Shown here: positions 1 through 64,000 of the stretch, piece after piece
Layout: each line of letters begins with the position of its first letter
How positions within the stretch are numbered: the first letter of the stretch is position 1
Assembly (NCBI GenBank): GCA_001871475.1
Contig: MNVE01000009.1
Span: 13,114-77,113 of the forward strand
Length of the DNA stretch: 64,000 bases
Origin: Candidatus Micrarchaeota archaeon CG1_02_47_40
Lineage (GTDB): Archaea; Micrarchaeota; Micrarchaeia; Anstonellales; CG1-02-47-40
Direction: 5' to 3'
Position numbers and translations under genes: made by a program
The notes under the pieces: model-generated
What the model saw: the letters and a program-made list of their open reading frames with translations, nothing else
Told to the model about the DNA's origin: nothing
The model's database searches: none

Positions 1-4
1 GGAA

Positions 5-1078
5 TTGGTGGCTGAATATTTGGGATGCGAAAAAGAGGAGCTTGTGCAGAGGATGCTAAAGGCAATTGAAAAGCCCGCAAAGCCAAAGGAAGTAAAGACT
101 GCTGCATTTCTTGAAAATGAGGCGGATGATTTGAACGGCCTCCCTCTCCTCTTCCACTATCCGCAGGATGGGGGGGAATATATCACAAGCGGAGTCGTTA
201 TTGCGCAGGATGAGAAATACGGGAGAAATTGCTCATTCCACCGGATGATGAAGATAGGGAAAGATAAGTTGGTTGCAAGAATATTGGAGAGACACCTCAA
301 TGAGTTCATAAAAAGGGCGGGCGGGAGAAAGGAGATTGCAATATGCGTCGGTCTGCCCCCCAATATTTTGCTTGCGGCTGCCACTTCCGTGGAATTGGGA
401 GTGGATGAGCTGGGTATTGCGAATTCTCTCATGCCTCTTCAAACCGTGAGGCTGGAGAATGGCATTTCAGTGCCTGCCGAGTCCCAGATTGTGATGATTG
501 CGGAAATCACTCCTGAACTGGCTGATGAGGGGAAATTTGTTGATTTGACGAACACTTATGATATTGTGAGAAAGCAGCCAGTAGTAAAAGTGAAGAAGAT
601 TTACTACAAGACTGGAGCATTTTATCATGCGCTCCTTCCAGGGGGAAATGAGCATAAGTTATTGATGGGAATGCCGCGCGAGCCCACCATCTGGAGGGAA
701 GTAAGCAGGGTTTGTGAATGCAGAGGAGTGAATTTGACTTTTGGAGGGTGCTCCTGGCTGCATGCAGTGGTAAGTATAAGGAAGAAAAAAGAGGAAGATG
801 GAAAAAATGCTCTTGAAGCCGCTTTCAGGGGGCATTCTTCCCTGAAGCACGCAGTAATAGTGGATGATGACATAGACATTTACAATATGGAAGAGGTTGA
901 GTGGGCGGTTGCTGTGCGCTTTCAGGCGAAAAGAGGGCTTGTAGTGAAGGAGAATGAGAAAGGCTCTTCCCTTGACCCGTCCGCAGACCCCGCCACGCGC
1001 GCAACTTCAAAGATGGGAATTGACGCGACGAAATCACTTATGAGTAAAGGTAAAGATTTTGAAAGGGCACGGATGTGA
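5..1078 (+). CDS. UbiD-family (prFMN-dependent) decarboxylase, 5'-truncated at window edge; likely anhydromevalonate-phosphate decarboxylase of the archaeal mevalonate pathway
   Basis: 357-aa translation has UbiD-like architecture and sits directly upstream of the AcnX large/small pair. The start lies outside the window. Confidence 0.55.
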   Translation: MVAEYLGCEKEELVQRMLKAIEKPAKPKEVKTAAFLENEADDLNGLPLLFHYPQDGGEYITSGVVIAQDEKYGRNCSFHRMMKIGKDKLVARILERHLNEFIKRAGGRKEIAICVGLPPNILLAAATSVELGVDELGIANSLMPLQTVRLENGISVPAESQIVMIAEITPELADEGKFVDLTNTYDIVRKQPVVKVKKIYYKTGAFYHALLPGGNEHKLLMGMPREPTIWREVSRVCECRGVNLTFGGCSWLHAVVSIRKKKEEDGKNALEAAFRGHSSLKHAVIVDDDIDIYNMEEVEWAVAVRFQAKRGLVVKENEKGSSLDPSADPATRATSKMGIDATKSLMSKGKDFERARM

Positions 1079-1147
1079 AGCAAAATATGCTCCTTGCAAG
1101 AGAAGAAAAGGGAATGCCCGCTGGAAAGCGCAGGATGGATTGATTCT

Positions 1148-2341
1148 ATGCTCCTAACAAAAGAAGAGAAGGAAATGCTCTCCGGCAAATGCGGAAAAGC
1201 CGCCAAAAAGTCAATGGAAATTCTGGCAGCACTTGGGAAAATATACGGGGCAGCAAGACTTGTTAGCATCCGTTCTGTTCAAGTGGCAGGCGTTTCCTAT
1301 GACAATTTAGGGGAGGCTGGCTTGGAATATTTGGAGGAGCTTGCGCGCGATGGAAAGGTGAGAGTGCTAACCACCCTGAATCCAGCAGGGATGGATTTGG
1401 AGAATTATAGGAAGCTGGGGATAGGAGAAGAATTTGCAGGGAAACAGAAGCGCGTCATCAACGCATTCGTGAAAATGGGCATCGTCCCTTCCTGCACCTG
1501 CACCCCCTATTTCATCGGAAATAAACCCAAAAAAGGGGAGCACGCTGCCTGGAGCGAATCTTCTGCCGTATGCTTTGCGAATTCCGTCCTTGGGGTGCGC
1601 ACAAACAGGGAAGGGGGCCCTTCTGCGCTTGCCGCCGCGCTTACAGGGAAAACTCCGCTTTACGGGATGCACATTGAAAAGAATAGGCAAGCGCAAGTAT
1701 TGGTAAGAGTGGAATGCGAACTAAAGGAAACCTGCGAATTCGGCGCGCTCGGGAAGGCGGTCGGGGAAAAAATAGGAAATAGAATACCCCTGATTGTCGG
1801 GGTAAAGAAGGAAAATGCCGGCATTGAGCAGTTAAAATCGCTTTGCGCGTCCATCGCCACTTACGGAGGAACCGCGATGTTTCACATGAAGGGGATTACT
1901 CCTGAAAAAACGGAAATGCCAAAGGAGGAGTTGCTGATTGGCAGGAATGAAATCTCTACCGCTCTAAAGGAAATGAATGACGACTGCGAGCCTGATTTTG
2001 TCGCGCTTGGCTGCCCTCACCTCTCCCTCTTTGAGTTGAGAAGGATTGCTAAAATGGTAAAGGGAAAGAAGGTAAAGCTGGAAACCTGGCTGTGCGTCTC
2101 GCGGGGAGTGAAAAAAGAGGCGGAAAAGGAGGGAATTGTTCAAGCCATAGAAAACGCCGGAATTAAATTCGCCTGCGACACCTGCATGGTGGTTTCTCCC
2201 ATTGCCGGAAGGTTTAAGTGCGTGGCGACTGATTCAGCCAAAAGCTGTTATTATTCAAGGGCAAAGCAAAAGTTTAAGGTAAGGGTTGGAAGCTTTGAGA
2301 AATGCGTTGAATGCGCTATACGAGGTAAATGGGATGGCTGA
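1148..2341 (+). CDS. AcnX-family (DUF521) large subunit; putative phosphomevalonate dehydratase large subunit
   Basis: Aconitase-X type I-like sequence. The internal ATG at 1148 (MLLTKEEKEML) is preferred over ORF start 1094. It overlaps the small-subunit gene by 8 bp. Confidence 0.6.
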   Translation: MLLTKEEKEMLSGKCGKAAKKSMEILAALGKIYGAARLVSIRSVQVAGVSYDNLGEAGLEYLEELARDGKVRVLTTLNPAGMDLENYRKLGIGEEFAGKQKRVINAFVKMGIVPSCTCTPYFIGNKPKKGEHAAWSESSAVCFANSVLGVRTNREGGPSALAAALTGKTPLYGMHIEKNRQAQVLVRVECELKETCEFGALGKAVGEKIGNRIPLIVGVKKENAGIEQLKSLCASIATYGGTAMFHMKGITPEKTEMPKEELLIGRNEISTALKEMNDDCEPDFVALGCPHLSLFELRRIAKMVKGKKVKLETWLCVSRGVKKEAEKEGIVQAIENAGIKFACDTCMVVSPIAGRFKCVATDSAKSCYYSRAKQKFKVRVGSFEKCVECAIRGKWDG

Positions 2342-2789
2342 ATTTTCAGGCAGGTGCATTTTCTCCGGGAAGGCACATGGGGAGCTTCTCTTCTCCTCTG
2401 CGTCCATTTCCTTCTACGGGGGAGTGGATGCAAATACGGGCATTGTTGTGGAGAAAGGGCATCCCCTGCAGGGTAAGTGCATTGCGGGAAAAGTGCTTGC
2501 ATTTCCTCACGGAAAAGGCTCAACTATTGGCTCGTATGTGCTTTATCGCCTGAAGAAGAATGGCAAGGCGTCTCTTGCGCTCATAAACGAAAAAGCAGAA
2601 GCAATTATCGCTGTTGGGGCGATAATTTCCGAAATTCCCATGATTGATAAGGTTGATTTTGGAAAGCTGAAAGGATGGGATGGGAAGAAAGTAAGAGTGG
2701 ATGGAGATGCTGGGATTATAAGATTGGTTGATGGGGCGGGAAAAGTAAAGATGGATGCAAAAATGGGGAGCATACGGTTGATTCAATGA
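2334..2789 (+). CDS. AcnX small (swivel, DUF126) subunit; putative phosphomevalonate dehydratase small subunit
   Basis: About 150 aa with the GRCIFSGKAHGELL...FYGGVDANTGIV pattern typical of the AcnX swivel domain. Translationally coupled to the large subunit. Confidence 0.55.
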   Translation: MAEFSGRCIFSGKAHGELLFSSASISFYGGVDANTGIVVEKGHPLQGKCIAGKVLAFPHGKGSTIGSYVLYRLKKNGKASLALINEKAEAIIAVGAIISEIPMIDKVDFGKLKGWDGKKVRVDGDAGIIRLVDGAGKVKMDAKMGSIRLIQ

Positions 2790-3877
2790 AAGTCAAAGAA
2801 AACGGCATAACGCTCTCCGTCCAAAAGGGAGTTTTTTTCAACCCCAATATGGAAATCTGCCGGGATATCTGCTCTCTTGCGATTGGAGCTATTGGAAAAA
2901 AAATGGATGTTTGCGATGCATTCTGCGCAAGCGGGGTGCGGGGGATTAGGTATAAGAAGGAGAATAAGAACGTTGGAAAAACTCATTTCGTTGATTTCAG
3001 CGAGAGGGCAGTTGAGTGCGCAAAAAAGAATGCGAAGGCAAATGGGATGAATGAGTGCTCATTCGCCAAAGAAGAGGTCAGCCGCTTTCTCCTCTGCACC
3101 GATTCAGACTTCCAATTCCTGGAAATTGACCCGTTTGGCTCTCCTGCCCCTTACATTTTTGACGCATGCAGACATCTTTCGCGCATGGGAAAAGGGGAAA
3201 GGTATCTCTCAATTACCGCCACCGATACTGCCGTTCTTTGCGGGGCAGAGCATTCCGCCTGCGTGAAAGATTACATGGCTGTGCCCCTGCACAATGAATT
3301 GTGCCACGAGGCAGGGGTGCGCATACTGATTGCGTATGTGCAGAAGATGGGGGCGCAGTTTAACCTGCATCTTGAGCCTCTTTTCTCCCTCTCTGCTCTG
3401 CACTTTTTCAAAATAATTTTCAGGGCAGAGCAGGATGCGGGGAAGAGTTTTGAGGAGTTGCAGGAGTTGGGCTATCTCCTCTACGAGCAGAAGACGCTGG
3501 AAAGGAGGATAATGGGGAAGCCATTTGCCTGCGAAAGAAAGGAGCATGAGATTGTTGGGGGTCCTTTTTACCTGGGAAGATTACACTCTGAAAAATTGCT
3601 TTTGAAGATGATAAAGAAAAATGGAAAGAGAAAGTATGCGCAGAAGGAGAGGATTGCAAAACTGCTTTTGCTCATGAAAAATGAAAATTCACTTCCTCCT
3701 TTTCACTACGATTTGCACAGGATTGCGGACAGGTATTCTCTGAATCCTCCGAAGACGGATGCTGTTATTGAGATGCTGAAAAAGAAAGGGTTTTCTGCTT
3801 CAAGGACGCATTTCTGCCCCACTGCGGTGAAGACGACAGCGGGGTTGGAGGACGTGCTCAAAGGGATGAGAGTGTGA
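2786..3877 (+). CDS. trm1: tRNA (guanine26-N2)-dimethyltransferase Trm1
   Basis: FNPNMEICRD and DAFCASGVRGIRY motifs. 363 aa is the typical archaeal Trm1 length. Confidence 0.8.
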   Translation: MKVKENGITLSVQKGVFFNPNMEICRDICSLAIGAIGKKMDVCDAFCASGVRGIRYKKENKNVGKTHFVDFSERAVECAKKNAKANGMNECSFAKEEVSRFLLCTDSDFQFLEIDPFGSPAPYIFDACRHLSRMGKGERYLSITATDTAVLCGAEHSACVKDYMAVPLHNELCHEAGVRILIAYVQKMGAQFNLHLEPLFSLSALHFFKIIFRAEQDAGKSFEELQELGYLLYEQKTLERRIMGKPFACERKEHEIVGGPFYLGRLHSEKLLLKMIKKNGKRKYAQKERIAKLLLLMKNENSLPPFHYDLHRIADRYSLNPPKTDAVIEMLKKKGFSASRTHFCPTAVKTTAGLEDVLKGMRV

Positions 3878-3934
3878 AGGGGCGTGTGGCTCCAAGTCTT
3901 GCTTGGGGCGAAGAAGTTTTTGCATTGCTGATAT

Positions 3935-4783
3935 TTATTGTTTCTCCTGCAATGCATCGGTTAGATTGCCGAGAAGATTGAGAGTTTTTGCAGGCAGATT
4001 GGCAATGTCTTCCGGCTTCAGCTGGGATAACTTTGCCATAAGCGCGCCCAAATCCAGCGCGGGCGCATTCGCGCCCGTTTTTTCAGTCAGCACCCCGAGG
4101 CGGTTAGAAGGCCGCCTGCTGGCGTCGGCGTACCTGCCGTAGTAGTTGAGGATGATGTCGCAGCCAAGGGCGAAAAGCCCGCTCCAATTCACACCGTCCG
4201 ACCTAAAGAACTTTAAGGCATTTGGATTGGAACGTGTTGAAGGCACCCAAACATTGTTTTCAAACACATGCCAGCCGTTTTTTGTGAAGACGGGAACGCA
4301 TATCATTTTGTCAGGGTTTGCCCGCACAATAATTGCATTTTCCTTATTGTCAATCTCGTACTGGATTACCGGCTTGTCGTTTACAAGTCCAAGCCTTGCT
4401 AAAAGGATGTTATCTACCGCATTCAGAACGTCAATTTCATTCCCTTTTCCATCGGACAGATTCTTTTCCAGCTTGAAAAGGAGTTTTTTTGAGTTCCCTT
4501 TCTCGTCCTTATATTCAGAAACAATATAGCCATCATAGCGGCTTTCGAACTGTTTGTTTGCGTCCGCAAAAGAAACTCCCTGCGGTGCATACGAACCAAA
4601 ACGATCTGAAGCGCAAGGCAGATAAGCAAGAAAGCGATTACCGATTTTCCCCCATTCAGCAGCATATCTTTCAATTGAAATCGGGATTGCTCCCTTCGTT
4701 TGAAGGTCAAAAATTTGAGTAAGTGTCCTTCTCTGATTATTGTCAAACTTTGCGACTCCCAAAATAGTTCCCATTATGCCCAC
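3935..4783 (-). CDS. hypothetical protein (282 aa), divergent from AbiE module 1
   Basis: Long ORF with no recognisable motif. Its start is adjacent to the palindromic operator of the neighbouring TA module. Confidence 0.4.
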   Translation of the reverse strand: MGIMGTILGVAKFDNNQRRTLTQIFDLQTKGAIPISIERYAAEWGKIGNRFLAYLPCASDRFGSYAPQGVSFADANKQFESRYDGYIVSEYKDEKGNSKKLLFKLEKNLSDGKGNEIDVLNAVDNILLARLGLVNDKPVIQYEIDNKENAIIVRANPDKMICVPVFTKNGWHVFENNVWVPSTRSNPNALKFFRSDGVNWSGLFALGCDIILNYYGRYADASRRPSNRLGVLTEKTGANAPALDLGALMAKLSQLKPEDIANLPAKTLNLLGNLTDALQEKQ

Positions 4784-4897
4784 CTCTTGTGTTAGGTTAT
4801 GTAAAGAGAGTTTATAAAGCTTGTGGGAGTGTGTTTGAGGATGTGGTTAATGCCTTTCTCTCCTTGCAACCCTGCCAATTTAAATGTTTAACTAATC

Positions 4898-4920
4898 ATA
4901 ATTACCTTTTAGGTAATTAT
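4898..4920. promoter_or_regulatory. perfect inverted repeat ATAATTACC-N5-GGTAATTAT immediately upstream of the AbiEi-1 start; putative autoregulatory operator
   Basis: Palindrome read directly from the sequence and ending 1 bp before ATG 4921. AbiEi antitoxins are known autorepressors that bind inverted repeats. Confidence 0.4.
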
Positions 4921-5712
4921 ATGAAATCAAAAATAAGAGAGCGCGGGGGAATTGGAAAATTAGGCGCAAGACTCCTTTCCAAGATAAGTGCCAAAGAAAA
5001 AGAGGTTTTTACAGTAAAAGAAGCGGAAGAGGAGCTTGGCATGAAAGGAGGGAACTTGAGAAAACTGCTCTTCTCTCTAAACAGGAACGGATGGGTTGAG
5101 AGAATAGAGAGGGGAAAATACCTAATCCTGCCACTGGAAGCAGGCGCAAAACCAGACTACGGCACCCATCCATACATCATTGCCAGAAAGCTTGCAAATC
5201 CGTATTATATTGGCTTTGCGTCTGCGCTCAATTATTACGGGATAACGGAACAGGTTGGCAGAACCATTTATACCGCAACCTTAAAGTCAAAACTGCCTCT
5301 TGCCTTCCACTCGGAAAATTACCGCTTTGTCTGCCTTTCAAAAAAGCGTTTTTTTGGAGTAAGAGAGGAATGGATTGGCAATCTGAAATTCAATATCTCG
5401 GATAAGGAGAAAACGCTCATTGACTGCCTTTACCTGCCCGAATACGGCGGCGGCTTGAGCGAAACAGCAAAAACCTTTCGTGAAAAGCTTGATTATGAAA
5501 AATTATACGGTTATGCAGTTCGCATGAAGGATTTGGCAGTGTTAAAGAGGCTTGGATATCTTTTGGATATTCTGAAGGTAAAGACAAAGATAAAGGGAAT
5601 GCTGCTTGAAAAGATTGCCGGAGGGTATTGCCTTCTTGATACCTGCGGAGCAAATGAAGGAAAGAAAAATAAGAAATGGCGCGTAATTGAAAATGTGGAG
5701 GTGGAAGAATGA
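4921..5712 (+). CDS. AbiEi-like antitoxin/transcriptional regulator (TA module 1)
   Basis: N-terminal wHTH and a C-terminal SALNYYG-type AbiEi motif. It overlaps the downstream nucleotidyltransferase gene by 4 bp. The internal ATG at 4921 is preferred over ORF start 4789. Confidence 0.6.
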   Translation: MKSKIRERGGIGKLGARLLSKISAKEKEVFTVKEAEEELGMKGGNLRKLLFSLNRNGWVERIERGKYLILPLEAGAKPDYGTHPYIIARKLANPYYIGFASALNYYGITEQVGRTIYTATLKSKLPLAFHSENYRFVCLSKKRFFGVREEWIGNLKFNISDKEKTLIDCLYLPEYGGGLSETAKTFREKLDYEKLYGYAVRMKDLAVLKRLGYLLDILKVKTKIKGMLLEKIAGGYCLLDTCGANEGKKNKKWRVIENVEVEE

Positions 5713-6497
5713 TAACACAAAACACGCTCGCGCAAATATCAAGGAAGGAAGGCATAGGCTGGACTGTGGTGGAGAAGGATTATTTCCTTACACTGCTCCT
5801 TGACGCGATTGCGAACACTCCCTTCCTCCATGAAAACCTCATATTCAAGGGAGGCACTGCATTAAGGAAAGCATACTTTGGGGATTACCGGTATTCGGAG
5901 GATTTGGATTTTACGCTGAAAAAGGAGCTCGGAAGCGAAGAGGTACGGAGTTCGTTTGAAACTGCGCTTGCCTACTTGGAAGAGAAATACAATGCAAGCC
6001 TTGCCATAAAGGATTTTGACAGCAAGAGGCATTTCACAGATGTGAAAGTGCAGTTTGTCGGCTTGAAGGGCAATAAAAACAAAATTGCCGTGGATTTGAT
6101 TGCCGATGAGATAATTGTGGATGAGCCTCTTGAAAGGAAGATTTTGAATATTTATTACAAAAAAGAGTTTTCGATGAAAGTTTATTCGCTTGAGGAGATT
6201 GTTGCTGAAAAATTGAGGAGTTTTATGCAGAGAACGAGGGTAAGGGATTATTATGACGTATGGTATCTTCTAAAGCACGCCAATCTTGATAGGAAAAGGA
6301 TTGCGGAAATTTTCTCAAAAAAGGTTGAATACAAAAAACTCCCATTTGAAGGAAAGGAGAGACTTTTGAATGAGGAGAAGCTCGCGCAGGCAGAGGCTTA
6401 TTATGATTCGCAGATAGGCAACCAGCTCAAGAATTTGCCGCCTTTCAAAAAAATAGCTGATGAGTTGAGGAAAGAAATAGAAACGCTTGAGCTTTGA
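5709..6497 (+). CDS. AbiEii-like nucleotidyltransferase toxin (DUF1814)
   Basis: KGGTALRKAYFGDYRYSEDLDFT signature of the AbiEii/AbiGii family. Confidence 0.7.
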   Translation: MITQNTLAQISRKEGIGWTVVEKDYFLTLLLDAIANTPFLHENLIFKGGTALRKAYFGDYRYSEDLDFTLKKELGSEEVRSSFETALAYLEEKYNASLAIKDFDSKRHFTDVKVQFVGLKGNKNKIAVDLIADEIIVDEPLERKILNIYYKKEFSMKVYSLEEIVAEKLRSFMQRTRVRDYYDVWYLLKHANLDRKRIAEIFSKKVEYKKLPFEGKERLLNEEKLAQAEAYYDSQIGNQLKNLPPFKKIADELRKEIETLEL

Positions 6498-6498
6498 A

Positions 6499-7395
6499 TC
6501 ACATCGCCCGTAGCGCCTTCACTCTCTCCTCAATAGGCGGATGCGTTGAGAAAAGCCCTGCCAGTTTCCCTGCAAACGGATTCACTATGAAAAGGGGAGC
6601 GGTTGAATCCGACGCGCTCTTTAGGGGCTGTTTGTTCTTCCCAAGCTTTTCCAGTGCAGAAGCAAGCCCATCCGGGTTGCGTGTAAGCTTTGCAGCGGAA
6701 GCATCAGCGAGAAATTCCCTTTTGCGGGAGATTGCCAAACGAACAAGCTGTGCCGCAATAGGGGCGAGCACCATGAAAAGTATTCCGATTATGAGAATAA
6801 ACGCCCCTCCGCCTCCTTTTCTCTCTCCGCCGCCCCTTCCCCCTCCAAACCAGAAGAAATACCTCATGAATATGTTGCTCATTATGCCAATCATCCCTAT
6901 CAGCACCACCACTAAAGTTGCAAACCGTATGTCGTAATTTTGTATGTGCGACATCTCGTGCGCAAGCACTCCCTCAATTTCCTGCCTGTCCATCAGTGCA
7001 ACAAGGCCGCTTGTCACTGCAATGACTGAATTTTTAGGGTCCCTGCCGGTAGCAAAGGCATTCGGGGAGGCATCGTCTATTATGTATAATTTAGGGGCTG
7101 GGATGCCTGCTGCTATTGCCAAGCCTTCAGCGGTGTGAAATAAGTGAGGGTATTCCTCTTTTCGGACAGGGCGCGCGCCGGTAGCAGCAAGGACGATTTT
7201 ATCCGAGTAATAGTAACCGCCTAAAGAGTAAACGATGGCAAATGCTGCAACTGCAAACATTCCCAGCGGCCCTGCATCCATTAAATACGCAAAGAAGAAG
7301 CCAAGAATGAAAACAAGCGCGAGCACTGCCCCAAACAGCGCATAAGATTTCCACTTGTTCTCGGAAATCTGCGAGTAGAAGCTTTTGTGCTCCAA
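6499..7395 (-). CDS. htpX: zinc metalloprotease HtpX (M48)
   Basis: HEMSH zinc-binding motif and N-terminal transmembrane segments. Confidence 0.85.
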   Translation of the reverse strand: MEHKSFYSQISENKWKSYALFGAVLALVFILGFFFAYLMDAGPLGMFAVAAFAIVYSLGGYYYSDKIVLAATGARPVRKEEYPHLFHTAEGLAIAAGIPAPKLYIIDDASPNAFATGRDPKNSVIAVTSGLVALMDRQEIEGVLAHEMSHIQNYDIRFATLVVVLIGMIGIMSNIFMRYFFWFGGGRGGGERKGGGGAFILIIGILFMVLAPIAAQLVRLAISRKREFLADASAAKLTRNPDGLASALEKLGKNKQPLKSASDSTAPLFIVNPFAGKLAGLFSTHPPIEERVKALRAM

Positions 7396-7409
7396 GCAAA
7401 ATCACCTGC

Positions 7410-7982
7410 TCACTCAAACTTCACTTTGGGCAGTTTCTTTTCAGCTTCCGCAATCTCAAAGTAAGCCCTCTGCTTCAATCCCATGAAGCCGGCGAGTATG
7501 CTTGAAGGAATCGTCTGTATTTTTGTGTTGAATTCAAGCACAGAATCGTTGTAGAATTGGCGTGCGTAGGCGATTTTGCCTTCTATTCCTGAAAGTTCCT
7601 CCTGCAAAAGCTTGAAATTCTCGCTTGCCCTTAACTGCGGATAGTTTTCAGCAACAGCAAAAAGGGATTTCAGAGTTGAGGTAAGCATGTTGTCGGCTTT
7701 TGCCTTTGCTTCTACTGTTTTTGCGCCCATTATTGCAGAACGCGCTTTCGTAACATCCAAAAATACGCCCTTCTCGTGCTTTGCATAGCCCTTTACTGTC
7801 TCCACGAGGTTTGGTATCAAATCTGCCCTCTTTTTCAGTTGCACATCTATTTGCGCCCAGGAGTTGTCTATGCGGTTTTTGAGAGTGATTAAATTGTTGT
7901 AGATGAAAATGAGCACGAGTATTGCAAACAGGAGAACTATTCCTACAATCGCTAATATGTCAAGCCCGAACATTAAAACCAC
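7410..7982 (-). CDS. lemA: LemA family protein
   Basis: N-terminal TM segment followed by a LemA-like sequence. The HtpX-LemA pairing is conserved. Confidence 0.75.
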
Positions 7983-8067
7983 CCGAAAGATATACGGAGG
8001 GGCTGCTTAAAAAGAATGCGGTTTTTGTGGGGGTCGGAATCCTGCCCTCTGCGCTTGTATATAAACG

Positions 8068-8454
8068 GTGCAAAACGCACTTGTTTCGGGAAGCCGAAAG
8101 CATTATATATGGGATTTGATGCCATATATTGCAGGTTTCCACGGGGCGATGCCGATGGAAATCATAAGACAATACAAAAAGCAGTATCCGAATACGGATA
8201 GGAAAATAGTTGAAGTGATGAAGGTGGATGATGCAAGATATGCGGATGGCATAATCTACACGTTCAGATACCTGCGCTATGAAGCGAAAAAGGAAGAATA
8301 CGAAACCGCATTCGCAATAGAAAACTCGCATGGGCAGCCGCACATTCATCGCGAGAATAAACGGGAAGATGTAGATTTTGACTGGAAGAAAGCAATGTCT
8401 GAATTTGAACGGATGGTTAAGGGATATAGAAAAATGAAATATGGAAAAGATTGA
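8068..8454 (+). CDS. small hypothetical protein with an HGQPHIH motif; possible toxin-like partner of the downstream wHTH gene
   Basis: About 110-128 aa. Start is uncertain. Tightly linked (9 bp gap) to the downstream DNA-binding protein. Confidence 0.3.
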   Translation: MQNALVSGSRKHYIWDLMPYIAGFHGAMPMEIIRQYKKQYPNTDRKIVEVMKVDDARYADGIIYTFRYLRYEAKKEEYETAFAIENSHGQPHIHRENKREDVDFDWKKAMSEFERMVKGYRKMKYGKD

Positions 8455-8463
8455 GGTGAGTGC

Positions 8464-8820
8464 ATGGTGAAAATAGTGATAATGGATGACGAATCCATTC
8501 TCAAGGAAACGATAGATGCGGTTGAAAAGAGAAAAGTGCAGAAAGAGGATTGGATAATCTATTTCGATTCCATAGATGACTTCAGGAAGGTGCTGACGAA
8601 GGAGAGGATGAATGTGCTTCGGACTGCAAGGGCGCAGAAGCCTTCTTCCATTTATGAACTTGCAAAAATGCTTGGGCGCAATTTCAAAAGTGTTATGTTT
8701 GACGCGAGGCTGTTGGAAGATTTTGGACTTTTGAGCCTGGAAAAATACAAGGAAGGGATGAGGGTGAAGGTAAGGCCCGTCGTAAAAGCAAGGATGCTGA
8801 AGATGGAGATGAAGATTTAG
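8464..8820 (+). CDS. small winged-helix DNA-binding protein
   Basis: 118 aa with a predicted wHTH around NVLRTARAQKPSSIYELAKMLGRNFKSV. Confidence 0.35.
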   Translation: MVKIVIMDDESILKETIDAVEKRKVQKEDWIIYFDSIDDFRKVLTKERMNVLRTARAQKPSSIYELAKMLGRNFKSVMFDARLLEDFGLLSLEKYKEGMRVKVRPVVKARMLKMEMKI

Positions 8821-10052
8821 AAGTCGCTTAGTTTCCTCTGCCCTATTATCTGCGACTTTTTGAGGTATTCCGGAATAGGGACGCGCAATCTGCCTGCCAG
8901 ATGCTTCAGTGCTTCACCCACTTCTGCAAATACCTCCGGCTTTTCATCAAAGCAGTGCACCGCGTTCTCCCTTACTTCCCAGACTCCGACAGGCACTGTG
9001 TATTCTTCCCCTATTTCCCTAAAAACGACTGCGCGCGCCTGCCTTTTTACTTTATTCAATAAGCCCCAAAGAGTTCCATACCTTCCCGCGTAATACCCTC
9101 CTGCTTCGCTTTGCGCGTAAATGCTTCTTCCCCAGTTCGGTTCGTATTCGTGCGCTACGGAGAATGAGTTTGGCGCGCTCTGCGAAACGCTTGGCTCCAC
9201 TTTCTTCCTCGGCACAGAAATGTCAAGGCCCATCTCCTGCAGTTTCTGCATATTCCAGAGAGTGCTTGGAGCCCATGCCTCAAACTGCTCAAATTCCCAT
9301 GCGCCGGGAAGAAGGAGGATTTCAAAGTGGTTGTGCAGGTATTCTGTAGAGTAAATCCTTATTTCCGAAAGTTCGGGAAGCTGTTTCACCTCTTCCATCA
9401 TTTTCTTCCCAAGCATGTCATCCGTTGCGGTAATCGACCAGCGGGTTGGCACGAGCTTTTTGTTCTGCGGCTTTCCGAGTATGCCTGCAGTCAGTAATTT
9501 CGTTAAATAATAATTGTCAAATCCGTGCGAGTAAAGCTCATTTATCGCCTCCTTTGCAAGCATTCCCTCCTCAACTACCTCATCCACTTTCTTTGGAATT
9601 TTGGGATTGTCTGCAACCCGCAAATTTTTCAGGGGAGCGGAAGCGCCCATCGGCTGCAAGTGGGTGGAAACTGCTATCTGAAAGGAAGGCTTCTTCGTAA
9701 AGGAAATTTCCATATCAATCGCGGAAGTGCTCATAACCGCTTCTTGTGCTTCCAATAATTTCCTCTCCTTTGAGAATACGCCTGCTTCTTTCTTTCCCCT
9801 TATCAAAAGGGAGCAGTTTTCTATTATCTTTTCATAAGGCAAGCCCCACCAGTTCGCGGGATTGTCGTCCATCCTCTCAAAGGAAACCATCGGACCCCAG
9901 CTCACGCTTGGGTAGCCGTATGAGCCGACAAAAAGAAAGGGAGGGGTGGGACCGAACATTTCCTCTTTCATCTTTTCCTGCATGGAAAGCTGGAGCTGGA
10001 GCTTCTTTAGAATGAGAGGGCTTGCAAGCTCCTGCGGGAGACGGGGGTGCAT
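8817..10052 (-). CDS. Nre-family-like putative DNA repair protein with C-terminal PIP-like motif
   Basis: About 410 aa. The C-terminus ends IGQRKLSDF, matching a PCNA-interacting QxxLxxF pattern as in archaeal Nre proteins. The family assignment is from recall only. Confidence 0.3.
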   Translation of the reverse strand: MHPRLPQELASPLILKKLQLQLSMQEKMKEEMFGPTPPFLFVGSYGYPSVSWGPMVSFERMDDNPANWWGLPYEKIIENCSLLIRGKKEAGVFSKERKLLEAQEAVMSTSAIDMEISFTKKPSFQIAVSTHLQPMGASAPLKNLRVADNPKIPKKVDEVVEEGMLAKEAINELYSHGFDNYYLTKLLTAGILGKPQNKKLVPTRWSITATDDMLGKKMMEEVKQLPELSEIRIYSTEYLHNHFEILLLPGAWEFEQFEAWAPSTLWNMQKLQEMGLDISVPRKKVEPSVSQSAPNSFSVAHEYEPNWGRSIYAQSEAGGYYAGRYGTLWGLLNKVKRQARAVVFREIGEEYTVPVGVWEVRENAVHCFDEKPEVFAEVGEALKHLAGRLRVPIPEYLKKSQIIGQRKLSDF

Positions 10053-10084
10053 AAGAAGAGTTTGGAAATTGAGATTTAAAATTG

Positions 10085-10179
10085 CGTTATTCCACCAGTC
10101 TTTGACTGGCAGTTAGCATAGGTGGAATAACGGCTGTCAAAAACCGCCGGTCACTGACTGACGGCTTGCGGTTTTTGAC
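10085..10179. repeat. two tandem hairpins with perfect 12-bp stems (CGTTATTCCACC/GGTGGAATAACG and GTCAAAAACCGC/GCGGTTTTTGAC)
   Basis: Inverted repeats read directly in the 216-bp intergenic region between two minus-strand genes. Confidence 0.5.
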
Positions 10180-10267
10180 AAGAAAAGGAGGGGAGAAGTC
10201 CGCACCTTAAGGTGTTATGCCAAACGTAACGATTGTTAGTTTAAACATAACGATTTGCGTTATGATT

Positions 10268-11875
10268 TTACAGCGAGCTTTCCAAAGCATCCAAATCCAA
10301 GGGGATAATATATGAGGCATACGGAAACCACAAAGAAATCACAGCCCGTATTTCTTTCCCATCCGGTTCAGGAAAGATGTACCCCCCATAGCACTCAAAA
10401 GTGCATATATCCTTAAGGGAGGAGATTTCCGAGGTTTCCCAGGGACCCCACAAATTCTCCGAGCTTGCATACAGCATCCTGTTGTGGCCCTGCGTGGCTT
10501 CGGTTATTATGGAGATATATTTGCCAAGGTAGCCGCTCCATTGGACTGAAAACTCCCTGCCTCCGTTTATGCCAATAACTGGTTCTGCATCGGAGGGGCT
10601 GGAGGACCAGATAGGCTCATTGCTGCCGTCAAAACCCGTGAAATAGCGGTATTCGCTGATTTTTTCCACATCAGAAGCATAGCCTAAATAAACCGGGGAT
10701 TTTCCGTAATCTCCTGTCGCAAGGAAGAAGGTTGCCTCTTCCCCGTCCAACTGCCCGGCGATTGGCGCAATGTTGATGAACTTTGAGCCGGCTGGCCAGG
10801 AAACTCCCTCTACGAGCTCAAAAGTTTCGCCGTCATTTTCCGATTTCACAAGGTAAGAGTCTGTATTGGTGCTGACAGCCCCCCAATCAGGCACGTGCAT
10901 GATGTAAACGTAAATATTGCCGTTTAGGCTGAATGCGCCTGCCGGCACATGGGAGCCCGGAGAGGTTATCTGCCAGTCAATCATTGACTTGGCTAAATTC
11001 CCTTTTTTGAACCACTCCAATTCAGGGCAGTCGCCCTTGGCTGATTTCGCATAGGGGTCTTGCCCGGCCATTTCCCCGTGCTTGTCCCCGAAGAAGTAGT
11101 ATATCTTTCCCTTGTGCAGCGCGGTTGCGCCTAAATCAACCCCGTCAAGCCCGATGTCGTCCTCTCCGGCGGCTAAATGCCCGGTTAAGCTTGGGCTCAT
11201 CAGCCTGCATTCAAGCGGGGGATTGTTAATAATCTGCAGAAAGTCCTTTTCAAAGCATTTGCCTTTCGGAACTATTGAGCCTGTGTCTGAAGCCGAATAC
11301 GGAACGCAGTATGGCGTGCCGTCCGGACAGCCGCATTCCTCGCAATAGGCAATAAGCTCCAAGGTTCCCCGCTTGGGATTGAGGATGCATTTGTACGGCT
11401 GCCCGCCCTTTCCCCCCAATCCGGCGGAGCAGGAGCCAAGGGAGGTTCCGTCAATGCACTTTTGCGATTCGGTTGAGTTTGGAGCCGGCGTAGTGCCTGG
11501 CTCAATGCAGGCTCCGTTTTCGCAGGAAGTCCGGTATGCGCCTTTGCAGTCTATTTTTGAGTATTTCAGCCCTTCTGTTTTTGAGCAGGAAAATTCAAGA
11601 AGCGCCCCTTCATTCAGGCACCTGTCATAATATTCCGTTTCGGTTCCGTTGTTCATTCTAACGAGGGCATGGCTTTGGGAAAACGCGGGATTGGAGGCTG
11701 AAGCGTCAAAATCAGTGCAGGAATACTCTGATGGCTGGATATCCTTGATTGAACCTGCACCAGTGGGGGTTTCCCCGCCCCCTCCTTCCTGCGCACAGCC
11801 GCTCAACGCAATAAGGATAAACAGCGCAAGAATGCAGGAAAGCCCGCCTGATTTCATGAGTATTGTTAAGCACAT
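10268..11875 (-). CDS. secreted lipoprotein with Cys-rich N-terminal region and C-terminal beta-propeller-like (DUF4185-like) domain
   Basis: Signal peptide with lipobox LSGC. Many Cys residues. The C-terminal part has WGPWE / FPY motifs. Confidence 0.45.
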   Translation of the reverse strand: MCLTILMKSGGLSCILALFILIALSGCAQEGGGGETPTGAGSIKDIQPSEYSCTDFDASASNPAFSQSHALVRMNNGTETEYYDRCLNEGALLEFSCSKTEGLKYSKIDCKGAYRTSCENGACIEPGTTPAPNSTESQKCIDGTSLGSCSAGLGGKGGQPYKCILNPKRGTLELIAYCEECGCPDGTPYCVPYSASDTGSIVPKGKCFEKDFLQIINNPPLECRLMSPSLTGHLAAGEDDIGLDGVDLGATALHKGKIYYFFGDKHGEMAGQDPYAKSAKGDCPELEWFKKGNLAKSMIDWQITSPGSHVPAGAFSLNGNIYVYIMHVPDWGAVSTNTDSYLVKSENDGETFELVEGVSWPAGSKFINIAPIAGQLDGEEATFFLATGDYGKSPVYLGYASDVEKISEYRYFTGFDGSNEPIWSSSPSDAEPVIGINGGREFSVQWSGYLGKYISIITEATQGHNRMLYASSENLWGPWETSEISSLKDICTFECYGGYIFPEPDGKEIRAVISLWFPYASYIIPLDLDALESSL

Positions 11876-11947
11876 CGTTTTTATAAATGCGCTGTGCCTG
11901 CGGAAGGAAAAATAAACTTATTTAAACCCCCAGCCCAATAATATCCC

Positions 11948-13552
11948 ATGCAATCAAAGAAGAGGAAATTCATAGTGATTGTCGGTTCGCTCATGAGCGG
12001 TCTTGGGAAGGGAATCGTTTCTGCTTCTGTCGGGAAAATTTTGCAATCCATGGGATACTCGGCAGTGCCGATAAAGTTTGACGGCTATTTGAATGTGGAT
12101 TGCGGCACAATGAATCCCTTCAGGCACGGGGAAGTGTTTGTATTGGATGACGGGACTGAATGCGATTTGGATTTTGGCACTTACGAGCGTTTTTTGAATC
12201 TGAACCTGAATGCGGACAACAGCTTAACAGGAGGAAAAATATTCAAGAGAATAATAGAAAAAGAGAGAAGGGGGGAATTCCTCGGAAGGGACGTGCAGAT
12301 TGTGCCTCATTTGACTGATGAGATAAAAGGGCATGTAAGAATGGTGGGGGAGAAATGGAACGCGGATGTTGTGTTAATAGAGGTTGGAGGGACTGTAGGA
12401 GATTTGGAGAATGGGTATTTTCTTGAGGCGATGAGGCAGCTGGCAGTGGAGGAGGATGTGCTTTTCATACAATTGACATATGTGATGAGCATTTCTCCCG
12501 GCGAGCAGAAGACAAAACCAACCCAGCATGCAACACGATTGCTGTCCAGCCTTGGAATACAGCCGAAAGTGATTGTTTGCAGAGAAGACGAGCCCTTGGA
12601 TAAGGATGTGAAGGAGAAAATCGCGCTGTTCTGCAATGTAAAGGCGGATGCGATATTTGACGACCCTGATTTGGGGAGCATTTACGAGCTTCCCCTTCTT
12701 TTGGAAAAGCAGGGGATGAGCGAGGTGCTCTGCAGGGAGCTTGGGATTGCAAAGAAGAAGGTGGAGTTTGGGGAATGGGAAAAGCTCGTGGAGAGGATAA
12801 AGAATCCTTCAAAAGAGGCGACCATTGCGATTGCGGGAAAGTATACTGCAGTAAAAGACGCATATATTTCCATTTCAGAAGCGCTTGTGCATTCGGGCGC
12901 GAAATTTGGGGCAAGAGTAAGAGTAAAATGGGTGGAGACGAGCGAGGTGGAGAAGGGAAAGAAGCCTTCTGAAGTGCTGGAAGGGTGCGACGGGCTCATA
13001 GTGCCCGGAGGGTTTGGAAAAAGGGGCGCGGAAGGGAAAGTAGAGTGCATAAAATGGGCAAGGGAAAATAAAGTTCCTTATTTGGGATTGTGCTATGGGA
13101 TGCAGCTTGCATGCGTGGAGTATGCAAGGGATGTGTGCGGATTGAAGGATGCGAACACTACTGAAAATGATGAGAAAACTCCCCATCCTGTTGTGGATTT
13201 CCTGCCCGAGCAGAGAAAGATTACTGCAAAAGGGGCGACCATGAGGCTGGGGGCTTATGATTGCGTGCTTGAGAAGGGAAGCGTGGCTTGCAAGATATAT
13301 GGAAGTGAGAAGATAAGCGAGAGGCATAGGCATAGATATGAGATAAATAATGATTACGTGAAGAGATTGGAGGAAGGCGGGCTTGGTTTCTGCGGAAAGT
13401 CGCCTGCGGGAGATATAATGGAAATGATGGAGTGGAAGGAAGGGTTTGGGATTGGCACGCAGGCGCATCCTGAACTGAAAAGCAGATTTTTGGCTCCTGC
13501 TCCCTTGTTTGCGGCTTTTTTGGATGCGTGTTTGAAAAGGCAGAAAAAATAA
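11948..13552 (+). CDS. pyrG: CTP synthase
   Basis: IVGSLMSGLGKGIVSAS P-loop and a C-terminal glutamine amidotransferase domain with GLCYGMQ. 534 aa. Confidence 0.95.
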   Translation: MQSKKRKFIVIVGSLMSGLGKGIVSASVGKILQSMGYSAVPIKFDGYLNVDCGTMNPFRHGEVFVLDDGTECDLDFGTYERFLNLNLNADNSLTGGKIFKRIIEKERRGEFLGRDVQIVPHLTDEIKGHVRMVGEKWNADVVLIEVGGTVGDLENGYFLEAMRQLAVEEDVLFIQLTYVMSISPGEQKTKPTQHATRLLSSLGIQPKVIVCREDEPLDKDVKEKIALFCNVKADAIFDDPDLGSIYELPLLLEKQGMSEVLCRELGIAKKKVEFGEWEKLVERIKNPSKEATIAIAGKYTAVKDAYISISEALVHSGAKFGARVRVKWVETSEVEKGKKPSEVLEGCDGLIVPGGFGKRGAEGKVECIKWARENKVPYLGLCYGMQLACVEYARDVCGLKDANTTENDEKTPHPVVDFLPEQRKITAKGATMRLGAYDCVLEKGSVACKIYGSEKISERHRHRYEINNDYVKRLEEGGLGFCGKSPAGDIMEMMEWKEGFGIGTQAHPELKSRFLAPAPLFAAFLDACLKRQKK

Positions 13553-13554
13553 GA

Positions 13555-13953
13555 CTATCTTTTTCTGTATCCGAATACTTTGTCGTATTTTGGATGGTCA
13601 ATTATATCCAAAACATCAAGCCATATTGAAATTATCTCAATTTCTGCTTGCTCCCTTTGCGGCTGCTTGAGAGTGTAAATCATGCGCCAGTAGCCTGACA
13701 AATCAACTTTCCAGAGGTTGGTTACGCCGTATCCTTGGAGATATTTTGCTGGAATTGCTCTTCTTGGAATCTGAACTCCGTAATCGTAATTCGTTTTCAT
13801 GATTGCCAGCTTAGAGTCAATTGATTTTAGGAGCGTTTGATGGAAAGAGCTTTTTATGCATCTTTTCCTTTCGTCTTTCACTATCTCCTGCAGGTGCAGA
13901 TATTCGTCTTTCGCTTCTCCGAGAAGCTTCACGCTCACCTTCTTTTCTGCCAT
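13555..13953 (-). CDS. RelE/ParE-like toxin domain protein with N-terminal extension
   Basis: C-terminal GYWRMIYTL...IIDHPKYDKVF resembles the RelE/ParE core. Only 2 bp separate it from the upstream wHTH gene. Confidence 0.4.
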   Translation of the reverse strand: MAEKKVSVKLLGEAKDEYLHLQEIVKDERKRCIKSSFHQTLLKSIDSKLAIMKTNYDYGVQIPRRAIPAKYLQGYGVTNLWKVDLSGYWRMIYTLKQPQREQAEIEIISIWLDVLDIIDHPKYDKVFGYRKR

Positions 13954-13955
13954 TG

Positions 13956-14234
13956 CTACACTTCCAGCCCTTCAGCCTCTGCAATTGCAAGCCTCTTATT
14001 CGGATTAAAAGTCCAGATAAAGCCCTTTTTTGTTTCCAGCACAAGCCCTCTCTTCTCCATGTAATCAAGCGCGACATTGAGAGTGGAGCGCATCACTTTG
14101 GTGGGAAGAGCATCTATTATTTTGTTCCTGCTTATTGCAATATCTGCTTTCTCAACTGCCTTCTCAATTGCAAGTATTGTTTTCAGGGTAGGGTAATGCA
14201 CAATCTCCTGCGTTTGTTCTGCCATATTTACCAC
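13956..14234 (-). CDS. small winged-helix protein, putative antitoxin/regulator
   Basis: 92 aa. wHTH-like. First gene of a tight 2-gene operon with the RelE-like gene. Confidence 0.35.
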   Translation of the reverse strand: MVNMAEQTQEIVHYPTLKTILAIEKAVEKADIAISRNKIIDALPTKVMRSTLNVALDYMEKRGLVLETKKGFIWTFNPNKRLAIAEAEGLEV

Positions 14235-14306
14235 GCATAAGTTTATGCCCTAATAAGTATATAAGGCTTTCTTAAGAGGAAGGGTGGTTTTTCTTTCGCA
14301 GCCCTC

Positions 14307-14909
14307 TCAAACAACAGGAGCAGGCACCGGCGGCGCAATCCCTAAAGTCGTGTAGCAGCCAAGCGCGTCTATCGGCAAGCCCGCATTCGCAAAGGAAATC
14401 GCAATCTGGCAGGAGTCAAGCGCCTCCGTATTCACTACAGTGCTCATTCCCGCATTCACCACTAAAGTTACTGAAACAAGAACGCCCGCTATGAATATTG
14501 CCATTGCCACATTATTTTCTTTAAGTTCGTTTATTTCCGCTATGTCTTTTGTAAGGTGGTCAAGGAAGTTGAGCGCGACAAATACCGTTATTATTGCCAC
14601 TATCAAGCCAAATGCCAATTTCACTATGTTTATTACCGCAAGGGAAATCATCAGGGTGGCGGAATACATCGGGTCTATTCCGGCGGTGAATTGGGATACG
14701 CCCGAGCTCACTACGGAGGAGATGGCGATTATTACCGCAGCGATTATTATGCCGACGGCAGTATTGCCTTTTTTCAGCTCCTCCATTTCTTCTATTCCTT
14801 CAGTTAATCTGTCAAAGGCAAGCACTCCTGCATAAACAGAGCCGATTGCAAGCACAACGCTGAAAACGAATTTCACAAACCCGAAAAGAACGCCAACTAA
14901 AAGGTCCAT
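14307..14909 (-). CDS. membrane protein with tandem DUF350-like domains
   Basis: Two repeated TM modules, each followed by an EELKKGNTAVGII / ELKENNVAMAIFIAG motif. Confidence 0.45.
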   Translation of the reverse strand: MDLLVGVLFGFVKFVFSVVLAIGSVYAGVLAFDRLTEGIEEMEELKKGNTAVGIIIAAVIIAISSVVSSGVSQFTAGIDPMYSATLMISLAVINIVKLAFGLIVAIITVFVALNFLDHLTKDIAEINELKENNVAMAIFIAGVLVSVTLVVNAGMSTVVNTEALDSCQIAISFANAGLPIDALGCYTTLGIAPPVPAPVV

Positions 14910-14966
14910 TCCACCACCTGCAGATTAAAACAAAAGATAGTTTAAAAGTGTTTGCAGGGGGTCCTT

Positions 14967-15614
14967 TTAATCGGCAGAGTATTCGCTTAGCTTCTTCTGC
15001 CCCAAATTGTAAAGGGTTTTCCATTTCGTGCGGATGTATGGGGCAAGCTTCTCATCCCCTACGTGCTTTGAGAGAAAAGCCATTGTTCTCGTGTCGGAGG
15101 TGTATCCGCTCCCGAAATCCTCTCCCACTATCTCCTTTATTCTTTCTATCTCCCTGTCCCTAGTTACTTTTGCCATTATGGAAGCAGCCCCTACAATCGG
15201 GTATTTGTCATCCGCCTTGTTTTCGCAGATAAGCCCCATGGGGTTTTTGAGGTATTTTTTTATCCTCTTTGTGAAATTCTCCGCAGGGCAGTCAGGAGAG
15301 TCTATGAACACGCGCGTAGCCCTTGCTTTCATCTTGCCAAGGAGCACTACCACTTTTTGAGCTTCTATCTCATTTAGAGAGTAGGAATTCATCAGAATGT
15401 TGAGCTCGCTTGCAGGCACGCAAAGCACGTGCGTTTCGCAGATTTTCCTTATTTGCGGGTAAAGCTCCTCCCTTCTTGCGGGAGAGAGCCTCTTTGAGTC
15501 TTTCACCCCGAGCCCTTTGAGCTTGAATTCGTCCATTCCCTCAAGTGAGGCTATGCCGAATACCATGGGGCCGATTATGCAGCCCCTTCCCGCCTCATCC
15601 ACTCCGCAAATCAT
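14967..15614 (-). CDS. rnhB: ribonuclease HII
   Basis: MICGVDEAGRGCIIGPMV N-terminus with the DEAGRG catalytic motif. Confidence 0.9.
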   Translation of the reverse strand: MICGVDEAGRGCIIGPMVFGIASLEGMDEFKLKGLGVKDSKRLSPARREELYPQIRKICETHVLCVPASELNILMNSYSLNEIEAQKVVVLLGKMKARATRVFIDSPDCPAENFTKRIKKYLKNPMGLICENKADDKYPIVGAASIMAKVTRDREIERIKEIVGEDFGSGYTSDTRTMAFLSKHVGDEKLAPYIRTKWKTLYNLGQKKLSEYSAD

Positions 15615-15685
15615 ACGGGAAGAATAGGGAAAGAAATAGATATAATCCCGTAGGTAGGGGGGGTGAAATGAAAAGAAGAAGAAAC

Positions 15686-15967
15686 TTAATATCCGACGTG
15701 CTTCTTGTCTATTATCATGTGGTCGGAAGCAGCCAGCACCGCCTCGTAGGGCACTCTGGCAAGCCCTTCCTCCCTTTTCAGCTTCCTTGCCGTGGGATTG
15801 TCAAGATTCGGCTCAAAGAGCAGTGATTCGAGCTTTCCGGAACTCTCATTCACGGTAATATCGACGAGCTTTCCCAAGTCCTCTCCGTCGTTTGTTATGA
15901 TTCTTTTGCCTGCGAGCTGTTTTGCAATAACGAATTTTCCCATAATTATCACCTTTTGAAAGTGCAA
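15686..15967 (-). CDS. PRC-barrel domain protein
   Basis: About 85-93 aa with a PRC-barrel-like sequence. Start may be the internal Met at 15943. Confidence 0.45.
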   Translation of the reverse strand: MHFQKVIIMGKFVIAKQLAGKRIITNDGEDLGKLVDITVNESSGKLESLLFEPNLDNPTARKLKREEGLARVPYEAVLAASDHMIIDKKHVGY

Positions 15968-16200
15968 TACTTATTTTACTGAAATTTATATACCTTTCGT
16001 TGAGTTGATTGGACGCGGCTGGTTATGAAAGTGAAGAGATAAGAGGGGAAATTGAAACTGCAAAGCCCGCGAGGGAGAGCGTCGCTAGCGCGAGCAGAAA
16101 TACCAAAACCATCCACGCAATCCCTTTTTTGTATCCCATTGAAAAAATTGGGCGCGTGGTTTTATTTAAAAGGAAGCGTTTTTGTTCGGGAAAAAACGAA

Positions 16201-16917
16201 CTATTTTACAGAGGAAAGAAGCCGAACTGTGCCGCCCTTTCCATCCTCGCTTGCAACCATTATCCTCTTCCCTTCATCCACCCACTCAAAGTATGTGCGG
16301 TTTTCAGGAAGAACCGACACCCTCACGAGGTAAGTATCTCTTCCAAATTTCTTTTCCCTTCCAAGCGCCCTGTAATAATACTGCGTAATGCTCCTTATTC
16401 CCGGCGGCTCAAGAAGCACCGTGACGTTCCTTCCCCAGCTCCAGCCCTCCTTTACTGAAAGCATCCACTCCTCAAAGGGCATTCCTTCAAATGTCTTTGC
16501 GAAGCCGCTTTTTTCCCTCCCTAAATTATCAAGGCATCCTGAAAATACGCTGTAATTCTCAATGGAGAGATAGGCTTCAAGGCAGCCATACCCTGCTTTT
16601 AGGGAGTATGTGAAATTCTGCCCGTCGCTTTTTGCGTATGAGTAGTTTTCCCCGTCGGAAAGCTGAAGGGGCATAAGGGGAGTCAGAGTTTCCTGCGAAT
16701 AGGAAGTGGAAATTTTAGGGGGGGAGAAAAAGTTGAGGTAGAGAAAAAAGAGGAAAAAAATCGCAAGAAAAACGCCCAAAATGAGGATGAATTCCCTTCC
16801 TTTCTCAATGGCAACGGAGCGCATGGCTGAAGTGATTTCCCCGTCTGAAACGGGATTTTTTCTCTTCATTTCAACCACTAAGCCTTCTCTCTTTTCGTCT
16901 CCTTCTGATTTTTCCAT
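16201..16917 (-). CDS. membrane-anchored hypothetical protein
   Basis: Single TM helix followed by a soluble domain. The start is trimmed to an internal Met so it does not overlap the divergent IPK gene. Confidence 0.35.
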   Translation of the reverse strand: MEKSEGDEKREGLVVEMKRKNPVSDGEITSAMRSVAIEKGREFILILGVFLAIFFLFFLYLNFFSPPKISTSYSQETLTPLMPLQLSDGENYSYAKSDGQNFTYSLKAGYGCLEAYLSIENYSVFSGCLDNLGREKSGFAKTFEGMPFEEWMLSVKEGWSWGRNVTVLLEPPGIRSITQYYYRALGREKKFGRDTYLVRVSVLPENRTYFEWVDEGKRIMVASEDGKGGTVRLLSSVK

Positions 16918-17089
16918 TCCTTTCTTGTATCGGTGCACGATTGTATATACTTCTTGCTTGCTGCGGTTTCGTACATCTTGTAAACTATCGCCGCCAGGGC
17001 GGCACAGATGATAAAAAGAATGGGAAGGTCTTCCATATGGGAGAATGGGTGCGGAAAGTAATAAAAGCGCGCTTGCCAAACTCTCCCTT

Positions 17090-17851
17090 ATGATTGTAAT
17101 AAAAATAGGCGGAAGCGCCATCACGGATAAGGGGGGTTTTGAAAAGGCAAGAAAGGCAAGGATAGCGGAGATTGCGAAAGTAATAGCAGGGGCAGCAGAA
17201 AAGGGAAACGAGCCGCTAATTCTTGTGCATGGGGCGGGCTCTTTCGGGCACCCCCAGGTGATTAAATATAAGATAGCTGATGGAGTGCGTACTAAGAAGC
17301 AGGAGATTGGATTTGCGAAAACACATGCGAGCGTGCTGAAGCTTTCTTATTTGCTCATGAGGGAATTTGAAAAGAATGGGATGAAAGTTTGTTTATTTTC
17401 ACCGATTCATTTCATCCTGCAGGAGAAAGGAAAAATAAAAGAGTTTGACACGCTCTCTATTATGCGGGCGCTTGAAAAGAAAATTACTCCTCTTCTGCAC
17501 GGGGATGTGGTGTTTGATACCGTGCTTGGAGGGAGCGTGTGCTCTGGCGATAAGGTTGTTTCCCATTTGGGAAGGAAGGCAAAGAGAGTGATTTTCATTA
17601 CTGAAGTGAATGGTATATTGGATGGTAAGGGAAAAACCATTCGGAAGATTGGCAGGGAAGATTTGGAAAAGTTAAAAGGAGTTATAGGAAAGGCAAGAGG
17701 GCATGACGTTACTGGGGGCATGAAGGAAAAATTGCGGGAGATTATGAAAATCGGAAAACCGACATTTATTGTGGGGGCGGGAAATCTGAAGGGAATTGAA
17801 AACCTTATTTTAGGGAAAAAAGAAGAGAAGTGCACCAAAATTGTTTCCTAA
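17090..17851 (+). CDS. ipk: isopentenyl phosphate kinase (amino-acid-kinase fold)
   Basis: MIVIKIGGSAITDKG N-terminus and LILVHGAGSFGH motif. The start is set at the internal Met. Confidence 0.7.
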   Translation: MIVIKIGGSAITDKGGFEKARKARIAEIAKVIAGAAEKGNEPLILVHGAGSFGHPQVIKYKIADGVRTKKQEIGFAKTHASVLKLSYLLMREFEKNGMKVCLFSPIHFILQEKGKIKEFDTLSIMRALEKKITPLLHGDVVFDTVLGGSVCSGDKVVSHLGRKAKRVIFITEVNGILDGKGKTIRKIGREDLEKLKGVIGKARGHDVTGGMKEKLREIMKIGKPTFIVGAGNLKGIENLILGKKEEKCTKIVS

Positions 17852-19182
17852 GTGCCGTGCTCCCAAGCCGTTGAGTATTCTATTTGCTCTTTTGTCGGCT
17901 TTGGGAGAATTATTCCCTGCGAGAAGAGCGCCAATCTTGCAACCTCATCATCTATTCCGCAAGGCACGCTTATCACGCCTGCTTTCAGCTTCCCTTTATT
18001 CTTCACTAAGTATTCTGCCGAAAGCGCCTGCACTGCAAAGGAGCCATCCATTATTTCTATCGGATGCCCCTGCCCGGAAGGGCGCGCCAGATTCACCAAT
18101 CTTCCCTCTGAAAGGAGGTAAATGCATTTTCCATTTTTGAGAGTGAAGCACTCCAGATTCTCCTTGAGCACTTCTTTTCTTGCGCCCTTTTTTGTAATCC
18201 CCTCTATATCTATTTCGTTGTTGAAATGCCCCGCGTTGCAAACTATCGCGCCGTTTTTCATCTTTTCAATGTGTGAAACGTCTATCGCATTCTTGTTGCC
18301 TGTTGCGGTTATGAAAATGTCCCCTAATGAAGCCGCCTCATCAATTCCCATCACCCTAAAGCCGTCGTAGAGCGCTTCCAGCGCGCGGTGGCAGCCGGAT
18401 TCGCGCTTCTGTTGCGCGGAGGCGGGTTTGCATGCCCCGTCCTCCGTCCCGATTCCGCTTTCTCCAAGCCTGCTTCCTATCTCGCAAACTATTACGCTTG
18501 CGCCCATTCCCCGCAAACGTGAGGCAATTCCCCTTCCGCACCAGCCGTATCCGAGCACAACTGCGGTTTTTCCCGCAATCAGCTTGTTTGTTATTCTCAT
18601 TATCGCATCCAATGTGCTCTGCCCTGTGCCATATCTATTATCAAATAGATGTTTTGAGTATGCGTCATTCACGCTCATTACTGGAAATTTCAGCTTGCCT
18701 GCACTCTGCATCGCTTTCAGCCTTATCACCCCGGTGGTGGTTTCCTCGCACGCGCCTATTATTTGCGGGAGGAGTTCTTGCCGCTTGCCATGCAATAGGT
18801 TAATCAAATCGCATCCGTCATCTATCACTATTTGGGGCTTCTGCTCCAGCACTGCATTCAGACATCCATAATATTCTTCCTTTGACTGCCCGCTCCATGC
18901 AAATATTTCCATCTTCTTTGAGAGGGCGGCTGCAACAGAATCATCCGTTGTAAGCGGGTTGCAGGAAGAGGCGGCAATTTCTGCCCCGCCGGCTTGCAGA
19001 GTCTCAAGCAGTATGCCTGTTTTCTTCTCAAGATGCAATGCAACGGAGATGCGCACTCCTTTCAGGGGTTTTTCCTTCTCAAATCTTTCCCTTATTCCTG
19101 AAAGTATGGGCATGTTTTCCCTTGCCCAGGAAAGCTCTTTTTCTCCGGCAGCTGAAAGTGATATGTTTTTTACTTTGCTCAT
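17848..19182 (-). CDS. ahcY: S-adenosyl-L-homocysteine hydrolase, with an approximately 27-aa in-frame insertion in the NAD-binding domain
   Basis: Conserved SAHH blocks (NLLHGKRQ, GYGWCGRG). The usual EIDPI..ALQAAMEGY stretch is replaced by EIGSRLGESGIGTEDGACKPASAQQKRESGC-HRALEALYDGF. Confidence 0.85.
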   Translation of the reverse strand: MSKVKNISLSAAGEKELSWARENMPILSGIRERFEKEKPLKGVRISVALHLEKKTGILLETLQAGGAEIAASSCNPLTTDDSVAAALSKKMEIFAWSGQSKEEYYGCLNAVLEQKPQIVIDDGCDLINLLHGKRQELLPQIIGACEETTTGVIRLKAMQSAGKLKFPVMSVNDAYSKHLFDNRYGTGQSTLDAIMRITNKLIAGKTAVVLGYGWCGRGIASRLRGMGASVIVCEIGSRLGESGIGTEDGACKPASAQQKRESGCHRALEALYDGFRVMGIDEAASLGDIFITATGNKNAIDVSHIEKMKNGAIVCNAGHFNNEIDIEGITKKGARKEVLKENLECFTLKNGKCIYLLSEGRLVNLARPSGQGHPIEIMDGSFAVQALSAEYLVKNKGKLKAGVISVPCGIDDEVARLALFSQGIILPKPTKEQIEYSTAWEHGT

Positions 19183-19222
19183 GGAAATTGTTTGGAGGAA
19201 GAGATTTAAGAGGATATTGGAA

Positions 19223-20158
19223 ATGGCAAAAACACCTTCTTTGTTTGCAATCGGAACGCCAGTAATTGATTACTTTGCGAAAGTGCAAAGTGGAGAGTTT
19301 GGCGCGCTTGGGCTTAAGAGGGGTTCTACGAATCATTTTTTGGAAGGAGAAAAAATAGGGGAAATGCAGAAAAAATTGAAAATAATCGCAAAGGTGCCTG
19401 GGGACAATGCGCGGAATGCCTGCGAGGGTTTTTCCTCACTTGGGGGAAAGACAGAATATTTCGGGGCGGTCGGAAATGATGAAGATGGAAAGTTTTTTCT
19501 TGATGGGCTGGAGAGGGCAAAGATTGGCTCGCTTGTTGGAAGAATCAGCAAGCATTCAACTGGAAGGATAATCGCCCTAATTGATGAGGGATTTGAGAGA
19601 ACGTTTGCCGCTTACTTGGGGGCTGGGCTTGAGCTTGAAGGGAAGGAAATAGGGAGAATTGGCTCTGCCGATTTCTTTTACACCACTTCTATTACTACAA
19701 GCGGAAAAAATAAAACTGCGGAAACTGCAAAGAAGGCGCTGAAAAATGCGAAAGAAAGAGGAGTGAGAATCGCCTATTCCATTGAAAGCCCGAAAATGGC
19801 TGCGGAGGAAAAGGAAAGGATTTGGGAAGAAGTGAACGAGTTTGCAGATATTCTATTTGCGAATGAAGAGGAATTGAAAGCGCTTGGAAGGAATATGGAG
19901 GAGATAACGAGCCGCGTAAAAATTTTCTGCCTGAAGAGAGGAGCGAATGGAAGTGAAATATATTCAGAAGGGAAGGTTGTGAGAATCCCTGCACAAGAGG
20001 TTGAGAGCGTTATAGACACTACCGGGGCAGGGGATTGGTATGCCGGCGGGTTTCTTTTTGGGATTGGCAGCGGGAAGAATGCAAAGGAAAGTGGGGATAT
20101 CGCCTCAAAATTAGCTTCAAGGATAATGGGAAGGTTGGGGGCGAGTTTGAAATATTAG
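19223..20158 (+). CDS. PfkB-family carbohydrate/nucleoside kinase (possible adenosine kinase)
   Basis: DTTGAGD motif. The internal Met start avoids overlap with ahcY. Divergent from ahcY. Confidence 0.65.
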   Translation: MAKTPSLFAIGTPVIDYFAKVQSGEFGALGLKRGSTNHFLEGEKIGEMQKKLKIIAKVPGDNARNACEGFSSLGGKTEYFGAVGNDEDGKFFLDGLERAKIGSLVGRISKHSTGRIIALIDEGFERTFAAYLGAGLELEGKEIGRIGSADFFYTTSITTSGKNKTAETAKKALKNAKERGVRIAYSIESPKMAAEEKERIWEEVNEFADILFANEEELKALGRNMEEITSRVKIFCLKRGANGSEIYSEGKVVRIPAQEVESVIDTTGAGDWYAGGFLFGIGSGKNAKESGDIASKLASRIMGRLGASLKY

Positions 20159-20187
20159 AAAGGTTTATATATCTCTAATTATAGATA

Positions 20188-20207
20188 ATATCACTAAAAA
20201 GTGATAT
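20188..20207. promoter_or_regulatory. palindrome ATATCAC-N6-GTGATAT (and near-palindrome TATCTCTAATTATAGATA at 20166-20190) upstream of TA-like module 3
   Basis: Read directly from the sequence. Lies immediately upstream of the likely ATG at 20210. Confidence 0.35.
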
Positions 20208-20209
20208 AT

Positions 20210-20875
20210 ATGAAACCGACAAGCAGAGAAACCTACAGAATTATTCGCGCAATGCTGCGGATGAAAAGATTTACCCAATATGAGATAAGCAAAAAGGAAA
20301 AAATTACTTTCAGCCTCGTAAACCGCACGGTCAATTGGTTTGTTCAGCATGGATATGCTGCAAAACGGGAAGGGGAATATGAAATAACTGCGCCTGCTGC
20401 AATATTCGGGCTTTTCCCCCTCTACCGGAGCCTCAAGCCATACGCTGTTTTTGATGTGAATGTGAAAAGGGAGCGGGCTTTGGGGTTGGTAAAGAAAAGG
20501 GGGGCGCTGTGCCTGACCAGCGCGCTCTCATATCACGGCGACTATTATCGCGACCCGGCAGTTCATGCTTATCTTGATGATGAAAAAATTATTGAAGAAT
20601 TAAAACGAATGCCAAAGGGTTACTGCCGCATTGAACTTTACAGGGAAGATTTGAATAAGGATGATTTTGAGCAGACGAAGTCTGCGAAATACGTGTCCGA
20701 TGGAGGAAACCGGCAAAGGTTTCCGACAGACTTGTCCGAAGGACAAGCAGAAGGACACGGTATTGAGAAAGCAGGTAAGTATATCGTAACGAACAAAATT
20801 AGAACGATAATTGATTTGTTTTGCGCCAACAAGGCGTATGCGGCTGAAGGATTGATTAAAACGGAGTGGGCTTGA
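20210..20875 (+). CDS. AbiEi-like wHTH regulator (module 3); C-terminal region overlaps a hairpin repeat element
   Basis: N-terminal wHTH and a SALSYHGDYY AbiEi-type motif. Nucleotides 20669-20700 and the palindromes at 20704-20747 match the repeat family seen at 61741-61773. Confidence 0.4.
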   Translation: MKPTSRETYRIIRAMLRMKRFTQYEISKKEKITFSLVNRTVNWFVQHGYAAKREGEYEITAPAAIFGLFPLYRSLKPYAVFDVNVKRERALGLVKKRGALCLTSALSYHGDYYRDPAVHAYLDDEKIIEELKRMPKGYCRIELYREDLNKDDFEQTKSAKYVSDGGNRQRFPTDLSEGQAEGHGIEKAGKYIVTNKIRTIIDLFCANKAYAAEGLIKTEWA

Positions 20876-21610
20876 ATGAAAGAGCTTTACGCAAAGGAGA
20901 TTACCGATTCTAGCCTGAAAGAATTGGAGGAAATGGCGCGCTGGTACAATGAAAAAATCGGGAATTATCCGATTATTGTCGGAGGCTGGGCGGTTTATTT
21001 TTACATCGGCGGGCTTGGCTCAAAGGATATTGATGTCGTGTTCCTTGGCGACAGGGCGAAGGATGCGACTTTGGCGGCGTATTTCCATTCCCATGGATAT
21101 GCTGAAAAGCGCAGGGATTTTTTTGATAAGGAATACGTGAAAAAAGTGAAGGCAGGAGATAGGGAAATTGAGATAATAATAGACGCGGTTTCTGCAAAGA
21201 GAACAATTCTTTTTGACGGAAAAGACGCAAGAATCCCCTGGAGCCTGGCTGCAAAGCATAATGTTGAACGGAAAATAGGCTCGGCGAGTGTTTGTTTGCC
21301 GACTAAAGAACTGCTCCTGACATACAAACTTGGCGCGGTCTTGGGAAGAAGCATTCTTCTAAAAACAAGCCCTGAATTTGATTATTACCGCTCAAAGCTT
21401 TGGAAGGATGTTTATGATGCTGCCAGCTTGGCGGGCTTGAAGATTGAGCAGAAGACTGTTTGGGGGTTTCTTGGGCAGACCGGGCTGAAAAAATACGCTA
21501 AAGAAATAATGCAGATTATAGAGGCAAACTTTGATGAAGAGGCGAAATCGCTTGCGGGAGAGGAAGGTTTTCTGAAGATTAGAGGGATGCTTGGGGAAGA
21601 TTGGAGGTAA
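20876..21610 (+). CDS. nucleotidyltransferase-fold protein (non-DUF1814 type), putative toxin partner
   Basis: GGWAVYFYIGGLGSKDIDVVF fits the G[GS]x(n)DhD minimal NTase motif. The gene starts 1 bp after the upstream stop. Confidence 0.45.
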   Translation: MKELYAKEITDSSLKELEEMARWYNEKIGNYPIIVGGWAVYFYIGGLGSKDIDVVFLGDRAKDATLAAYFHSHGYAEKRRDFFDKEYVKKVKAGDREIEIIIDAVSAKRTILFDGKDARIPWSLAAKHNVERKIGSASVCLPTKELLLTYKLGAVLGRSILLKTSPEFDYYRSKLWKDVYDAASLAGLKIEQKTVWGFLGQTGLKKYAKEIMQIIEANFDEEAKSLAGEEGFLKIRGMLGEDWR

Positions 21611-21628
21611 ATTTGAGATGTTGATCTT

Positions 21629-23857
21629 TCACTGCTTTCCAGCCAGCACGTATTTTATCAGCTGTTCGCCTGAAGAGGAGAAGCGTATCGTGCTTATCGG
21701 AGTTTCGTAGCTCTCTATCGTTTTTGCGCTGTCAGCAATTGCAGCCGCAAACTCAACCGGTGCGCTGTAATTAAGGAGACTTGAGAGTATGATGTTTGTC
21801 ACCTCTCCTCTTCCGGTTGAGGTGTAGGAGATGAAATTAAGGTTTGTGTTCGGATTTGCCATTAAGTAGTCTGCTGTTGAGCCTGCACTGCCGCAGCTTC
21901 CGGGAATGAAGAGGATGTTTCCGGTGCTGTTTGAAAAGATGTTTGCAGGGAAGTTGTCATTCAGAGAATAAGAATGCCCTCTGAAGGTGAAGACGAGGTT
22001 TTGGTATTCGGATAACTTCTCTTTTATGAAGGATTGATTTTCCTGTTCATTTTCACCCATGTAGATAATTATTCTTCTGCCTCCCTTTTCATAGATGAAT
22101 TCGTTTTCAGAAGCCTTCTTCGGCGCTCCGTATTCTTTTTTGAACCGGTCTTTGGTCAGGCTCCAATGATCGTCTCTTTGCATGTCCTCCCTGTCAAATA
22201 CCTGCACTGCGGTTATGAAGCCGTCAGAATTGAGGTAACTGTTTGGGTTGAATTTGGTTTGTTTTTGGAGGTTTGCAATTTCTTGCTTTTGGGAGTTTGA
22301 AAGGAGGGTTGTTTCTGGATTGAGCAGATAAAGGGAGTATTCAAGGGCTCTCTGGATTTGTTTTTCCGACTCTGGAATTGCGGTCAGCCTTTCGGTTATG
22401 ATGCCCTGGAGCTTCTCCTTGTTTAGGACTTCCGACTTAATTGCGCTGTTTATTCCGTTTGCAAGAAGGGAGTAGTATTGCGCGTCAAAAACGGTGTTTG
22501 AGATTGGGGTTATAAGCGCCTTTGCCGCGCTGTTTATTTCTTCTTTTTTTAAGAGGGAGTTTCCCCTCCCGAACAATCTGTCGTAGTTTATTGCACGGAA
22601 AAGGAAGTTTCTGCCCAGTTCGGAGTCAAAGGAAACTCCTGCTATTTCCTTTAGGTATTCCTCAACTGTTTTTCCTTTCAGGTCTTTTTTTAATCTGTCA
22701 AAGAGATGGTCGTTTGTAGAGGTGTAGAAATATTCCGGTTTTGAGCAGAGGAAGGAGAATACTTGAACTGTGGTTAGAGAGGAGAGATATTTCATTCTTT
22801 CAGGCGTGTTGTCATGCAAATCGTCTAACGGTCTTCCGAGTTCTATTGCGAACATTGTGGAAAGGTGAAAGAGAAGTTGAGTTATTGTTATGTCATTTCT
22901 TGTGTATTTTAGGAATGCATTGTTTTCATCTGGGTTTGAAAGAAGGGAGGAGAAGGAGCGGAATGCTCTCCAAGTGGCATCTCCTTGGGTGTTTGAGATT
23001 ATTGCAGTAAAGATGGGGTTCCAGTATCTGTCTATCCAGCTTTCATTGAAGTTTGGGTTTGAGAGAAGGAAGGAGAAGGAGCTGAATTCTTCCCAGGTGG
23101 CGTCTCCTTTGGTGTTTGAGATTATTGCGTTTACTGTTTGGATGAGGGTGTTGATAAGGTAAACCAGACTTTGCGGATTTATCCAATCTTCTTGGAAGTT
23201 TGGGTTTGAAAGAAGGAAGGAGAAGGAGCTGAATGCGTATCTGGTGGCGTCTCCTTGGGTGTTTGAGGTTATTGCGTTTGTCGTTTGGATGAGATTGTCA
23301 ATAAGATATTGTTCGCTTTGCGGGTTTATCCAGTCTTCTGTGAAGTTTGGGTTTGAAAGAAGGGAGGAGAAGGAGCGGAATACTCTCCAAGTGGCATCTC
23401 CTTGGGTGTTTGAGATTATTGCGTTTACTGTTTGGATGAGGGTGTTGATAAGGTAAACCAGACTTTGCGGAGTTATCCAATCTTCTTGGAAGTTTGGGTT
23501 TGAAAGAAGGAAGGAGAAGTAGCTGAATGCGTAATAGGTGGCGTCTCCTTGGATGTTTTTTGCTATGTAAAGAGCTGTTTCAAAGGCTTTTTCATTGAAG
23601 TTTGGGTTTGAAAGAAGGGAGGAGAAGGAGCGGAATGCTCTCCAAGTGGCATCTCCTTGGGTGTTTTTTAGTATATGCGCGACCGCAGCATAAACGATTG
23701 TGTTTTCCTGCATCTTTTTCTTTATATCTGGCGGGATTTCGCTTTCTCTCTGTTTTATTATGTCATTCATCCAGGGTTCTATTATCGGAGTTGGGATGGT
23801 TTGGGATAAGCCGCTTGGCTTCTCTGTTTCTTGAAAGCGTATTTGGAAAATCAGCAT
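21629..23857 (-). CDS. large repeat protein: about seven ~45-aa tandem repeats N-terminal, C-terminal region with possible caspase/CHAT-like His...Cys dyad
   Basis: Repeat unit NTQGDATWRAFRSFSSLLSNPNF(N/Q)EDWI.PQS..YLI..LIQT.NAI.S. The C-terminal part reads RRIIIYMG...FTFRGHSYS...ILFIPGSCGSAGS. Confidence 0.5.
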   Translation of the reverse strand: MLIFQIRFQETEKPSGLSQTIPTPIIEPWMNDIIKQRESEIPPDIKKKMQENTIVYAAVAHILKNTQGDATWRAFRSFSSLLSNPNFNEKAFETALYIAKNIQGDATYYAFSYFSFLLSNPNFQEDWITPQSLVYLINTLIQTVNAIISNTQGDATWRVFRSFSSLLSNPNFTEDWINPQSEQYLIDNLIQTTNAITSNTQGDATRYAFSSFSFLLSNPNFQEDWINPQSLVYLINTLIQTVNAIISNTKGDATWEEFSSFSFLLSNPNFNESWIDRYWNPIFTAIISNTQGDATWRAFRSFSSLLSNPDENNAFLKYTRNDITITQLLFHLSTMFAIELGRPLDDLHDNTPERMKYLSSLTTVQVFSFLCSKPEYFYTSTNDHLFDRLKKDLKGKTVEEYLKEIAGVSFDSELGRNFLFRAINYDRLFGRGNSLLKKEEINSAAKALITPISNTVFDAQYYSLLANGINSAIKSEVLNKEKLQGIITERLTAIPESEKQIQRALEYSLYLLNPETTLLSNSQKQEIANLQKQTKFNPNSYLNSDGFITAVQVFDREDMQRDDHWSLTKDRFKKEYGAPKKASENEFIYEKGGRRIIIYMGENEQENQSFIKEKLSEYQNLVFTFRGHSYSLNDNFPANIFSNSTGNILFIPGSCGSAGSTADYLMANPNTNLNFISYTSTGRGEVTNIILSSLLNYSAPVEFAAAIADSAKTIESYETPISTIRFSSSGEQLIKYVLAGKQ
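22870..23740. repeat. approximately 135-bp tandem coding repeats (about 7 copies) inside the repeat-protein gene
   Basis: Recurring DNA blocks such as gaagtttgggtttgaaagaagg...gtggcatctccttgggtgtttgagattattgc visible on the plus strand. Confidence 0.7.
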
Positions 23858-25125
23858 ATTTTTTCCGCCTCGTTCTCTGCCTTCTCAATCACTTTCTCCT
23901 CGTCAAAGGAGAGTATTTTTCTCTCCTGCATTATGAGTTTTCCGTCAATTATTACGTCCATTACATTTCCCGCGTGCGCGGAATAAACTATATTTGAGAT
24001 TAAGTTGTGCGCAGGCTGTAAATTCACGGCTTTCGCGTCCAGCAGAATCAAATCTGCTAATTTTCCAGGTGTTATTTCCCCTGCATTAATTCCGAGGGCT
24101 TTAGCCCCTCCTTTTGTTGCAAATGCGAATGCCTCCTGCGCCTTAATCACTTCTGCGTCCCATCTTGCGTGCTTTTGCAGTAAAGAACAGGATTTCATTT
24201 CCTCAAACATGGAAAGGGAATTGTTGCTTGCGGCTCCGTCAGTGCCTAAGGAGATGGTGCAGCCTGCCCCCATCAATTCAGGAAGAGGAGCAGCGCCCCC
24301 TCCCGCTAATTTCATATTGGAAACAGGGCAGTGTGAAATGGATACGCCCTTCTTCCCAAGCAAAACCGCTTCCTGCGCTGAAATCCAAACACAGTGAGCG
24401 GCTAACACGCGCGGAGAGAGAAAGCCGAGTGAATCAAGGTAATCAACAGGCCTTTTGTTGGTTTTCTGCATTATCTGAAATAGCTCTTCCCTTGTTTCCG
24501 AAAGGTGAAGATGTATTTTGCAGTTGAGTTTATTGGCAATTTGCGCGGAGGATTGCAAAAGCTCCGAAGAGCATGTAATTGGAGAATGGGGCGCAATGCA
24601 AGTGCTTATTCTCCCTTCTTCTTTTCCGTTCCATTCCCGCGCAAACCTTTCTCCCTCCTTTAGTTCCTTTTCTCTTTTCCCTTCATCCCCTAAATCAACC
24701 ATCCCATAGCCGAGCATTGAGCGCATCCCTGAATCTGAAACTGCCTTTGCCACAGAATCCATCTGAAAATACATATCTGAAAAGGAAGTTGTGCCGCTTT
24801 TTATCATCTCGCAAATTCCAAGCATCGCGCCTGCATGCACGCTTTGCGCATTCATTTTCTTTTCAACAGGCCATATTCTTTCCTTGAGCCATTTGTGCAA
24901 TTCCATATCGTCCGCATAGCCGCGTAAAAGGCTCATTGCGGTATGGGCATGCGTATTCGCAAAACCCGGAAGAAGGAGCTTGCCTGATGCGTTTATTTTG
25001 TGCTCTGCAGAAGCGTTGATGCCTGGTGACGCCCTTGAAATTGTATTCCCCTCAATGAGCACATCGCATTTTTTCGCCTTTCCTTCGCGCGTTATTGCTG
25101 TTGCGTCTTTTATCAGAATTGACAT
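23851..25125 (-). CDS. mtaD: amidohydrolase, 5-methylthioadenosine/S-adenosylhomocysteine deaminase-like
   Basis: HTHAHTAM metal-binding motif, LGTDGAASNNSL and HCPVSNMKLA motifs typical of the MtaD/guanine deaminase subfamily. Confidence 0.75.
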   Translation of the reverse strand: MSILIKDATAITREGKAKKCDVLIEGNTISRASPGINASAEHKINASGKLLLPGFANTHAHTAMSLLRGYADDMELHKWLKERIWPVEKKMNAQSVHAGAMLGICEMIKSGTTSFSDMYFQMDSVAKAVSDSGMRSMLGYGMVDLGDEGKREKELKEGERFAREWNGKEEGRISTCIAPHSPITCSSELLQSSAQIANKLNCKIHLHLSETREELFQIMQKTNKRPVDYLDSLGFLSPRVLAAHCVWISAQEAVLLGKKGVSISHCPVSNMKLAGGGAAPLPELMGAGCTISLGTDGAASNNSLSMFEEMKSCSLLQKHARWDAEVIKAQEAFAFATKGGAKALGINAGEITPGKLADLILLDAKAVNLQPAHNLISNIVYSAHAGNVMDVIIDGKLIMQERKILSFDEEKVIEKAENEAEKIC

Positions 25126-25180
25126 AGGATAAGTGTTTGAAGGGGAGCGTTTTTAATGTTTGTAGGGGTTTGAGTTTCCG

Positions 25181-25540
25181 ATGCTTTCACTTGGCGGGCA
25201 GCAATTGCGCATTTTGGCTCTCTTTCTTTCACTTTTAGGTCTTGTTTTTCTCTTTTTCATACTTCAGGCTGAATATGCGAAAATGGAAGTTTCGCAAATA
25301 AAGGGAAGAGGAGAGGGAGAGAGGGTTTTCTTTTCGGGAATTGTGGAGAAAATTGATTACGCCGATTGGGGAGCGAAAATTTCCGTTTGCGACTCAAATG
25401 CCTGCATAAATGTAAAGGTGGAAAATGAAAAATATAATGCCGCCCTTCTCTCAAGAGGGGGGATTGTGAGGGTTTGGGGCGCTGTAGAGGAATATATGGG
25501 GGGAAAGAGCGTTAGTGCGGACAAGATTGAAAGAGCGTGA
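25181..25540 (+). CDS. small membrane-anchored hypothetical protein
   Basis: N-terminal TM helix followed by a roughly 80-aa soluble domain. Start uncertain. Confidence 0.3.
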   Translation: MLSLGGQQLRILALFLSLLGLVFLFFILQAEYAKMEVSQIKGRGEGERVFFSGIVEKIDYADWGAKISVCDSNACINVKVENEKYNAALLSRGGIVRVWGAVEEYMGGKSVSADKIERA

Positions 25541-25552
25541 ATACTGAAAAGT

Positions 25553-26851
25553 TTGAGCGTGTGCAGTATGATTGTTTACGCAATAATTCTCATTCTTGGA
25601 ATTCTTTTAGGCGTTTTTAGCGGGCTTCTTCCCGGCTTGCACCCGAATACGATTTCAGCCATCCTTGCAGGCAGTTTCTCTGGCGACTATTTAGGGGTTT
25701 TCATAGTTGCGCTTTTCGGGGCGCAGATAATGTTCGCATTCATCCCTTCCATATTTTTTGGGATACCCGATAGTGAAACGGTTTTGTCCGTGCTTCCAGG
25801 GCACCGCCTGGCAAGGGAGGGAAGGGGAATTGAAGCGTTGAAGGTATGCGCAATTTCCGCAGTCTGTGCCGCAATCCTCTCAATGCTTCTCCTTCCCCTT
25901 GCACTTTTCCTCTACCCGCTTGCTTACGGTATTGTGAAGGAGGGAGTTTGGATTTTGCTGCTGATTGCAATTGCAGTATTTGTTTTGCAAGAGAAGGGAA
26001 TTAAGGGAAAGGCGTCTGCCCTTCTTGTGGCAGTGCTTTCAGGCATGCTTGGTTATTTGGTGCTGAACTCGCAGGTGAATGATTCCCTCTTTCCATTATT
26101 TTGCGGGCTTTTTGCGGTAAGCGGAATGCTGTTTGCAATGAAAAGCAGGGAAAGTATTGCAGGAAATCAGGCTGAGGTGCGCCGCGTGCGCTTTGATTTT
26201 TGGAAGGAGGTGCTGCTTGGAACCGCGCTTGGCTTTTTTGCCGATTTGCTGCCTGGAATTTCATCCCCTGCGCAGATGGCTCTGCTTGGGGGGATTTTTT
26301 TTGGAGGGGTGCGTTATGCCGGAGGCAGGATGCGGGAGGGGCAGAAAAGCGCAGATAATGAAGCGGAAGGAAAAAGCAGAGTTGATGAAACGGAAGGAAA
26401 AAACAAATCTGATGAAGCGGAAGGGAACGATGCAAGAAAATACCTTGCATTGATAGCGGCAATTGCGGTTTCGCAGGGGGTTTTTGCATTTGCTTCTCTT
26501 GAAGGGATTGGAAAGGCAAGAGTGGGGGCGCTTGCAATCGCAGGTGAAACAACAGGAGGGAGCATTTACTGGATGGCAGGGGTGTTTGCAATTGCAATCG
26601 GAATGGCGGCGCTTTTACTTTCCCTTTTTGCAGGCGCACTTAAGAGATTTGATTTTGGAAGGGTGAAATCCGTTTACCCCGCGATAATTGCGTATTTGGC
26701 ATTGGCAGTATTTCTCGTGTGCGGCATTGAGGGGGTTGCCATTCTGGCGGTTTCGGCAATAATAGGATGCCTGCCGGTCCTTTTCGGGGTTTCAAGGATA
26801 CATGTGATGGGGTGCATAATAATTCCGACAGTGCTCTTGTATTTGTTCTGA
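25553..26851 (+). CDS. multi-pass membrane protein, TctA/DUF112-like
   Basis: About 12 predicted TM helices and recurring G..PG(L/I) motifs. There is an acidic insert (EAEGKSRVDETEGKNKSDEAEG) in a cytoplasmic loop. Confidence 0.4.
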   Translation: MSVCSMIVYAIILILGILLGVFSGLLPGLHPNTISAILAGSFSGDYLGVFIVALFGAQIMFAFIPSIFFGIPDSETVLSVLPGHRLAREGRGIEALKVCAISAVCAAILSMLLLPLALFLYPLAYGIVKEGVWILLLIAIAVFVLQEKGIKGKASALLVAVLSGMLGYLVLNSQVNDSLFPLFCGLFAVSGMLFAMKSRESIAGNQAEVRRVRFDFWKEVLLGTALGFFADLLPGISSPAQMALLGGIFFGGVRYAGGRMREGQKSADNEAEGKSRVDETEGKNKSDEAEGNDARKYLALIAAIAVSQGVFAFASLEGIGKARVGALAIAGETTGGSIYWMAGVFAIAIGMAALLLSLFAGALKRFDFGRVKSVYPAIIAYLALAVFLVCGIEGVAILAVSAIIGCLPVLFGVSRIHVMGCIIIPTVLLYLF

Positions 26852-26876
26852 ATTGCCAGCACAAAACAAAACGTTT

Positions 26877-26899
26877 ATAATAAACAAATTGTTTATTAT
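26877..26899. promoter_or_regulatory. perfect inverted repeat ATAATAAACAA-A-TTGTTTATTAT upstream of AbiEi-2
   Basis: Read directly from the sequence; it ends 4 bp before ATG 26903. Confidence 0.4.
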
Positions 26900-26902
26900 T
26901 GC

Positions 26903-27511
26903 ATGTCAAAGCTGAAAATTACCGAGGAGGTGCTCAAGGCAGTTGAATCTTCGCCATTTGGCATCGCTTCCTTGGAAGTGCTTGGAAGCCTTCAGCTCTG
27001 CTCCTTCCCTACCCTCAAAACCACGATTAGCAGGCTGAACAGGGCAGGCAGGATTATCAGGGTGAAAAGAGGCGTTTATTCCGCAACTCCTGTGCGGGAC
27101 CCTTATGCGCTTGCACAGGCGATTTTTGGCGGTTATGTTGGCTTCTCGGGAGCGCTTTATCTGCATAAGTTGAACACGGAGATGCCCTTCACTATTATCA
27201 TTGTCACGCCGCACCTCTCCAAAACAAGAAGTTTTGGCGAGTATGAGTTTAGGGCAGTCGCATTGGGAGATAGGGCGGTCGGGTTTGAACGGCTTGGAAA
27301 TTGCAATGTTTCAACGAGGGCGAAAACGCTCTTTGACTGCCTTTACCTTCCGCACTATTCCATAGAGGGACAGAAGCTCGTTGAGGCGTTTTCGCAGGCA
27401 AAGCTTGAAAGGAAGGAATGGAAAGAGTTTGAGTATTATGTCAAGAAATTTGCGGGAAAAAAGGCGGCAGTAGATATGTTTGAGGTAAAAAAGCTTATTC
27501 AAAGGAGTTGA
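26903..27511 (+). CDS. AbiEi-like antitoxin/regulator (TA module 2)
   Basis: wHTH N-terminus (LKTTISRLNRAGRIIRVKRGVY) and an SGALYLHKL AbiEi-type motif. Confidence 0.55.
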   Translation: MSKLKITEEVLKAVESSPFGIASLEVLGSLQLCSFPTLKTTISRLNRAGRIIRVKRGVYSATPVRDPYALAQAIFGGYVGFSGALYLHKLNTEMPFTIIIVTPHLSKTRSFGEYEFRAVALGDRAVGFERLGNCNVSTRAKTLFDCLYLPHYSIEGQKLVEAFSQAKLERKEWKEFEYYVKKFAGKKAAVDMFEVKKLIQRS

Positions 27512-27515
27512 TAAA

Positions 27516-28298
27516 ATGGAAATCAATCTTGAGGTGTGCAGGACTATTGCGGTGCAGTATGGGCTGCCCCTGCAGTTTGTCGCAAAGGAGTTCTACGTGT
27601 TTGACGTGCTCGGGCAGATTGCTGAACTGACTGCGGGAAAGAAGGAGCTTGTTTTCAAGGGAGGAACCGCGCTCAACAAGATTTACCTTGGGAAAATGCA
27701 GCGCTTTTCAGAGGATTTGGATTTTGATTTGAGCGCGGAGAGGGAGATTGGGCTGACGGAGTATTGCAGGAAGCTTGCAAAGGGGATTGAAGGCTACAAA
27801 ATAGGTGAATTTCGAAAAGTGCGCGGCACGCTGCAGCTTTACTGCGGCTTTGAAAGCCTGCTTGGCGGAACTGATCATGTTAGGATTGACATTGCCGCAA
27901 AAAAAATAATCACGCAAAACCCTACCGCGCTCGGAACTGCCTCCTCTTCGTATGCAGGGCGCTCCGTCGCAGGAATTAATGTGTATTCCCTTGAGGATTT
28001 GTGCGCAAGGAAGCTTTGCGCCCTCTGCGTTAGGGGGGAGGGAAAGGATTTTTACGACGTGCATAATGCCCTGCCTTTATGCGGCAGGATGAAGGGGGCG
28101 ATTGAAAAAATGCTCTTAAGCGAAGGAAGCGGGCAAACTGCGGAGGAATTTTTGGAGAAGGCAACTGCAACGGTAAAAAAGGCGGATGCAAAAAAACTTC
28201 GCAATCTTGCAAACCCGTTCATACCTGCAGGCTGCCGTCCAAAGGATTGGCTGGAGCTGAAAAACGACCTTGCAATGAAACTGGAAATGCTGGGGTGA
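27516..28298 (+). CDS. AbiEii-like nucleotidyltransferase toxin (DUF1814)
   Basis: FKGGTALNKIYLGKMQRFSEDLDFD signature. Confidence 0.7.
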   Translation: MEINLEVCRTIAVQYGLPLQFVAKEFYVFDVLGQIAELTAGKKELVFKGGTALNKIYLGKMQRFSEDLDFDLSAEREIGLTEYCRKLAKGIEGYKIGEFRKVRGTLQLYCGFESLLGGTDHVRIDIAAKKIITQNPTALGTASSSYAGRSVAGINVYSLEDLCARKLCALCVRGEGKDFYDVHNALPLCGRMKGAIEKMLLSEGSGQTAEEFLEKATATVKKADAKKLRNLANPFIPAGCRPKDWLELKNDLAMKLEMLG

Positions 28299-28312
28299 AA
28301 ATCTGTAATTGG

Positions 28313-29170
28313 CTATTCCAGCTCATCAAGCAATTTTGAGATATTCACATTAGAAATGCCGTGCTTCACAAGAGGTTTTTTCTGTATGTGCGGAATCTCA
28401 TCCTCATAAGTGGGGCGCTCTTCTGTATAGAATAAGCCTATGGGTATTTTCTTTTCCCCCCACTCCTGCGAGCGTGTGAATGCGGCAACCTTGTCTTGCG
28501 GATTGTGCCCTGTTCCCTCAAGTTTGTAGCAGTTCTTCTGATAATACTGGTAAGTGCCAAGCTGGTTGAAGGTGACGCAGGGCTGCAAAACGTCTATTAA
28601 GGAGAATCCCTTGTGCGCCAAACCTCCAGCAATTAAGGAGGAAAGGTGTTTTATATCCCCTGCAAAACCGCGTGCAGCATAGGTTGCTCCGCTTGCAATA
28701 GCAAGCGCCATGGGGTTTACGGGAATTTCTATAACGCCAAATGGAGTGCTCTTTGTTTTGAAGCCCTTGGGGCTGGTGGGAGAAGTTTGCCCGGTTGTCA
28801 AACCGTATACTTGATTGTCGGTTACAATATAATTTATGTCAAAATTCCTCCTCATTGCATGCACAAGATGCCCCATGCCTATCCCATACCCGTCCCCGTC
28901 TCCGCTTACTGCAATCACTCTTAAAGAGTTGTTTGCAAGCTTTATTGCAGATGCCACAGGCAATGAGCGGCCGTGCAGGGATTCAAACGCGTATGTTTTC
29001 ACAAAATGGGGCATTTTGCTTGAGCAGCCTATGCCTGAAACAATCACCGTTTCCTCCGGCTTGCACTTGCTTTGCAAGAGCGCATCCTTTAGCGCAAGCA
29101 GGATGGAATAGTTTCCGCAGCCCGGGCACCATTGGGGCTTGTGGGGCGAATCAAAGCAGGAAGAAGTCAT
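28313..29170 (-). CDS. korB: 2-oxoacid:ferredoxin oxidoreductase beta subunit (TPP-binding)
   Basis: WCPGCGN Cys motif and the GDGD TPP-binding motif. It overlaps the alpha subunit by 4 bp. Confidence 0.85.
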   Translation of the reverse strand: MTSSCFDSPHKPQWCPGCGNYSILLALKDALLQSKCKPEETVIVSGIGCSSKMPHFVKTYAFESLHGRSLPVASAIKLANNSLRVIAVSGDGDGYGIGMGHLVHAMRRNFDINYIVTDNQVYGLTTGQTSPTSPKGFKTKSTPFGVIEIPVNPMALAIASGATYAARGFAGDIKHLSSLIAGGLAHKGFSLIDVLQPCVTFNQLGTYQYYQKNCYKLEGTGHNPQDKVAAFTRSQEWGEKKIPIGLFYTEERPTYEDEIPHIQKKPLVKHGISNVNISKLLDELE

Positions 29171-30945
29171 TTGTGCAGCCTCCTTATTTCCCTTGCAATC
29201 TCATCCGCTTCAAACGGCCGCCCATCATACCTCAACAGCGCGTTTTTTATGTAAAATCCCGTCTTCTCCATTATCAGCGCGCGCATCTGCCCTTGCGAAT
29301 TCCCCTCGCATATCAGATGCATTTTGCTTTTTTTCAATTCTTCAAGCACGGTTTTTGAGTCAAAGGGGGAAACCCACGCAATGTGCATGAATTTGGTGCT
29401 GATGCCTTCCTTTTCAAGAAGCTTTTGCGCCTCCAAAACAGGCCCCTTTGTGGAGCCCCAGGCGGCTATGAGAAATTCCGCATCTTTCTTCCCGTATATT
29501 TTCGGCTTTATTATCTCCCTGTCCATCGCTTCAAGCTTTTTGGCGCGCTTTTGCATCATTGCAGTGCGCATTTTCCCCTCCTCGCATGAGAAGCCGGTCT
29601 CATCGTGCTCGTATGAGGAGGTCACGTGCATGCCGTTTTGCTGCCCTGGAAAGCATTGCTCTGAAATTCCGCTCTTTGTGAGGGAGTAGCGCTTGAAGTT
29701 TTTTGCATTTGCCATTTCTTTGTCGCCTGCCCTCCCTCCCCTCTGTACTTTTGCCTTTTTCATATCAAATCTCGGAGTGGTGCATAAGTGTTCCCCCAAA
29801 TATTTGTCCGAGAGCACTATTGCGGGCATTTGAAGCTTCTCCGCCCAGTTTAGTACATCTACCATTCCGTAAAAGCACTCCTCCACATCGCCCGGGCAGA
29901 ACATGAGGCGCGGGAATTCCCCGTGCGAGATGTGAAGCGCAAACTGCAAATCCGACTGGTCGGTGTAGGTTGGCAAGCCTGTTGAGGGGCCTGCCCTTTG
30001 CACCTCCACTATCACTATGGGCTGCTCTGCCATTCCTGCCATGCCTATCGCTTCTGCCATTAAGGAGAATCCTCCTCCTGAAGTGGCAGTTATGCAGCGC
30101 GCGCCTGCAAATGCCGCGCCGCAGAGCATGTTCACTGCGCAGATTTCATCTTCAGTGTGCTTTACGACAAGCTCAAATTCCCTCTCGTGCGCAGCCATGA
30201 AGTGCAGAACGGAACTTGAGGGGCTCATAGGATATTCCGCAACGAATTTGCATCCTGCGCGCAGTGCGCCAAGGCAGATTGCATCGTTTCCATTCAGGAG
30301 AATTGTGGAGGGGAGTTTCTTTCTTATGGGTATGGAAAGGCGCGCTTTTGAGAAGTTTTTTGAAATGAACTCGTAGCCCGCCTTTGCGGCTGAAATGTTT
30401 TTTTGCACTATCTCCGCCCCTTTGCGCGAAAATGCCTTTTCCATTTCCTTTTTTGCAATTTCAAAATCGGCTTCCAAAAGCGCAAGAGCGGCGCCTACCG
30501 CAACCGAGTTTGTGAAAATCGGGTTGCCTTCCTTTTGCGCAAACTCCAATAAGGGCACGGGAACGTAATTTACATCCTTTCTCTTTTCATCTTGCGCAAA
30601 ATTCACGCTTTCCCCCTGGTGATTCGACTCAAAAATAACGCTTGCCCCCTTTTCAAGCTCATCCTTGTGCAGCACTGCCGTCTGCTTGTTTAGGCAGATT
30701 AACATGTTCACCTTTCCGCAAAGGGAATGTATTTTCTGTGTGCTTCCCCTTACGCTTACTGTGTTGTGCCCCCCTCTAATTAGTGATGGGTAATCATTCT
30801 CCGAGAATACGTGCATTCCCGCGTCTTTGAGGCATCTTGCAATCGCAAGCCCTATTATCGCTACCCCGCTTCCGGCTTCTCCGCCGATTTTTATAGTAAT
30901 ATCCTCTAGCATGGAAACTGCCTTTGCATTTTTCTTTCCTTTCAT
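29167..30945 (-). CDS. korA: 2-oxoacid:ferredoxin oxidoreductase alpha subunit with fused N-terminal gamma domain
   Basis: 592 aa. N-terminal IKIGGEAGSGV (gamma-like) then a pyruvate/2-oxoacid oxidoreductase alpha core. Two-subunit OFOR arrangement. Confidence 0.8.
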   Translation of the reverse strand: MKGKKNAKAVSMLEDITIKIGGEAGSGVAIIGLAIARCLKDAGMHVFSENDYPSLIRGGHNTVSVRGSTQKIHSLCGKVNMLICLNKQTAVLHKDELEKGASVIFESNHQGESVNFAQDEKRKDVNYVPVPLLEFAQKEGNPIFTNSVAVGAALALLEADFEIAKKEMEKAFSRKGAEIVQKNISAAKAGYEFISKNFSKARLSIPIRKKLPSTILLNGNDAICLGALRAGCKFVAEYPMSPSSSVLHFMAAHEREFELVVKHTEDEICAVNMLCGAAFAGARCITATSGGGFSLMAEAIGMAGMAEQPIVIVEVQRAGPSTGLPTYTDQSDLQFALHISHGEFPRLMFCPGDVEECFYGMVDVLNWAEKLQMPAIVLSDKYLGEHLCTTPRFDMKKAKVQRGGRAGDKEMANAKNFKRYSLTKSGISEQCFPGQQNGMHVTSSYEHDETGFSCEEGKMRTAMMQKRAKKLEAMDREIIKPKIYGKKDAEFLIAAWGSTKGPVLEAQKLLEKEGISTKFMHIAWVSPFDSKTVLEELKKSKMHLICEGNSQGQMRALIMEKTGFYIKNALLRYDGRPFEADEIAREIRRLHK

Positions 30946-31061
30946 TTTTCTGCTCGCCTGATTCCACTTACAAGAAGAACATTAATAAACATTTTAGATG
31001 GGCAATTGACGAATTTTGCATTCACCAAAAATGTTATATATTCTGCCCGAGTGGAAGATGC

Positions 31062-31640
31062 ATGAAAACCGAAGTCGTTGTTTTGCTTCTGCTTGCCATC
31101 GTCGTGGCGCTGGTTATGCTCATGCCAAAGGGAAATGCCGGCGTTTCAATGCAGGATGCGAGGAATTTCGTGCTGGAGGATATGAAAACAAAGTACCCGA
31201 ATGCGGAAATTACCGAAGTAATCTCCTCAAAGGAGGAGAATGGAGCGTATAAGATAAAGGGAAGGGTCAGTTCTGCGCTTTCCTCCCCCTGCCCGCAGAG
31301 GCTGCACCTTTATTACGATTATCCCGTTTCGCATTTTGTCACCTGGGTGGAGAATATCACAAGAAACTGCAAAGTATGCGAAGGGCTGCCGGAGTGCGTT
31401 ATAGCATTTGAGGAGGAGGCGGTGGCTGCTTCCCACACTTATGCCGGAAGTGAGAGGGTGGGAGCGTATCTGGTGAAATATCCGGATGCAAAGGCTTCTT
31501 ATGAATTGCTTTCCGAATTTGAAGGGGAAACGGATGTCTGGCACGTCACTTGGGAAGGGGCGTATGCGGCAGTGAAGATGAATGTTTACCTCTCAAAGAA
31601 CAAGAATTCTATTTTGTGGGTAAGGGAAGAGGGGAAGTGA
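31062..31640 (+). CDS. membrane-anchored/exported hypothetical protein
   Basis: Internal Met followed by a hydrophobic helix (VVVLLLLAIVVALVMLM) and then a soluble Cys-containing domain. Confidence 0.35.
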   Translation: MKTEVVVLLLLAIVVALVMLMPKGNAGVSMQDARNFVLEDMKTKYPNAEITEVISSKEENGAYKIKGRVSSALSSPCPQRLHLYYDYPVSHFVTWVENITRNCKVCEGLPECVIAFEEEAVAASHTYAGSERVGAYLVKYPDAKASYELLSEFEGETDVWHVTWEGAYAAVKMNVYLSKNKNSILWVREEGK

Positions 31641-31731
31641 AGAGCTAGAATTTGGGAGGGTGAAACCCTTTCTTTTTGGGGGTGAAGCCCTCAGCACCTT
31701 TTTCTTTTGGAAAGAAAAAGGGGCTATGGGA

Positions 31732-31749
31732 GGGTCGGACTTCTGCCCT
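31732..31749. promoter_or_regulatory. 18-bp motif GGGTCGGACTTCTGCCCT immediately upstream of a TATA-like box and the uvrB start; exact second copy at 36756-36773
   Basis: Exact 18-bp repeat read in the sequence. Both copies are followed by AT-rich TATA-like sequences (CTTATTAA / GGTTTAAAAG). Confidence 0.4.
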
Positions 31750-31771
31750 GCTAAAACTTATTAACGCAAAA

Positions 31772-33751
31772 ATGCCTAACCCTCTTATGACTCGCCTTAA
31801 GCTTCACTCCGATTTCTCACCTGCAGGAGACCAGCCAGAGGCAATAGGGAAGTTAGCGAAAGGAGTGGAAAAGGAAGGAATGCAAACTCTTCTTGGAGTA
31901 ACCGGCTCCGGCAAGACGTTCAGCATCGCCTCTGTACTTGCAAAAACAAACCGCACCGCGCTTGTAATCTCCCATAACAAAACCTTAGCAGCGCAGCTCT
32001 ACTCCGAATTTAGGGATTTTTTCCCTGAAAATAAGGTGGGCTATTTCGTTTCTTATTATGATTATTACCAGCCTGAAAGCTACATCCCCCAAAGCGACAC
32101 CTACATAGAGAAGGATGCGCAGGTGAATGAGAAAATAGAGAGGCTGCGCCTGGCGGCTACTGCTGCGCTTGCAGGCGGGGAGCCCTGCATAATAGTTGCG
32201 ACCGTCTCCTGCATTTATGGAATCGGCTCTCCGGAAGAATGGAAAAAGATGACGTTTGAGATAAGGAAGGGGGCAAGGATTGCGAGGAGTTCTTTTTTGG
32301 CAAAGCTTGTTTCCATGCAGTATGAGCGGAATGACATGGCGCTTTCTTCGGGAAAATTCCGTGCGAAAGGAGATACTATAGAGATAATGCCAAGCTATTC
32401 CGAGGAAGTGGTTAGGGTGTCGCTCTCCGGGGATGGAGTGGAAAGCATAACTATTATGGACGGGCAGAACCGAAAAATGATAAGCACCCCTTCCTCCTTT
32501 ATTCTCTTTCCCGCAAAGCATTACCTCGTGCCGGAGGGGCAGAGGGAGAAGGCAATTAAGGAGATTGAGGCGGAATTGGAGCAGAGATTGCCGGAAATGG
32601 AGGAGATGAGCGCATACCGTCTTAAGACGAGAACGAAATATGATTTGGAGTTGATAAAGGAAATTGGATATTGCAACGGGATTGAGAATTACTCGCGGCA
32701 TTTTGACGGCAGAAATCCAGGAGAGCCTCCTTACTGCCTTCTTGATTACCTTCCCAAAGATGCGCTTGTAGTGATAGATGAATCGCACGTAACCCTCCCC
32801 CAACTGCACGGGATGCAGAAAGGAGACCGCTCGCGCAAGAAGGCGCTTATAGATTACGGCTTCCGCCTTCCGAGCGCATACGACAACCGTCCGCTTACAT
32901 TTGAGGAGTTTGAAGGGAAGCTGAAAGGGAAAAGTGCCATCTTTGTTTCAGCAACGCCTGCGGAATATGAGCGCACTCGTTCTTCTCAAATAGTAGAGCA
33001 GTTGGTGCGCCCCACAGGCCTGCTTGACCCGTCTGTAGAGGTGCGCCCAACATTCGGGCAGGTTGAGGATTTGATTAAAGAGGTGAAGAACAGGGCAGAG
33101 GCAGGCGAGCGAACTCTTGTAACCACCCTCACGAAAAGAATGGCAGAGGATTTGGCGGAGAGATTGGTAAGCGAGGGGGTTAAGGCGCGCTATCTTCATG
33201 CGGAGATAGAGACATTGCAAAGAAGCGAGATAATACGGCAGTTGCGCCTTGGGGAGTTTGACTGCCTTGTGGGGATAAATCTTTTGAGGGAGGGATTGGA
33301 CTTGCCGGAAGTGAGCCTTGTTGCGATATTTGACGCGGATAAGCAGGGGTTTTTGAGAACGGAAACAAGTTTGATACAGACGATTGGGAGGACTGCACGC
33401 AATCTGAATGCGCACGCGATAATGTATGCAGATGGAATAAGTGAGGCGATGCAAAAGGCGATTGATGAAACTGAAAGACGGAGGAAGGTGCAGGAGGAGT
33501 ACAATAGGGAGCATGGCATAACTCCGAAAAGCATCGTGAAGAAGATAAAGGAGAGAATAAGCGCTTATGAAGAGGAAGGGAAGGGGAAAGGAAGGGAGGA
33601 AGAAAGGCTGGAATTGGAAGAGGAGATAATAATTTTAGAGGAGGAAATGAAACAGGCGGCTGAAACACTTGAATTTGAGAAGGCGATTGAGCTCCGGGAC
33701 AGGTTATCTGAATTGAAGAGGATGAAAAAAGGAAGGAGAAAGAAAAGCTGA
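31772..33751 (+). CDS. uvrB: excinuclease ABC subunit B
   Basis: GVTGSGKTF Walker A, helicase motifs, and a C-terminal UVR domain (EFEKAIELRDRL). Confidence 0.95.
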   Translation: MPNPLMTRLKLHSDFSPAGDQPEAIGKLAKGVEKEGMQTLLGVTGSGKTFSIASVLAKTNRTALVISHNKTLAAQLYSEFRDFFPENKVGYFVSYYDYYQPESYIPQSDTYIEKDAQVNEKIERLRLAATAALAGGEPCIIVATVSCIYGIGSPEEWKKMTFEIRKGARIARSSFLAKLVSMQYERNDMALSSGKFRAKGDTIEIMPSYSEEVVRVSLSGDGVESITIMDGQNRKMISTPSSFILFPAKHYLVPEGQREKAIKEIEAELEQRLPEMEEMSAYRLKTRTKYDLELIKEIGYCNGIENYSRHFDGRNPGEPPYCLLDYLPKDALVVIDESHVTLPQLHGMQKGDRSRKKALIDYGFRLPSAYDNRPLTFEEFEGKLKGKSAIFVSATPAEYERTRSSQIVEQLVRPTGLLDPSVEVRPTFGQVEDLIKEVKNRAEAGERTLVTTLTKRMAEDLAERLVSEGVKARYLHAEIETLQRSEIIRQLRLGEFDCLVGINLLREGLDLPEVSLVAIFDADKQGFLRTETSLIQTIGRTARNLNAHAIMYADGISEAMQKAIDETERRRKVQEEYNREHGITPKSIVKKIKERISAYEEEGKGKGREEERLELEEEIIILEEEMKQAAETLEFEKAIELRDRLSELKRMKKGRRKKS

Positions 33752-33838
33752 ATTGGCGGGTAAGTTGGAGAGGACGATGAAGGGGAAGCGATTGAAATGG
33801 AAAAAAACATAATTGTCCGCGGAGCGCGCGAGCATAAC

Positions 33839-33907
33839 CAACAGCGAAGCTGTTGGGCCGTGTCCGCAAGGACACGTAGTGCGAGAGCGTGATGAATATG
33901 CAAAATA
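33839..33907. repeat. double-hairpin element (CAACAGC-GAAG-GCTGTTG and CGTGTCC-GCAA-GGACACG) flanked by imperfect ~30-bp direct repeats of the uvrA 5' end
   Basis: 33809-33838 (ataattgtccgcggagcgcgcgagcataac) resembles 33908-33936 (the uvrA start). The two hairpins lie between. Confidence 0.5.
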
Positions 33908-36708
33908 TAGTAATACGCGGAGCGCGCGAGCATAATCTGAAAAATATTGATGTTGATATTCCAAGGGATTCCCTTACGGTAATTACCGGCATTTCGGGAA
34001 GCGGCAAAAGCACTCTTGCATTTGACACTATTTACGCGGAAGGGCAGAGAAGGTACGTTGAATCCCTCTCCACCTACGCAAGGCAGTTTCTTGGGATAAT
34101 GGGAAAGCCGGATGTGGATTCTATAGAAGGGCTTTCCCCTGCCATTTCCATAGAACAAAAAGTAAGCGGGAAAAACCCCCGCTCTACTGTTGGCACGATG
34201 ACGGAAATTTACGATTACATGAGGCTCTTGTGGGCAAGAGTAGGAAAGCCCCACTGCCCAAAATGCGGTATTGAAATCGCAAGCCAGACCCCGCAGGCGA
34301 TTGTGGAGAATATAATGAAGGGAAATGAAGGGCAGAAGCTGGAGATACTCTCCCCGATTGTGCAGGGGAAAAAGGGGGAGTATGCGAAATTGCTTGAGAG
34401 ATTATCTGAAAGGGGATTTTCCCGCGCAAGGGTGGATGGGGAGGCGTGCGAGCTATCGCAAGCCCCGCCTCTGAAAAAACAGCAGAAGCATACGATAGAA
34501 GTGCTTGTGGACAGGTTGGCAATAATTGAAGCGGAAAAGAGCAGAATTTTTGAAGCGGTGCAGACTGCGCTGAAGGAAAGCGGGGGGGCGGTGATTGCAA
34601 AAATCGGAAAGGAGGAAAAACTGTTCTCGCAGAAAAATGCCTGCCTTAACTGCGGCATTTCTGTAGGCGAATTGGAGCCTCGGATGTTTTCATTCAATTC
34701 CCCTTATGGCGCATGCGAGGAGTGCCATGGCTTGGGAGTTAAGATGGAATTTGTGCCGGAGTTGGTAATTCCGGATATGGGAAAATGCATTGCGGATGGT
34801 GGGGTTGTTCCCTGGCAGAGCGCTGTTGGAAGCTATAGGGGGAGGATGCTGGAGGCGCTTGGCAAAAAGCTTGGCTTTGATATGTACACTCCGCTTAAGG
34901 ATATTGGAGAAGAGAACCTGCGCATAATACTCTACGGAACGGAAGAGAAAGTAAAATACAAGTTCAAATCAAGGAATGGAAATTCTTCTTTTGAGTATGA
35001 AGGCGGGTTTGAGGGGGTTGTGCCAAATTTAGAGAGATTGCATAAAGAAACGAAATCCGAATGGAGAAAGGAGGAGATTGCAAAATTCATACGCGAGAGC
35101 ACCTGCCCTAAATGCTGCGGGAAAAGATTGATGGAAAATGTGCTTGCGGTGAAAATACAGGAGAAATCAATAATGGATGTTTGCGAGCTTCCAATAGGAA
35201 AAGCAGGGGAATTTTTCAAGGGGCTGAAAACAGAGGGAAACGAAGCGATTATTGCTTCACCTGTGCTGAAAGAGATAAGGGAAAGGCTTGGATTTTTGGT
35301 GAATGTGGGCGTGCCTTATCTTACCCTCTCGCGCATTTCAGGCACGCTTTCAGGGGGGGAGATGCAGAGAATACGGCTTGCCACGCAAATCGGCTCAATG
35401 CTTACGGGTGTGGTGTATGTGCTTGACGAACCCAGTATAGGCCTGCACCAAAAGGACAACGGGATGCTGATAAAGACGCTGAAATCCCTGCGGGATTTGG
35501 GAAATACTCTTTTAGTGGTGGAGCATGACGAGGAGACGATGAGAAATGCGGATTATGTGGTGGATATGGGGCCCGGTGCAGGGGAAGCGGGAGGGAGAGT
35601 AGTGGTTGCAGGGAACGTGAAGGATATTGAGAAATGTGAAGAGTCGCTGACTGGAAAATACCTTTCAGGAAAGCTGAAAATACCGATTCCACAGAAGAGG
35701 AGAAGGAGCAGTAAGTTTCTGATTATTCGCGGGTGCGGGGAAAACAACCTGAAAGACATTGATGTTTCCTTTCCCCTTGGGACTTTCACCTGCGTTACCG
35801 GCGTTTCCGGAAGCGGAAAAAGCACGCTTGTGAATGAAACTCTGCACAAGGGGCTTGCGCAGAAAATATACGGCTCAAGGGAAAGGGCGGGAAAGTTTGA
35901 GAAATTTGAGGGGCTGGATTATATTGATAAGGCAGTTTGCATAGACCAGAATCCGATTGGAAGGACGCCAAGAAGCAATCCCGCAACTTATACTGGTGTT
36001 TTTACTCCCATACGCGAGTTGTTTGCAAAAACTCCTTCTGCGCGCATAAAGGGATATTCTGCCGGGAAATTCTCCTTTAATGTTGAGGGGGGAAGATGCG
36101 AGAAATGCGAAGGGGCAGGAATGCAGAGAATAGAAATGAATTTCCTGCCTGATATATTCGTGCCCTGTGAGGAATGCCAGGGGAAACGGTATAATTCGGA
36201 GGCGCTTTCCATAACTTACAAGGAGAAGAATATTTCTGATGTTTTGAGTATGAGCGTGGATGAAGCTGCCGCGTTTTTTGAGAACATTCCGCAGATTAGG
36301 GAGAAGCTCAAAACTCTGCGGGATGTGGGGCTTGGGTATGTGAAGCTTGGGCAGAGCGCAACCACGCTTTCCGGAGGGGAGGCGCAGAGGGTGAAGCTCT
36401 CAAGCGAGCTTTCAAAGAGGGGGACGGGAAAAACAATTTACATTCTTGATGAGCCGACTGTGGGACTGCACTTTGCGGATGTTGCAAAACTGCTTGATGT
36501 GCTTGTCAGATTGGTGGAGAAGGAGAATACGGTGATTGTTATAGAGCATAATCTGGATGTGATTAAGTGCGCGGATTATGTTATTGATTTGGGTCCGGAA
36601 GGAGGGGAGGGAGGCGGGAGAGTAGTTGCGCTTGGGACTCCGGAAGAGGTTGCGCAAAACAATAAAAGCTGTACAGGAGAGTATCTGAAGGGAGTATTGA
36701 AGTCATGA
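33889..36708 (+). CDS. uvrA: excinuclease ABC subunit A
   Basis: Two ABC ATPase modules (GISGSGKST, GVSGSGKST), zinc-finger Cys clusters, 939 aa. Confidence 0.95.
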   Translation: MMNMQNIVIRGAREHNLKNIDVDIPRDSLTVITGISGSGKSTLAFDTIYAEGQRRYVESLSTYARQFLGIMGKPDVDSIEGLSPAISIEQKVSGKNPRSTVGTMTEIYDYMRLLWARVGKPHCPKCGIEIASQTPQAIVENIMKGNEGQKLEILSPIVQGKKGEYAKLLERLSERGFSRARVDGEACELSQAPPLKKQQKHTIEVLVDRLAIIEAEKSRIFEAVQTALKESGGAVIAKIGKEEKLFSQKNACLNCGISVGELEPRMFSFNSPYGACEECHGLGVKMEFVPELVIPDMGKCIADGGVVPWQSAVGSYRGRMLEALGKKLGFDMYTPLKDIGEENLRIILYGTEEKVKYKFKSRNGNSSFEYEGGFEGVVPNLERLHKETKSEWRKEEIAKFIRESTCPKCCGKRLMENVLAVKIQEKSIMDVCELPIGKAGEFFKGLKTEGNEAIIASPVLKEIRERLGFLVNVGVPYLTLSRISGTLSGGEMQRIRLATQIGSMLTGVVYVLDEPSIGLHQKDNGMLIKTLKSLRDLGNTLLVVEHDEETMRNADYVVDMGPGAGEAGGRVVVAGNVKDIEKCEESLTGKYLSGKLKIPIPQKRRRSSKFLIIRGCGENNLKDIDVSFPLGTFTCVTGVSGSGKSTLVNETLHKGLAQKIYGSRERAGKFEKFEGLDYIDKAVCIDQNPIGRTPRSNPATYTGVFTPIRELFAKTPSARIKGYSAGKFSFNVEGGRCEKCEGAGMQRIEMNFLPDIFVPCEECQGKRYNSEALSITYKEKNISDVLSMSVDEAAAFFENIPQIREKLKTLRDVGLGYVKLGQSATTLSGGEAQRVKLSSELSKRGTGKTIYILDEPTVGLHFADVAKLLDVLVRLVEKENTVIVIEHNLDVIKCADYVIDLGPEGGEGGGRVVALGTPEEVAQNNKSCTGEYLKGVLKS

Positions 36709-36755
36709 AGTAATGAAGTCTTGGGGTATTGCCTGCATGGTCTTGAGGTCTTGGG

Positions 36756-36773
36756 GGGTCGGACTTCTGCCCT
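36756..36773. promoter_or_regulatory. second copy of the GGGTCGGACTTCTGCCCT motif, upstream of a TATA-like GGTTTAAAAG and the dcm start
   Basis: Exact match to 31732-31749. Confidence 0.4.
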
Positions 36774-36839
36774 AATAAGGTTTAAAAGAGAGGGAAGAAC
36801 AGCAATCATTGCAAGACGTAAATTATTGAGGCGGAATGG

Positions 36840-37916
36840 ATGAAAACTGAAATAAGAGTTATGTCGCTTTTCTCCGGCTGCGGAGGGATGGATTTGGGCT
36901 TCCTTTTGGCAGAGCATCCGCTTTACGAGTATAAAATGGTGTGGGCTAATGATTTTGAGAAATGGGCTTGCGCGACATACAAAAGAAATCTTAAGCATGA
37001 AATTGTCTGCGGAGATATTTGGAATGTTGACTTGGACAAAACGCCGCCGGCAGACGTAGTTATAGGGGGCTTCCCCTGCGAAGATTTCTCAATTCTTAGA
37101 GGCGATACGCGCCCAGGCTTTGAATCAAAAAGAGGCCTGCTTTATACTAAATTCGTTGAGGCAGTATCAAAAAAACAGCCTTTGTTTTTTGCAGCTGAAA
37201 ATGTCAGGGGGCTGTTAAGCGCACACGGAGGGTGGGCAATTAAAAAGATAAAAGAAGATTTTGAAAAAGTAGACCACATCGGGTATAATGTTGAATATAA
37301 ACTCATTAATCTCGCGGATTACGGCGTGCCTCAAAACAGGCAAAGAGTGATTATAGTAGGAATTAGAAATGATTTGAACCTTAAATTTGTCTTCCCGCAG
37401 CCGACGCATAAAGATAGGCATGTCAATACAAGAACTGCTCTTGAAGGAGTTGAAAAAGTTAAGTTAAATAATGAAAAATTGAGAATGCTTGATTCTACAA
37501 AAAAGAAAATTGAAAGAATTCCTCCGGGCGGAAACTATAAAGATTTAGCTGAATATTCAGGAAGAAACTGGATGAGCCTGATATACAAACGGCTGCATCC
37601 TGACGAACCTTCGCCTACAATAGTCGCCTGCGGAGGAGGCGGAACTTGGGGCTACCATTATTCTGAACCAAGACCTCTGACAAACAGGGAAAGGGCGCGG
37701 CTGCAGACATTCCCTGATAATTTTCAATTTTTAGGACCGGTGGGAGAGGTCAGAAAGCAGATAGGAAATGCTGTTCCGCCTTTAGGAATAAAACCTGTGG
37801 CGGAGCGGATTTTGGAAATGTTCAGCAGCTTGAAAGACGCTCAACATGAGGCTGCCTGCGCATTGGCTGCGGAAAAATGCCAAAAAATTGAGGCAGCTTC
37901 AGCTCTTGCCCGATAG
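36840..37916 (+). CDS. dcm: DNA (cytosine-5)-methyltransferase
   Basis: Motif I FSGCGGMDLGF, motif IV GGFPCEDFS and ENV motif VI. Confidence 0.9.
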   Translation: MKTEIRVMSLFSGCGGMDLGFLLAEHPLYEYKMVWANDFEKWACATYKRNLKHEIVCGDIWNVDLDKTPPADVVIGGFPCEDFSILRGDTRPGFESKRGLLYTKFVEAVSKKQPLFFAAENVRGLLSAHGGWAIKKIKEDFEKVDHIGYNVEYKLINLADYGVPQNRQRVIIVGIRNDLNLKFVFPQPTHKDRHVNTRTALEGVEKVKLNNEKLRMLDSTKKKIERIPPGGNYKDLAEYSGRNWMSLIYKRLHPDEPSPTIVACGGGGTWGYHYSEPRPLTNRERARLQTFPDNFQFLGPVGEVRKQIGNAVPPLGIKPVAERILEMFSSLKDAQHEAACALAAEKCQKIEAASALAR

Positions 37917-38294
37917 TCCAGCGCATGCCCGTTCAATATTCTTCTTGATTTGATGCTCCCAGATTATTTTGACTTTCCATCCATGTTTCTTCAGCGCTTG
38001 TATGCTCCGTTTGTCCCTCAATCTGTTGTTTCTTATTTTCGGCAGCCAGTAGCTCCTGTTTGTTTTCGGCTCTTTATAGCATTTTGGGCAGGCATGCCAG
38101 AAGCAGCCATGAAGGAAAACGGCAGTTTTGCTTTTAGGAAGAAGTATATCCGGACTGCCTCGCATTTTAGGATGCATTCTGCAGGTTATATTCCGCTGCT
38201 TCAAAAATCTTCGGACTAATCTTTCCTGAACCGTCCATCTGCTGCGGATTTTTGACATTGTCCTGCTGCGCTGGGTTTTGGTGAGATTATCCAT
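37899..38294 (-). CDS. vsr: very short patch repair endonuclease
   Basis: FLHGCFWHAC motif. 131 aa. Convergent with and overlapping the dcm 3' end. Confidence 0.85.
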   Translation of the reverse strand: MDNLTKTQRSRTMSKIRSRWTVQERLVRRFLKQRNITCRMHPKMRGSPDILLPKSKTAVFLHGCFWHACPKCYKEPKTNRSYWLPKIRNNRLRDKRSIQALKKHGWKVKIIWEHQIKKNIERACAGLSGKS

Positions 38295-38339
38295 GCTGCG
38301 AACCTGCTGATTTTTAAGATAGATGGCATTTATATCAAT

Positions 38340-39182
38340 ATGGACGAAGAAGAATACGGCGCAAAACAGGCATGCAAATATCTCGGCATTTCGGATTCTT
38401 TTCTGAAGAACAGCAAAGAGATACCTATTTTCAAAAAAGGAAGAAAACGGGTCTGCTCAAAACAGTCTTTGGATGAATGGAAAGCTGCACGCGAAAAAAG
38501 AACTCTGCTGCTTGATGTGCGTGACTATGCCAAATGCTTTGATTTCGCACTCGCAATGCATTACAGAGGGTATACTGCTGCAGATTGGGGCACTTCAAGG
38601 AAAAGAGAAGCGGGGCAGAACCTGACAAACTGGATTAGAGGGCAGCTTGGAGAGATTGCAGTTCAAAAATTCTTAAAGAGGGATTTTAATTTGGATGTTG
38701 AGTTGGATTTTGACCTGCATGATGAGATTGTTCCGCAGGATATTATAGGAGTCAAGGAAAAATCAGGGATTAGAGAACCTAAAATAAGAGTCGCAGTCAA
38801 AGCTACAAAGTTTCGGAACAGCTGGCTTATACTTGGAACCGCAGATGTTGAGCCTGCAAACAGGCAGTCTGACGCATATATTCTCACTAGAATTGACCTG
38901 CCTGACGACCACCTCATCAGAATTGCAAAGAAGGAGCTTAAAGAACTGCTGAAGAATGAAAAGCATTTTGGAAGCTATAGGGAAAAATTGGCTGATTTTG
39001 AACCGGTTCCCTGCGAAGTTGCGGGTTTTGCATACCGCAATGAACTTGAAAAAGTTGAGGACACGGCAAGACTCGCGGGAATTTTAGGTACACGGAATCC
39101 GACAGGAGCCAGATATGTGAAAGTGTCGGGAGAACTACGGATTTCAAAGGAAGATTGGAACGAACTGATTAAACGCATATAG
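38340..39182 (+). CDS. HTH (excisionase/MerR-like) domain protein with possible PD-(D/E)xK nuclease core; candidate restriction endonuclease partner of Dcm
   Basis: N-terminal AKQACKYLGIS...VCSKQSLDEWK HTH. The central region contains GEIAV...PQD(134)...K(154/157)...E(170), a weak nuclease-like pattern. It is adjacent to dcm/vsr. Confidence 0.3.
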   Translation: MDEEEYGAKQACKYLGISDSFLKNSKEIPIFKKGRKRVCSKQSLDEWKAAREKRTLLLDVRDYAKCFDFALAMHYRGYTAADWGTSRKREAGQNLTNWIRGQLGEIAVQKFLKRDFNLDVELDFDLHDEIVPQDIIGVKEKSGIREPKIRVAVKATKFRNSWLILGTADVEPANRQSDAYILTRIDLPDDHLIRIAKKELKELLKNEKHFGSYREKLADFEPVPCEVAGFAYRNELEKVEDTARLAGILGTRNPTGARYVKVSGELRISKEDWNELIKRI

Positions 39183-39190
39183 GCGGATTT

Positions 39191-39916
39191 ATGGCAAATC
39201 TTGCGCGAATTACAAGAAAGCACATGGAAGAGGAGGAAACAGGAGGTACGGGTGAGCTTCTGCGCCAGACAATTTTAGGGGGGCAGGATGGATTAGTGAA
39301 TGTGCTGGGAATAGTGCTTGGTGTTGCGGCAGCCACTTCCGATGCAAGGATGGTGCTGGTGGCGGGGTTTGCCGCAGCGTTTGCGGAATCGGTTTCAATG
39401 GCGGCGGTTGCGTATACTTCCACAAGAGCTGAACAAGACCATTACAGGAGAATGCTCGCGGTTGAAAAGTATGAAATGGAAAACCTGCCGGACATAGAAA
39501 GGGAAGAGATAAGGATGATTTACAGGAAGAAGGGGTTTTGGGGAAAGGATTTGGAGAGAGTGGTGAAGGTAATCACCGGCAATAAGAAGATGTGGCTGGA
39601 TGTAATGATGAAGGAGGAGCTTGGATTGGTGGATGTTGGGGGAATAAAGCCGAAGAATGAGGCTCTTGTTGTTGGTGTTTCTTCCTTTATCGGCTCTCTT
39701 CTTCCTTTGCTTGCATTTTTGGTGCTGCCTATTTCCTCTGCTTTTTTTGCGGCTATCGCCATCTCGCTTGTTATACTTTTTGCAGCAGGGATGGTTAAGG
39801 GGAAGCTGACTACTGGAAAGATACTGCATGATGGAGTGGAGATGGCAGTTATTGGAGGGCTGGCGGCGATTGTAGGATATCTGGTTGGCACGCTTGCAGG
39901 CGCAGCCGGGCTGTAA
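39191..39916 (+). CDS. VIT1/CCC1-family iron/manganese transporter
   Basis: QDGLVNVLGIVLGVAAAT motif and a C-terminal TM bundle. Confidence 0.7.
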   Translation: MANLARITRKHMEEEETGGTGELLRQTILGGQDGLVNVLGIVLGVAAATSDARMVLVAGFAAAFAESVSMAAVAYTSTRAEQDHYRRMLAVEKYEMENLPDIEREEIRMIYRKKGFWGKDLERVVKVITGNKKMWLDVMMKEELGLVDVGGIKPKNEALVVGVSSFIGSLLPLLAFLVLPISSAFFAAIAISLVILFAAGMVKGKLTTGKILHDGVEMAVIGGLAAIVGYLVGTLAGAAGL

Positions 39917-39929
39917 GGCGGTGCGGAAG

Positions 39930-41513
39930 ATGCGGCACTCTGCAAAAGACATTCCTTCCTCCCCTGGCGTCTATCTGATGAAAGGGAGCAGAGGGGAAAT
40001 AATCTACATAGGAAAGGCAAAGAACCTCCGCGAGAGGGTGGGAAGCTACTTTTCAGGTGAACAAGAGGGAAAGACTGCAAGGATGGTTGGAGAGATTAAA
40101 GATATTGATTTCATAGTCACGGATAATGAAACGGAAGCGCTCATCCTGGAAGCAAGCCTGATAAGGCAGAATAAGCCCAAGTATAATGTTGATTTGAGGG
40201 ATTCGGAGAGATTCACTTACATTATTTTCAGCAATGAAAGATTTGCAAGAATTTTTCTTGCGCGCAATCCAACAGCTTCAAGATGCGCGCGTGCAGGCAG
40301 TAAAGTTTTCGGTCCTTTCGCAAAAGGAAGCGCGCGCATACTCGTTGTGGACACCCTGCGCAAAATATTTGGGCTTCGCACCTGTAGAAATATGCCAAGG
40401 CGGGCATGTTTGCAATACCATATGGGAAACTGCACCGCGCCATGCGAGGGAAGAGTAGGGGAGAGAAAATATGCGGAGAAGGTAAAGGAAGTTGAGAAAG
40501 TGCTTTCCGGAAAAGGAGGGGGGTATGAGGGATTGCTGGAAAAGCTGAAGGGAGAGATGGAGTATGAAGCAGGAAAAAGGAATTTTGAAAGGGCTGCGAA
40601 ACTGCGGGACAGCCTGCGTGTTCTTGAAGGATTGCAGGAGAGGCAGAAAATAGAAAGGGTTGATGGAAAAGATGAGGATTATTTGTATTATGCCCGGAAT
40701 GCCAAAGGCGCCGTTTCATTGCAGATGTTCCGCGTGATTGGGGGAGTGATAAAGGAAAGAGAGAAGCACTCCTTTGAGGCGGAAAAAGGAAAGGAATTGG
40801 AGGAGTTTATGCTTGCGCATTATGCCGAAGGAAACATTCCGCAGAAGATTTACGTGCAGGAGGAATTTGGGGGAAGGAAGGCACTTGAAGGGTATCTTGG
40901 AGGGATTGCAGGCAGCAGAGTCGCAATAACTGTTCCGCAAAAAGGGGATAAGAAAAAACTGCTGGAATTGCTCGCAAAGAACATGGAAAGTGAGATACCT
41001 GTTGCACTCGTAAAACTCCGGCGCGCACTTTCCCTGCGTGAAATTCCGAGGGTTATAGAGTGCTTTGACGTTTCAAACCTTGGGAAGGAAGGAATTGTAG
41101 GAGCGATGGTGCGCTTTGTTGATGGGAAGCCGGACAAGGGGAATTACAGGAAATTTAAGATAAAGGAAGTGAAGGGGCAGGATGATTTTGCCTCTATGAA
41201 GGAAATAGTGTTCAGGAGGTATTTGAGATTGGGCAGGGAGAATGCAGAAATGCCGAATTTGGTGCTCGTGGATGGGGGGGTTGGACAGCTAAACAGCGCA
41301 ATGAAGGCGCTTTCAGAGCTGGGAGTGGATTTGGAGTGTATTTCACTTGCAAAGGAAGAGGAAAAAGTCTACTCGCCGAAATTTTCACAGCCCATCGCCC
41401 TGCCGAAAACGGATGAGGGGCTCAAAATACTCATGCACGCGCGGGATGAGGCGCACAGGTTTGCGATTTCATATCAAAGGAAGGTAAGGGGCAGAAGTTC
41501 GGGAATTGCTTAA
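39930..41513 (+). CDS. uvrC: excinuclease ABC subunit C
   Basis: N-terminal GIY-YIG (PGVYLMKG...IYIGKAKNLRERV), UVR domain, and the C-terminal endonuclease V/HhH region. Confidence 0.9.
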   Translation: MRHSAKDIPSSPGVYLMKGSRGEIIYIGKAKNLRERVGSYFSGEQEGKTARMVGEIKDIDFIVTDNETEALILEASLIRQNKPKYNVDLRDSERFTYIIFSNERFARIFLARNPTASRCARAGSKVFGPFAKGSARILVVDTLRKIFGLRTCRNMPRRACLQYHMGNCTAPCEGRVGERKYAEKVKEVEKVLSGKGGGYEGLLEKLKGEMEYEAGKRNFERAAKLRDSLRVLEGLQERQKIERVDGKDEDYLYYARNAKGAVSLQMFRVIGGVIKEREKHSFEAEKGKELEEFMLAHYAEGNIPQKIYVQEEFGGRKALEGYLGGIAGSRVAITVPQKGDKKKLLELLAKNMESEIPVALVKLRRALSLREIPRVIECFDVSNLGKEGIVGAMVRFVDGKPDKGNYRKFKIKEVKGQDDFASMKEIVFRRYLRLGRENAEMPNLVLVDGGVGQLNSAMKALSELGVDLECISLAKEEEKVYSPKFSQPIALPKTDEGLKILMHARDEAHRFAISYQRKVRGRSSGIA

Positions 41514-41739
41514 AAGATTTTCTCCTTCTAATTCCTCGCATGAGCGACCAGAGTTATTTTCAGGAGCTAGCCAAAGCCGGAAGCGGAAAGCCGCAAAGCA
41601 AAGTCGGGAGATTGGAAGGGATGGGAATGAGCGAACGGGGAGTTTATGAAGAGCTTGTGAAGTTCGGCATTCCAAAATTGGATGCGGGGATAATAACAGA
41701 CTGCCTGAACATGGAGAAGGCGTGCATGTGGCAGAATGA

Positions 41740-42125
41740 TGAGGATGGTTTGCAACGAGGGCGTTCTGCCAGCTCGTTGCAAAATTTTGAAAAAGCGCAG
41801 GGTAACCGTACAAGGGGCGCTTTTTCAAATGTTTCGCTGGAAGCGGTTGGGAAAGTGAATGAGTTTGTGAAGGGGAAGGGGCTTGGCATGAAGGTTGAGG
41901 CATCGGCTGGAAGGTATGGGAAGGTAGTTTGGGAAGTGAGGAAACCGCAAGGGTTGACACCGAAGGTGTCAAATTTTGACGCAGAAGCGTCAAATGTTTC
42001 CGAACGATTTGAAAGTTCCGAAGAACTTTCAAAATTTTGAAACGCAAAGCGTTTCAAACGTCTTGACGCGAAACCGACAGCTTTGCTGTCGGAACTTGCG
42101 CAGAGCGCAAGTAGAGCGTCAAGCG
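41740..42125. repeat. hairpin-dense non-coding region (at least 8 consecutive perfect palindromes, many with GAAG/AAA loops); candidate structured ncRNA or cluster of mini-repeat elements
   Basis: Palindromes TTGCAACGAG...CTCGTTGCAA, TTGACACC-GAAG-GTGTCAA, GTCAAATTTTGAC, GACGC-AGAA-GCGTC, TTGAAAGTTC-CGAAG-AACTTTCAA, TTTCAAAATTTTGAAA, TTGAAACGC-AAA-GCGTTTCAA, CCGACAGC-TTTG-CTGTCGG and CTTGCGC-AGA-GCGCAAG, all read directly. Confidence 0.55.
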
Positions 42126-42226
42126 AAGTGAAAAAGGAGTAGGAGATGTTACCCCGCACTGAAAAGTATGCGCGTTGCTTTTTCTTTTATTGCTTCTGCC
42201 GCTTCCCTGCCGTTTGCGTCTAATCT

Positions 42227-42281
42227 ATTGAAATCTCACTTTCAATTTTTGCCTAATTATTGAAAGCAGACTTTCAATAAT
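42227..42281. promoter_or_regulatory. two related palindromes (ATTGAAA-TCTCAC-TTTCAAT; ATTATTGAAAG-CAGA-CTTTCAATAAT) upstream of the AAA_14 ATPase gene; putative operator pair
   Basis: Read directly from the sequence, 20-75 bp upstream of ATG 42302. Confidence 0.35.
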
Positions 42282-42301
42282 GGAAAAGTATTTAAATACT
42301 T

Positions 42302-43645
42302 ATGCCTAAAATACCCTTTATGGAAATAGAAGGCATTGCAAAGCAGAACCCTTGGTGGGGGAACCCCAAAGGATGGGAAGGGCAGGACAGGCACTTTAGG
42401 CTCTTGGAAAATTATAAGTATGTGTATGAGAGGGAGGGCTATCTTCCGGCAAAGGAGGGGGTGGTTGTCCTCTACGGTCCGAGGCAGATCGGAAAGACTA
42501 CCTGGATAAAGAGAAGAATAGCAAACCTTCTGAAAACCTGTAAATCAACGGAGATATTCTACCTGAATGCCGAAACAGTCAGGGACAGGTTTGAGCTGTA
42601 TGAGGCGGTAAAGACTGCCGGTGGGCTATATTCCCCAAAATACATTTTCATTGACGAGATAAACGCGATAGCTGACTGGGAGAGGGGGATAAAGGCGCTT
42701 GTGGATGAAGGGGCTTTTGAAGGGAAATGCGCGCTTTTGAGCGGCTCAAGCTCCCTTAACATAATGAAAAAATCAGAGCGGCTTCCCGGAAGGCTGGCAA
42801 AGGGAAAGAACAAATACAGGTTTTACCCGCTCTCTTTCGCGGAATCGGCAAGGCTTTACGGGATGGAGTTTAAGGATGCAAAATCCGCGCTTGCCGGGCT
42901 GGATAAGCTGAACCCCCTCCTTTACAGATATTTCATACACGGCGGATTTATCCGGGCGCAGAATGCTCTTGAAGAAAAAGGAAGGCTGGACGAGGAGCTG
43001 TTTTCGGTGTATTCTGCGTGGATTGACGGGGAGCTTGCAAAAGTGAAAAAATCACCTGAAATCACGACTGGTATAATGGACGGAGCTGCCAATGCACTGA
43101 CGAATGAAACTACTTGGAGTGCAATCAGCAGAAGCGCAAGCCACCCGACAATAGCGGAGTATGTTGAGACTCTTAAGGACATGTTCGTGTTCGGATACAT
43201 AGAGAAATCAAGACGGGCAAAGGAGGGGATGCCCAAAAACAAGAAGATTTACTTTTCTGACCCTTTTCTTTACTGGCTTGCGCTTTATCGGGGCAGAAAG
43301 ATTGACGGCGCGGGAGTGGAGGATTTGGGTTTGGAAACCTGCGGAAAGCTTGCGGAGCTGTGCGTTTATTCCTGCCTGGTTGATTTTCTTGATGGGCAGA
43401 AGCAGGAGAGCGACTTTGAGCCGCGAAGGTATATTCATTTTGAGAGGGGGGAGGAAGGAGAGATTGATTTTTGCGTTAGACATGAGGGGAAGACTTATTT
43501 CCTTGAGTCAAAATTCGGGAAGGTGGAAAAGGAAAAGAAGGGAGTTATTTACATAACCAAAAATCAGTTCGGCAGGAATAAGATACCTTTGGCGGTTTTT
43601 CTTCTGCATCCTCTTGGAAGTTTGGAGCTGTGCAGGGCAGTTTAG
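42302..43645 (+). CDS. AAA_14/DUF4143-family ATPase
   Basis: Walker A LYGPRQIGKTT and Walker B IFIDEIN. The C-terminal region is DUF4143-like. Confidence 0.65.
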   Translation: MPKIPFMEIEGIAKQNPWWGNPKGWEGQDRHFRLLENYKYVYEREGYLPAKEGVVVLYGPRQIGKTTWIKRRIANLLKTCKSTEIFYLNAETVRDRFELYEAVKTAGGLYSPKYIFIDEINAIADWERGIKALVDEGAFEGKCALLSGSSSLNIMKKSERLPGRLAKGKNKYRFYPLSFAESARLYGMEFKDAKSALAGLDKLNPLLYRYFIHGGFIRAQNALEEKGRLDEELFSVYSAWIDGELAKVKKSPEITTGIMDGAANALTNETTWSAISRSASHPTIAEYVETLKDMFVFGYIEKSRRAKEGMPKNKKIYFSDPFLYWLALYRGRKIDGAGVEDLGLETCGKLAELCVYSCLVDFLDGQKQESDFEPRRYIHFERGEEGEIDFCVRHEGKTYFLESKFGKVEKEKKGVIYITKNQFGRNKIPLAVFLLHPLGSLELCRAV

Positions 43646-44145
43646 GAAATTCTTGCGAATATTACCGTCTTTTCCCCTCCCTGTTTCTTTGCGCATTTGG
43701 GGCAGTTTGCATACCAGAAATAGTATTCCAGGGGCTCCTTTTGGTATTTCTGCGTTACGTATTCCTTAAGCTCCTTTATTGCCGCTCCCATTTTGCTATA
43801 GCTTCCCTGATAAGCCTTTGAAACGAAAGTCCCTTCAAGGGAAACTATCTGCTTTGAAAGTTCCTTGTTCTCGGAAGGCTGTTTTTGAACCTCTAAAAAG
43901 AGTTTTGCCCAGAAAAGCCCTTCCTTTCCGTAAAGGAGCATTGGCTGCGAAGGCATTATTCCAGCCTTCTCTGCTGTTTTAAACGCGTATTTTACAGCCG
44001 AACCCATCCCAAGGGGTATGTGAAAAATATGCAGTATATTGACTGCTAAAAATGATTTGTTGCTCCACTTGCTTAATTTCAGGTCGTATTTCTTTATGTC
44101 AATATCAGAACAGCATTCTTCCTCTCCCATAGGCATCACGCTCAA
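43642..44145 (-). CDS. hypothetical protein (167 aa)
   Basis: ORF with a CPKC motif near the C-terminus and no confident family assignment. Confidence 0.3.
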   Translation of the reverse strand: MSVMPMGEEECCSDIDIKKYDLKLSKWSNKSFLAVNILHIFHIPLGMGSAVKYAFKTAEKAGIMPSQPMLLYGKEGLFWAKLFLEVQKQPSENKELSKQIVSLEGTFVSKAYQGSYSKMGAAIKELKEYVTQKYQKEPLEYYFWYANCPKCAKKQGGEKTVIFARIS

Positions 44146-44190
44146 AATAAAGGGGAGGGATTATATAAAGCTTTTGAGAAGAGATGGAGC

Positions 44191-44994
44191 ATGAAGAGAA
44201 TTTGCATTCCTGTATTTGACTGCAAAATGCTCAAAGAGGCGGCAGAAAAAACTGATTTGGTAGAGGTTAGGCTGGATAGGTTTGGGAAAAGGGAGAGGGA
44301 AAAACTCGCGGAAATAGCAAAAAAAATTAAAGCAAAACTCATCCTCACGATAAGGAAAAAAAGCGAGGGCGGGATTGAGCGGACGGGAGTCCGCGAAAGA
44401 TTTGACTCCCAAGAGTCAAACTGCCCGAAGCGGAGCAAGGGCGGGATTGAGCGGACGGGAGTCCGCGAAAGATTTGACTCCCAAGAGTCAAACTGCCCGA
44501 AGCGGAGCAAGGGCAGGAAGTTTAAAGGGAATGAACGCCAGAGGCTGGCGCTTTTTTTGGAAATGCTTAAAGCAGCAAGATTCGCATACGCCGATATCGA
44601 ACTTTCAAGCGGCAGGAAATTCATTGAAAAGGTAAGAAAAAAAGCAAAAGAGGCAGGCGCAAAGCTCATTCTCTCAAAGCACTATTTTGCCGGCACTCCA
44701 AGCAGGAAGGAGTTTTTGCAAACATATGCAAAAATGAAGAAGCTTGGCGCGGATATTTGTAAAATAGTAGGAACTGCAAGAAGTGAAAGAGACTGCGGGA
44801 ATGCAATGGAAGCGCTGAAAAAGGCAAAAAAAGACACTGCCATCTTCTTCTGCATGGGAAAGAAAGGAAAAAATACAAGAAGCGAGTGCTTAAAATTCGG
44901 CGCTCCTTTCACTTATGCCTCTTTAAAGAAAGGAAAGGAGAGTGCGAAAGGACAGTATGACTTTGGGAAGATGACAAAGCTACTCGAAGGATAA
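44191..44994 (+). CDS. aroD: 3-dehydroquinate dehydratase type I, carrying an in-frame 2x24-aa tandem insertion after the conserved EGG motif
   Basis: ICIPV...VEVRLD, LILTIRKKSEGG, ADIELS, KLILSKHYF and CKIVGTA blocks. The insert is GIERTGVRERFDSQESNCPKRSKG repeated twice. Confidence 0.7.
   Translation: MKRICIPVFDCKMLKEAAEKTDLVEVRLDRFGKREREKLAEIAKKIKAKLILTIRKKSEGGIERTGVRERFDSQESNCPKRSKGGIERTGVRERFDSQESNCPKRSKGRKFKGNERQRLALFLEMLKAARFAYADIELSSGRKFIEKVRKKAKEAGAKLILSKHYFAGTPSRKEFLQTYAKMKKLGADICKIVGTARSERDCGNAMEALKKAKKDTAIFFCMGKKGKNTRSECLKFGAPFTYASLKKGKESAKGQYDFGKMTKLLEG
44367..44510. repeat. perfect 72-bp tandem duplication (2 copies) inside aroD, internally palindromic (GAGTC...GACTC-CCAA-GAGTC)
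   Basis: The identical 72-bp unit gggcgggattgagcggacgggagtccgcgaaagatttgactcccaagagtcaaactgcccgaagcggagcaa occurs twice consecutively. Confidence 0.8.
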
Positions 44995-44996
44995 AA

Positions 44997-45815
44997 CTAA
45001 AATGACACTTCCTTTCCAGCCATCTTCAGCCTAATCAGCGCCTGATAAGCAGCTTTTCCCGCCTCCCCTGAAAGAAGAGAAAGAGCCTTTAATGCGGAAA
45101 CTGCCTCCATCTTCTCAAGGAAATGCACTGCTAAAAGAACCATCTGCACCTTTCCCCTCATCGCTACGGAGAGCAGTCCGTCTATTGAGTGCAATTTATT
45201 GAGCGCCTCTACTGCCTTTAGCGCAATTGAATCGCGCGCCTCAAGAGCCACTTCCACCAGTTCATTCACCGCTTTCATTTTCTCAAGGTGTGTTATCGCC
45301 TCAAAAGCCGCCTGTGCATTCCCCAAAAAGCACGCCTTTTTCAGAAGGGCCGCGTTGTTCAGTTTTGAAATGGCGCGCACAGAAGCGATTGCAACGGAAT
45401 CGCTTGCAGAAGAGATTAAATGAAAAAGGGAAGTTATGTCGCGCTCGCGCTCAAACACCTTCACCGAATCAAGGGATTTCTCCTCAAGAAAATGCGCCTT
45501 TGAATTCTCTCCGGGCAGGTCAAGTCTTTTGAGTTTGAAGGGAACCCTCTGCAGGCGGGAGGAGAGCACCAGAAGCTCAAAGGAGGCGGGATGCTCCTTT
45601 TGGGAAAGAGAATGGGCGTATTCAATGATTGGCAAAAGTGCTGACTGCGCCTCCTTATTATACTCTGCCGCCACTTTCAGCTGCCTTTCTATTTCAAGCA
45701 GGGAGTCTTTCACAAATTGCGCGTTTTTCTCCTCCCTTAATTCCAGCACTTCGCGCGCCATCTCCTCGCTTTTAAAAAGAACAAAATCCTTGCGAAGCAT
45801 TGAGGTTAACTCCAT
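44997..45815 (-). CDS. HEAT/PBS-lyase-like alpha-helical repeat protein
   Basis: Recurrent A..AL..L-type helical repeats (AIASVRAISKL, ALKAVEALNKL). Confidence 0.4.
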   Translation of the reverse strand: MELTSMLRKDFVLFKSEEMAREVLELREEKNAQFVKDSLLEIERQLKVAAEYNKEAQSALLPIIEYAHSLSQKEHPASFELLVLSSRLQRVPFKLKRLDLPGENSKAHFLEEKSLDSVKVFERERDITSLFHLISSASDSVAIASVRAISKLNNAALLKKACFLGNAQAAFEAITHLEKMKAVNELVEVALEARDSIALKAVEALNKLHSIDGLLSVAMRGKVQMVLLAVHFLEKMEAVSALKALSLLSGEAGKAAYQALIRLKMAGKEVSF

Positions 45816-45840
45816 GAATGGCTTTTTGCGCGCTTCCTAT

Positions 45841-46860
45841 TTAAAGAATGCGGCAGACCGCATCCGCCACCCTGCAGGAATAGCCCCACTCATTGTCATA
45901 CCAGGAGTAGGTTTTGCATAAATTTCCGAGGCATTTTGTAAGGGAGGAATCGAATATTGAGGAGTGCGCATTTCCAATAATATCCGAGGAAACTATTGGC
46001 TCTTCTGTATATTGGAGTATTCCCTTCAATTCACCCAAAGCGGATTTTTTCATCGCTGAATTTACCGTCTGCGCATCAGCCTCTTTCTTCAGAACGCAGG
46101 TCAGGTCATTCACCGAACCTGTGGGAGTTGGCACGCGCAATGCAATCCCGTCCAATTTTCCCTTTAAGGAGGGAATCACTTCCCCTATAGCTTTTGCCGC
46201 GCCGGTAGAGGTAGGGATGGTAGAGAGGGCGGCTGCCCTTCCCCTTCTCACATCTTTATCATGAAAAGAATCGGTGAGCAGTTGGTCGCCGGTGTATGCG
46301 TGCACCGTAGTCATAAAACCCGAAGAGATGCCGAATTCCCTCTCAAGCACATGTGCCACTGGCGCGAGGCAGTTGGTGGTGCAGCTTGCAAGGGAAATTA
46401 TATTATGCGCACTCTTGTTGTAAGCCTTCTCATTCACGCCTGGCACTATTGTCACGTCCGGGTTTTTTGCCGGAGCGGTAATAAGCACTTTCTTTGCTCC
46501 GGCGGAAATATGCGTGGCAGCGCCTTCCCTATCATTAAATGCGCCTGTTGATTCTATTACAACGTCAATGCCTAACGCGCTCCATGGAAGCCGCTTGGGG
46601 TCCCGCTCGGAGGTAATTGGAATCGGGCGTTCATTCACAATCAAATGCTTCTCATCAAACGAAACTTCCCCCTCAAAAACACCGTAAATTGAATCGTATT
46701 TGAAAAGGTATGCAATATCTTTTGGGGAGTGCGTGCAGTTTATCGCAACACAGTCAAACTTCTTCCCGAGCATTCCGCGCTCTGCCGCGGAGCGCAAAAC
46801 AAGGCGCCCTATCCTTCCAAAGCCGTTTATTGCAACCTTCATCCTCTTCACCTCATTCAC
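45841..46860 (-). CDS. gap: glyceraldehyde-3-phosphate dehydrogenase, class I (bacterial/eukaryotic type)
   Basis: INGFGRIGR NAD-binding motif and the ASCTTNCLAP active-site motif. 339 aa. Confidence 0.9.
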   Translation of the reverse strand: MNEVKRMKVAINGFGRIGRLVLRSAAERGMLGKKFDCVAINCTHSPKDIAYLFKYDSIYGVFEGEVSFDEKHLIVNERPIPITSERDPKRLPWSALGIDVVIESTGAFNDREGAATHISAGAKKVLITAPAKNPDVTIVPGVNEKAYNKSAHNIISLASCTTNCLAPVAHVLEREFGISSGFMTTVHAYTGDQLLTDSFHDKDVRRGRAAALSTIPTSTGAAKAIGEVIPSLKGKLDGIALRVPTPTGSVNDLTCVLKKEADAQTVNSAMKKSALGELKGILQYTEEPIVSSDIIGNAHSSIFDSSLTKCLGNLCKTYSWYDNEWGYSCRVADAVCRIL

Positions 46861-47654
46861 CGGATATAAGAAAGCCCGCTTCCCTGCCCTTCCGGCGGGG
46901 CGATTCCCTTCAGCTGCTTTTGCGCTTCATTCTCCATCTTCTTCATGAACATCTCGCTTTCCTTTGCCCTCTCATCCATTTTTGAGAGGTTCATGTTTAT
47001 TCCAAGCAGTTTTGAGAGGGATTCCAGGACTGCTTTTGCGCTTTTCGCGTCGGCAAATGCGCCGTGCGTCTCCCCCATCAGGCAGACTCCTCCCATTCCC
47101 TTTATCTTCCCCATGCCAAGCAGCAATCCTGCCACGCCTATTATGGAGCCGTGCGTTTCCCCGAATATCAGCCCGTGTTTTTTGTATTCGGGAATCAGCT
47201 TCTTGTGCGTTGCCGAGCCGAACACCTTCGGGTGCGTCGGAGTTCTTCCTGTCCCGTACCCGCCGAGCGTGTATATTGTCCTGCCGCCTATTGAGCGGAA
47301 ATACTCAAGGATTTTGCCGCAAACCTCGTACTGCGCCTCGCTGGTGATTGCCTGCACGTCGCCGGTCAGCACGATTATGCTCTGTTTTTTTTCGCGTATT
47401 AGGTAGAAGCGGTTTTTGAGCATCCTGCATACTCCGTTCTTTTGCATTATCACCTGGTGGGGAAAGTGCGGGGAGTAGAGCTCTGCTATTTTCTCCGCCT
47501 TGAGCTCCTTCACCATATAATCCACTGCCAGCTTTCCCACAAGCCCTATGCCCGGCAGCCCGGCAACCAACACCGGATTTTTGAGTGGGATTTTTCCCTT
47601 TTTCCTTACAATGAGCGTTTCAAACATATCAATCACTCTTGAGGGTATTTTCAT
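46857..47654 (-). CDS. PAC2-family protein (proteasome-assembly-chaperone-like)
   Basis: The VLVAGLPGIGLVGKLAVDYM N-terminal motif is typical of archaeal PAC2/PbaA-like proteins. The start is set at an internal Met downstream of nop10. Confidence 0.55.
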   Translation of the reverse strand: MKIPSRVIDMFETLIVRKKGKIPLKNPVLVAGLPGIGLVGKLAVDYMVKELKAEKIAELYSPHFPHQVIMQKNGVCRMLKNRFYLIREKKQSIIVLTGDVQAITSEAQYEVCGKILEYFRSIGGRTIYTLGGYGTGRTPTHPKVFGSATHKKLIPEYKKHGLIFGETHGSIIGVAGLLLGMGKIKGMGGVCLMGETHGAFADAKSAKAVLESLSKLLGINMNLSKMDERAKESEMFMKKMENEAQKQLKGIAPPEGQGSGLSYIR

Positions 47655-47694
47655 TCCTTTCCTTTGATTCCCGTTCATTCTCTTGAGATTATTT

Positions 47695-47844
47695 TCATTC
47701 CAATCCTGCCGCCTTTCTCCTGTAATCCGCAAACCTGTCCTGCAGTTTGTAAGGCGGGGGGTGCACGGATTTTGCGGCAAGCCCGCAGTGCGTCTGCTCA
47801 AGGGTGTAGGAAAGGCACGCTTGGCAGCGGCGTATTTTTTTCAT
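47695..47844 (-). CDS. nop10: H/ACA ribonucleoprotein subunit Nop10
   Basis: 49-aa translation MKKIRRCQACLSYTLEQTHCGLAAKSVHPPPYKLQDRFADYRRKAAGLE. Too short for the ORF track; found by manual translation between the aIF2-alpha and PAC2 genes. Confidence 0.8.
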   Translation of the reverse strand: MKKIRRCQACLSYTLEQTHCGLAAKSVHPPPYKLQDRFADYRRKAAGLE

Positions 47845-47854
47845 TTTTTATTCC

Positions 47855-48625
47855 CTACGTTTCAGTCCTTGAGTGGGTGAATGACGCATCCTGCCCTTTT
47901 ATAGTTTTCTCAATCTGCGCGACTATCGCATCAAGCGCCTTCTCCGCATCCTTGAAATCCGAAGCAAGCACCTTCAGCTGGTAGCGCGGCGAGCCAAGGA
48001 AGGTTATTGAGCATTCCGCGCCTGGCGGGGCAGTTATGGAGGAAAGGCTTTTCTTTATCGTTTCAAGCCCGTTTGGGGAGTAGCATACCAATGAGAGTGT
48101 CGCCTCTACCTCTGCCTTTTGCTTCTTTATGCTCTTTTTTGCAATATCGGAAATTGCCTGCGCGATTTCCTTCTCAACCCCTACTCTTTCAAGGGGCTCT
48201 TCCCCTTCCTCAAGCGCAGCCTCAAAAGCAGCCAGCACATCCCCGAAGGAGGAGTTTAACAGCTCAATTGTTTTCTGCTTTTTTGCATCAGGCATTTTCA
48301 GGGTTCTCTGCACAAGCTCTATCAGCTTTTCAGCCCGCCTTCCCCTCCTGATGGATTCCAGCTTCCTTTTCTTTTCCGCCTCTGAAACCCTTTTTATGGA
48401 TAAGTCTATCTGATTTTTTTCAGGGATTAAGCGATAAACGCGCGCAACGGCCGTCTGCCCCTCGCGCAGGTATTCGTGTATGTTCTTTACCCAGCCTGGC
48501 GAAACCTCGGAAATGTGCACGAACGCCTCAACGCCGGGATAATCCTCAAGCACGCAGAAAGCGCCGTAGGGCATTATCTTCTTTATCCTTGCAATAACGA
48601 ATTCGTCCTGCGCTGGCCCATTCAT
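47855..48625 (-). CDS. eif2a: translation initiation factor 2 alpha subunit (aIF2-alpha)
   Basis: N-terminal S1 domain (EFVIARIKKIMPYGAFCVLEDYPGVEAFVHISEV). Conserved operon context with S27e/L44e/nop10. Confidence 0.85.
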   Translation of the reverse strand: MNGPAQDEFVIARIKKIMPYGAFCVLEDYPGVEAFVHISEVSPGWVKNIHEYLREGQTAVARVYRLIPEKNQIDLSIKRVSEAEKKRKLESIRRGRRAEKLIELVQRTLKMPDAKKQKTIELLNSSFGDVLAAFEAALEEGEEPLERVGVEKEIAQAISDIAKKSIKKQKAEVEATLSLVCYSPNGLETIKKSLSSITAPPGAECSITFLGSPRYQLKVLASDFKDAEKALDAIVAQIEKTIKGQDASFTHSRTET

Positions 48626-48639
48626 AAAAATCAAATTTT

Positions 48640-48804
48640 CTAAAGCACTTTCACTATGCTTACTCCCTCTGCAAGCTTTACCTGCGCCCCTGTGGGGGTG
48701 GCAAGCTCCTTTGAGCATACCAAACAGCCCACCTTGCTTGAGGAGTGCGCAAATATAGTCTGCTCATTTCCACAGCCGCATTTTACTTTCAGGAATTTAC
48801 TCAT
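48640..48804 (-). CDS. rps27e: ribosomal protein S27e
   Basis: 54 aa with the C4 zinc knuckle CGCGN...CLVC. Confidence 0.85.
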   Translation of the reverse strand: MSKFLKVKCGCGNEQTIFAHSSSKVGCLVCSKELATPTGAQVKLAEGVSIVKVL

Positions 48805-48827
48805 AAAAAAACCTCCGATAAATCGGA

Positions 48828-49118
48828 TTACTTTCCAATTTCTATTTTCTTCTTCGTCCTTGTGCCTATCACACGCTCCTGCTTTTTCTTGCAAACCGGG
48901 CAGGTCAGCATGATTTTCTGCCTCTTTCCCTGCTTTTTGACCGTCTTTTCACCTTTGCGCTTTCCCCCGTGCCCCATCAATTTTCTTGCGTGCTTCCTGT
49001 TTCCGAAAGCCATTGGGCGCGCCTTGCCTTTTGAAGCAATCCTGACCTGCTGAACGGTATGCTTCTTGCAGATTGGACAATATGTTCTAAGCTCTTTTGG
49101 AAATTTCACGAATATCAC
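48828..49118 (-). CDS. rpl44e: ribosomal protein L44e
   Basis: CPICKKH...CPVCKK zinc-ribbon motif. 96 aa. Confidence 0.85.
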   Translation of the reverse strand: MIFVKFPKELRTYCPICKKHTVQQVRIASKGKARPMAFGNRKHARKLMGHGGKRKGEKTVKKQGKRQKIMLTCPVCKKKQERVIGTRTKKKIEIGK

Positions 49119-49126
49119 CTTGTATT

Positions 49127-49654
49127 TTACGTTTCTTCTGCCATCTTTGCCCCGACGAGAAATGATGCCTCTTCCCCTGGAAGCGCCGCCACCTCATCCT
49201 TCTTGAAGGGGCCGTATGTTTTCAGCTGGCTTCCCTTGTAAGCGGGAATATCTTTTAGGAATCTAACCTTTTTAACGCTTAGGGGCGTTTTCTCCTCCTG
49301 TTTCTGCGCCTGCATTGCAAAATCCAGCCCGTCATCCGTTTTTTTGAGGCACTCGCGCACCTCATCATACAGCTTGTGCTCCTCTTCAGTCATACCTGAA
49401 GAATCGTGCTCCGCCCCTTTGAGCGCACGAAAAAGTATTTTCTTCTGCCGGAGAGAGATGATGTCCTTTACCGTTTTTTGCACGTTGTCAAATTCTCGCA
49501 GTTCGCTTATAGAGGAATCCGTGCTGATGGATGATTTCCTCTCGCGCAAAAACTCAAACACCTGTGAGAAGTATTCCTTTGGCAGGGAGAAGAGGGTTGC
49601 GCTCTCCCTTTCTTTTCGCTGAAGTTCCCTTAAATCCGAGTAAGTAAGTGGCAT
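49127..49654 (-). CDS. GINS-subunit-like (Gins15/51-like) protein
   Basis: The N-terminal LTYSDLRELQRKERESATLFSLPKEYFSQVFEFL resembles the GINS A-domain pattern. Replication-gene neighbourhood (priS/priL nearby). Confidence 0.3.
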   Translation of the reverse strand: MPLTYSDLRELQRKERESATLFSLPKEYFSQVFEFLRERKSSISTDSSISELREFDNVQKTVKDIISLRQKKILFRALKGAEHDSSGMTEEEHKLYDEVRECLKKTDDGLDFAMQAQKQEEKTPLSVKKVRFLKDIPAYKGSQLKTYGPFKKDEVAALPGEEASFLVGAKMAEET

Positions 49655-49857
49655 AAAAAAACCTCTGGTTTTTTAGACTTGCCCTTTGGGCAAGCTGATA
49701 AAATTTGTCCCTCATTTATTTTGAGGATGGGAGTTTAAGAGGGTTTTGCCGAGAACTTGCAGGGGAAATGCAGACCAAACGCCATATATTTCATGTAAAA
49801 AAGTCGTTTTTGTAGAAAACGATATGTTTAAAAAGTCGTTCTGTCAAAAAACGATTT

Positions 49858-51117
49858 ATGGAAAACATTGGAGATGTGATTGGAGAATGGGCGCAAACGG
49901 CTGAAAAGAAGCCCTTAAGAGAAAGGGATTTTGACTTTGAAAGGGCGATAACGGAATCCCGTGATAGGGTGATTTCCATTACCGGAGTCCGTAGATCCGG
50001 AAAAAGCTCCCTGCTTATGCTGATTTACAGAAGAATTGCCGCAAAGGGAGGAAAGGCAGTTTATGTGAATGTTGAGGATGACAGGCTCCGTTTCAAGGGC
50101 GCGCTTGACGAGATTTTAAAGCACGCAAAGGATGCGGAATGGCTGCTTCTTGATGAGGTTGCGAACGCGCCGGGATGGGAAGGCTGGATGCATAGGATAA
50201 ATGAGATGAAAAGCATTCGCCTGATAACAGCCTCTTCGCTGAACAAACTCTCAAGATTCCCCCCGCGGGAACTGCGGGGAAGAATAACTTACTTTGAGCT
50301 TTTTCCGCTGTCGTTTAGGGAGTTTTTGGAGTTTAAGGGGATAGAGCCTGCAAAAACCGTTCGGGGGATTGGAGCGGCTGAACGCGCCCTTGAAGAGTAT
50401 CTTGTTTTCGGTGGGTTTCCGGAGGCTGTTATTTCCGAAAACAAGGCGGGGATACTGCAGGAATATGTGAATTCTATAGTTTCGCTGGACGTGGCTGCGC
50501 TCTCGGATATTCCGCTTAGGGTGGTGTTTGACTTTTATTCACAGCTTGCGGGGACGACGTTTTTCTCTGCAACAAAAACGGAAAGGGTGCTCAAATCGGC
50601 AGGGCATAGCGTGGGAAAGGGAACTCTTCTTGAGCTTGAGAGGCTTCTTGAAGCGGCGTATCTTGCGTTTTTCGTGCAGATTTATTCCACTAAGATAAAG
50701 GACAGGACGCTTTATCCGCGCAAGGTTTATCTTGTGGACTGCGGACTTTTTTACGCGGCTACCGGAAAGAAAGACTGGGGGAGATTTTACGAAAATGCGG
50801 TTTTTTTGCAGTTGCGAAGAAAACTCGGACAGCTTGAGCAGATAGTGTATTACCGCTCGCAGGAAAACCGCGAAGTGGATTTTGCCGTAAAAAGCGGCTC
50901 GCGGATTAAAATGCTGATACAGGTAGCTTATGAAATTGATGAGCGGATAAAGGAAAGGGAGGTTGGCGCGCTGGTTGAAGCCGCGCAAGAGTTTGGCTTG
51001 AGCGGAAAAGGCTCGGAACTGCTCGTAATTACGCGGGATTTGAAAAAAACAGAGGACGTGAGGGGAAAACGGATAACATACGTGAGGCTTAGGGACTGGC
51101 TGCTGGAAGAGGAGTAG
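49858..51117 (+). CDS. AAA_14/DUF4143-family ATPase (second copy)
   Basis: Walker A GVRRSGKSSL, Walker B LLLDEV, and a DUF4143-like C-terminus. Confidence 0.65.
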   Translation: MENIGDVIGEWAQTAEKKPLRERDFDFERAITESRDRVISITGVRRSGKSSLLMLIYRRIAAKGGKAVYVNVEDDRLRFKGALDEILKHAKDAEWLLLDEVANAPGWEGWMHRINEMKSIRLITASSLNKLSRFPPRELRGRITYFELFPLSFREFLEFKGIEPAKTVRGIGAAERALEEYLVFGGFPEAVISENKAGILQEYVNSIVSLDVAALSDIPLRVVFDFYSQLAGTTFFSATKTERVLKSAGHSVGKGTLLELERLLEAAYLAFFVQIYSTKIKDRTLYPRKVYLVDCGLFYAATGKKDWGRFYENAVFLQLRRKLGQLEQIVYYRSQENREVDFAVKSGSRIKMLIQVAYEIDERIKEREVGALVEAAQEFGLSGKGSELLVITRDLKKTEDVRGKRITYVRLRDWLLEEE

Positions 51118-51155
51118 GCAGTAATTGGGTGGCATATTTCTTTGAATACTGCAAC

Positions 51156-52316
51156 TTAATCAGCTGAAAATCTTGCGCTTCTCTTGCAAATTAAGTATAC
51201 TGCCAGCGATTCCGGCAATTCAACTTCTGCATCCGTCTCAAATGGTCCGTGAATAGAATTCAAAAACTGCAGCTCTGGCACCTTCTCCACTATTTTCACT
51301 TTCAGTGGTTTCTCCCCGAAAATGGCAGCTTCTTTTGTAGGCTCAAACTTCTCAAGCTCATTCAGTTTCATTCTTTTTGCGCACATTCCGCTTGAGCCGT
51401 GCAGGGAATCGGGCATGCGCAGTAATTTTGAGGTGTCAAACGTCACATTCGCATCTATTTCTGCAGATGAAACCGCCTTGAGCTCCTCGAATATTTTTTG
51501 GAATTTCTCATCCCTATTTCGAATGTGTATGGCATCCCAATTGCCTTCCCTTATCCCGCTTGCAAACTTCTCAATATTCTCCGCAGTGGCATTTTTTTTC
51601 CCTAAAAGCCATTCTGCAAACTCCTTCTCCCCAAGGCGCAGGATGGTTTTTCTTGCAAACTTCCCGAAATACCCCCCTTGCGAGGGCATCGGCTCGGTGC
51701 TTTTCCTTTCCTTGCTCGCTTCCTTTAGCTTCTGCTCCACGAAAGAGAAGAAATTTGAAAATCCTATTCCGGTTGCAAGCACATAATCAACTATTTCCCT
51801 CCTCTCCTCCCTTCCAAGGGAGAGCACTTCCTCATTTTTCACCCGCACGTGATACCCCCTATTCCCTGAAAAATTAACTGAAATGTCCTTTTTTTCAAAG
51901 CCAAAATCAGGAATCAAAAACTCCTCAATCAATTTCCACGCCTGCTCCTTTATGTGGGAAAAGCATTTCTCGCAGGTGAATTTATCGCAGTCGGGGAATT
52001 TCTTTTGCGTATCCCATTCGGAGTGCTTCGCATCCAAATCAAATATCAACTCCGCTCCCTTCCAGCTTTTTTTCACCATCGGGCGCGCATCCGGAAATTC
52101 ATAATACGCAGCAGAGTAGGAAATGAAAGGAGGCTTGTCATTGAGTATTCTTGCGAAAAGCTCCTCATTGCTCTTAAAGTGCATGTGCCTGTACTCTATT
52201 TTCTTCTCCCATGTTCCAAACCCGAATTCGCGCTTTTCAACATCCTCAACCTGCGGAGGGTGCGAGGAGTAATAGTCACGGAATTTTTGCAGAGTGAAGG
52301 TTTGCTCATCCATCAA
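51156..52316 (-). CDS. priS: DNA primase small (catalytic) subunit PriS
   Basis: Archaeo-eukaryotic primase motifs (IFDLDAKH, SGNRGYHVRV). Confidence 0.85.
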   Translation of the reverse strand: MMDEQTFTLQKFRDYYSSHPPQVEDVEKREFGFGTWEKKIEYRHMHFKSNEELFARILNDKPPFISYSAAYYEFPDARPMVKKSWKGAELIFDLDAKHSEWDTQKKFPDCDKFTCEKCFSHIKEQAWKLIEEFLIPDFGFEKKDISVNFSGNRGYHVRVKNEEVLSLGREERREIVDYVLATGIGFSNFFSFVEQKLKEASKERKSTEPMPSQGGYFGKFARKTILRLGEKEFAEWLLGKKNATAENIEKFASGIREGNWDAIHIRNRDEKFQKIFEELKAVSSAEIDANVTFDTSKLLRMPDSLHGSSGMCAKRMKLNELEKFEPTKEAAIFGEKPLKVKIVEKVPELQFLNSIHGPFETDAEVELPESLAVYLICKRSARFSAD

Positions 52317-53305
52317 ATGTCACCCTGTGTTTCCTTGTTTCTTGCAGTGTTTCTCAGCTCCATTCCTTTCCTATACCGTAACGGTGAAAAACAGCCGCAC
52401 CTTGCATTGCATATCCCATAAGTGTCCATCGTGGCGCAGGAGGGCATTTTATACCCTCTCTCTTTTACGTGCGTTATTTGGTAAAGTGTTGTTTCCCTTG
52501 AGTAGTCGGGAGCGGTTTTGAATATATTTGCAATTGCTTCTACGCTCATTCCGGCATTCACCAGATACACTGCCAGCGCCCAGCGGGCAGTGTGAGGTAA
52601 GTTTTCACTTACCGCCAGCCTTTCAAGCAAATCTCTTATGCAGGGAGGGAAATCCTCGGAAGCGATTTTTGAAACCTGCGTCTCCTGAACAGGAAGCTGT
52701 TTTATTATTTCATTTGCCGCCCCAAGCACTTGAGAGGGCACTTTTGCTTTTATGGGGAGAGAAGTTTCTATGCTCTTTTTCACCGCCTCCTCAGCTATTC
52801 TTGCAAGCTGCTGTTTTGTACAGAATACTGCACCCCCCTTCACCTCGCGGTTTACCAGCTTGTAATCAATTGATTTTGGGGAGTATTTTAGGTATTTTAG
52901 AACTGGTATTTTGAATGTGTCTTTTCCCTCCCGCGAGAATTGGATGCCAAATTCCAAAAGCGCCTTTGAGAAATTCCCGTCTTCTTCAGTGGAGAGGTAT
53001 TTTCCCGCCCTCTTTGCCTCCGCAACAGCATAGCGGCTTATGAAATACCTGCCCTTGGTTTGGGAGACAATCATCCTTGAGGCGGCGTAGGAAAAGATTT
53101 CTTTTGGAAGGTTTTCAGAGAGTACTTCAGAGAATTTTGGTATTTCTCCTTCCAAAAGAGCTGAAAGAACGCGCTTTTTTGCCCTTGCAATTATTTCATC
53201 GGATATTTTCGCTTCGCTCTCCTTAACGTATTCCCTTGCTTCTTTTGTGAAGGGGTATTTTGCGCAAAACAGGAGGTCTGCCATAGGGGGTTGTGCGCAT
53301 TGCAA
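52313..53305 (-). CDS. priL: DNA primase large subunit PriL
   Basis: Fe-S cluster cysteines (PPCIRDL ... CATMDTYGICNARCGCFSP). It overlaps priS by 4 bp. Confidence 0.85.
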   Translation of the reverse strand: MQCAQPPMADLLFCAKYPFTKEAREYVKESEAKISDEIIARAKKRVLSALLEGEIPKFSEVLSENLPKEIFSYAASRMIVSQTKGRYFISRYAVAEAKRAGKYLSTEEDGNFSKALLEFGIQFSREGKDTFKIPVLKYLKYSPKSIDYKLVNREVKGGAVFCTKQQLARIAEEAVKKSIETSLPIKAKVPSQVLGAANEIIKQLPVQETQVSKIASEDFPPCIRDLLERLAVSENLPHTARWALAVYLVNAGMSVEAIANIFKTAPDYSRETTLYQITHVKERGYKMPSCATMDTYGICNARCGCFSPLRYRKGMELRNTARNKETQGDI

Positions 53306-53307
53306 AA

Positions 53308-53772
53308 TTATATCCTTTCCGCCATCTTATACCCAATGTCAAAAACAGCTATTGAAAGAAAATAAAGCCACTCCCCTGTAAGCAGAGAGGTAAAAAGAGC
53401 GCATAATGGGAGAACCGGGCGCATTTTAAACGGCTCAAGCTCGTCCAGGGCGGCAGAGGTAAGAAAGAAGGCAAAAAGTAAAGTGGGAGGGAGGGGAATG
53501 GGGAAAAAAGGAAGGCAGAAAAGCACTGGCAACGCGCCAGTATAATGCAGTTTATTGTCTATTTTCCCTACTATGAGCATCGCAAGGAAAGCGGCAAGCC
53601 AGAGGGAGGAGGCGGAAGTGAAGAAGATGAAATAGGCAATTCCTGCCCCGTATAGCAAAGCAAAAGCATACTGCGCGATTCCCGCTCTCTTCCTTTTTCT
53701 CGCATCTGCAAAGTCATCCGTTTTCTTCACAAGGAAGCCGCTCAGCAGGGAGATTAGAAATTCCAGTATCAT
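53308..53772 (-). CDS. integral membrane hypothetical protein
   Basis: 4-5 predicted TM helices and no recognisable motif. Confidence 0.35.
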   Translation of the reverse strand: MILEFLISLLSGFLVKKTDDFADARKRKRAGIAQYAFALLYGAGIAYFIFFTSASSLWLAAFLAMLIVGKIDNKLHYTGALPVLFCLPFFPIPLPPTLLFAFFLTSAALDELEPFKMRPVLPLCALFTSLLTGEWLYFLSIAVFDIGYKMAERI

Positions 53773-53773
53773 T

Positions 53774-54622
53774 CTATCGCACCCATTCTTCCATCAGCAG
53801 TGGAAACAGTATGGTGGCATCCCCATACACCGTAACGTAATTTGCCTTTTCCTTTATTTTCCCCCAGCTTACGGCTTCTTCTGCGCGTGCGCCGGAGAGG
53901 GAGCCGTCAAACGGGGTATTTGTAGTAATATAGACTGCATAATCAAGCCCCTCGCGCAAAATATTTGAGGCGATTAGATAATGCTTTGAGATGCCTCCTC
54001 CAAGCACTATGCCTCCCGTTTTATTTGCATCAAGCACCATGCTCCCAAGCTTCCCCATATCAGCTACAACGTCTATGCCAAACTCTTTATGAGATTGTTT
54101 CCAGAAATAGCACTGCAAGCCTATTGCAGAATCCGTAATGCCCGGGCAGAATATTGGGATATTGTTTTTCTTCGCCCAGTAAAGAATGGAGGAGGAATCG
54201 CATTCGTCAGCAAGAAGGGAAATGAGTTCAGACGGGGAGATGTGACCCTTCACTTTTCCAAAAACTTTCCTGCATACTTTTTCCAAATAAATATATGCGG
54301 AATTCGGCACGAGCACGTTCCCAAGGCGGTTTATTCCTTTCTTATGAAGAGCAGTATCATTCTCGCCGAAAGAGCCTGCCGAATACTTCACTTTGCACCT
54401 TGCCACATCGTGGTCTATTGCCCCGCCTGCCGTTATTATAGCATCAACGAACTTTCCTTTCACAAGCTCGCGTATTGTATCTCTTAAGCCGGAGGCAACA
54501 AGATTTGAAGTAAAGGAGAGGAAAACGGTTGCTTTCTCTTTTTTCATCCCCCTTACTGCTTCCCTTGCACGGTAAAGCTCGCCTGCTCCAAAGCCGAAAT
54601 CGCGGAATTTATCTATTTGCAT
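53774..54622 (-). CDS. dys: deoxyhypusine synthase
   Basis: DHS family blocks (FLSFTSNLVASGLR, IITAGGAIDHD, GGISKHYL). Confidence 0.85.
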   Translation of the reverse strand: MQIDKFRDFGFGAGELYRAREAVRGMKKEKATVFLSFTSNLVASGLRDTIRELVKGKFVDAIITAGGAIDHDVARCKVKYSAGSFGENDTALHKKGINRLGNVLVPNSAYIYLEKVCRKVFGKVKGHISPSELISLLADECDSSSILYWAKKNNIPIFCPGITDSAIGLQCYFWKQSHKEFGIDVVADMGKLGSMVLDANKTGGIVLGGGISKHYLIASNILREGLDYAVYITTNTPFDGSLSGARAEEAVSWGKIKEKANYVTVYGDATILFPLLMEEWVR

Positions 54623-54660
54623 AGTGGGAGTTTTGCCTCCGCAGAATAAATAGCTTGCAC

Positions 54661-54975
54661 CTAACCTTTCAGCGCCCTTAGGACTGAAATTCTTATGGTG
54701 GCGTGGTTGATTGGCATGCTGCGCAATGCAGTTGCAGCCGTCTTCTCCCCCACCATCTCAAGCCAGGCGGAGAAGTGCCTCCCTTCCGTATGATATATGA
54801 GGGAGGGGAGGGGCAGTATCTTTATTATGTCCGTAAATTCTGAGATGTTTTTTGCCTTTCCCACAACCGTTCCGTTTGGCAGCTTGAAAAGAAATTCCTT
54901 TCCAGGCGGGCAGTTTCTGATTATTTTCATATGGATACCCCTCTGCCTTACGAATGGCAGAATGCTATTTGACAC
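54661..54975 (-). CDS. hypothetical protein (104 aa)
   Basis: ORF only. No confident motif. Confidence 0.3.
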   Translation of the reverse strand: MSNSILPFVRQRGIHMKIIRNCPPGKEFLFKLPNGTVVGKAKNISEFTDIIKILPLPSLIYHTEGRHFSAWLEMVGEKTAATALRSMPINHATIRISVLRALKG

Positions 54976-55017
54976 GAATAAGCGGTTTATAAGGTTTTCT
55001 TTTTGAAAAGAGATACT

Positions 55018-55719
55018 ATGGAGATATCGGTGATAATACCCGCTTATATGGAGGAAGGGGGAATAGAGCGCTGCTTAAAGGCAATAGTAGACCAGGAGTA
55101 TGAGGGGGGAGTGGAAATAATAGTGGCGGACGCTGAAAGCACTGACAAAACATTGGAGATTGCAAAAAAATACACCGATGATGCGTATGTTTTCAAAAAA
55201 TCAACCATTTCAGCAGGAAGGAAGGACGGCGCTGCCAAAGCGCACGGGGATATTCTGGTTTCTACTGATGCAGACAGCGTGCCTGATAAAATGTGGCTTT
55301 CGGAACTTGTAAAGGCGTTTGAAGACCAGAGCGTGGTGTGCGTGCACGGAAACGTTTACATGCTTGACGCGGGCCGGCTTGATGAGTTTTTCATAAAGCA
55401 CGTGATGCCCCTTTATTACGGATTTTTCAACTTCCTCGGACACCCGACCGGACCCGGCTCAAACATTGCCATAAGAAAGACTGCTTACGAGAAAATAGGG
55501 GGGTACGACCCGCTTTTGGTTACCTGCGAGGATTTGGATTTGCAGAGGAGGGTGAAAAAGGCAGGGAAGGTAGTGTTTGCCCCCAAAGCAATCGTTTACA
55601 CCTCCTCAAGAAGATTGCGCGCCTGGGGGCATCCCAAGTTCTTTTTCTTCCATTTCACCAATCTTCTGATGAACATACTTTTCAACAAGCCGGCGGAGAG
55701 GTATGAGCCGATACGGTGA
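55018..55719 (+). CDS. family-2 glycosyltransferase
   Basis: ISVIIPAYMEE and DAD (VSTDADS) motifs of GT-A fold GT2 enzymes. Confidence 0.7.
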   Translation: MEISVIIPAYMEEGGIERCLKAIVDQEYEGGVEIIVADAESTDKTLEIAKKYTDDAYVFKKSTISAGRKDGAAKAHGDILVSTDADSVPDKMWLSELVKAFEDQSVVCVHGNVYMLDAGRLDEFFIKHVMPLYYGFFNFLGHPTGPGSNIAIRKTAYEKIGGYDPLLVTCEDLDLQRRVKKAGKVVFAPKAIVYTSSRRLRAWGHPKFFFFHFTNLLMNILFNKPAERYEPIR

Positions 55720-55787
55720 ATGAAGAGGAGAGTTAATTTTTATCTGCCTGCTTCGTTTTTATTTGTTGAATAATACAAGTTTAGTAT

Positions 55788-55933
55788 GCAGGGGTGCCAG
55801 AGTTTGGTCAATTGGGCAGGACTTAAGAGCGCACTGGCGCGATGAAATCCTGTGGACTAGCTCCTTCGCAGGTTCTCGCAAATAATGCCAATATCGGGGC
55901 ATTGCTGGCGGCCTAAAAATCCTGCCCCCTGCA
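55788..55933 (+). tRNA. tRNA-Leu(UAA) with two introns (about 19 nt at the canonical 37/38 site and about 41 nt in the T-loop); mature length about 86 nt
   Basis: Manual fold: acceptor GCAGGGG/CCCCUGC; D-stem CCA/UGG; anticodon stem CAGGA/UCCUG; loop CUUAAGA (anticodon UAA); long variable arm GGA-CUAGC-UCC; T-stem GCAGG/CCUGC; T-loop UUC[intron]AAAU; discriminator A followed by TTTT. Confidence 0.7.
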
Positions 55934-55973
55934 TTTTGCTTGCAAAATGCGGGGCCTTGTCCGCAAGGACAAG
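55931..55973 (+). terminator. tRNA trailer: oligo-T plus two hairpins (GCATTTTGC-TT-GCAAAATGC and CTTGTCC-GCAA-GGACAAG, a GNRA tetraloop)
   Basis: Palindromes read directly from the sequence. Archaeal tRNA transcription terminates at T-runs. Confidence 0.35.
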
Positions 55974-56071
55974 TGTCCCCTGCATTCATTTATTTTTCTT
56001 CTTTTCCTTCCTCAAAACCAAAGGTTTATATGCTTTGTATTACGAAACTATCGTTTGGAGATAGTATTGTT

Positions 56072-56878
56072 ATGCAAAAGATAAAACGTTTCGGAGAGAT
56101 GGAATTGCGGCTCATGTTCACGCTTGAACAGCGCGAGAATCAGCTGTTCAGCATTGCGGATGCCAAGCGCATACTCGGCAGTTCAGACGCTTCCGTTTGG
56201 AATGTGCTCAAGCGCCTGATGAAAAAAAGAAGGGTTATCCGCCTGCAGAGGGGCGCCTATCTTTTTGCCCCGCTGCGCAGCGGCGAGGAGGGCTTATGGT
56301 CGGAAGATGCGTTTCGGGTGGTCCCCATGCTCGTAGGAAAGAGAAGATTTTACATCGGTTTTGTTTCAGCTATGAATCACTGGGGGATGACGGAGCAGCT
56401 GCCCATAGTGGTTTATGTTGCCCTGAAACGCCAGAAAAGAGGCATTGATGCGGTGCAGTCCCGGTTTGTTTTCGTCAAAAAAAAGCGGCTTGGGAAGTTT
56501 TTGCAGATTTCTCTAGGCGATACGAAGGTTAATATTTCCACGGTTGAGCAGACGATACTGGACGGGCTGTCCTTCCCGGAATACTGCCTTGGAATCGCCG
56601 GAATTGCCAAGGCAATCTGGTTTGTGCAAAAAGATATTGAGTGGCAAAAGCTTCTTTCCCTTGCAAAAAGCGAAAAAAACGCCGTGCGGAGGCGTTTGGG
56701 ATATCTTCTTGAGATTCTTGGTTTCAGAAGGCAGGCAAAGGAGTTGGAAGGTGTTTTTTCCGGCTATTTCTGGCTGGACCCGTCAAATCTGAGGGATGAC
56801 TTTGAATATTCAAAAAAATGGGGATTGAAGATAAATCTGAAAAAACGGGATTTGCTTGAATTCATGGAGGTGCACTGA
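56072..56878 (+). CDS. AbiEi-like antitoxin/regulator (TA module 4)
   Basis: wHTH (SIADAKRILGSSDASVWNVLKRLMKKRRVIRLQRGAY) and a FVSAMNHWGMTEQLP AbiEi motif. Start set at an internal Met. Confidence 0.55.
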   Translation: MQKIKRFGEMELRLMFTLEQRENQLFSIADAKRILGSSDASVWNVLKRLMKKRRVIRLQRGAYLFAPLRSGEEGLWSEDAFRVVPMLVGKRRFYIGFVSAMNHWGMTEQLPIVVYVALKRQKRGIDAVQSRFVFVKKKRLGKFLQISLGDTKVNISTVEQTILDGLSFPEYCLGIAGIAKAIWFVQKDIEWQKLLSLAKSEKNAVRRRLGYLLEILGFRRQAKELEGVFSGYFWLDPSNLRDDFEYSKKWGLKINLKKRDLLEFMEVH

Positions 56879-57628
56879 ATGAACGCCGAAGAATTGAACA
56901 GGAAGGCGGTATCCGCCGGCATTCCGCGTGCAATAATGGAAAAGGATTACGTGCTTTCGGTTGTGCTCTTCCATATTTCAAAATCCGTCCTTGCTGAAAG
57001 GATGCTTTTCAAGGGAGGCACTGCACTCAAGAAGGTTTATTTTCCCGATGCAAGATTTTCCGAAGATTTGGATTTTGCTGCACGGGCATCTGATGAGAGG
57101 ACGATAATGGATGAACTGAAGTCGCTTTTTGAAGACAGAGAACTCAAAGGCATCAGATTCGCATTCCTGGAAAAAGAAAGGTCGCACGCGGGCTTGAGGG
57201 CCGCCCTGAAATTTTCCTTCATTCTCGGGCATACGCAGAGAATCCGCTTTGATTTCAGTTTCCGCGAAAACGTCGCGTCAAAGCCGGAGAAAAGGGCGAT
57301 TGTGGATGAATATAATCTTGGCAATGCGGAATTGCTTGTGATTCCGCTTGAGGAGCTGTTTGCGGAAAAAATTAACGCGCTTTTTGGAAGAATTGCCGTC
57401 AGAGATTTGTATGATGTCTGGTTTCTGTTCAAACGCGGCATAAAGGCGGATAAGCTGATGATAAAAAGGAAGTTTGCCTATTACAATGAAGAATACGAAC
57501 CCTCAAAACTGAAAGGAAGGATAAACTTGTTCAGAAAAGACTGGAAGAGAGATTTGGCTCAATTCATGAATGACGTTCCGGATTTTGATGGAATTGCGGA
57601 TGAAACTGTGAAATTTCTTGAAGAATAA
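56879..57628 (+). CDS. AbiEii-like nucleotidyltransferase toxin (DUF1814)
   Basis: FKGGTALKKVYFPDARFSEDLDFA signature. It starts 1 bp after the upstream stop. Confidence 0.7.
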   Translation: MNAEELNRKAVSAGIPRAIMEKDYVLSVVLFHISKSVLAERMLFKGGTALKKVYFPDARFSEDLDFAARASDERTIMDELKSLFEDRELKGIRFAFLEKERSHAGLRAALKFSFILGHTQRIRFDFSFRENVASKPEKRAIVDEYNLGNAELLVIPLEELFAEKINALFGRIAVRDLYDVWFLFKRGIKADKLMIKRKFAYYNEEYEPSKLKGRINLFRKDWKRDLAQFMNDVPDFDGIADETVKFLEE

Positions 57629-57809
57629 TTGCTTGGTGGTTGGAGGATGCCAAAAACCCTTGTAGCCTTTGAAAGCAAATATGAAAGCGCAAGCGAAACT
57701 GCTTTTCGTAAAGGGTGAGGAATTACCACATAGTGTTTGAGGCAAGCGGTTCAGGCGTAATTTTATACCGCGTCAGAAAGAGAGATGATGCGTATGATTG
57801 AAATTCCAA

Positions 57810-58706
57810 TCATATGGTTGAATTTTTCAGCTTTGACAATTGAGAGTTAACATAGGCAAGATTTTCTTCTATTTCTTTCTTTTCTTCTTGGTCATCAGTA
57901 TGTTCCGAAGCCAGTTCTAGGTCTATCTTCGCTTTGTCAAACCTCTTAATTTGAACATAGGCCCTCCCGCGATTTATATAAGCCTTGAAAAAATTCGAAT
58001 CAAACGTAATCGATTTGGCATAATCTTTTATTGCCTGTTGAAAGTTATTGTAATATGTCCGATGTCTATTGCCTCTGCTGTTGTATGCGACAGCGTATTT
58101 AGGTATGCGTTTTACCGCTTCATTGTAGCACGCTAAACTTCGGTCAAAATGTTCTTCAAGACCAAACTTCAAGGCAGCCCGATAAAGCAATCCTTCGTTT
58201 CTGCTTCTTTCATGATAATGACCCAATGCGTGGTAGGTTATAGCTTGAATTTGTTTCACATCTGAACCTTTATAGTATCTTATTTTTTTATGAACTGGAA
58301 GCGCATTTTGAGTGGGATAAAACTGTCCGTTTGTCGTTTCAAAATAACCATTTTCTGTTCCAATAAAAACGTGCTCTGCCACAAGAATTATTTTGGATTT
58401 TACCCCTAATTCACGTAGAATGTCAAATACTAAAAAGGAGAGCGTGTCGCAATCCCAATCTCCATTATTTAACGCAGAATAAAGCAAATCGTCACGAATA
58501 TCAGATTTCGCAGTTATGCCTTGTGATTTAAGTGCACTTGCCAGATTGACAAACGATTTCTTTTCCTTACAGAGTGTTTGAATGCCGTTCGCTACTGTTG
58601 AAACGATGCGAGTATATTGCGAAGTATAAGCTGGTAGTTCTCCACATCTGTTGAGGGCTTTTAGCTCTATTTTCAGGCGTTCAACGCCCGCATAAATTTT
58701 CTTCAT
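57810..58706 (-). CDS. transglutaminase-like (Cys-His-Asp) domain protein with C-terminal TPR repeats
   Basis: GDWDCDTLSFLVFDIL (Cys), LVAEHVFIGTENG (His), then TPR-like YNEAVK..AYNSRG.. repeats. Lies in the AT-rich island. Confidence 0.4.
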   Translation of the reverse strand: MKKIYAGVERLKIELKALNRCGELPAYTSQYTRIVSTVANGIQTLCKEKKSFVNLASALKSQGITAKSDIRDDLLYSALNNGDWDCDTLSFLVFDILRELGVKSKIILVAEHVFIGTENGYFETTNGQFYPTQNALPVHKKIRYYKGSDVKQIQAITYHALGHYHERSRNEGLLYRAALKFGLEEHFDRSLACYNEAVKRIPKYAVAYNSRGNRHRTYYNNFQQAIKDYAKSITFDSNFFKAYINRGRAYVQIKRFDKAKIDLELASEHTDDQEEKKEIEENLAYVNSQLSKLKNSTI

Positions 58707-58736
58707 AAAAAGATGTAACGACGGAAGGATAAAAAC

Positions 58737-59165
58737 TTAATAGGGGTGGATTCTCCTCTTCACCCACGCTGCCAAACCCGCAATTATTCCGCCGAGGAGA
58801 GTGTTCTCCACCACTATTATCGCAAGCATAAAGAGCAGTGAAGGGATATCTGGCAAACGTATGCCAAGCACCGGAGCATTAAGAAAAAGATGGCTAAAAA
58901 GCTCCGAAAGGCAGAACGCGAGCGCTGAAGCAAATGAAACAAGCGCGCCGTATTTTGAAGCTGTGAAGATGCCTTCTTTTGCATAAATAATGCCAGTATA
59001 CGCAACTACTGCCAATCCCGCAAGCGAGAAAATAATGTTTGCAGGCGAGTAGAAAAGGACTGGTGGAATAACTCCTGATAAAATAAGCACCCCTTCAAGA
59101 AGGGAGATGAAAACTGCAAGGAAAACAAGAGGGCATGGGCTTTGCATTGCTTTTTTATCTTTCAC
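58737..59165 (-). CDS. small integral membrane protein
   Basis: Four predicted TM helices. Confidence 0.35.
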   Translation of the reverse strand: MKDKKAMQSPCPLVFLAVFISLLEGVLILSGVIPPVLFYSPANIIFSLAGLAVVAYTGIIYAKEGIFTASKYGALVSFASALAFCLSELFSHLFLNAPVLGIRLPDIPSLLFMLAIIVVENTLLGGIIAGLAAWVKRRIHPY

Positions 59166-59178
59166 GAGAGTTCACCTC

Positions 59179-59904
59179 TTAAAAATCCATTTTGATTTTC
59201 TCTTTAGCGGAATATAATTCAGGCAAGTGCTTTTCGCTTATTCTGAAACCAGCCCCATGGTCCCTAACTGATCCATTTTCTTTAATGTGCATGCGAAATT
59301 CCCAAACAATCACGCCATCAAGCAGCAGCTGTTCAAAATTCTCTTCGCTTAAATCGGAAAGGAAATAAGCTTCAGTATAATGGAATTGCTCTTTGCGTCT
59401 TTTCTTTCGTGTTTCGGCAAACACTATCAGCAGATTTTGGGATAATTTTTCTTTTATCTTGCCCATTAATTCTTTGATTTCAAAATAGCAAACGGCCCCA
59501 TTTTTTTTATGAATTATGTTAATCCTGTTGAGGGGCTTATTAATTTCCAATTTGAGCCTGTGCGTATTAAAATCAACGGCAGTAATTGTCACCTTTAATC
59601 CTTGTCTGCCTTTTGCGTCAGAATAGCCATATTTTCTTATTATTTTTTCGGCAGATAATGGATTCCAATGAGGCGATTTTGTTATCAAAGTCACTCTAGA
59701 ACTGGCAGTTGCTCGCTGGGATTTCAACTCTATTATTCGTCCTTCAAACTGAAAATCATTGGAAACGTTGTTTTCAGGTATGCCGAATAGCTCTTCAAGA
59801 GTTTTGCCTATGCCCGTGTTTCCTGAACGAAGCGATTCTATAAAACCCAATTTATAGATTCCCTTGAGCTTTTTTCTGAAATTTATAACTGGAAGCTTGC
59901 CCAT
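59179..59904 (-). CDS. MvaI/BcnI-family type IIP restriction endonuclease
   Basis: The C-terminal block IVFAETRKKRRKEQFHYTEAYFL...DGVIVWEF...RDHGAGFRI matches remembered BcnI/MvaI conserved blocks. Adjacent to a convergently arranged methyltransferase. Confidence 0.55.
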   Translation of the reverse strand: MGKLPVINFRKKLKGIYKLGFIESLRSGNTGIGKTLEELFGIPENNVSNDFQFEGRIIELKSQRATASSRVTLITKSPHWNPLSAEKIIRKYGYSDAKGRQGLKVTITAVDFNTHRLKLEINKPLNRINIIHKKNGAVCYFEIKELMGKIKEKLSQNLLIVFAETRKKRRKEQFHYTEAYFLSDLSEENFEQLLLDGVIVWEFRMHIKENGSVRDHGAGFRISEKHLPELYSAKEKIKMDF

Positions 59905-59946
59905 AGCGGGGCTTGCTCAATACAGAGTTATAAACCGCACACGCGC

Positions 59947-61272
59947 CTATTTGCGCACCACAATAATACTCTCTTTGTCCATAGTCCTCCCAACAATTCC
60001 CGCTTCATTTGTGGGGCTGTTGATTAGGGGAATTGTTTTATATGGAATATTTCTGCCGTTGTTCTCAATAGTTTCAAAGCCGATTTCCTCGCATAATTCC
60101 GAGGTTATGGTGCTTGAAGGGATAGATGTTTCTTTAACTGTCCTATTGCCGATTACTATGCCGGCAACCCCGTCTTTACGTAAAACTCGGTGCATTTGCT
60201 TGTAAACGTCATTTAGGTCTACAAAAAACCATGCTACTTCTTCGGCACGCTGAATATCCTTGCTAGCGATCGATTTAAGCACTTTATCAAGCGATTTAGA
60301 TTTTAAGGAGTAGTCGTAATTCTTCCTTAATGAGCCGCCTAAACTGGCTTTATCTAATTTAGTAATTTCCTCGTAACTTCCAATCTCATCGCAGTCTAGC
60401 CCTAACCATTGAAGAGAAAGCCTGGAAAATTGACCGTATGCTACTGTTGTTCTGCTGTCGCCATAAGGAGGGGAGGTGACTATAAGGTCAATGCTATTGT
60501 CTTTGATTATATTTTTTGTATATCTTGCGTCGGCTTTGTAAACACGGCAATGGCTTTGTAAATTGGTGGATTGGTTAAATTCCAGCAGACAGGACATTGA
60601 TTTTTTGAGCGCTTCTTTGAATATTTTCATAGTATTTGGATTGTGTTTTTCCAGGAGAGTTGGAGAATAACGGTATAACTTAAATTCGCCTGAGCGTGTG
60701 TTTGAAGCTTTGCGGACAGTTAATGAAAATGGAACTAAAAGAAAATTTCGTATTTCTTTATCCTCAACTTTAAAGATTTGCTCCCGAATTATCGCTAAAT
60801 CTGATATTATTTGGGGTTTAAACCAGAATTCTATATTCCCGAAATCTGGAGGAGATGGCTTTCGTTTATTTGACGTATCAAACTTGTTAAATTGAGAATT
60901 TAATTTTTCAAGAAACTCAAAAACTTGTTTCTTTAAATAATTGGTTTCAATTGGCGTTGTTTTCACTTTGGAGAGCAGGATAGCCAGGGGATTGAGGTCT
61001 GTTCCAATAGCCTGCCTTTCTGACAGCACTGCTTCCACAAGAACCGTGCCGCTGCCGCACATTGGGTCATAAACAAGCTCATCTGTTTGAGAGTATTTTT
61101 TTATCAGCTTTTCGGCTATCTGCGGCACCATCCTGGCAGGATAAGTATGCATGCCGTGAGTATTATGCCGTGTATCTGCTGTTTCAAAATCCCAATCTTC
61201 GGTCTTTTGGATTTGAACAACTGCCTGCCCGGAGGAATACATCTCAAGAGTTGAATCTTTCATGTTTTCCAT
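59947..61272 (-). CDS. N4-cytosine/N6-adenine DNA methyltransferase
   Basis: Motif I VYDPMCGSGT and motif IV TSPPYGD (SPPY). Confidence 0.8.
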   Translation of the reverse strand: MENMKDSTLEMYSSGQAVVQIQKTEDWDFETADTRHNTHGMHTYPARMVPQIAEKLIKKYSQTDELVYDPMCGSGTVLVEAVLSERQAIGTDLNPLAILLSKVKTTPIETNYLKKQVFEFLEKLNSQFNKFDTSNKRKPSPPDFGNIEFWFKPQIISDLAIIREQIFKVEDKEIRNFLLVPFSLTVRKASNTRSGEFKLYRYSPTLLEKHNPNTMKIFKEALKKSMSCLLEFNQSTNLQSHCRVYKADARYTKNIIKDNSIDLIVTSPPYGDSRTTVAYGQFSRLSLQWLGLDCDEIGSYEEITKLDKASLGGSLRKNYDYSLKSKSLDKVLKSIASKDIQRAEEVAWFFVDLNDVYKQMHRVLRKDGVAGIVIGNRTVKETSIPSSTITSELCEEIGFETIENNGRNIPYKTIPLINSPTNEAGIVGRTMDKESIIVVRK

Positions 61273-61361
61273 TGCATCAAAAAGATTTATTAACCTATCT
61301 ATTAACTATATTGTAATTAACTTGTAATTAAGTTATTATAAAAGTGTGACTAAATTTAGTT
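61273..61361. promoter_or_regulatory. AT-rich divergent promoter region with direct repeats TTGTAATTAA x2 and palindrome TAACTT-GTAATTA-AGTTA; candidate C-box-like operator
   Basis: Read directly from the sequence between the divergent MTase and small wHTH gene. Confidence 0.3.
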
Positions 61362-61640
61362 ATGGCAATTAATTGGAACCATTATGGATTTGTAAAGGCA
61401 AGCAAATACCGAAGTAAAATCGTGGAGGCTTTGGCTGCCGCCCCAAAAACTCCCTCGCAAATCGCAAACGAGATTAAGCTTTTCAAAACCCATACCAGTA
61501 CTGTTTTGAAAGAACTTGTAAATGAAAAGATAGTGGAATGCCTGACGCCAAACTTAAGACGCGGGAAGATATTTGGCTTAACCGCGAATGGAAAGGCAGT
61601 TGCTTCTCAAATGCAAGGCAAAATATCAAAAACAAGATGA
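61362..61640 (+). CDS. small winged-helix regulator, candidate controller (C) protein of the R-M system
   Basis: 92 aa with a wHTH (PKTPSQIANEIKLFKTHTSTVLKELVNEKIV). Divergent from the MTase. Confidence 0.4.
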   Translation: MAINWNHYGFVKASKYRSKIVEALAAAPKTPSQIANEIKLFKTHTSTVLKELVNEKIVECLTPNLRRGKIFGLTANGKAVASQMQGKISKTR

Positions 61641-61644
61641 TGAT

Positions 61645-61800
61645 TTGCAACGAGGGCTCTCGGCGGGCAAGCCCGCCGTATCCGCCAGCTCGTTGCAAAA
61701 TTTTGAAAATCGCTCCTCCCTGCGCGAAGCGCGGGGTATTGAGCAGACGAAACCTGCGAAATACGTATCCGAAGGATACGGTATCCGCGTAAAGCGATTT
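61645..61800. repeat. hairpin-rich repeat element (module A TTGCAACGAG..CTCGTTGCAAAATTTTGAAAA; module B GAGCAGACGAA..CTGCGAAATACGT.TCCGA.GGA) related to 41750-41798 and 20669-20700
   Basis: Shared modules identified by eye. Nested palindromes CGGCGGG-CAAG-CCCGCCG, CGCG-AAG-CGCG, GTATCC-GAAG-GATAC. Confidence 0.55.
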
Positions 61801-61852
61801 TCAAATGAGCTAATTCTTCCCTTCGCTCTTCCCGCAAAAATAAGCGCGCTTC

Positions 61853-62323
61853 TCACCTCATCGGCGTTATTATCACTATATCCGCAGTATTTCTCAATGC
61901 AACGGAAAAGCCCGGCTCCGCGCCTATTACAATGGTTTCCTTTCCAAGCTCTTTTGCTTTTATCAAAACAGGACGGAAATCATTATCCCTTGTCATTAAG
62001 GCAATCTTGTTGATTGCCGGATTGAAAACCTGCTGCATCGCTTCAACCGCCATTGTCACATCCACGTCTCCTGTTGTGATTATCGGCTCAAATCCCTGGT
62101 TGGTCATTGCCTCTATCAGCTTGTCGGAAGCATACTGGTCAAGGAATACCTTTGCCACTTTTATCTGCCCGTGCTTCTCCACTTCCCTTTTCACGGCAAT
62201 CAAATCCGGCTTCATCTCCCGTCTTATGGTGTTGGGGCCGTCTATGAGAAGAGCTATGTTCCCCTCTACCTTCTTCTGCTTTATCATTTTCTTGATGGAT
62301 TCAATCAAATTCACGTTTGGCAT
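61853..62323 (-). CDS. NYN/LabA-like (PIN-related) domain protein
   Basis: [10 protein letters not shown] start typical of NYN domains, with conserved acidic residues. Confidence 0.55.
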
Positions 62324-63054
62324 ATTACGTCACCGGGAATGCCGTAGAAGCGCAATGCGTTTTCGCATGTCTTTTCTGCAGCCTCTTCCTCAGTTATTTC
62401 CAGCTCTTTGCTTATTATTCTTATGGATTGGACAACGTCAAGCGGGGTTTTTCCTATATACGGCGCATCCGTTTCAGCCACGAGGCGGGAAATACCTACT
62501 TCCCTTATTGCCTTCCTTCTTCCTGCTGAAGGAAGCGGAGGGATGGAAATAATGCCTTCCATTTCAACTGCTCTTTTCGCATCCTTTTCATTGCCTGAAA
62601 AGCAGTGCAGCATAAAGGAGAGGGGAGAATGCGATTCCAGCACGTCAAGCACTTCCTTATACGCATCCCTGCAATGAATTACAAGCGGGAGGCGCATCTC
62701 CTGTGCAAGTGTTATCATCTCCCCAAAACATGTTCTCTGCCTTTCCTTCAACTCCTCCGTCTTGCCCCAGTGAAAATCCAATCCGGTTTCCCCTATTGCC
62801 ACGGGTTTGCTTTTGCGTATAAAATCACACCATTTTGGCAGTTCTTCCGCTAAATTCGCATATTGCTGCGCGGTTTGCGGCGCAATTCCCAAAGAGGCAT
62901 AGGTGTTTTTGCAACTGTGTGCAATTTCGGCGTTTTTCACATTGGATTCGTGGGAATAGCCGCAGGTAAATATTGTGAAGTTTGGCGGGGCTTTGAACGC
63001 GGGTATTGCCTCAAGGTGCGCATGCGCATCAGCCATCTTAATAGTCTCGTCCAT
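62311..63054 (-). CDS. tatD: TatD-family metal-dependent hydrolase/DNase
   Basis: DAHAHL N-terminus, GETGLD, HCRDA and ETDAPY motifs. Confidence 0.8.
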
Positions 63055-63119
63055 ACGGATGTTTTAAAAATTGTATCAAATATAACCCTTTGGTAGCTCA
63101 AATTTTAAGGGAGTGATTT

Positions 63120-63518
63120 TTGATGAGCAAGATTTTTTCAGTTGCAAAAGAATTAAAGGAAGGAAAATACGTGATGATTGACGACGTGCCGTGCAGGGTG
63201 GTGAGCATTGACTCCTCAAAGCCGGGAAAGCACGGGGCGGCAAAGATGAGGGTGGTTGGAATGGGCATTTTTGACAACCAGAAGAAAAACCTCCTCGTGC
63301 CATCCGATGCGGACATAGAAGTGCCTATTATTGAAAGAAAAAGCGCGCAGGTTATATCCGTTTCGGGAAGCACCATGCAGATGATGGATACTGAAAGCTT
63401 TGAAACTTATGAGCTTGCAATCCCTCCGGAGCTTGTGGGAAAGGTGGAAACGGGAAAGGAATGCGAAATGATGGAAGCGCTTGGAAGAAGGGCAGTCATT
63501 AGGATAAAGGGAGAATGA
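63120..63518 (+). CDS. eif5a: translation initiation factor 5A (aIF5A)
   Basis: Hypusination loop SSKPGKHGAAK and a C-terminal OB-fold. Confidence 0.85.
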   Translation: MMSKIFSVAKELKEGKYVMIDDVPCRVVSIDSSKPGKHGAAKMRVVGMGIFDNQKKNLLVPSDADIEVPIIERKSAQVISVSGSTMQMMDTESFETYELAIPPELVGKVETGKECEMMEALGRRAVIRIKGE

Positions 63519-63552
63519 AGAAGAGAAAATGGGAAGAGGAGAATAAAACAAG

Positions 63553-63942
63553 GTGAAAAAAATGGATATTCAAATAACAAAGGAAAAAGAAAACAAGACG
63601 ATTGGCAGAAGGGAAATTGAGTTTGCCGGAGAGGGGGAAAGAATTACTCCCTCAAGGGAGAAGGTGCTTGAAAAATTGGCTGAAAGGCTTGCGATTAGGG
63701 AGGAATTCATCACCATAAAGGAGATAAGAAATGTGTATGGAAGCCATTCCTTTACCGGCATTGCGCATGTTTACCAGAAAAAGGAGAGGATGGCGGAGAT
63801 TGAGCCGGGGTATTTATTGAAGAGGGGAGTGAAGGAAGAGAAAAAAGGAGAAGCACCAAAAGCCGCCGAAGAAAAGCCGAAAGAGCATAAGAAGGAAGAG
63901 GCAAAAAAAGAGGAGAAGCCTAAGGAAGCGAAGAAGGAATAG
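63553..63942 (+). CDS. rps24e: ribosomal protein S24e with lysine-rich C-terminal tail
   Basis: IGRREIEFAGEGERITPSREKVLEKLA matches the S24e N-terminal domain. The C-terminus is KE-rich low complexity. Confidence 0.7.
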   Translation: MKKMDIQITKEKENKTIGRREIEFAGEGERITPSREKVLEKLAERLAIREEFITIKEIRNVYGSHSFTGIAHVYQKKERMAEIEPGYLLKRGVKEEKKGEAPKAAEEKPKEHKKEEAKKEEKPKEAKKE

Positions 63943-64000
63943 ATAAAGAAGGCGGAAGGCAAGCCTGCTGAAGCGAAAAAAGAATAGGCGAAGAAAGCGG

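Follow-up and report, generated by a model that had tools for sequence, protein, structure and literature searches.

This locus raises two questions: whether a pair of adjacent genes on the forward strand of a micrarchaeal genome forms a toxin–antitoxin (TA) module and of which kind, and what the repeated sequence inside the first gene represents. The analysis of the 64,000-nt stretch of DNA that contains the pair (hereafter, the window) points, with a probability of about 70%, to a diverged archaeal TA module of the AbiE/MenAT class, the first gene of which carries an in-frame hairpin-repeat insertion found in this lineage only. An AbiE-type system is ordinary in itself; the version present here is strongly diverged and archaeal.

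The reading frame of gene 1 (+) has two possible starts, at 20,201 and 20,210, and ends at 20,875; judged from the orthologs, the ATG at 20,210 is the true start, giving a product of 221 aa. The TGA stop codon directly abuts the ATG of gene 2 (20,876–21,610), which lies on the same strand. A TATA-box-like sequence, TTTATATAT (20,164–20,172, +), was read 5′ of gene 1 as a putative promoter element, and a counterpart, TTTAAATATAT, occurs at equal distance in the orthologous loci L125 and L126. A hairpin scan also revealed a perfect palindrome, ATATCACT-AAAA-AGTGATAT (20,188–20,207), that ends 2 nt before the ATG and is a candidate operator for the winged-helix protein of gene 1; its part TATCACTAAAAAGTGATA is identical in L126 and partly kept in L125. 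According to the same scan, palindromes also lie just upstream of canonical AbiEi genes of the window (26,877–26,899 and 4,898–4,920). The gene order is strictly conserved, with the gene 1 homolog always directly upstream of the nucleotidyltransferase (NTase) gene, and the reading frames abut or overlap in the four unrelated neighbourhoods examined (L125–L128), one of which adjoins an integrase. Homologs of the two genes carry adjacent locus tags in several metagenome-assembled genomes, and one protein (P0218) is a natural fusion of a gene 1-type protein with an NTase. The layout, in which gene 1 stands directly 5′ of the NTase and has an inverted repeat in its promoter as expected of an AbiEi gene, agrees with the arrangement of the window's three canonical AbiE pairs. 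Judged from sequence, the description of the pair in the first-pass annotation as a TA-like module, in which a winged-helix regulator precedes an NTase, is putatively upheld.

Gene 2 encodes a 244-aa protein that had been taken for an NTase from the peptide GGWAVYFYIGGLGSKDIDVV (residues 36–55). The predicted structure (AF2 model, pLDDT 92) could have contradicted this assignment; it agreed with it, having a confidently modelled NTase fold. A Foldseek search of the model against the PDB returned the NTase-like 5uvd (E = 4.8e-6) and the toxin MenT1 (4.7e-5), as well as ANT(2″)-Ia and LnuA; the MenT1 chains 8an5_B and 8an4_B had E-values of about 5e-5 and a probability of 1.00, but TM-scores of only 0.35–0.54. 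Among 23 sequences of the family, the residues G36, G37, S49, D51, D53, D103, K151, R158, K177, D178, and D181 are invariant. They cover pol-beta motifs I and II (V35-G36-G37, 13 residues, D51-I52-D53), which fit the pattern hG[GS]-x(9-15)-DhD, a third carboxylate on the next strand (D103), and the AbiEii motifs III (YK151LGA154VLGR158, KLxAaxxR-like) and IV (WK177D178VYD181). The earlier statement that the AbiEii signature is absent from gene 2 was therefore wrong. In hhalign, motifs III and IV were paired with EKLxxxxxR and RDxYD of the canonical AbiEii proteins, and the alignment with these three proteins was weak (E = 0.018, probability 2.5%). The published motif definitions place an arginine, R63 of Streptococcus agalactiae AbiEii, within motif II (PMC3985639). 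That arginine is missing from the gene 2 family, in which the position four before D51 is occupied by L, F, or I, and K/R stands at −1 of D51 instead (GS[KRV]DID). The canonical AbiEii copies of the window read RFSEDLDF at motif II.

The first-pass annotation had further proposed that gene 2, a minimal NTase merely coupled to an AbiEi-type antitoxin, represents a toxin family of its own outside DUF1814/AbiEii. The missing arginine, the spacing of 13 residues between GG and DxD (15 in AbiEii), and the failure of the window NTase to match any Pfam, NCBIfam, PADLOC, or PDB sequence model (for Pfam even at E ≤ 1) are in line with such a proposal; most of the distant family members are likewise without a Pfam match, and searches of PDB sequences with both proteins and both family profiles returned no AbiE or MenT relatives. 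However, the DUF1814-specific motifs III (K..R) and IV (+DxxD) show no variation, and an ortholog with 53% identity to gene 2 over 98% of its length (P0060) scored 29.0 bits against PF08843, above the cut-off of 22.5 bits, over profile positions 34–218. AbiEii matches were obtained for 5 of the 23 family members. A profile built from 193 sequences retrieved the three canonical AbiEii proteins among its top five non-self matches in the 289 open reading frames of the window, with collinear motif regions, and MenT1 is among the top fold matches. Since AbiEii motifs I–IV are present and P0060 passes the Pfam threshold, we regard the gene 2 family as a diverged DUF1814 subfamily, and a distinct toxin family appears unlikely. 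The family profile matches 418 clusters at 50% identity, mostly from DPANN archaea.

An alternative concerns function: the pair may not be a TA module at all but a transcription regulator next to a benign NTase, for example, one that nucleotidylates small molecules or antibiotics in the manner of ANT(2″)-Ia or LnuA. The fold matches to these two enzymes have E-values only about tenfold weaker than that of MenT1, and weak similarity to Aminoglyc_resit was found in the fused homolog P0218 and a DUF2204 match in P0083. Against this stand the DUF1814-specific motifs of gene 2, the strict gene order with abutting or overlapping frames in changing neighbourhoods, and the architecture shared with the three canonical AbiE pairs, so that we consider a benign enzyme improbable.

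The product of gene 1 (20,210–20,875, +) is regarded as a putative, tentatively AbiEi-like antitoxin and autorepressor with a winged helix and a C-terminal domain, on the basis of its homologs, weak AbiEi matches, and the natural fusion. Its 92 homologs have a typical length of 189 aa, and the AF2 model predicts a winged helix-turn-helix fold. The PADLOC AbiEi models matched gene 1 itself only weakly (E = 0.01, aa 188–218); many family members also gave weak matches, the best at E = 2.6e-5, and twelve different models were touched. None of 16 family members matched the Pfam AbiEi models (PF13338, PF09407, and PF17194). The comparison of the gene 1 family with the three AbiEi proteins of the window by hhalign was also weak (E = 0.15), with a collinear alignment that pairs ALCLTSAL with yIGFxSAL and ITxKIRTIIDLF with NISxxEKTLxDCL, and a search of the window with the family profile did not recover the canonical AbiEi proteins. 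Gene 1 thus encodes a winged-helix protein with weak similarity to AbiEi.

The AbiE systems of Lactococcus and Streptococcus agalactiae (PF08843/DUF1814 toxins with COG5340-type antitoxins) resemble the pair in being bicistronic operons with the antitoxin first and an inverted repeat before the operon, tentatively in the N-terminal winged helix and C-terminal domain of the antitoxin, and in a toxin with the pol-beta NTase fold, motifs I–IV, and Ser/Thr two positions before the first catalytic Asp. On the other hand, the window proteins are too diverged to be recognised by any curated AbiE model, the toxin differs in the GG–DxD spacing and the motif II arginine noted above, the antitoxin is shorter (189 aa without the insertion) with a C-terminal domain that is not demonstrably AbiEi-like, and the distribution is archaeal, mainly DPANN. 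The MenAT systems of Mycobacterium tuberculosis (MenT1 and MenT3) offer a second comparison, MenT1 being a compact DUF1814 NTase and one of the best structural matches to gene 2, whereas the MenA antitoxins are unrelated to gene 1 and similarity is undetectable at the sequence level.

By analogy with MenT and AbiEii, the gene 2 product would add nucleotides to tRNA 3′ ends and thereby arrest translation. The gene 1 protein would repress the operon through the conserved palindrome, which overlaps the putative transcript start, and would neutralise the toxin, most probably through binding to it, which would trigger auto-phosphorylation of the invariant Ser49, as proposed for MenAT. This residue, located two positions before the first catalytic Asp, corresponds to the phospho-acceptor positions T65 of AbiEii and S78 of MenT3 (bioRxiv 10.64898/2026.01.19.700257), and its modification is predicted from position. 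Such a neutralisation model is supported by work on known systems (bioRxiv 10.64898/2026.01.19.700257; PMC11375011). Toxicity, the tRNA target, phosphorylation, and repression are accordingly attributed to the present pair only as probable properties.

The second question concerns a 96-nt in-frame insertion in gene 1 (20,669–20,764, +), recognised from homolog comparison, folding, and a repeat match, that encodes the 32 residues EQTKSAKYVSDGGNRQRFPTDLSEGQAEGHGI (154–185 of the 221-aa protein). It consists of hairpin 1 (GCAGAC-GAA-GTCTGC), CGAAA, and the long hairpin 2 (TACGTGTCC...GGACACGGTA), whose loop holds two further hairpins. A TTGAG direct repeat flanks the insert, and the exact boundary within this repeat is ambiguous. 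All six frames of the insert are free of stop codons, and it folds much more stably than shuffled sequences, both as RNA (−42.6 kcal/mol, z = −6.3) and as DNA (−24 kcal/mol, z = −5.9). Positions 20,667–20,704 are 89% identical (34 of 38 nt) to 61,739–61,776 (blastn within the window, E = 1.4e-7). None of the 92 homologs of gene 1 has the insert, and this absence from orthologs, the comparison suggested with the first-pass annotation, agrees with an element origin. That annotation had delimited a repeat-like segment at 20,669–20,750 and supposed that the C-terminus was element-derived. The segment is indeed hairpin-rich and recurs at 61,739–61,776, and repeat-derived sequence does occur in gene 1, but the actual insert is longer, comprising 32 codons, and forms an internal loop; the true C-terminus, that is, the last 36 residues (EKAGKYIVTNKIRTIIDLFCANKAYAAEGLIKTEWA), is conserved family sequence and contains the sole AbiEi-like stretch of the protein.

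In the AF2 model, the insert lies between two strands and is predicted to be a disordered loop (pLDDT < 50). The preferred reading is that a copy of a genome-specific hairpin repeat entered gene 1 in frame, in this lineage only, at what would be a beta-hairpin turn of the C-terminal domain, and that it is probably translated as a 32-residue disordered loop with the remainder of the protein intact. The insertion may be neutral. It lies close to the only AbiEi-like motif of gene 1 and could impair the antitoxin.

The repeat belongs to a family with several copies in the window. The core pattern TTGAGC-N6-24-GCGAAA was observed four times against 0.6 expected, a count reached in none of 100 shuffles, and hairpins with a C-GAA-G triloop five times against 0.57 expected. 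The closest counterpart of the gene 1 insert is part of an intergenic cluster of nested hairpin modules (61,640–61,810, +) located between the convergent genes 61,362–61,640 (+) and 61,853–62,323 (−); its core (61,739–61,790) lies within the loop of a 13-bp hairpin (TTTGAAAATCGCT...AGCGATTTTCAAA). The largest cluster in the window (41,740–42,125, +), with about ten hairpins, several of them nested, shares modules both with 61,640–61,810 and with the interior of the insert in gene 1. A related module occurs in frame in aroD as two tandem 72-nt copies (44,362–44,505, +), each composed of TTGAGCGGAC-GGGA-GTCCGCGAAA and a TTTGACTC-CCAA-GAGTCAAA hairpin. The Pfam model DHquinase_I matches the aroD product in two stretches, and in an alignment with PDB 6bmb the 48 additional residues fall within the conserved R...EGG motif; an aroD allele with a single unit (24 aa) also exists (P0188 and P0336). 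Another in-frame copy is found in the tail of L7Ae of the same genome. The fold z-scores of the in-frame copies were −6.3 and −3.8. A further ten kilobases past the end of the window contained one hairpin only. The repeats give rise to chimeric or collapsed assemblies, as in P0185 and in the one or two units of aroD, and to spurious annotated open reading frames over intergenic hairpin clusters.

It could be argued that the 96 nt are never translated, either because they are spliced out as an archaeal bulge-helix-bulge intron or because ribosomes bypass them, as happens in T4 gene 60 and at the mitochondrial byp elements; a 189-aa protein would be restored in both cases. Identical GAG codons flank the insert within the TTGAG repeat, a stable hairpin stands at its start, and the splicing endonuclease of Micrarchaeota (ARMAN) has a broad substrate range. 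By inspection, however, the beginning of the insert is not complementary to the exon that follows, nor are the two exon ends to each other, and the same holds for the aroD insert; no bulge-helix-bulge motif (two 3-nt bulges and a 4-bp helix) can therefore be drawn at either. The putative take-off codon is followed by neither a stop nor a rare codon, the insert is open in frame, and its length and that of the aroD unit (72 nt) are divisible by three, as expected under translation and needless for removal. We thus consider removal or skipping highly improbable. A mini-intein was likewise rejected, the insert being too short and the conserved blocks missing.

The shared sequence might instead be selected at the protein level, as a peptide repeat or linker comparable to PARCELs, with the hairpins as a by-product. 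The core is read in the same frame (IEQTKSAK/IERTGVRE) in gene 1, aroD, L7Ae, and two annotated open reading frames, and the aroD unit is duplicated in tandem, although the choice of frame is weakly informative because one of the other two frames contains TGA. In contrast, the sequence of hairpin 2 and its peptide differ completely between copies while the base pairing is always kept, many copies are intergenic, and the peptide is predicted to be disordered, which makes a selected peptide module very doubtful. A concatenated query of the module-encoded peptides against 5.8 billion proteins retrieved proteins of this same species only, with no sign of a wide spread at the protein level. PARCELs are also coding repeats with dyad symmetry at the DNA level that are shuffled within genomes, but they are 25-residue amphipathic domains in tandem tracts of proteins of unknown function, whereas the peptide of the hairpin family is not conserved between copies and its single units interrupt conserved enzymes.

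A further possibility is that the modules act as signals in RNA or DNA, for instance, for transcript 3′ ends, stability, or protein binding, and that the genic copies are regulatory rather than selfish. Relative to the gene in which it lies or which it follows, every copy in the window is in the sense orientation, and two clusters are located just downstream of open reading frames. Nevertheless, the order and content of the modules vary at every locus, and the insertion in gene 1 is unique among its 92 homologs. The Rfam covariance models gave no gathering-score match in the window and, for the four module regions at E ≤ 1, nothing relevant: bacterial sRNAs and a microRNA accounted for three weak matches (E = 0.18–0.82; 19–23 bits, where the gathering scores are near 40), of which one overlapped 41,740–42,125. 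In addition, a kink-turn reading failed on inspection, since neither the gene 1 copy nor that at 61,739 can accommodate the GA pairs. A functional signal is consequently judged quite improbable. A hammerhead-like three-way junction was also discarded: it would need CUGAUGA, but the core has G/U-A-U-U-G-A, and no Rfam match was obtained.

The reading that we favour for the repeat is a family of short hairpins, often nested and frequently closed by C-GAA-G triloops, that would spread or expand at the DNA level and, within genes, would be retained when an insert has a length divisible by three and brings in no stop in frame, in the manner of Rickettsia palindromic elements (RPEs). In its fuller form, the modules would represent a hitherto undescribed family of mobile elements in Micrarchaeota, palindromic, nested, and modular in build, that spread via single-stranded DNA hairpins and settle in protein-coding genes in a fixed frame without stops; we offer this form tentatively, as a possibility short of an even chance. 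The supposed route would involve C-GAA-G mini-hairpin loops and insertion into existing hairpin loops, on one strand only. Mobility is inferred from the scattered copies because neither a transposase, terminal inverted repeats, nor an empty-site allele was found in the sequence examined, and the way in which the repeat moves is likewise deduced. All hairpin copies found belong to this one species, except those of contig L123, which has a different G+C content; tblastn and blastn comparisons of L121, L123, and L124 with the window gave no match. A scan of 596 Gb of contigs with TTGAGCRGACGN{5,8}GCGAAA returned scattered single bacterial matches at chance level, and a scan of viral contigs returned none.

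Among known repeats, RPEs are similar in their features, with no match in sequence expected: they are multi-copy hairpin repeats of about 100 nt that lie in frame in unrelated genes, including housekeeping genes, and add a surface peptide in a consistent frame. The stop-free in-frame repeats of gene 1 (96 nt), aroD (2 × 72 nt), and the L7Ae tail correspond to this pattern. Unlike RPEs, which form fixed families of about 100–150 bp, the present elements have an archaeal host and consist of modular nested short hairpins in a different combination at each locus. We found no report of RPE-like elements for these archaea in the literature. REP/BIME elements, with their RAYT transposases, and MITEs share short imperfect palindromes, intergenic clusters, a strand-consistent orientation, and short direct repeats at the borders (here TTGAG and an imperfect 12 nt in aroD). 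They differ from the present family, for which no terminal inverted repeats or associated transposase were found in the sequence examined and in which copies within coding sequence are prominent. A strict MITE was rejected since the two ends of the 96-nt insert lack reverse complementarity, and a MITE-type target-site duplication of fixed length since the flanking repeats are unequal (5 nt in gene 1 and 12 nt in aroD).

With respect to the TA module, these results assign to the AbiE/MenAT NTase toxins a sizeable group of about 418 clusters, largely of DPANN origin, that Pfam, NCBIfam, and PADLOC do not detect, and thereby extend the annotation of this class; gene 2 offers a compact diverged example for the generality of antitoxin-induced auto-phosphorylation. 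The insert is the more interesting part, as a notable case of repeat DNA inside the coding sequence of a tiny archaeon. The looped antitoxin and its 189-aa orthologs form a natural experiment on the effect of such inserts, which might do no harm, be deleterious, or supply new protein surface. Should the modules prove mobile, repeat DNA would be tolerated within conserved enzymes and an antitoxin by a genome of about 1 Mb, and the family would be a second, independent phenomenon of the RPE type, this time in archaea. The mobile-element reading, if true, would thus provide an archaeal counterpart of RPEs that reshapes proteins (the antitoxin, aroD, and L7Ae) in an ultra-small genome.

The two genes of the locus lie on the same strand. 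Database entries COV61_04335 and COV61_04340, which share one contig of 231,582 nt, match the two proteins at 100% identity. Gene 1 was listed with a GTG start at 20201; because all orthologs open with MK(V/P)TS, translation probably begins at the ATG at 20210, and the protein is then 221 aa long. The gene 1 stop codon, TGA (20873–20875), abuts the start codon (ATG) of gene 2 (20876–21610, 244 aa). The upstream neighbours are ordinary, namely a PfkB kinase and an S-adenosylhomocysteine hydrolase. The downstream neighbour (21629–23857, minus strand) is a 742-aa repeat protein without a Pfam family, in which at least six repeats of 49 aa with the motif NTQGDATW..FSS(L/F)LSNPNF correspond to 147-nt tandem repeats at 22931–23677.

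The gene 2 protein had no sequence matches in Pfam, NCBIfam, PADLOC, or PDB. Across 23 aligned homologs, the invariant residues are G36, G37, W38, A39, G48, S49, D51, I52, and D53, as well as D103, A104, K151, A154, R158, K177, D178, and D181. AbiEii proteins are defined by the pol-beta motifs I and II (hG[GS]x15DhD), the family-specific motif III K...R (KLxAaxxR-like), and motif IV +DxxD (PMC3985639). All four motifs were found in gene 2; however, the spacing of motifs I and II is 13 instead of 15, and the Arg located within motif II of AbiEii is absent. The ortholog P0060 (53% identity) scored 29.0 bits against PF08843, whose cut-off is 22.5 bits, and covered most of the profile. AbiEii matches were obtained from 5 of the 23 family members, and some members matched the PADLOC AbiEii models. 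When a profile built from 193 members of the NTase family was compared with all 289 window ORFs (80 codons or longer), the three canonical AbiEii proteins ranked first, third, and fifth among the non-self matches, which fell on the motif I/II and III/IV regions. The AlphaFold model of gene 2 was confident (pLDDT 92), and its best PDB structure matches had the NTase fold: 5uvd, the DUF1814 toxin MenT1 (E about 5e-5), ANT(2'')-Ia, and LnuA. Since the motifs, the P0060 score, the profile ranking, and the model all concur, the distinct, non-DUF1814 toxin family that the first-pass annotation had proposed is not supported. Gene 2 encodes an NTase within the DUF1814/AbiEii superfamily, belonging to a diverged subfamily overlooked by curated models. 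The NTase family comprises 418 clusters (50% identity, E ≤ 1e-3), with source names including Micrarchaeota, Diapherotrites, MSBL1, Marsarchaeota and, more distantly, Nitrososphaerota.

Gene 1 encodes a winged-helix protein with a functional link to the NTase. In Pfam, its family produced only below-threshold wHTH matches (HVO_A0261_N, TrmB, HTH_45). The PADLOC AbiEi models matched family members weakly (best 2.6e-5) and the window protein with an E of 0.01 over residues 188–218 of the 224-aa ORF. The hhalign comparison of the family with the three window AbiEi proteins was not significant (E 0.15) and was collinear over the whole length, pairing LCLTSALSY with yIGFxSAL and ITxKIRTIIDLF with NISxxEKTLxDCL. 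These similarities support an AbiEi ancestry weakly; the functional coupling of the two genes is better supported. Their homologs abut or overlap at four loci with unrelated neighbours, one adjoined by an integrase, and carry neighbouring locus tags in several genomes. In addition, in the 502-aa protein P0218 from the representative library, an N-terminal half resembling the winged-helix protein of gene 1 (hhalign E 5e-6) is naturally fused to a gene 2-type NTase. P0305 (375 aa) is likewise extended at its N-terminus, by sequence with no relation to gene 1. A perfect palindrome, ATATCACT-AAAA-AGTGATAT (20188–20207), ends 2 nt before the gene 1 ATG, with a TATA-like TTTATATAT about 20 nt ahead of it. 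Both elements are kept in the ortholog locus L126 and partly in L125, and palindromes likewise occur just upstream of the canonical AbiEi genes of the window.

Apart from an insert in gene 1, both genes retain all invariant residues. All 92 gene 1 homologs are about 189 aa long and lack the 32-residue stretch EQTKSAKYVSDGGNRQRFPTDLSEGQAEGHGI, and the family HMM breaks the window protein exactly at this point. The insert (20669–20764, 96 nt) is flanked on both sides by the direct repeat TTGAG; its deletion in silico yielded GAT GAT TTT GAG AAA GCA GGT, i.e., the DDFEKA.G of the orthologs. No stop codons occur in any of its six frames. The segment forms a first hairpin and, after it, a long one with two more in its loop (RNA −42.6 kcal/mol, z −6.3; DNA −24 kcal/mol, z −5.9). 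The protein model shows it at low confidence (pLDDT below 50), as a loop that connects two strands and immediately precedes the conserved C-terminal helices. Most simply, the insert would be a tolerated, translated loop. The first-pass annotation had suggested that the C-terminus of gene 1 might be element-derived and that orthologs be compared for the segment. The comparison bore out a repeat-derived segment; the C-terminus itself is not element-derived, because the final 36 residues are conserved family sequence.

Copies of the repeat share a core of TTGAGC, hairpin 1, GCGAAA, and hairpin 2, a pattern occurring four times in the window (0.6 expected). The stretches 20667–20704 and 61739–61776 are identical at 34 of 38 nt. 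The sequence of hairpin 2 differs wholly between copies, with pairing always kept (CGTGTCC/GGACACG, CGTATCC/GGATACG, TTTGACTC/GAGTCAAA, TTTGAAAGTTC/GAACTTTCAAA, and TTGGGGCT/AGCCCCAA). The combination of modules varies from locus to locus, and nesting is frequent: the 61739 copy lies in the loop of a 13-bp hairpin, and the gene 1 copy carries about 50 additional nt within the GAA loop of hairpin 2. The clusters 41740–42125 and 61640–61810 have further modules in common. The window has 73 perfect hairpins with a stem of 7 bp or longer; shuffles have 12–23. C-GAA-G triloop hairpins occurred five times (0.57 expected), all on the plus strand and at module loci. C-G-closed GNA triloops are described as classic, extraordinarily stable DNA mini-hairpins (PMC13037366, PMC3201870), which hints at DNA-level structure. 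No Rfam family matched the modules.

The hypothetical proteins P0183 and P0184 (41540–42040 and 61588–62013) are mostly translated intergenic module clusters; at least P0184 extends into a real gene at either end and is probably a spurious annotation. P0185, from an ENA contig of 1316 nt, was compared with 41540–41790 and 61700–62013; in this predicted protein, a shared module, LQRG..SSLQNFE, links the N-terminal portion of ORF 41540 with the ORF over the 61640–61810 cluster, which reflects either an assembly chimera or recombination between repeat copies.

Repeat units were also found in other genes. In aroD (type I dehydroquinase, 44191–44994), two tandem in-frame 72-nt units (44362–44505) add 48 residues that break the conserved R...EGG motif in the alignment to PDB 6bmb and split the Pfam match in two; other assemblies carry a single-unit allele (P0188, P0336). 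A metagenome scan yielded four true core copies, one being locus 61739 itself. The L121 and L124 copies, both from this species and its 231-kb contig, were found in ribosomal protein L7Ae, within its C-terminal tail (L124 3913–4605, minus strand, outside the window, identical in L121; Pfam E 5.9e-23, residues 20–113 of 230). Besides the core module, this K/E-rich tail of about 105 aa includes three more hairpins; the reading frame is again the same (IEQTKSAK...NFDAEAS). The L123 copy, from another organism (G+C 39% vs. 46%), lies outside any long ORF. The core frame is identical in every coding copy (IEQTK.../IERTG...), which is only a weak indication, because one of the two alternative frames contains TGA. 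The peptide search detected no further host proteins outside this species.

The short ORF 33797–33892 begins with MEKNIIVRGAREHN, which duplicates the N-terminus of uvrA in diverged form, and continues into two hairpin modules (33838–33876) before a stop; the real uvrA start follows about 100 nt further on (MQNIVIRGAREHNLKN...). This looks like module insertion plus duplication of the uvrA 5' end. The S-adenosylhomocysteine hydrolase (17848–19182) has a 26-aa in-frame insertion relative to PDB 7r39, IGSRLGESGIGTEDGACKPASAQQKR (18403–18480, minus strand), which may be an older module copy; its DNA forms nested hairpins with a weak fold score (z −1.7).

Only the dispersed, differently assembled copies suggest that the repeat family may be mobile; neither a mobilising enzyme nor an empty site was found for it. 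The gene 1 insert most closely resembles the Rickettsia palindromic elements (PMC10969869), and the family shares some features with REP elements. Unlike MITEs, the insert lacks terminal inverted repeats, and unlike PARCELs, it has no conserved peptide. A full-text literature search did not find such elements described for Micrarchaeota. Overall, the first-pass observation held with corrections, and its interpretation only in part.

Three canonical AbiEi/AbiEii pairs are located at 4789–6497, 26903–28298, and 55940–57628 (Pfam AbiEii E 1e-23 to 1e-39). Two hairpin modules (55931–55973) lie just upstream of the third. A restriction-modification pair (59179–61272, minus strand), given in the gene table of L129 as an N6_N4 methyltransferase and an MvaI/BcnI-type endonuclease, adjoins the 61640–61810 module cluster and the third AbiE pair, and together they form a small defence neighbourhood.

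By analogy with the MenT toxins, the gene 2 NTase may modify tRNA 3' ends by nucleotidylation (AbiEii preprint, bioRxiv 10.64898/2026.01.19.700257; PMC7450476, PMC10435456). The palindrome 20188–20207 would be the site at which the gene 1 protein represses the operon, and the same protein would neutralise the toxin. Binding of AbiEi to AbiEii leads to auto-phosphorylation at T65, two residues ahead of D67, and the same is induced by the antitoxins MenA1 at T39 and MenA3 at S78 (bioRxiv 10.64898/2026.01.19.700257, PMC11375011). The invariant Ser49 of gene 2 occupies the position equivalent to T65. As a toxin-antitoxin system, the pair is a new, diverged AbiE-type member; with three canonical pairs in the same 64 kb, this small genome therefore carries at least four AbiE-type modules here.

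What the first reader, a model, noticed from the sequence alone, without database searches (positions are those of the whole stretch)
21629..23857. 742-aa protein with about seven 45-aa tandem repeats and a possible caspase/CHAT-like C-terminal domain
The N-terminal half consists of near-identical helical repeats (NTQGDATWRAFRSFSSLLSNPNF..). The C-terminal region has a beta-strand/His (FTFRGHSYS) followed about 25 aa later by hydrophobic strand/Cys (ILFIPGSCGSAGS), the arrangement of caspase-fold peptidases. It lies next to a TA-like pair and overlaps the mtaD 3' end on the same strand. It could be a novel repeat-scaffolded protease, or simply a divergent structural protein.
Basis: inference. 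Interest (0 to 1): 0.55.

Follow-up and report, generated by a model that had tools for sequence, protein, structure and literature searches.

The report
Orphan caspase-fold protease of DPANN archaea
This gene encodes a member of a small, unannotated protein family found almost only in tiny symbiotic (DPANN) archaea, in which a variable array of helical repeats and a conserved helical domain precede a caspase/separase-like domain with a conserved His-Cys pair, so it is most likely a new kind of regulated cysteine protease.

Summary
The 742-aa ORF (21629-23857, minus strand) is real and conserved. The repeat description needs correcting: there are six units (36/49/49/49/41/29 aa, 52-86% identical), not about seven of 45 aa. 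The C-terminal ~410 aa define a sharply bounded family of about 106 clusters among 1.84 billion proteins. Nearly all named members come from Micrarchaeota or Iainarchaeota, and the family has no Pfam, NCBIfam, PADLOC or PDB sequence match.

The parts
21629..23857 (-). Complete CDS, 742 aa plus stop codon (stop at 21629-21631).
   Evidence: ORF list. Translation checked. Homologues at E 1e-68 to 1e-263.
23675..23857 (-). N-terminal head, aa 1-61 (MLIFQIRFQ...). The M[FLI][IV][FL]Q start is shared with about 10 of 67 full-length family members, which supports this start codon. The ATG overlaps the upstream mtaD-like stop by 7 nt.
22916..23674 (-). Array of six tandem repeats, aa 62-314, with units of 36/49/49/49/41/29 aa and core motif NTQGDATWRAF(R/S)SFS(S/F)LLSNPNF. 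It is the variable, presumably helical module for binding a partner or substrate.
   Evidence: TRF: 147-nt period, score 742. Unit dissection and identities. The array is an N-gap in the second assembly, L004. Other family members carry different numbers and types of repeats here.
22253..22855 (-). Conserved all-helical domain, aa 335-535 (about 11 helices). Its invariant polar residues include G341, D345, H348, R354, S380, N382, R388, N417, R421, Y425, R427, Y461 and N467. Motifs: IELGRPLDDLH, PEYFYTS(S/T)NHxLFDRLK, RNFLFRAINYDR, YxxLLAN.
   Evidence: Alignment A1, family-wide counts, AF2 model secondary structure. No match to any known family or fold was obtained for this domain.
21632..22237 (-). 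C-terminal alpha/beta domain, aa 541-742, predicted caspase/hemoglobinase-like (clan CD-like) fold. The element order is b1-a1-(hairpin)b2-a2-b3-His-a3-b4-Cys-a4-b5-a5-b6.
21974..21976 (-). Codon of His628, the putative catalytic His in the motif TFRGHSYSL, immediately after strand b3.
   Evidence: Translation. Invariant in 22 homologues and kept in 96 of 106 family-wide. Five of the eight Asp variants have His at position 631.
21893..21895 (-). Codon of Cys655, the putative catalytic nucleophile in the motif LFIPGSCGSAGS, after strand b4.
   Evidence: Translation. Invariant in 22 homologues and kept in 103 of 106 family-wide.

Best explanation
The gene encodes a stand-alone protein with four parts, in most members cytoplasmic, from a family restricted to Micrarchaeota and Iainarchaeota (DPANN archaea). 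The parts are a short conserved head, a rapidly evolving array of (inferred) helical repeats, a strongly conserved ~200-aa all-helical domain, and a ~200-aa C-terminal alpha/beta domain of the caspase/hemoglobinase type.

The proposed mechanism is inferred, not shown. The C-terminal domain would be a clan CD-like cysteine endopeptidase. Cys655, at the end of strand b4, would be the nucleophile, and His628, at the end of strand b3, the general base. The repeat array and the conserved helical domain would recruit and position a protein substrate or regulator and probably gate access to the active site, as the helical-repeat regions do in separase and TPR-CHAT proteases.

Shown here: the ORF and its repeats, the family and its boundaries, conservation of the dyad, and a predicted fold whose best matches are clan CD peptidases.

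Inferred: catalysis, the role of the repeats and of the helical domain, and regulation.

Unknown: the substrate and the P1 specificity.
For: - Family. There are 22 homologues at E <= 6e-68. The exhaustive search finds 106 cluster representatives among 1.84e9 proteins, 87 of them below 1e-30. The 20 genome loci are nearly all Micrarchaeota, Iainarchaeum or Bilamarchaeum.
- Dyad conservation. H628 and C655 are invariant in A1. Family-wide, C655 is kept in 103 of 106 instances, H628 in 96 of 106, R626 in 102 and G653 in 99.
- Displaced His. In 8 members H628 is Asp. Five of these have His at position 631, against 3 of 96 in the H628 background (Fisher p = 3e-5, not corrected for phylogeny). All 8 keep the Cys. 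This is the pattern of a displaced catalytic residue, not a lost one.
- Structure. The AF2 models have pLDDT 89.2 / pTM 0.88 (aa 330-742) and 89.3 / 0.87 (aa 535-742). His and Cys follow consecutive hydrophobic strands (LVFTF-RGH, ILFIP-GSC), matching the clan CD rule that the dyad lies at the C-terminal ends of b3 and b4 of a sheet flanked by five helices (PMC4357240).
- Separase-like detail. The His-Cys spacing (27) and the Gly-His context match human separase G2002-H2003...C2029, which is 26 apart (PMC12609080 and PMC9729208).
- Architecture. Helical repeats followed by a C-terminal caspase-like domain parallel separase and TPR-CHAT.
Against: - Foldseek against the PDB found nothing with E <= 0.001; its best hits were Arf-type GTPases, with caspase-6 at E 0.08.
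- No sequence method links the family to any clan CD family. This covers Pfam, NCBIfam and PADLOC on the window protein, Pfam on 69 members, a profile search against PDB sequences, hhalign against caspase-3 at probability 0.3%, and a profile search of 5.8e9 proteins that returned only family members.
- The His is followed by Ser, not the Gly usual in clan CD.
- I could not obtain model coordinates, so the strand order of the sheet and the superposition of H628/C655 on a known dyad were not checked.
- There is no experimental data on activity, and there is no conserved gene neighbour to suggest a substrate.
Confidence: 0.6

Rival explanations
1. The alpha/beta domain is a cysteine-dependent enzyme that is not a peptidase, for example an amidase, acyl- or amidotransferase, transamidase/ligase or small-molecule hydrolase. 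It would be built on a generic three-layer Rossmann-like fold, and the resemblance to clan CD would be only fold-level convergence.
Confidence: 0.22
2. The protein is a non-catalytic structural or scaffolding protein (a pseudo-enzyme). The repeats and helical domain would mediate assembly, for example at the cell envelope or at the contact site with the host archaeon.
For: More than half of the protein is helical or repeat sequence. The repeat arrays vary greatly in number and type between members. A few members have signal-peptide-like N-termini. Two family members, P0098 and P0099, have lost the Cys.
Against: Near-universal retention of Cys655 (103 of 106), His628 or a displaced His, and R626, G653, Y664 and G682 is hard to explain without chemistry at this site. 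Most members (63 of 67) have no signal-peptide-like N-terminus.
Confidence: 0.08
3. The long ORF is an assembly artefact. The real gene would be the 408-aa C-terminal product (P0001) starting at Met335, and the repeat region would be mis-assembled or non-coding.
For: A 100%-identical 408-aa gene call exists in another assembly.
Against: In that assembly the repeat array is simply a run of 100 Ns (a scaffold gap) flanked by the first and last repeat, and the flanks are 99.98-100% identical to the window. The truncated call is therefore the artefact. The window ORF reads in frame through six diverged units. Its N-terminus MLIFQI matches the N-termini of homologues. Nearly all full-length homologues have 100-960 aa N-terminal to the conserved core.
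Confidence: 0.03

Closest known systems
Separase (MEROPS family C50, clan CD; e.g. human ESPL1, PDB 9HVY/7NJ0; C. elegans SEP-1, 5MZ6; yeast Esp1, 5U1T)
CHAT-domain proteases (Pfam PF12770; TPR-CHAT/Csx29 of type III-E CRISPR 'Craspase'; SAVED-CHAT of CBASS, PDB 8TL0)
   Different: The window protein has no PF12770 match even at E <= 10, and PF12770 is not among the 25 most frequently matched families when 69 members are scanned. The dyad spacing is 27, against 42 in TPR-CHAT (H585/C627). There is no association with CRISPR, CBASS or any other defence genes, and the neighbourhood is made of variable housekeeping genes. The repeats are not TPRs by Pfam.
Gingipains (C25), clostripain-like C11 peptidases, and caspases/metacaspases/paracaspases (C14)
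   Different: Sequence identity is 8-14% and hhalign is not significant. The His-Cys spacing is much shorter than in caspases (42 in caspase-7, H144/C186). There is no evident prodomain, intersubunit linker or Ca2+ site. The extra conserved helical domain is specific to this family.

Membership tests
Clan CD cysteine peptidases (caspase/hemoglobinase fold) | Alpha/beta fold built on a central six-stranded sheet (order 2-1-3-4-5-6, with b6 antiparallel) flanked by five helices (PMC4357240). | tested here: inconclusive
Clan CD cysteine peptidases (caspase/hemoglobinase fold) | Catalytic dyad in the order His then Cys, at the C-terminal ends of adjacent strands b3 and b4, each preceded by a block of hydrophobic residues. 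| tested here: met
   LVFTF-RG-H628 follows strand 621-626 and NILFIP-GS-C655 follows strand 646-651. Both residues are conserved family-wide.
Clan CD cysteine peptidases (caspase/hemoglobinase fold) | A small residue, usually Gly, after the catalytic His (His-Gly) to form the oxyanion hole. | tested here: not met
   The family has Gly-His-Ser: position 629 is Ser in 90 of 106 instances and Ala in 6. Gly precedes the His, as it also does in human separase (G2002-H2003-G2004).
Clan CD cysteine peptidases (caspase/hemoglobinase fold) | Cys-dependent endopeptidase activity with strict P1 specificity. | not testable with these tools
   This needs biochemistry.
Separase (C50, Pfam PF03568) | Sequence-profile membership in Peptidase_C50. 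| tested here: not met
   hmmscan of the window protein at E <= 10 lists no C50 model, and none is among the 25 most frequently matched families in 69 members. The PDB sequence profile search finds no separase.
Separase (C50, Pfam PF03568) | Dyad spacing of about 26 residues with a G-H context (human H2003/C2029). | tested here: met
   H628 and C655 are 27 apart, preceded by G627. Separase residue numbers are from PMC12609080 and PMC9729208.
Separase (C50, Pfam PF03568) | A pseudo-protease/substrate-binding domain preceding the catalytic domain, a securin-type inhibitor, and a kleisin substrate. | not tested
   The preceding domain is all-helical in the model, which argues against a pseudo-caspase domain, but no direct comparison was possible. 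No partner genes are conserved nearby.
CHAT domain (Pfam PF12770) | Sequence-profile membership in PF12770. | tested here: not met
   There is no hit in the window protein at E <= 10, and PF12770 is not among the top families matched by 69 members.
Caspase / metacaspase (C14, Pfam PF00656) | Sequence-profile membership, or significant profile similarity to a caspase. | tested here: not met
   No Pfam hit. hhalign of the 98-sequence domain profile against verified human caspase-3 gives probability 0.3%, E 0.21.
P-loop small GTPases (Arf-like; top Foldseek hits) | Walker A GxxxxGK[ST] after strand b1, plus DxxG and NKxD motifs. | tested here: not met
   The only glycine-rich loop, GSCGSAGST, follows the fourth core strand, lacks the Lys and has the wrong spacing (sequence). 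The Foldseek E-values are themselves non-significant.

The most novel reading that the evidence does not exclude
The family is a genuine archaeal branch of the separase/CHAT lineage of clan CD. It would be a minimal 'helical repeats plus separase-type protease' that cleaves a specific cellular target (for example a chromosome-, division- or host-contact-associated protein) in DPANN archaea. The fast-evolving repeat array would set partner specificity. If so, it would give an archaeal reference point for the origin of eukaryotic separase and a compact model for how helical repeats gate a caspase-fold protease.
Probability: 0.12. Interest if true: 0.75.

Novelty: new variant of a known kind. Interest (0 to 1): 0.5.

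Why it matters
DPANN archaea have very small genomes with a large share of unannotated genes, and little is known about how they regulate proteins or interact with their hosts. This work assigns a testable biochemical function, a His/Cys caspase-fold peptidase, to a conserved family that public records label only as 'hypothetical protein' and that sits among housekeeping genes.

It adds a family invisible to sequence methods to the clan CD repertoire in archaea. It also shows again the pairing of a variable helical-repeat array with a caspase-like protease, as in separase and TPR-CHAT. The closest structural match is separase, including the dyad spacing. If that reflects common descent and not convergence, it bears on where the eukaryotic chromosome-segregation protease came from.

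In practice, the family provides defined point mutants to test (C655A, H628A), natural variants with a displaced His, and a natural series of repeat-number variants.

Tried and rejected
- **Family libraries.** Pfam, NCBIfam and PADLOC scans of the protein gave only sub-threshold noise: DicB, Beta-lactamase, PDC-S57.
- **PDB by sequence.** A single-sequence search found nothing, and a family-profile search found only designed helical-repeat proteins at E >= 0.02.
- **Foldseek.** Against the PDB there was nothing at E <= 0.001. The AFDB50 library was not available.
- **Pfam on distant members.** Ten distant and 69 typical members gave no peptidase family. The 'XPC-binding' (best E 2.8e-26) and HP1451_C scores in some members are sums of about 20-residue partial repeat matches, with no stretch significant on its own. 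I rejected them as evidence of homology to Rad23/STI1 domains.
- **Repeat homology.** hhalign of the window's six repeats against the family-wide ~35-aa repeat gave probability 3%, so common origin of the repeat types is not shown. P0003, one of the closest relatives, has yet another repeat type.
- **Caspase-3 comparison.** hhalign of the domain profile against caspase-3 was not significant.
- **Domain profile search.** A profile search of 5.8e9 proteins with the alpha/beta domain alone returned only family members.
- **Gene neighbourhood.** Three look-ups and 20 genome loci showed no conserved partner. The mtaD overlap and the TA-like pair are specific to this genome.
- **Bacterial homologue.** L024, from a 'Pseudomonadota' MAG, holds a 143-aa truncated fragment beside bacterial two-component genes. 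It is probably a chimeric or misbinned contig.
- **P0001.** The 408-aa call as an alternative gene model was rejected as an N-gap artefact.
- **HEPN idea.** R342-x5-H348 in GRPLDDLH resembles the HEPN Rx4-6H motif, but I could not test this. The motif lies at the very start of the conserved region, in the lowest-confidence part of the model, so I did not pursue it.
- **Literature.** Searches on DPANN or Micrarchaeota with caspase, CHAT, separase or cysteine protease found no description of this family.
Full report
**1. What is in the sequence**

The ORF at 21629..23857 on the minus strand is real: 742 aa with an ATG start. Its ATG lies inside the last codons of the upstream gene (23851..25125). 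That gene is a 424-aa Amidohydro_1 protein of the MtaD type (Pfam E 7e-76). The two genes overlap by 7 nt (ATGCTGA), a translational-coupling arrangement.

Downstream, in convergent orientation, lie two plus-strand genes (20201-20875 and 20876-21610). The first has only weak winged-helix/AbiEi-like similarity, and the second has no family hit. A clear AbiEi/AbiEii pair lies further away, at 26903-28298.

The quoted motifs FTFRGHSYS (His628) and ILFIPGSCGSAGS (Cys655) are present, 27 residues apart.

The repeat description needs correcting. There are six units anchored on GDAT (aa 68, 104, 153, 202, 251, 292), and they are 36, 49, 49, 49, 41 and 29 aa long. The cores are 52-86% identical at protein level and 69-92% at DNA level. 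TRF reports a 147-nt period, 3.5 copies and score 742. The array spans aa 62-314, about a third of the protein.

**2. Is the long ORF an artefact?**

A 100%-identical protein of only 408 aa (P0001) exists in another metagenome assembly. That contig (L004) is the same locus, with the same gene order and 99.98-100% identity over 10.8 kb. In it, however, the repeat array is replaced by exactly 100 Ns between the first and last repeat. The short gene call is therefore the artefact.

The window's start codon is supported by the N-terminal peptide MLIFQI, which recurs at the N-termini of homologues (MLIFQIT, MFIFQIL, MFIFQIS, MFVFQV and others). The exact copy number of the repeats remains unconfirmed by any independent assembly.

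**3. The family**

A word-indexed search returned 22 homologues (E 6e-68 to 4e-140, 35-55% identity), and only the C-terminal ~410 aa is conserved. An exhaustive HMMER pass over 1.84 billion cluster representatives found just 106 proteins with E <= 1e-3, 87 of them below 1e-30. The family is small and sharply bounded.

A scan of one genome per GTDB species recovered 20 loci. They come from Micrarchaeota, 'Candidatus Iainarchaeum/ainarchaeum', Bilamarchaeum or uncultured archaea. The exception is a truncated 143-aa fragment on a contig binned as Pseudomonadota, which looks chimeric. Public names, where present, are all 'hypothetical protein'.

No Pfam, NCBIfam, PADLOC or PDB sequence match exists for the window protein or for 79 other members scanned. 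A profile search with the alpha/beta domain alone returned only family members, with nothing between E 1e-45 and 0.01. Literature searches found no description of the family.

**4. Architecture**

Family members share four parts:
- **Head.** A short N-terminal head. About 10 of 67 full-length members start M[FLI][IV][FL]Q. About 4 of 67 have a signal-peptide-like start instead, and the rest have neither, so the family is mostly cytoplasmic.
- **Repeat array.** An array that differs widely in unit number (about 2 to more than 15) and even in repeat type. The commonest type is a ~35-aa unit, AFxALxN(D/P)xIAxLFxKxPxxFVEIAKAxG. The window's NTQGDATWRAFRSFSSLLSNPNF units share only an AF...L.NP.(I/F) skeleton with it, and hhalign does not support homology (probability 3%). 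I treat the array as a fast-evolving variable module.
- **Helical domain.** A ~200-aa all-helical domain (aa 335-535) that is as conserved as the putative catalytic domain. About half of the 36 invariant columns in the 23-sequence alignment lie here, including D345, H348, R354, N382, R388, N417, R421, R427 and N467.
- **Alpha/beta domain.** A ~200-aa domain (aa 541-742) carrying His628 and Cys655.

**5.

*Conservation.* His628 and Cys655 are invariant in the 22 closest homologues. Over about 106 aligned family instances, Cys655 is kept in 103 and His628 in 96. R626 (102), G653 (99), Y664 (102) and G682 (102) are also nearly universal. Eight members have Asp at position 628. Five of these have His three residues later (FRGDxxHL), against 3 of 96 in the His628 background (Fisher p = 3e-5). 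That figure is not corrected for shared ancestry, so it may reflect one or a few events. All eight retain the Cys. This pattern is what a functionally required His that has shifted position would produce. Two divergent members (P0098, P0099) have lost the Cys and look like pseudo-enzymes.

*Fold.* AlphaFold2 with the 22-sequence alignment gave confident models: aa 330-742 with pLDDT 89.2 and pTM 0.88, and aa 535-742 with pLDDT 89.3 and pTM 0.87. The alpha/beta domain has the element order b1-a1-(hairpin)-b2-a2-b3-a3-b4-a4-b5-a5-b6. His628 comes two residues after b3 (LVFTFR-G-H) and Cys655 comes after b4 (NILFIP-GS-C). This matches the clan CD definition of a His/Cys dyad at the C-terminal ends of b3 and b4 of a six-stranded sheet flanked by five helices (PMC4357240).

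**6. Caveats on the fold assignment**

- Foldseek against the PDB found nothing with E <= 0.001. Its list is headed by Arf-type GTPases, which I reject because no Walker A, DxxG or NKxD motifs exist; caspase-6 appears at E 0.08.
- hhalign of a 98-sequence domain profile against human caspase-3 (sequence verified identical to 7XN4_A) is not significant (probability 0.3%). The alignment does place LFIPGSC on LFIIQAC.
The AFDB library was unavailable.

**7. Which clan CD family is closest**

The best structural matches are separases. The dyad spacing (27) is essentially that of human separase H2003/C2029 (26), and the His is preceded by Gly in both (G627-H628; G2002-H2003) (PMC12609080 and PMC9729208). 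TPR-CHAT has H585/C627, 42 apart, and caspase-7 has H144/C186, also 42 apart. The overall layout, with helical repeats N-terminal to a C-terminal caspase-like domain, also parallels separase and CHAT proteins.

**8. Genomic context**

No neighbouring gene family recurs across 20 loci plus three further look-ups. The gene sits among different housekeeping genes in each genome: ribosomal proteins, ProRS, CDC48, SOD and nucleotide metabolism genes. The only recurring feature is the family itself. Two loci carry tandem paralogues (L020, L021), and one MAG has three copies (L009 plus L021). There is no link to CRISPR, CBASS or other defence genes. The mtaD overlap and the TA-like neighbours are specific to this genome and do not indicate function.

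**9. Most likely mechanism**

This is inferred. The protein would be a regulated cysteine endopeptidase. Cys655 would attack the scissile bond and His628 would act as general base. The loop after b5 (consensus SNTSTGRGQVTN; T681, G682, G684, T687 and N688 conserved) and the loop after b1 (VQVFDKEDT; Q552 and D558 conserved) occupy the positions of the substrate-binding loops L5 and L1 of caspases (PMC4357240). The specificity cannot be read from them.

The strongly conserved, Arg/Asn-rich helical domain probably forms part of the substrate or effector-binding surface, or an autoinhibitory lid. The variable repeat array probably selects the partner. The substrate is unknown.

I put about 0.75 on the caspase-type fold and dyad and about 0.6 on active peptidase function. 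The rivals are a non-peptidase Cys enzyme on a generic alpha/beta fold (about 0.2), a non-catalytic scaffold (about 0.08), and an ORF artefact (about 0.03).

**10. Novelty and interest**

The family is unannotated and invisible to sequence-based classification, and it is confined to a poorly understood archaeal group. Its kind, however, a helical-repeat protein with a C-terminal caspase-fold His/Cys domain, is well known. I rate it a new variant of a known kind, with moderate interest (0.5).

The most novel reading not excluded is that it is a true archaeal relative of the separase/CHAT lineage (probability about 0.12). That would bear on the origin of eukaryotic separase.

Noticed in passing
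L004:5468-5567 (equivalent to window 22986-23611): The only other assembly of this locus (ENA ERZ22277115, coverage about 4.6x) has exactly 100 Ns where the window has 626 nt of repeat array. This produced a truncated 408-aa gene call (P0001) in the public protein collection. Tandem repeats of this kind are probably under-represented or truncated in short-read DPANN MAGs.
   Followed up: yes
Family alignment, positions equivalent to window aa 628 and 631 (codons at 21974-21976 and 21965-21967): Eight family members have Asp in place of the putative catalytic His628. Five of them have His three residues downstream (FRGDxxHL) and all keep Cys655, which looks like a catalytic residue that has moved. 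Two other members (P0098, P0099) have lost the Cys and look like pseudo-enzymes.
   Followed up: partly
window 23840-23857 (aa 1-6) and the N-termini of P0003, P0007, P0015, P0017, P0024, P0026, P0047, P0083, P0088: About 10 of 67 full-length members begin with a conserved hydrophobic pentapeptide, M[FLI][IV][FL]Q. Its role is unknown: it could be a docking strand, a degron, or an autoinhibitory peptide. About four other members have signal-peptide-like N-termini instead (P0008, P0033, P0043, P0087).
   Followed up: partly
L020:3084-7239 and L021:3543-7296: Two Micrarchaeota genomes carry tandem paralogues of the family. One MAG (AlinenSediments_bin-0946) has three copies in total (L009 plus two in L021).
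   Followed up: no
window 22253-22855 (aa 335-535), especially aa 341-348 (GRPLDDLH): The conserved helical domain holds about half of the family's invariant residues, many of them Arg or Asn, and includes an R342-x5-H348 spacing that resembles the HEPN Rx4-6H motif. No fold or family could be assigned, so a second functional site such as a ligand- or nucleic-acid-binding site is possible.
   Followed up: no
P0058, P0024 and four other family members (N-terminal repeat arrays): Pfam XPC-binding (PF09280; best E 2.8e-26) and HP1451_C (best E 9e-16) score above their gathering thresholds in some members, but only by summing many ~20-residue partial matches to the NPxIAKLF part of the repeat, with no single stretch significant. 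This is a likely source of false annotation for these proteins.
   Followed up: yes
window 20201-21610 (+) and 26903-28298 (+): The window holds two two-gene cassettes of the AbiE type within 8 kb. One is clear (AbiEi_4 at E 3.8e-4 plus AbiEii at E 1.8e-23, 26903-28298). The other is divergent (a weak wHTH/AbiEi-like gene followed by a 244-aa protein with a GS..DID nucleotidyltransferase-like motif and no family hit, 20201-21610). Both are also present in L004.
   Followed up: partly
L024:6004-6435: A contig binned as a Pseudomonadota MAG carries a 143-aa fragment of the family that starts mid-domain at the b2 strand, directly beside bacterial histidine-kinase and response-regulator genes. It is probably a chimeric contig or misbinning and not a bacterial homologue.
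   Followed up: partly
window 17848-19182 (-), 19217-20158 (+), 23851-25125 (-): S-adenosylhomocysteine hydrolase, a PfkB-family (adenosine-kinase-like) sugar kinase and the MtaD-like deaminase cluster around the finding. This is a small methyl-cycle and nucleoside-salvage neighbourhood typical of reduced archaeal genomes and appears unrelated to the protease-like gene.
   Followed up: no

What the first reader, a model, noticed from the sequence alone, without database searches (positions are those of the whole stretch)
36756..39916. Dcm-Vsr-(HTH/nuclease-like)-VIT cassette interrupting the uvrB-uvrA ... uvrC cluster
uvrB and uvrA are adjacent but uvrC lies about 3.2 kb further on, separated by a C5-methyltransferase, a convergent Vsr mismatch endonuclease, a 280-aa HTH protein with a weak PD-(D/E)xK-like pattern, and a VIT-family transporter. 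Dcm plus Vsr is the classic CCWGG methylation/repair pair. The adjacent gene is a candidate cognate restriction enzyme (PspGI/EcoRII-C-like enzymes cut CCWGG) but could equally be a regulator. Together with the MvaI/BcnI-like system at 59-61 kb, the cell may carry two R-M systems aimed at overlapping CCNGG-type sites.
Basis: partly seen in the sequence, partly recalled or inferred. Interest (0 to 1): 0.5.

Follow-up and report, generated by a model that had tools for sequence, protein, structure and literature searches.

The report
TseI-like restriction-modification cassette with Vsr

Summary
The genes are where the finding says: uvrB, uvrA, C5-methyltransferase (M), convergent Vsr, a 280-aa HTH protein, VIT, uvrC. 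The contig matches Candidatus Micrarchaeota archaeon CG1_02_47_40.

The 280-aa protein is a restriction endonuclease, not a regulator:
- It is homologous to R.TseI (GCWGC): BLASTP E 2e-16; profile-profile probability 99.9%, E 1.7e-32.
- Its AlphaFold model (pLDDT 92.6) has an excisionase-type winged HTH followed by a PD-(D/E)xK core.
- About 70 relatives with room beside the gene all have a C5-MTase adjacent. About half have Vsr. None has VIT.

The MTase belongs to the GC-N-GC group (NgoFVII and TseI partners), not Dcm. In relatives, GCWGC is the single most avoided site: hosts O/E 0.34-0.41, cassettes 0.14-0.26. CCWGG is unremarkable. So this is a TseI/ApeKI-type R-M-V module, and the CCWGG/PspGI/EcoRII reading is not supported. 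A separate MvaI/BcnI system at 59-61 kb is real, but the two systems do not share a CCNGG-type target.

One anomaly remains. The window's own cassette carries 19 GCWGC sites (about 6 expected), whereas most relatives carry 0-1 (the closest has 5). Its host genes show no depletion. This may reflect relaxed restriction, a central-base shift or Vsr-biased repair. This is a new, uncharacterised member of a known kind, of modest interest.

The parts
36840..37916 (+). C5 cytosine DNA methyltransferase (M), 358 aa. It belongs to the GC-N-GC TRD group and has a lineage-specific Ala-rich C-terminal tail (about residues 330-358).
   Evidence: PF00145 E 7.6e-72 and TIGR00675 231 bits. PADLOC MTase_II PDLC03378 E 3.4e-107. 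100% identical to a protein of Ca. Micrarchaeota archaeon CG1_02_47_40. 46.7% identical over its full length to the N. gonorrhoeae MTase whose neighbour is RE_NgoFVII. It shares its TRD motifs with the TseI-type partner MTase.
37899..38294 (-). Vsr very-short-patch T:G mismatch endonuclease, 131 aa, convergent with M (18-nt 3' overlap) and divergent from R.
   Evidence: PF03852 E 1.9e-19; TIGR00632 111.8 bits (cut-off 97.85). The G-x-PD, GCFWH-x-C, RD and WEH motifs are conserved with relatives. Vsr is present in about half of related cassettes.
38295..38339 (.). 45-bp divergent intergenic region between vsr and R. It contains an A/T-rich TTTTTAAGATA box about 21-31 nt upstream of the R start codon (possible archaeal TATA box for a leaderless mRNA) and one GCTGC site abutting the vsr start.
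   Evidence: Sequence read directly. The promoter assignment is inference only.
38340..39182 (+). Type IIP restriction endonuclease (R), 280 aa. It is a compact member of the TseI/ApeKI family: an N-terminal excisionase/MerR-type winged HTH (residues about 5-53) followed by a PD-(D/E)xK nuclease core. Residues invariant in both families are E105, D134, K154, K157 and S177.
37825..38299 (.). Cluster of 11 GCWGC sites (19 in the whole cassette, 36840-39182). This is anomalous compared with most relatives, which carry 0-1 (the closest, L088, has 5).

Best explanation
The region 36840-39182 is a three-gene Type II restriction-modification cassette of the TseI/ApeKI kind, with a Vsr repair accessory. 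VIT is a host gene and not part of it.

Mechanism (inferred from the families):
- M transfers a methyl group from SAM to C5 of a cytosine in a GC-N-GC-type site, most likely GCWGC, on both strands.
- R is a Mg2+-dependent PD-(D/E)xK enzyme, expected to be homodimeric like TseI. It should cut unmethylated G^CWGC on incoming DNA and leave 3-nt 5' overhangs.
- Vsr nicks 5' of the T in T:G mismatches created when the 5-methylcytosine deaminates. This starts short-patch repair that restores the site and prevents C-to-T decay.

Shown here: gene identities, homology of R to TseI, the PD-(D/E)xK fold, obligatory R-M linkage across about 70 loci, and strong GCWGC-specific avoidance in relatives. Inferred: the exact site and cleavage position for this copy, dimerisation, which cytosine is methylated, the role of the N-terminal HTH, and that the cassette is an insertion into a uvr cluster.
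For: (1) R is homologous to R.TseI (P0247, UniRef G3JXD0). BLASTP gives E 2e-16. Profile-profile comparison gives 99.9% probability, E 1.7e-32, over nearly the full length. R and a Thermus TseI homologue (47% identical to TseI) hit the same PADLOC REase model, PDLC03411. TseI cuts G^CWGC as a homodimer (PMC3643589).
(3) R is adjacent to a C5 MTase in every related locus with room, in two different arrangements and with unrelated flanks. Twenty-one CPR-type loci also have a C-protein-like HTH_3 gene directly upstream of R. Even the distant Thermus homologue sits next to a C5 MTase.
(4) The MTase TRD type is shared with NgoFVII-type and TseI-type partner MTases.
(5) Across 71 independent host loci (502 kb), GCWGC is the most depleted of all 4-mer palindromes and 5-mer interrupted palindromes. 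Markov O/E is 0.34 (z -17.5), with 53 of 69 loci below 0.5. GCSGC is 0.91 and CCWGG 0.71. The codon-aware null gives 0.41 for CPR hosts, 0.26 for CPR cassettes and 0.14 for DPANN-type cassettes, while control motifs stay near 1.
(6) Positive control: a Thermus plasmid with a TseI-like system has 3 GCWGC against 22.7 expected.
(7) R looks intact. All family-invariant residues are present, only three conservative differences occur at columns that are at least 85% conserved, and amino-acid identity to relatives exceeds nucleotide identity.
Confidence: 0.72

Rival explanations
1. Same family, but this copy no longer restricts GCWGC. Either R is silent or attenuated and M+Vsr persist as a domesticated methylation/repair pair, or the central-base preference has shifted (for example towards GCSGC or GCNGC).
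For: The window's cassette has 19 GCWGC sites (codon-aware expectation about 6; M 9 vs 3.4, V 5 vs 0.9) and only 2 GCSGC (7 expected). This is the mirror image of every relative (GCWGC 0.14-0.26, GCSGC 1.3-1.5). The closest relative, L088, is intermediate with 5 sites. Host genes show no GCWGC depletion. The MTase is as similar to GCSGC-type (NgoFVII) partners as to any GCWGC-type partner.
Against: R keeps every invariant residue and differs only conservatively at conserved columns. Host GCSGC is not depleted either (1.19). The counts in a 2.3-kb cassette are small. Site richness is harmless as long as M is active, so it does not by itself imply loss or change of restriction.
Confidence: 0.17
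2. One reading: a Dcm/Vsr CCWGG methylation-repair pair with a PspGI/EcoRII-C-like CCWGG restriction enzyme.
For: A C5 MTase plus Vsr is the architecture known from E. coli dcm-vsr. CCWGG is mildly under-represented in the window (O/E 0.61-0.66). That could instead be due to the MvaI/BcnI system at 59-61 kb.
Against: The Dcm model NF007772 scores 54 bits against a cut-off of 710. The MTase's full-length relatives pair with NgoFVII- and TseI-type enzymes. R is a TseI homologue and has no Pfam or PDB match to EcoRII/PspGI/Ecl18kI. In hosts of relatives, CCWGG is not specifically avoided (0.71 Markov, 0.93 codon-aware) whereas GCWGC is.
Confidence: 0.03
3. The 280-aa protein is a DNA-binding regulator (excisionase/MerR-like HTH) of the M-Vsr pair and not a nuclease.
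Against: Residues 55-280 form a PD-(D/E)xK fold and are homologous to the biochemically characterised nuclease TseI. The invariant acidic and lysine residues are conserved across both families. CPR-type cassettes carry both this protein and a separate C-like HTH_3 gene.
Confidence: 0.03
4. A GGCC (HaeIII-like) system, suggested by M.HaeIII being the best solved-structure match and by strong GGCC depletion in the window.
For: M.HaeIII is the top PDB sequence hit (E 2.4e-39). GGCC O/E is 0.19-0.23 in the window.
Against: The HaeIII match covers only the catalytic N-terminal half (residues 7-188), not the TRD. GGCC is not specifically depleted in hosts of relatives (0.71 Markov, 1.10 codon-aware). 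R is unrelated to the HaeIII/NgoPII families in Pfam. The window avoids several 4-bp palindromes at once (GATC, TCGA, GTAC, CTAG), which points to other systems or community-level pressure.
Confidence: 0.02

Closest known systems
TseI (Thermus sp. 93170) / ApeKI (Aeropyrum pernix K1) Type IIP R-M systems, G^CWGC with an m5C methyltransferase
   Same: R is homologous to R.TseI over almost its whole length and hits the same PADLOC model. Its partner is a C5 MTase (M.ApeKI is a C5 MTase for GCWGC; PMC8557920). Relatives' genomes specifically avoid GCWGC, as does a Thermus plasmid with a TseI-like system.
   Different: R is 280 aa against 378 aa for TseI, only 31% identical in the core, and lacks TseI's insertions in the C-terminal half. 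The partner MTase is about 350 aa, against 458 aa in Thermus and about 56 kDa for M.ApeKI. This subfamily is confined to uncultured DPANN archaea, Patescibacteria and a few other MAG lineages, and every member is unannotated. The repair accessory is Vsr here, whereas the Thermus plasmid has an HhH-GPD glycosylase. This copy is rich in GCWGC sites.
E. coli Dcm-Vsr (CCWGG methylation plus very-short-patch repair), and 5mC R-M systems with an associated vsr (e.g. HpaII, from my own knowledge)
   Same: A C5 MTase with an adjacent, overlapping vsr gene. Vsr is a bona fide family member, and the logic of repairing 5mC deamination damage at the methylated site is the same.
   Different: The MTase is not a Dcm orthologue (54 bits against a 710 cut-off) and its TRD is of GC-N-GC type. 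Here vsr is convergent with M, and a cognate REase is present.
NgoFVII/NgoAVII system (GCSGC-type m5C MTase with a PLD-family REase)
   Same: The MTases are 47-50% identical over the full length, including the TRD.
   Different: The REase is completely different (PLD plus B3-like domains against PD-(D/E)xK). The central-base preference is S there; for this family, avoidance in relatives indicates W.
PspGI / EcoRII-C / Ecl18kI and MvaI / BcnI (enzymes for interrupted 5-bp palindromes of CCNGG type)
   Same: They also recognise 5-bp quasi-palindromes with a degenerate central base pair. An MvaI/BcnI member lies in the same window at 59179-59904.
   Different: No detectable sequence or fold-level relationship beyond the generic PD-(D/E)xK core. 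The TseI paper already noted the lack of similarity.

Membership tests
TseI/ApeKI restriction endonuclease family | Significant sequence homology to R.TseI across the catalytic core | tested here: met
   BLASTP 31% over 169 aa, E 2e-16. hhalign probability 99.9%, E 1.7e-32, 258 columns. Shared PADLOC model PDLC03411.
TseI/ApeKI restriction endonuclease family | Genetic linkage to a C5 cytosine methyltransferase | tested here: met
   Adjacent in the window and in every related locus with room beside the gene. The Thermus TseI homologue is also next to a C5 MTase.
TseI/ApeKI restriction endonuclease family | Recognition of GCWGC and cleavage G^CWGC | tested here: inconclusive
   There is no biochemistry. 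Indirectly, relatives' hosts and cassettes avoid GCWGC specifically (O/E 0.14-0.41). The window's own host genes do not (1.03), and its cassette is enriched (19 sites).
TseI/ApeKI restriction endonuclease family | Homodimeric enzyme | not testable with these tools
   TseI is a homodimer by gel filtration (PMC3643589). Only a monomer model was made here.
PD-(D/E)xK nuclease superfamily | Alpha-beta-beta-beta-alpha-beta core fold | tested here: met
PD-(D/E)xK nuclease superfamily | Canonical D...(D/E)-x-K catalytic motif | tested here: inconclusive
   Invariant P-Q-D134 lies at the start of a strand, and K154/K157 lie on the next long strand ([IV]K[AS][ST]K). E105 is invariant on the preceding helix, and position 168 is always D or E. 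The acidic residue of (D/E)xK appears to be replaced by A or S, as in S-x-K variants (Cfr10I/NgoMIV, from my own knowledge).
C5 cytosine DNA methyltransferase (Type II) | Pfam/TIGRFAM model above cut-off with conserved motifs I, IV, VI, VIII, IX and X | tested here: met
   PF00145 242.9 bits; TIGR00675 231.5 bits (cut-off 100.65). Motifs FSGCGG, PCE/PCQ/PCN-DFS, ENV, QxRxR, TxRExARxQxFPD and GNAVPP are seen in the alignment. PCE in motif IV is shared with several relatives, so it is not a defect.
E. coli-type Dcm (CCWGG) methyltransferase | Scores above the Dcm subfamily model cut-off / Dcm-type TRD | tested here: not met
   NF007772 scores 54.1 bits against a cut-off of 710, matching residues 66-202 only. 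Shigella Dcm structures match only residues 68-185.
Vsr very-short-patch repair endonuclease | Family model above cut-off and conserved catalytic/intercalating motifs | tested here: met
   TIGR00632 111.8 bits against 97.85; PF03852 69.7 bits against 27. The PD, GCFWH-x-C, RD and WEH motifs are conserved.
EcoRII-C / PspGI / Ecl18kI (CCNGG-family) endonucleases | Sequence or close fold similarity to the family | tested here: not met

The most novel reading that the evidence does not exclude
In this Micrarchaeota lineage the TseI-like cassette has changed its relationship to its own target. Relatives purge GCWGC from the cassette, yet this copy has accumulated about three times the expected number of sites (and few GCSGC) while keeping an apparently intact nuclease. 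Several readings remain open: a natural switch of central-base specificity (W to S or N) within the TseI family; a domesticated M-Vsr pair with a silenced R sitting among NER genes; or a footprint of Vsr-biased mismatch correction creating methylation sites.
Probability: 0.15. Interest if true: 0.5.

Novelty: new member of a known kind. Interest (0 to 1): 0.3.

Why it matters
It corrects the annotation. A family of about 140 'hypothetical proteins' in DPANN archaea and Patescibacteria can now be named as compact TseI/ApeKI-type restriction enzymes with a predicted GCWGC target. That is useful for REBASE-style annotation and for designing DNA that can enter these hard-to-transform organisms.

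The high-confidence model also bears on a question left open in the TseI literature: whether TseI/ApeKI has a 'third fold'. The prediction is a PD-(D/E)xK core with an N-terminal winged HTH, unrelated in detail to PspGI/Ecl18kI or MvaI/BcnI.

The comparative site-avoidance approach shows that a specificity can be read from MAG contigs alone. The site-rich cassette in this window, and the C-protein/LexA-like versions in CPR bacteria, are small leads on how such cassettes are regulated and domesticated. Otherwise this is an ordinary R-M system.

Tried and rejected
1. GGCC/HaeIII hypothesis. It came from the best PDB hit and from GGCC depletion. I rejected it because the TRD is not matched and the depletion is not shared by relatives.
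3. Pfam scanning of all 54 family members gave only HTH_17 and weak NOV_C hits, with no RE_* family.
5. The search for an 'empty site', using VIT relatives in metagenome contigs, gave nine loci, none with uvr genes. Insertion into a uvr cluster therefore remains untested.
6. No terminal repeats or target-site duplications were found around the cassette. The sigma-70/terminator scan is uninformative for an archaeon.
7. MTase TRD-only identity, tried as a way to separate W from S at the central base, does not discriminate.
8. The maximal-order Markov expectation for the window (GCWGC O/E 0.58) was superseded by a codon-aware shuffle (1.03). I report both.
9. Motif IV 'PCE' in M was considered a possible defect. 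I rejected that because several relatives share it.
10. A weak test for Vsr-biased repair gave GTWGC/GCWAC O/E 0.80 in window host genes against 0.99 in CPR hosts. This is suggestive only.
Full report
OBSERVATION.
- uvrB is at 31676-33751 and uvrA at 33889-36708. Both are NCBIfam equivalog hits.
- A C5 DNA methyltransferase, M, is at 36840-37916 (PF00145 E 7.6e-72; TIGR00675).
- A convergent Vsr gene is at 37899-38294 on the minus strand (PF03852; TIGR00632 111.8 bits against a 97.85 cut-off). It overlaps the end of M by 18 nt.
- A 280-aa ORF is at 38340-39182, with an N-terminal HTH_17 (E 8.1e-09).
- A VIT1 transporter is at 39191-39916, and uvrC is at 39885-41513.
The MTase is 100% identical to a protein of 'Candidatus Micrarchaeota archaeon CG1_02_47_40', found on a contig of up to 231,582 bp, so the host is a DPANN archaeon. 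M, V and R have lower G+C (0.43-0.45) than uvrA/B/C and VIT (0.48-0.49).

THE 280-aa PROTEIN IS A RESTRICTION ENZYME OF THE TseI/ApeKI FAMILY. PADLOC gave the first hint: Type II REase model PDLC03411, E 3e-22, residues 38-198. The protein has about 140 homologues. Nearly all are about 280 aa, all those named are annotated 'hypothetical', and they come from DPANN archaea, Patescibacteria and a few other MAG lineages. There is no PDB sequence match.

tblastn against plasmids found weak relatives on Thermus plasmids. The 381-aa Thermus protein lies directly upstream of a 458-aa C5 MTase, and its own homologue list contains R.TseI itself (P0247, UniRef G3JXD0, 378 aa, 47% identity, E 2.5e-101). 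The window protein aligns directly to TseI: 31% identity over 169 residues, E 2e-16. The two family profiles align with 99.9% probability, E 1.7e-32, over 258 columns. Residues invariant in both families coincide (window/TseI): E105/E132, D134/D165, K154/K185, K157/K188, S177/S204.

TseI is a homodimeric Type IIP enzyme that cuts G^CWGC. It is 'closely similar' to ApeKI, shows little similarity to PspGI/Ecl18kI or MvaI/BcnI, and its structure was unsolved in that 2013 paper (PMC3643589). No TseI-family chain appeared in the 2026 PDB copy searched here.

CONSERVED LINKAGE. In six relatives looked up individually and in 74 loci from GTDB species representatives, every locus with sequence available beside the gene has a C5 MTase next to it, usually less than 130 bp away. 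Two arrangements occur:
- The DPANN type, as in the window: M> <V R>, with MTases 65-76% identical to the window's.
- The CPR type: R> <M, with optional <V, and MTases 40-46% identical to the window's.
Vsr is present in about half of the loci. VIT is never present.

Flanking genes are almost never shared between loci. Transposase genes (L001, L008, L090) or large serine recombinase genes (six loci) lie nearby. In 21 CPR-type loci a 73-aa HTH_3 gene sits immediately upstream of R. It matches PADLOC control-protein models and is the classic C-protein arrangement. All this is the signature of a mobile Type II R-M module. It rules out the idea that the 280-aa protein is merely a regulator.

SPECIFICITY. 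The MTase is not Dcm: NF007772 scores 54 bits against a 710 cut-off. Its best solved relative, M.HaeIII, matches only the catalytic half. Its full-length relatives (42-50% identity, TRD included) are as follows:
- The N. gonorrhoeae MTase whose neighbour hits RE_NgoFVII plus RE_NgoFVII_C.
- A Providencia plasmid MTase with an NgoFVII-like REase.
- A Geobacillus MTase with an AlwI-family REase and vsr.
In alignment, all of these and the Thermus TseI-type partner share one TRD type. From my own knowledge of REBASE, NgoFVII is of GCSGC type. So the core GC-N-GC is supported by the MTase, but TRD identity does not settle the central base.

The central W comes from two sources. The first is the REase homology to TseI. 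The second is comparative site avoidance. Over 71 non-redundant host loci (502 kb), GCWGC is the most depleted of all 4-bp palindromes and 5-bp interrupted palindromes. Markov O/E is 0.34, z -17.5, with 53 of 69 loci below 0.5. GCSGC is 0.91, CCWGG 0.71 and GGCC 0.71.

A codon-aware null, which shuffles synonymous codons while keeping the protein sequence and codon usage, gives 0.41 for CPR hosts, 0.26 for CPR-type cassettes and 0.14 for DPANN-type cassettes. Control motifs stay near 1. A Thermus plasmid bearing a TseI-like system has 3 GCWGC against 22.7 expected. GCWGC m5C methyltransferases are commonly predicted in archaea, and M.ApeKI is experimentally a GCWGC C5 MTase (PMC8557920 and PMC11033074).

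THE ANOMALY IN THIS WINDOW. The window's own copy does not follow the family pattern. The cassette holds 19 GCWGC sites in 2.34 kb, 11 of them between 37825 and 38299 (the M tail plus vsr). The codon-aware null expects about 6. M has 9 against 3.4, V has 5 against 0.9 and R has 4 against 1.6.

Most relatives' cassettes hold 0-1 sites. The closest one, L088 (MTase 79% identical), holds 5. At the homologous positions relatives often differ by one base, for example TGT instead of TGC in the conserved Vsr GCFWH motif. They therefore remove sites by synonymous or near-synonymous choices, and this copy does not.

GCSGC is low in the window's cassette (2 against 7), the mirror image of the relatives. 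Host genes in the window show no GCWGC depletion under the codon-aware null (128 against 124). The Markov figure of 0.58 is probably inflated by codon periodicity.

Yet R has all invariant residues and only three conservative differences at well-conserved columns. M's PCE motif IV is shared with relatives, and Vsr is intact.

I regard this as unexplained. The candidates are long vertical residence with fully efficient methylation (relaxed selection), attenuation or silencing of R, a shift in central-base preference, or Vsr-biased correction towards the methylated site. For the last, GTWGC/GCWAC O/E is 0.80 in window host genes, which is weak evidence.

MECHANISM (inferred from the families).
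- M methylates C5 of a cytosine in GCWGC on both strands.
- R, as a Mg2+-dependent PD-(D/E)xK dimer, cuts unmethylated G^CWGC.
- Vsr nicks 5' of T in T:G mismatches left by 5mC deamination in that context and triggers short-patch repair.
The active site is probably E105...P-Q-D134...[IV]K154-[AS]-[ST]-K157, with a further acidic residue at position 168. The acidic position of (D/E)xK appears to be replaced by A or S, reminiscent of S-x-K variants. This assignment is inference.

R and vsr diverge from a 45-bp spacer that carries an A/T-rich box about 21-31 nt upstream of the R start. That would be compatible with a leaderless archaeal transcript, but this is speculative.

WHAT IS NOT PART OF IT. 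VIT has host-like composition, overlaps uvrC by 32 nt and is never linked to the module elsewhere. Whether the module, or VIT, was inserted into a once-contiguous uvrBAC cluster could not be tested. No relative with an empty site was found and no flanking repeats were seen.

The MvaI/BcnI-family REase at 59179-59904 and its N4/N6 MTase at 59947-61272 are real. They probably account for the mild CCWGG/CCSGG under-representation. The two systems do not target overlapping sites.

VERDICT. The proposed specificity and enzyme family are wrong. This is a compact, previously unannotated member of the known TseI/ApeKI kind. Interest is modest. The site-rich cassette and the accessory genes seen in CPR relatives are the only unusual aspects.

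Noticed in passing
window 1-64000: Several 4-bp palindromes are extremely under-represented. Under the Markov model: GATC 8 observed against 170 expected, GGCC 33 against 175, TCGA 16 against 91, GTAC 26 against 93, CTAG 13 against 52. GATC (0.05) and GGCC (0.22) stay depleted under the codon-aware null. This suggests other R-M systems, in this genome or its community, that lie outside the window.
   Followed up: partly
window 59179-61272 (-): A second Type II R-M system: an MvaI/BcnI-family REase (PF15515, E 5.8e-44; 241 aa) with a 441-aa N4/N6 methyltransferase (PF01555; PADLOC MTase_II E 4e-128). CCWGG O/E is 0.61-0.66 and CCSGG 0.70 in the window.
   Followed up: partly
L005, L006, L007, L019, L021 and about 30 other CPR-type loci (e.g. 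L005:6974-7630): In Patescibacteria and other bacteria the same R-M module usually carries a LexA-like gene (LexA_DNA_bind plus Peptidase_S24) on the far side of M/Vsr (33 loci). It often also has a 73-aa XRE-type C protein upstream of R (21 loci). Flanks beyond these genes are not conserved, so the LexA-like repressor seems to travel with the cassette. This could couple R-M expression to DNA damage.
   Followed up: partly
L011:6248-6955 (Thermus thermophilus plasmid pAA1-1c): The TseI-like R-M pair on Thermus plasmids is followed by an HhH-GPD glycosylase gene (PF00730, E 1.2e-11) instead of Vsr. It may be an analogous repair accessory for 5mC deamination (T:G glycosylase) in a thermophile.
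   Followed up: no
window 37825-38299: Eleven GCWGC sites lie within 475 bp, covering the lineage-specific Ala-rich C-terminal tail of M (…AACALAAEKCQKIEAASALAR) and the whole vsr gene. One site abuts the vsr start codon in the divergent vsr/R spacer.
   Followed up: partly
window 42302-43645 (+): An AAA_14 / DUF4143 ATPase (447 aa) matches the PADLOC candidate defence family PDC-S01 (E 3.7e-24), 0.8 kb downstream of uvrC.
   Followed up: no
window 39885-39916: The uvrC ORF, as listed from its first TTG start, overlaps the 3' end of the VIT gene by 32 nt, which suggests co-transcription of VIT and uvrC. VIT relatives elsewhere are never next to uvr genes.
   Followed up: partly
L083-L086 (Archaeoglobales, Aquificaceae, Thermocrinis MAGs): These are distant relatives (23-29% identity) of the 280-aa REase in thermophile MAGs. 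No MTase was detectable with the window's M at E 1e-5. They may belong to the longer TseI/ApeKI branch.
   Followed up: no
method note (window and loci): Maximal-order Markov and codon-aware nulls disagree for GCWGC in the window (0.58 against 1.03) but agree for CPR hosts (0.34 against 0.41). In coding-dense DNA, Markov expectations for 5-mers can overstate depletion.
   Followed up: yes
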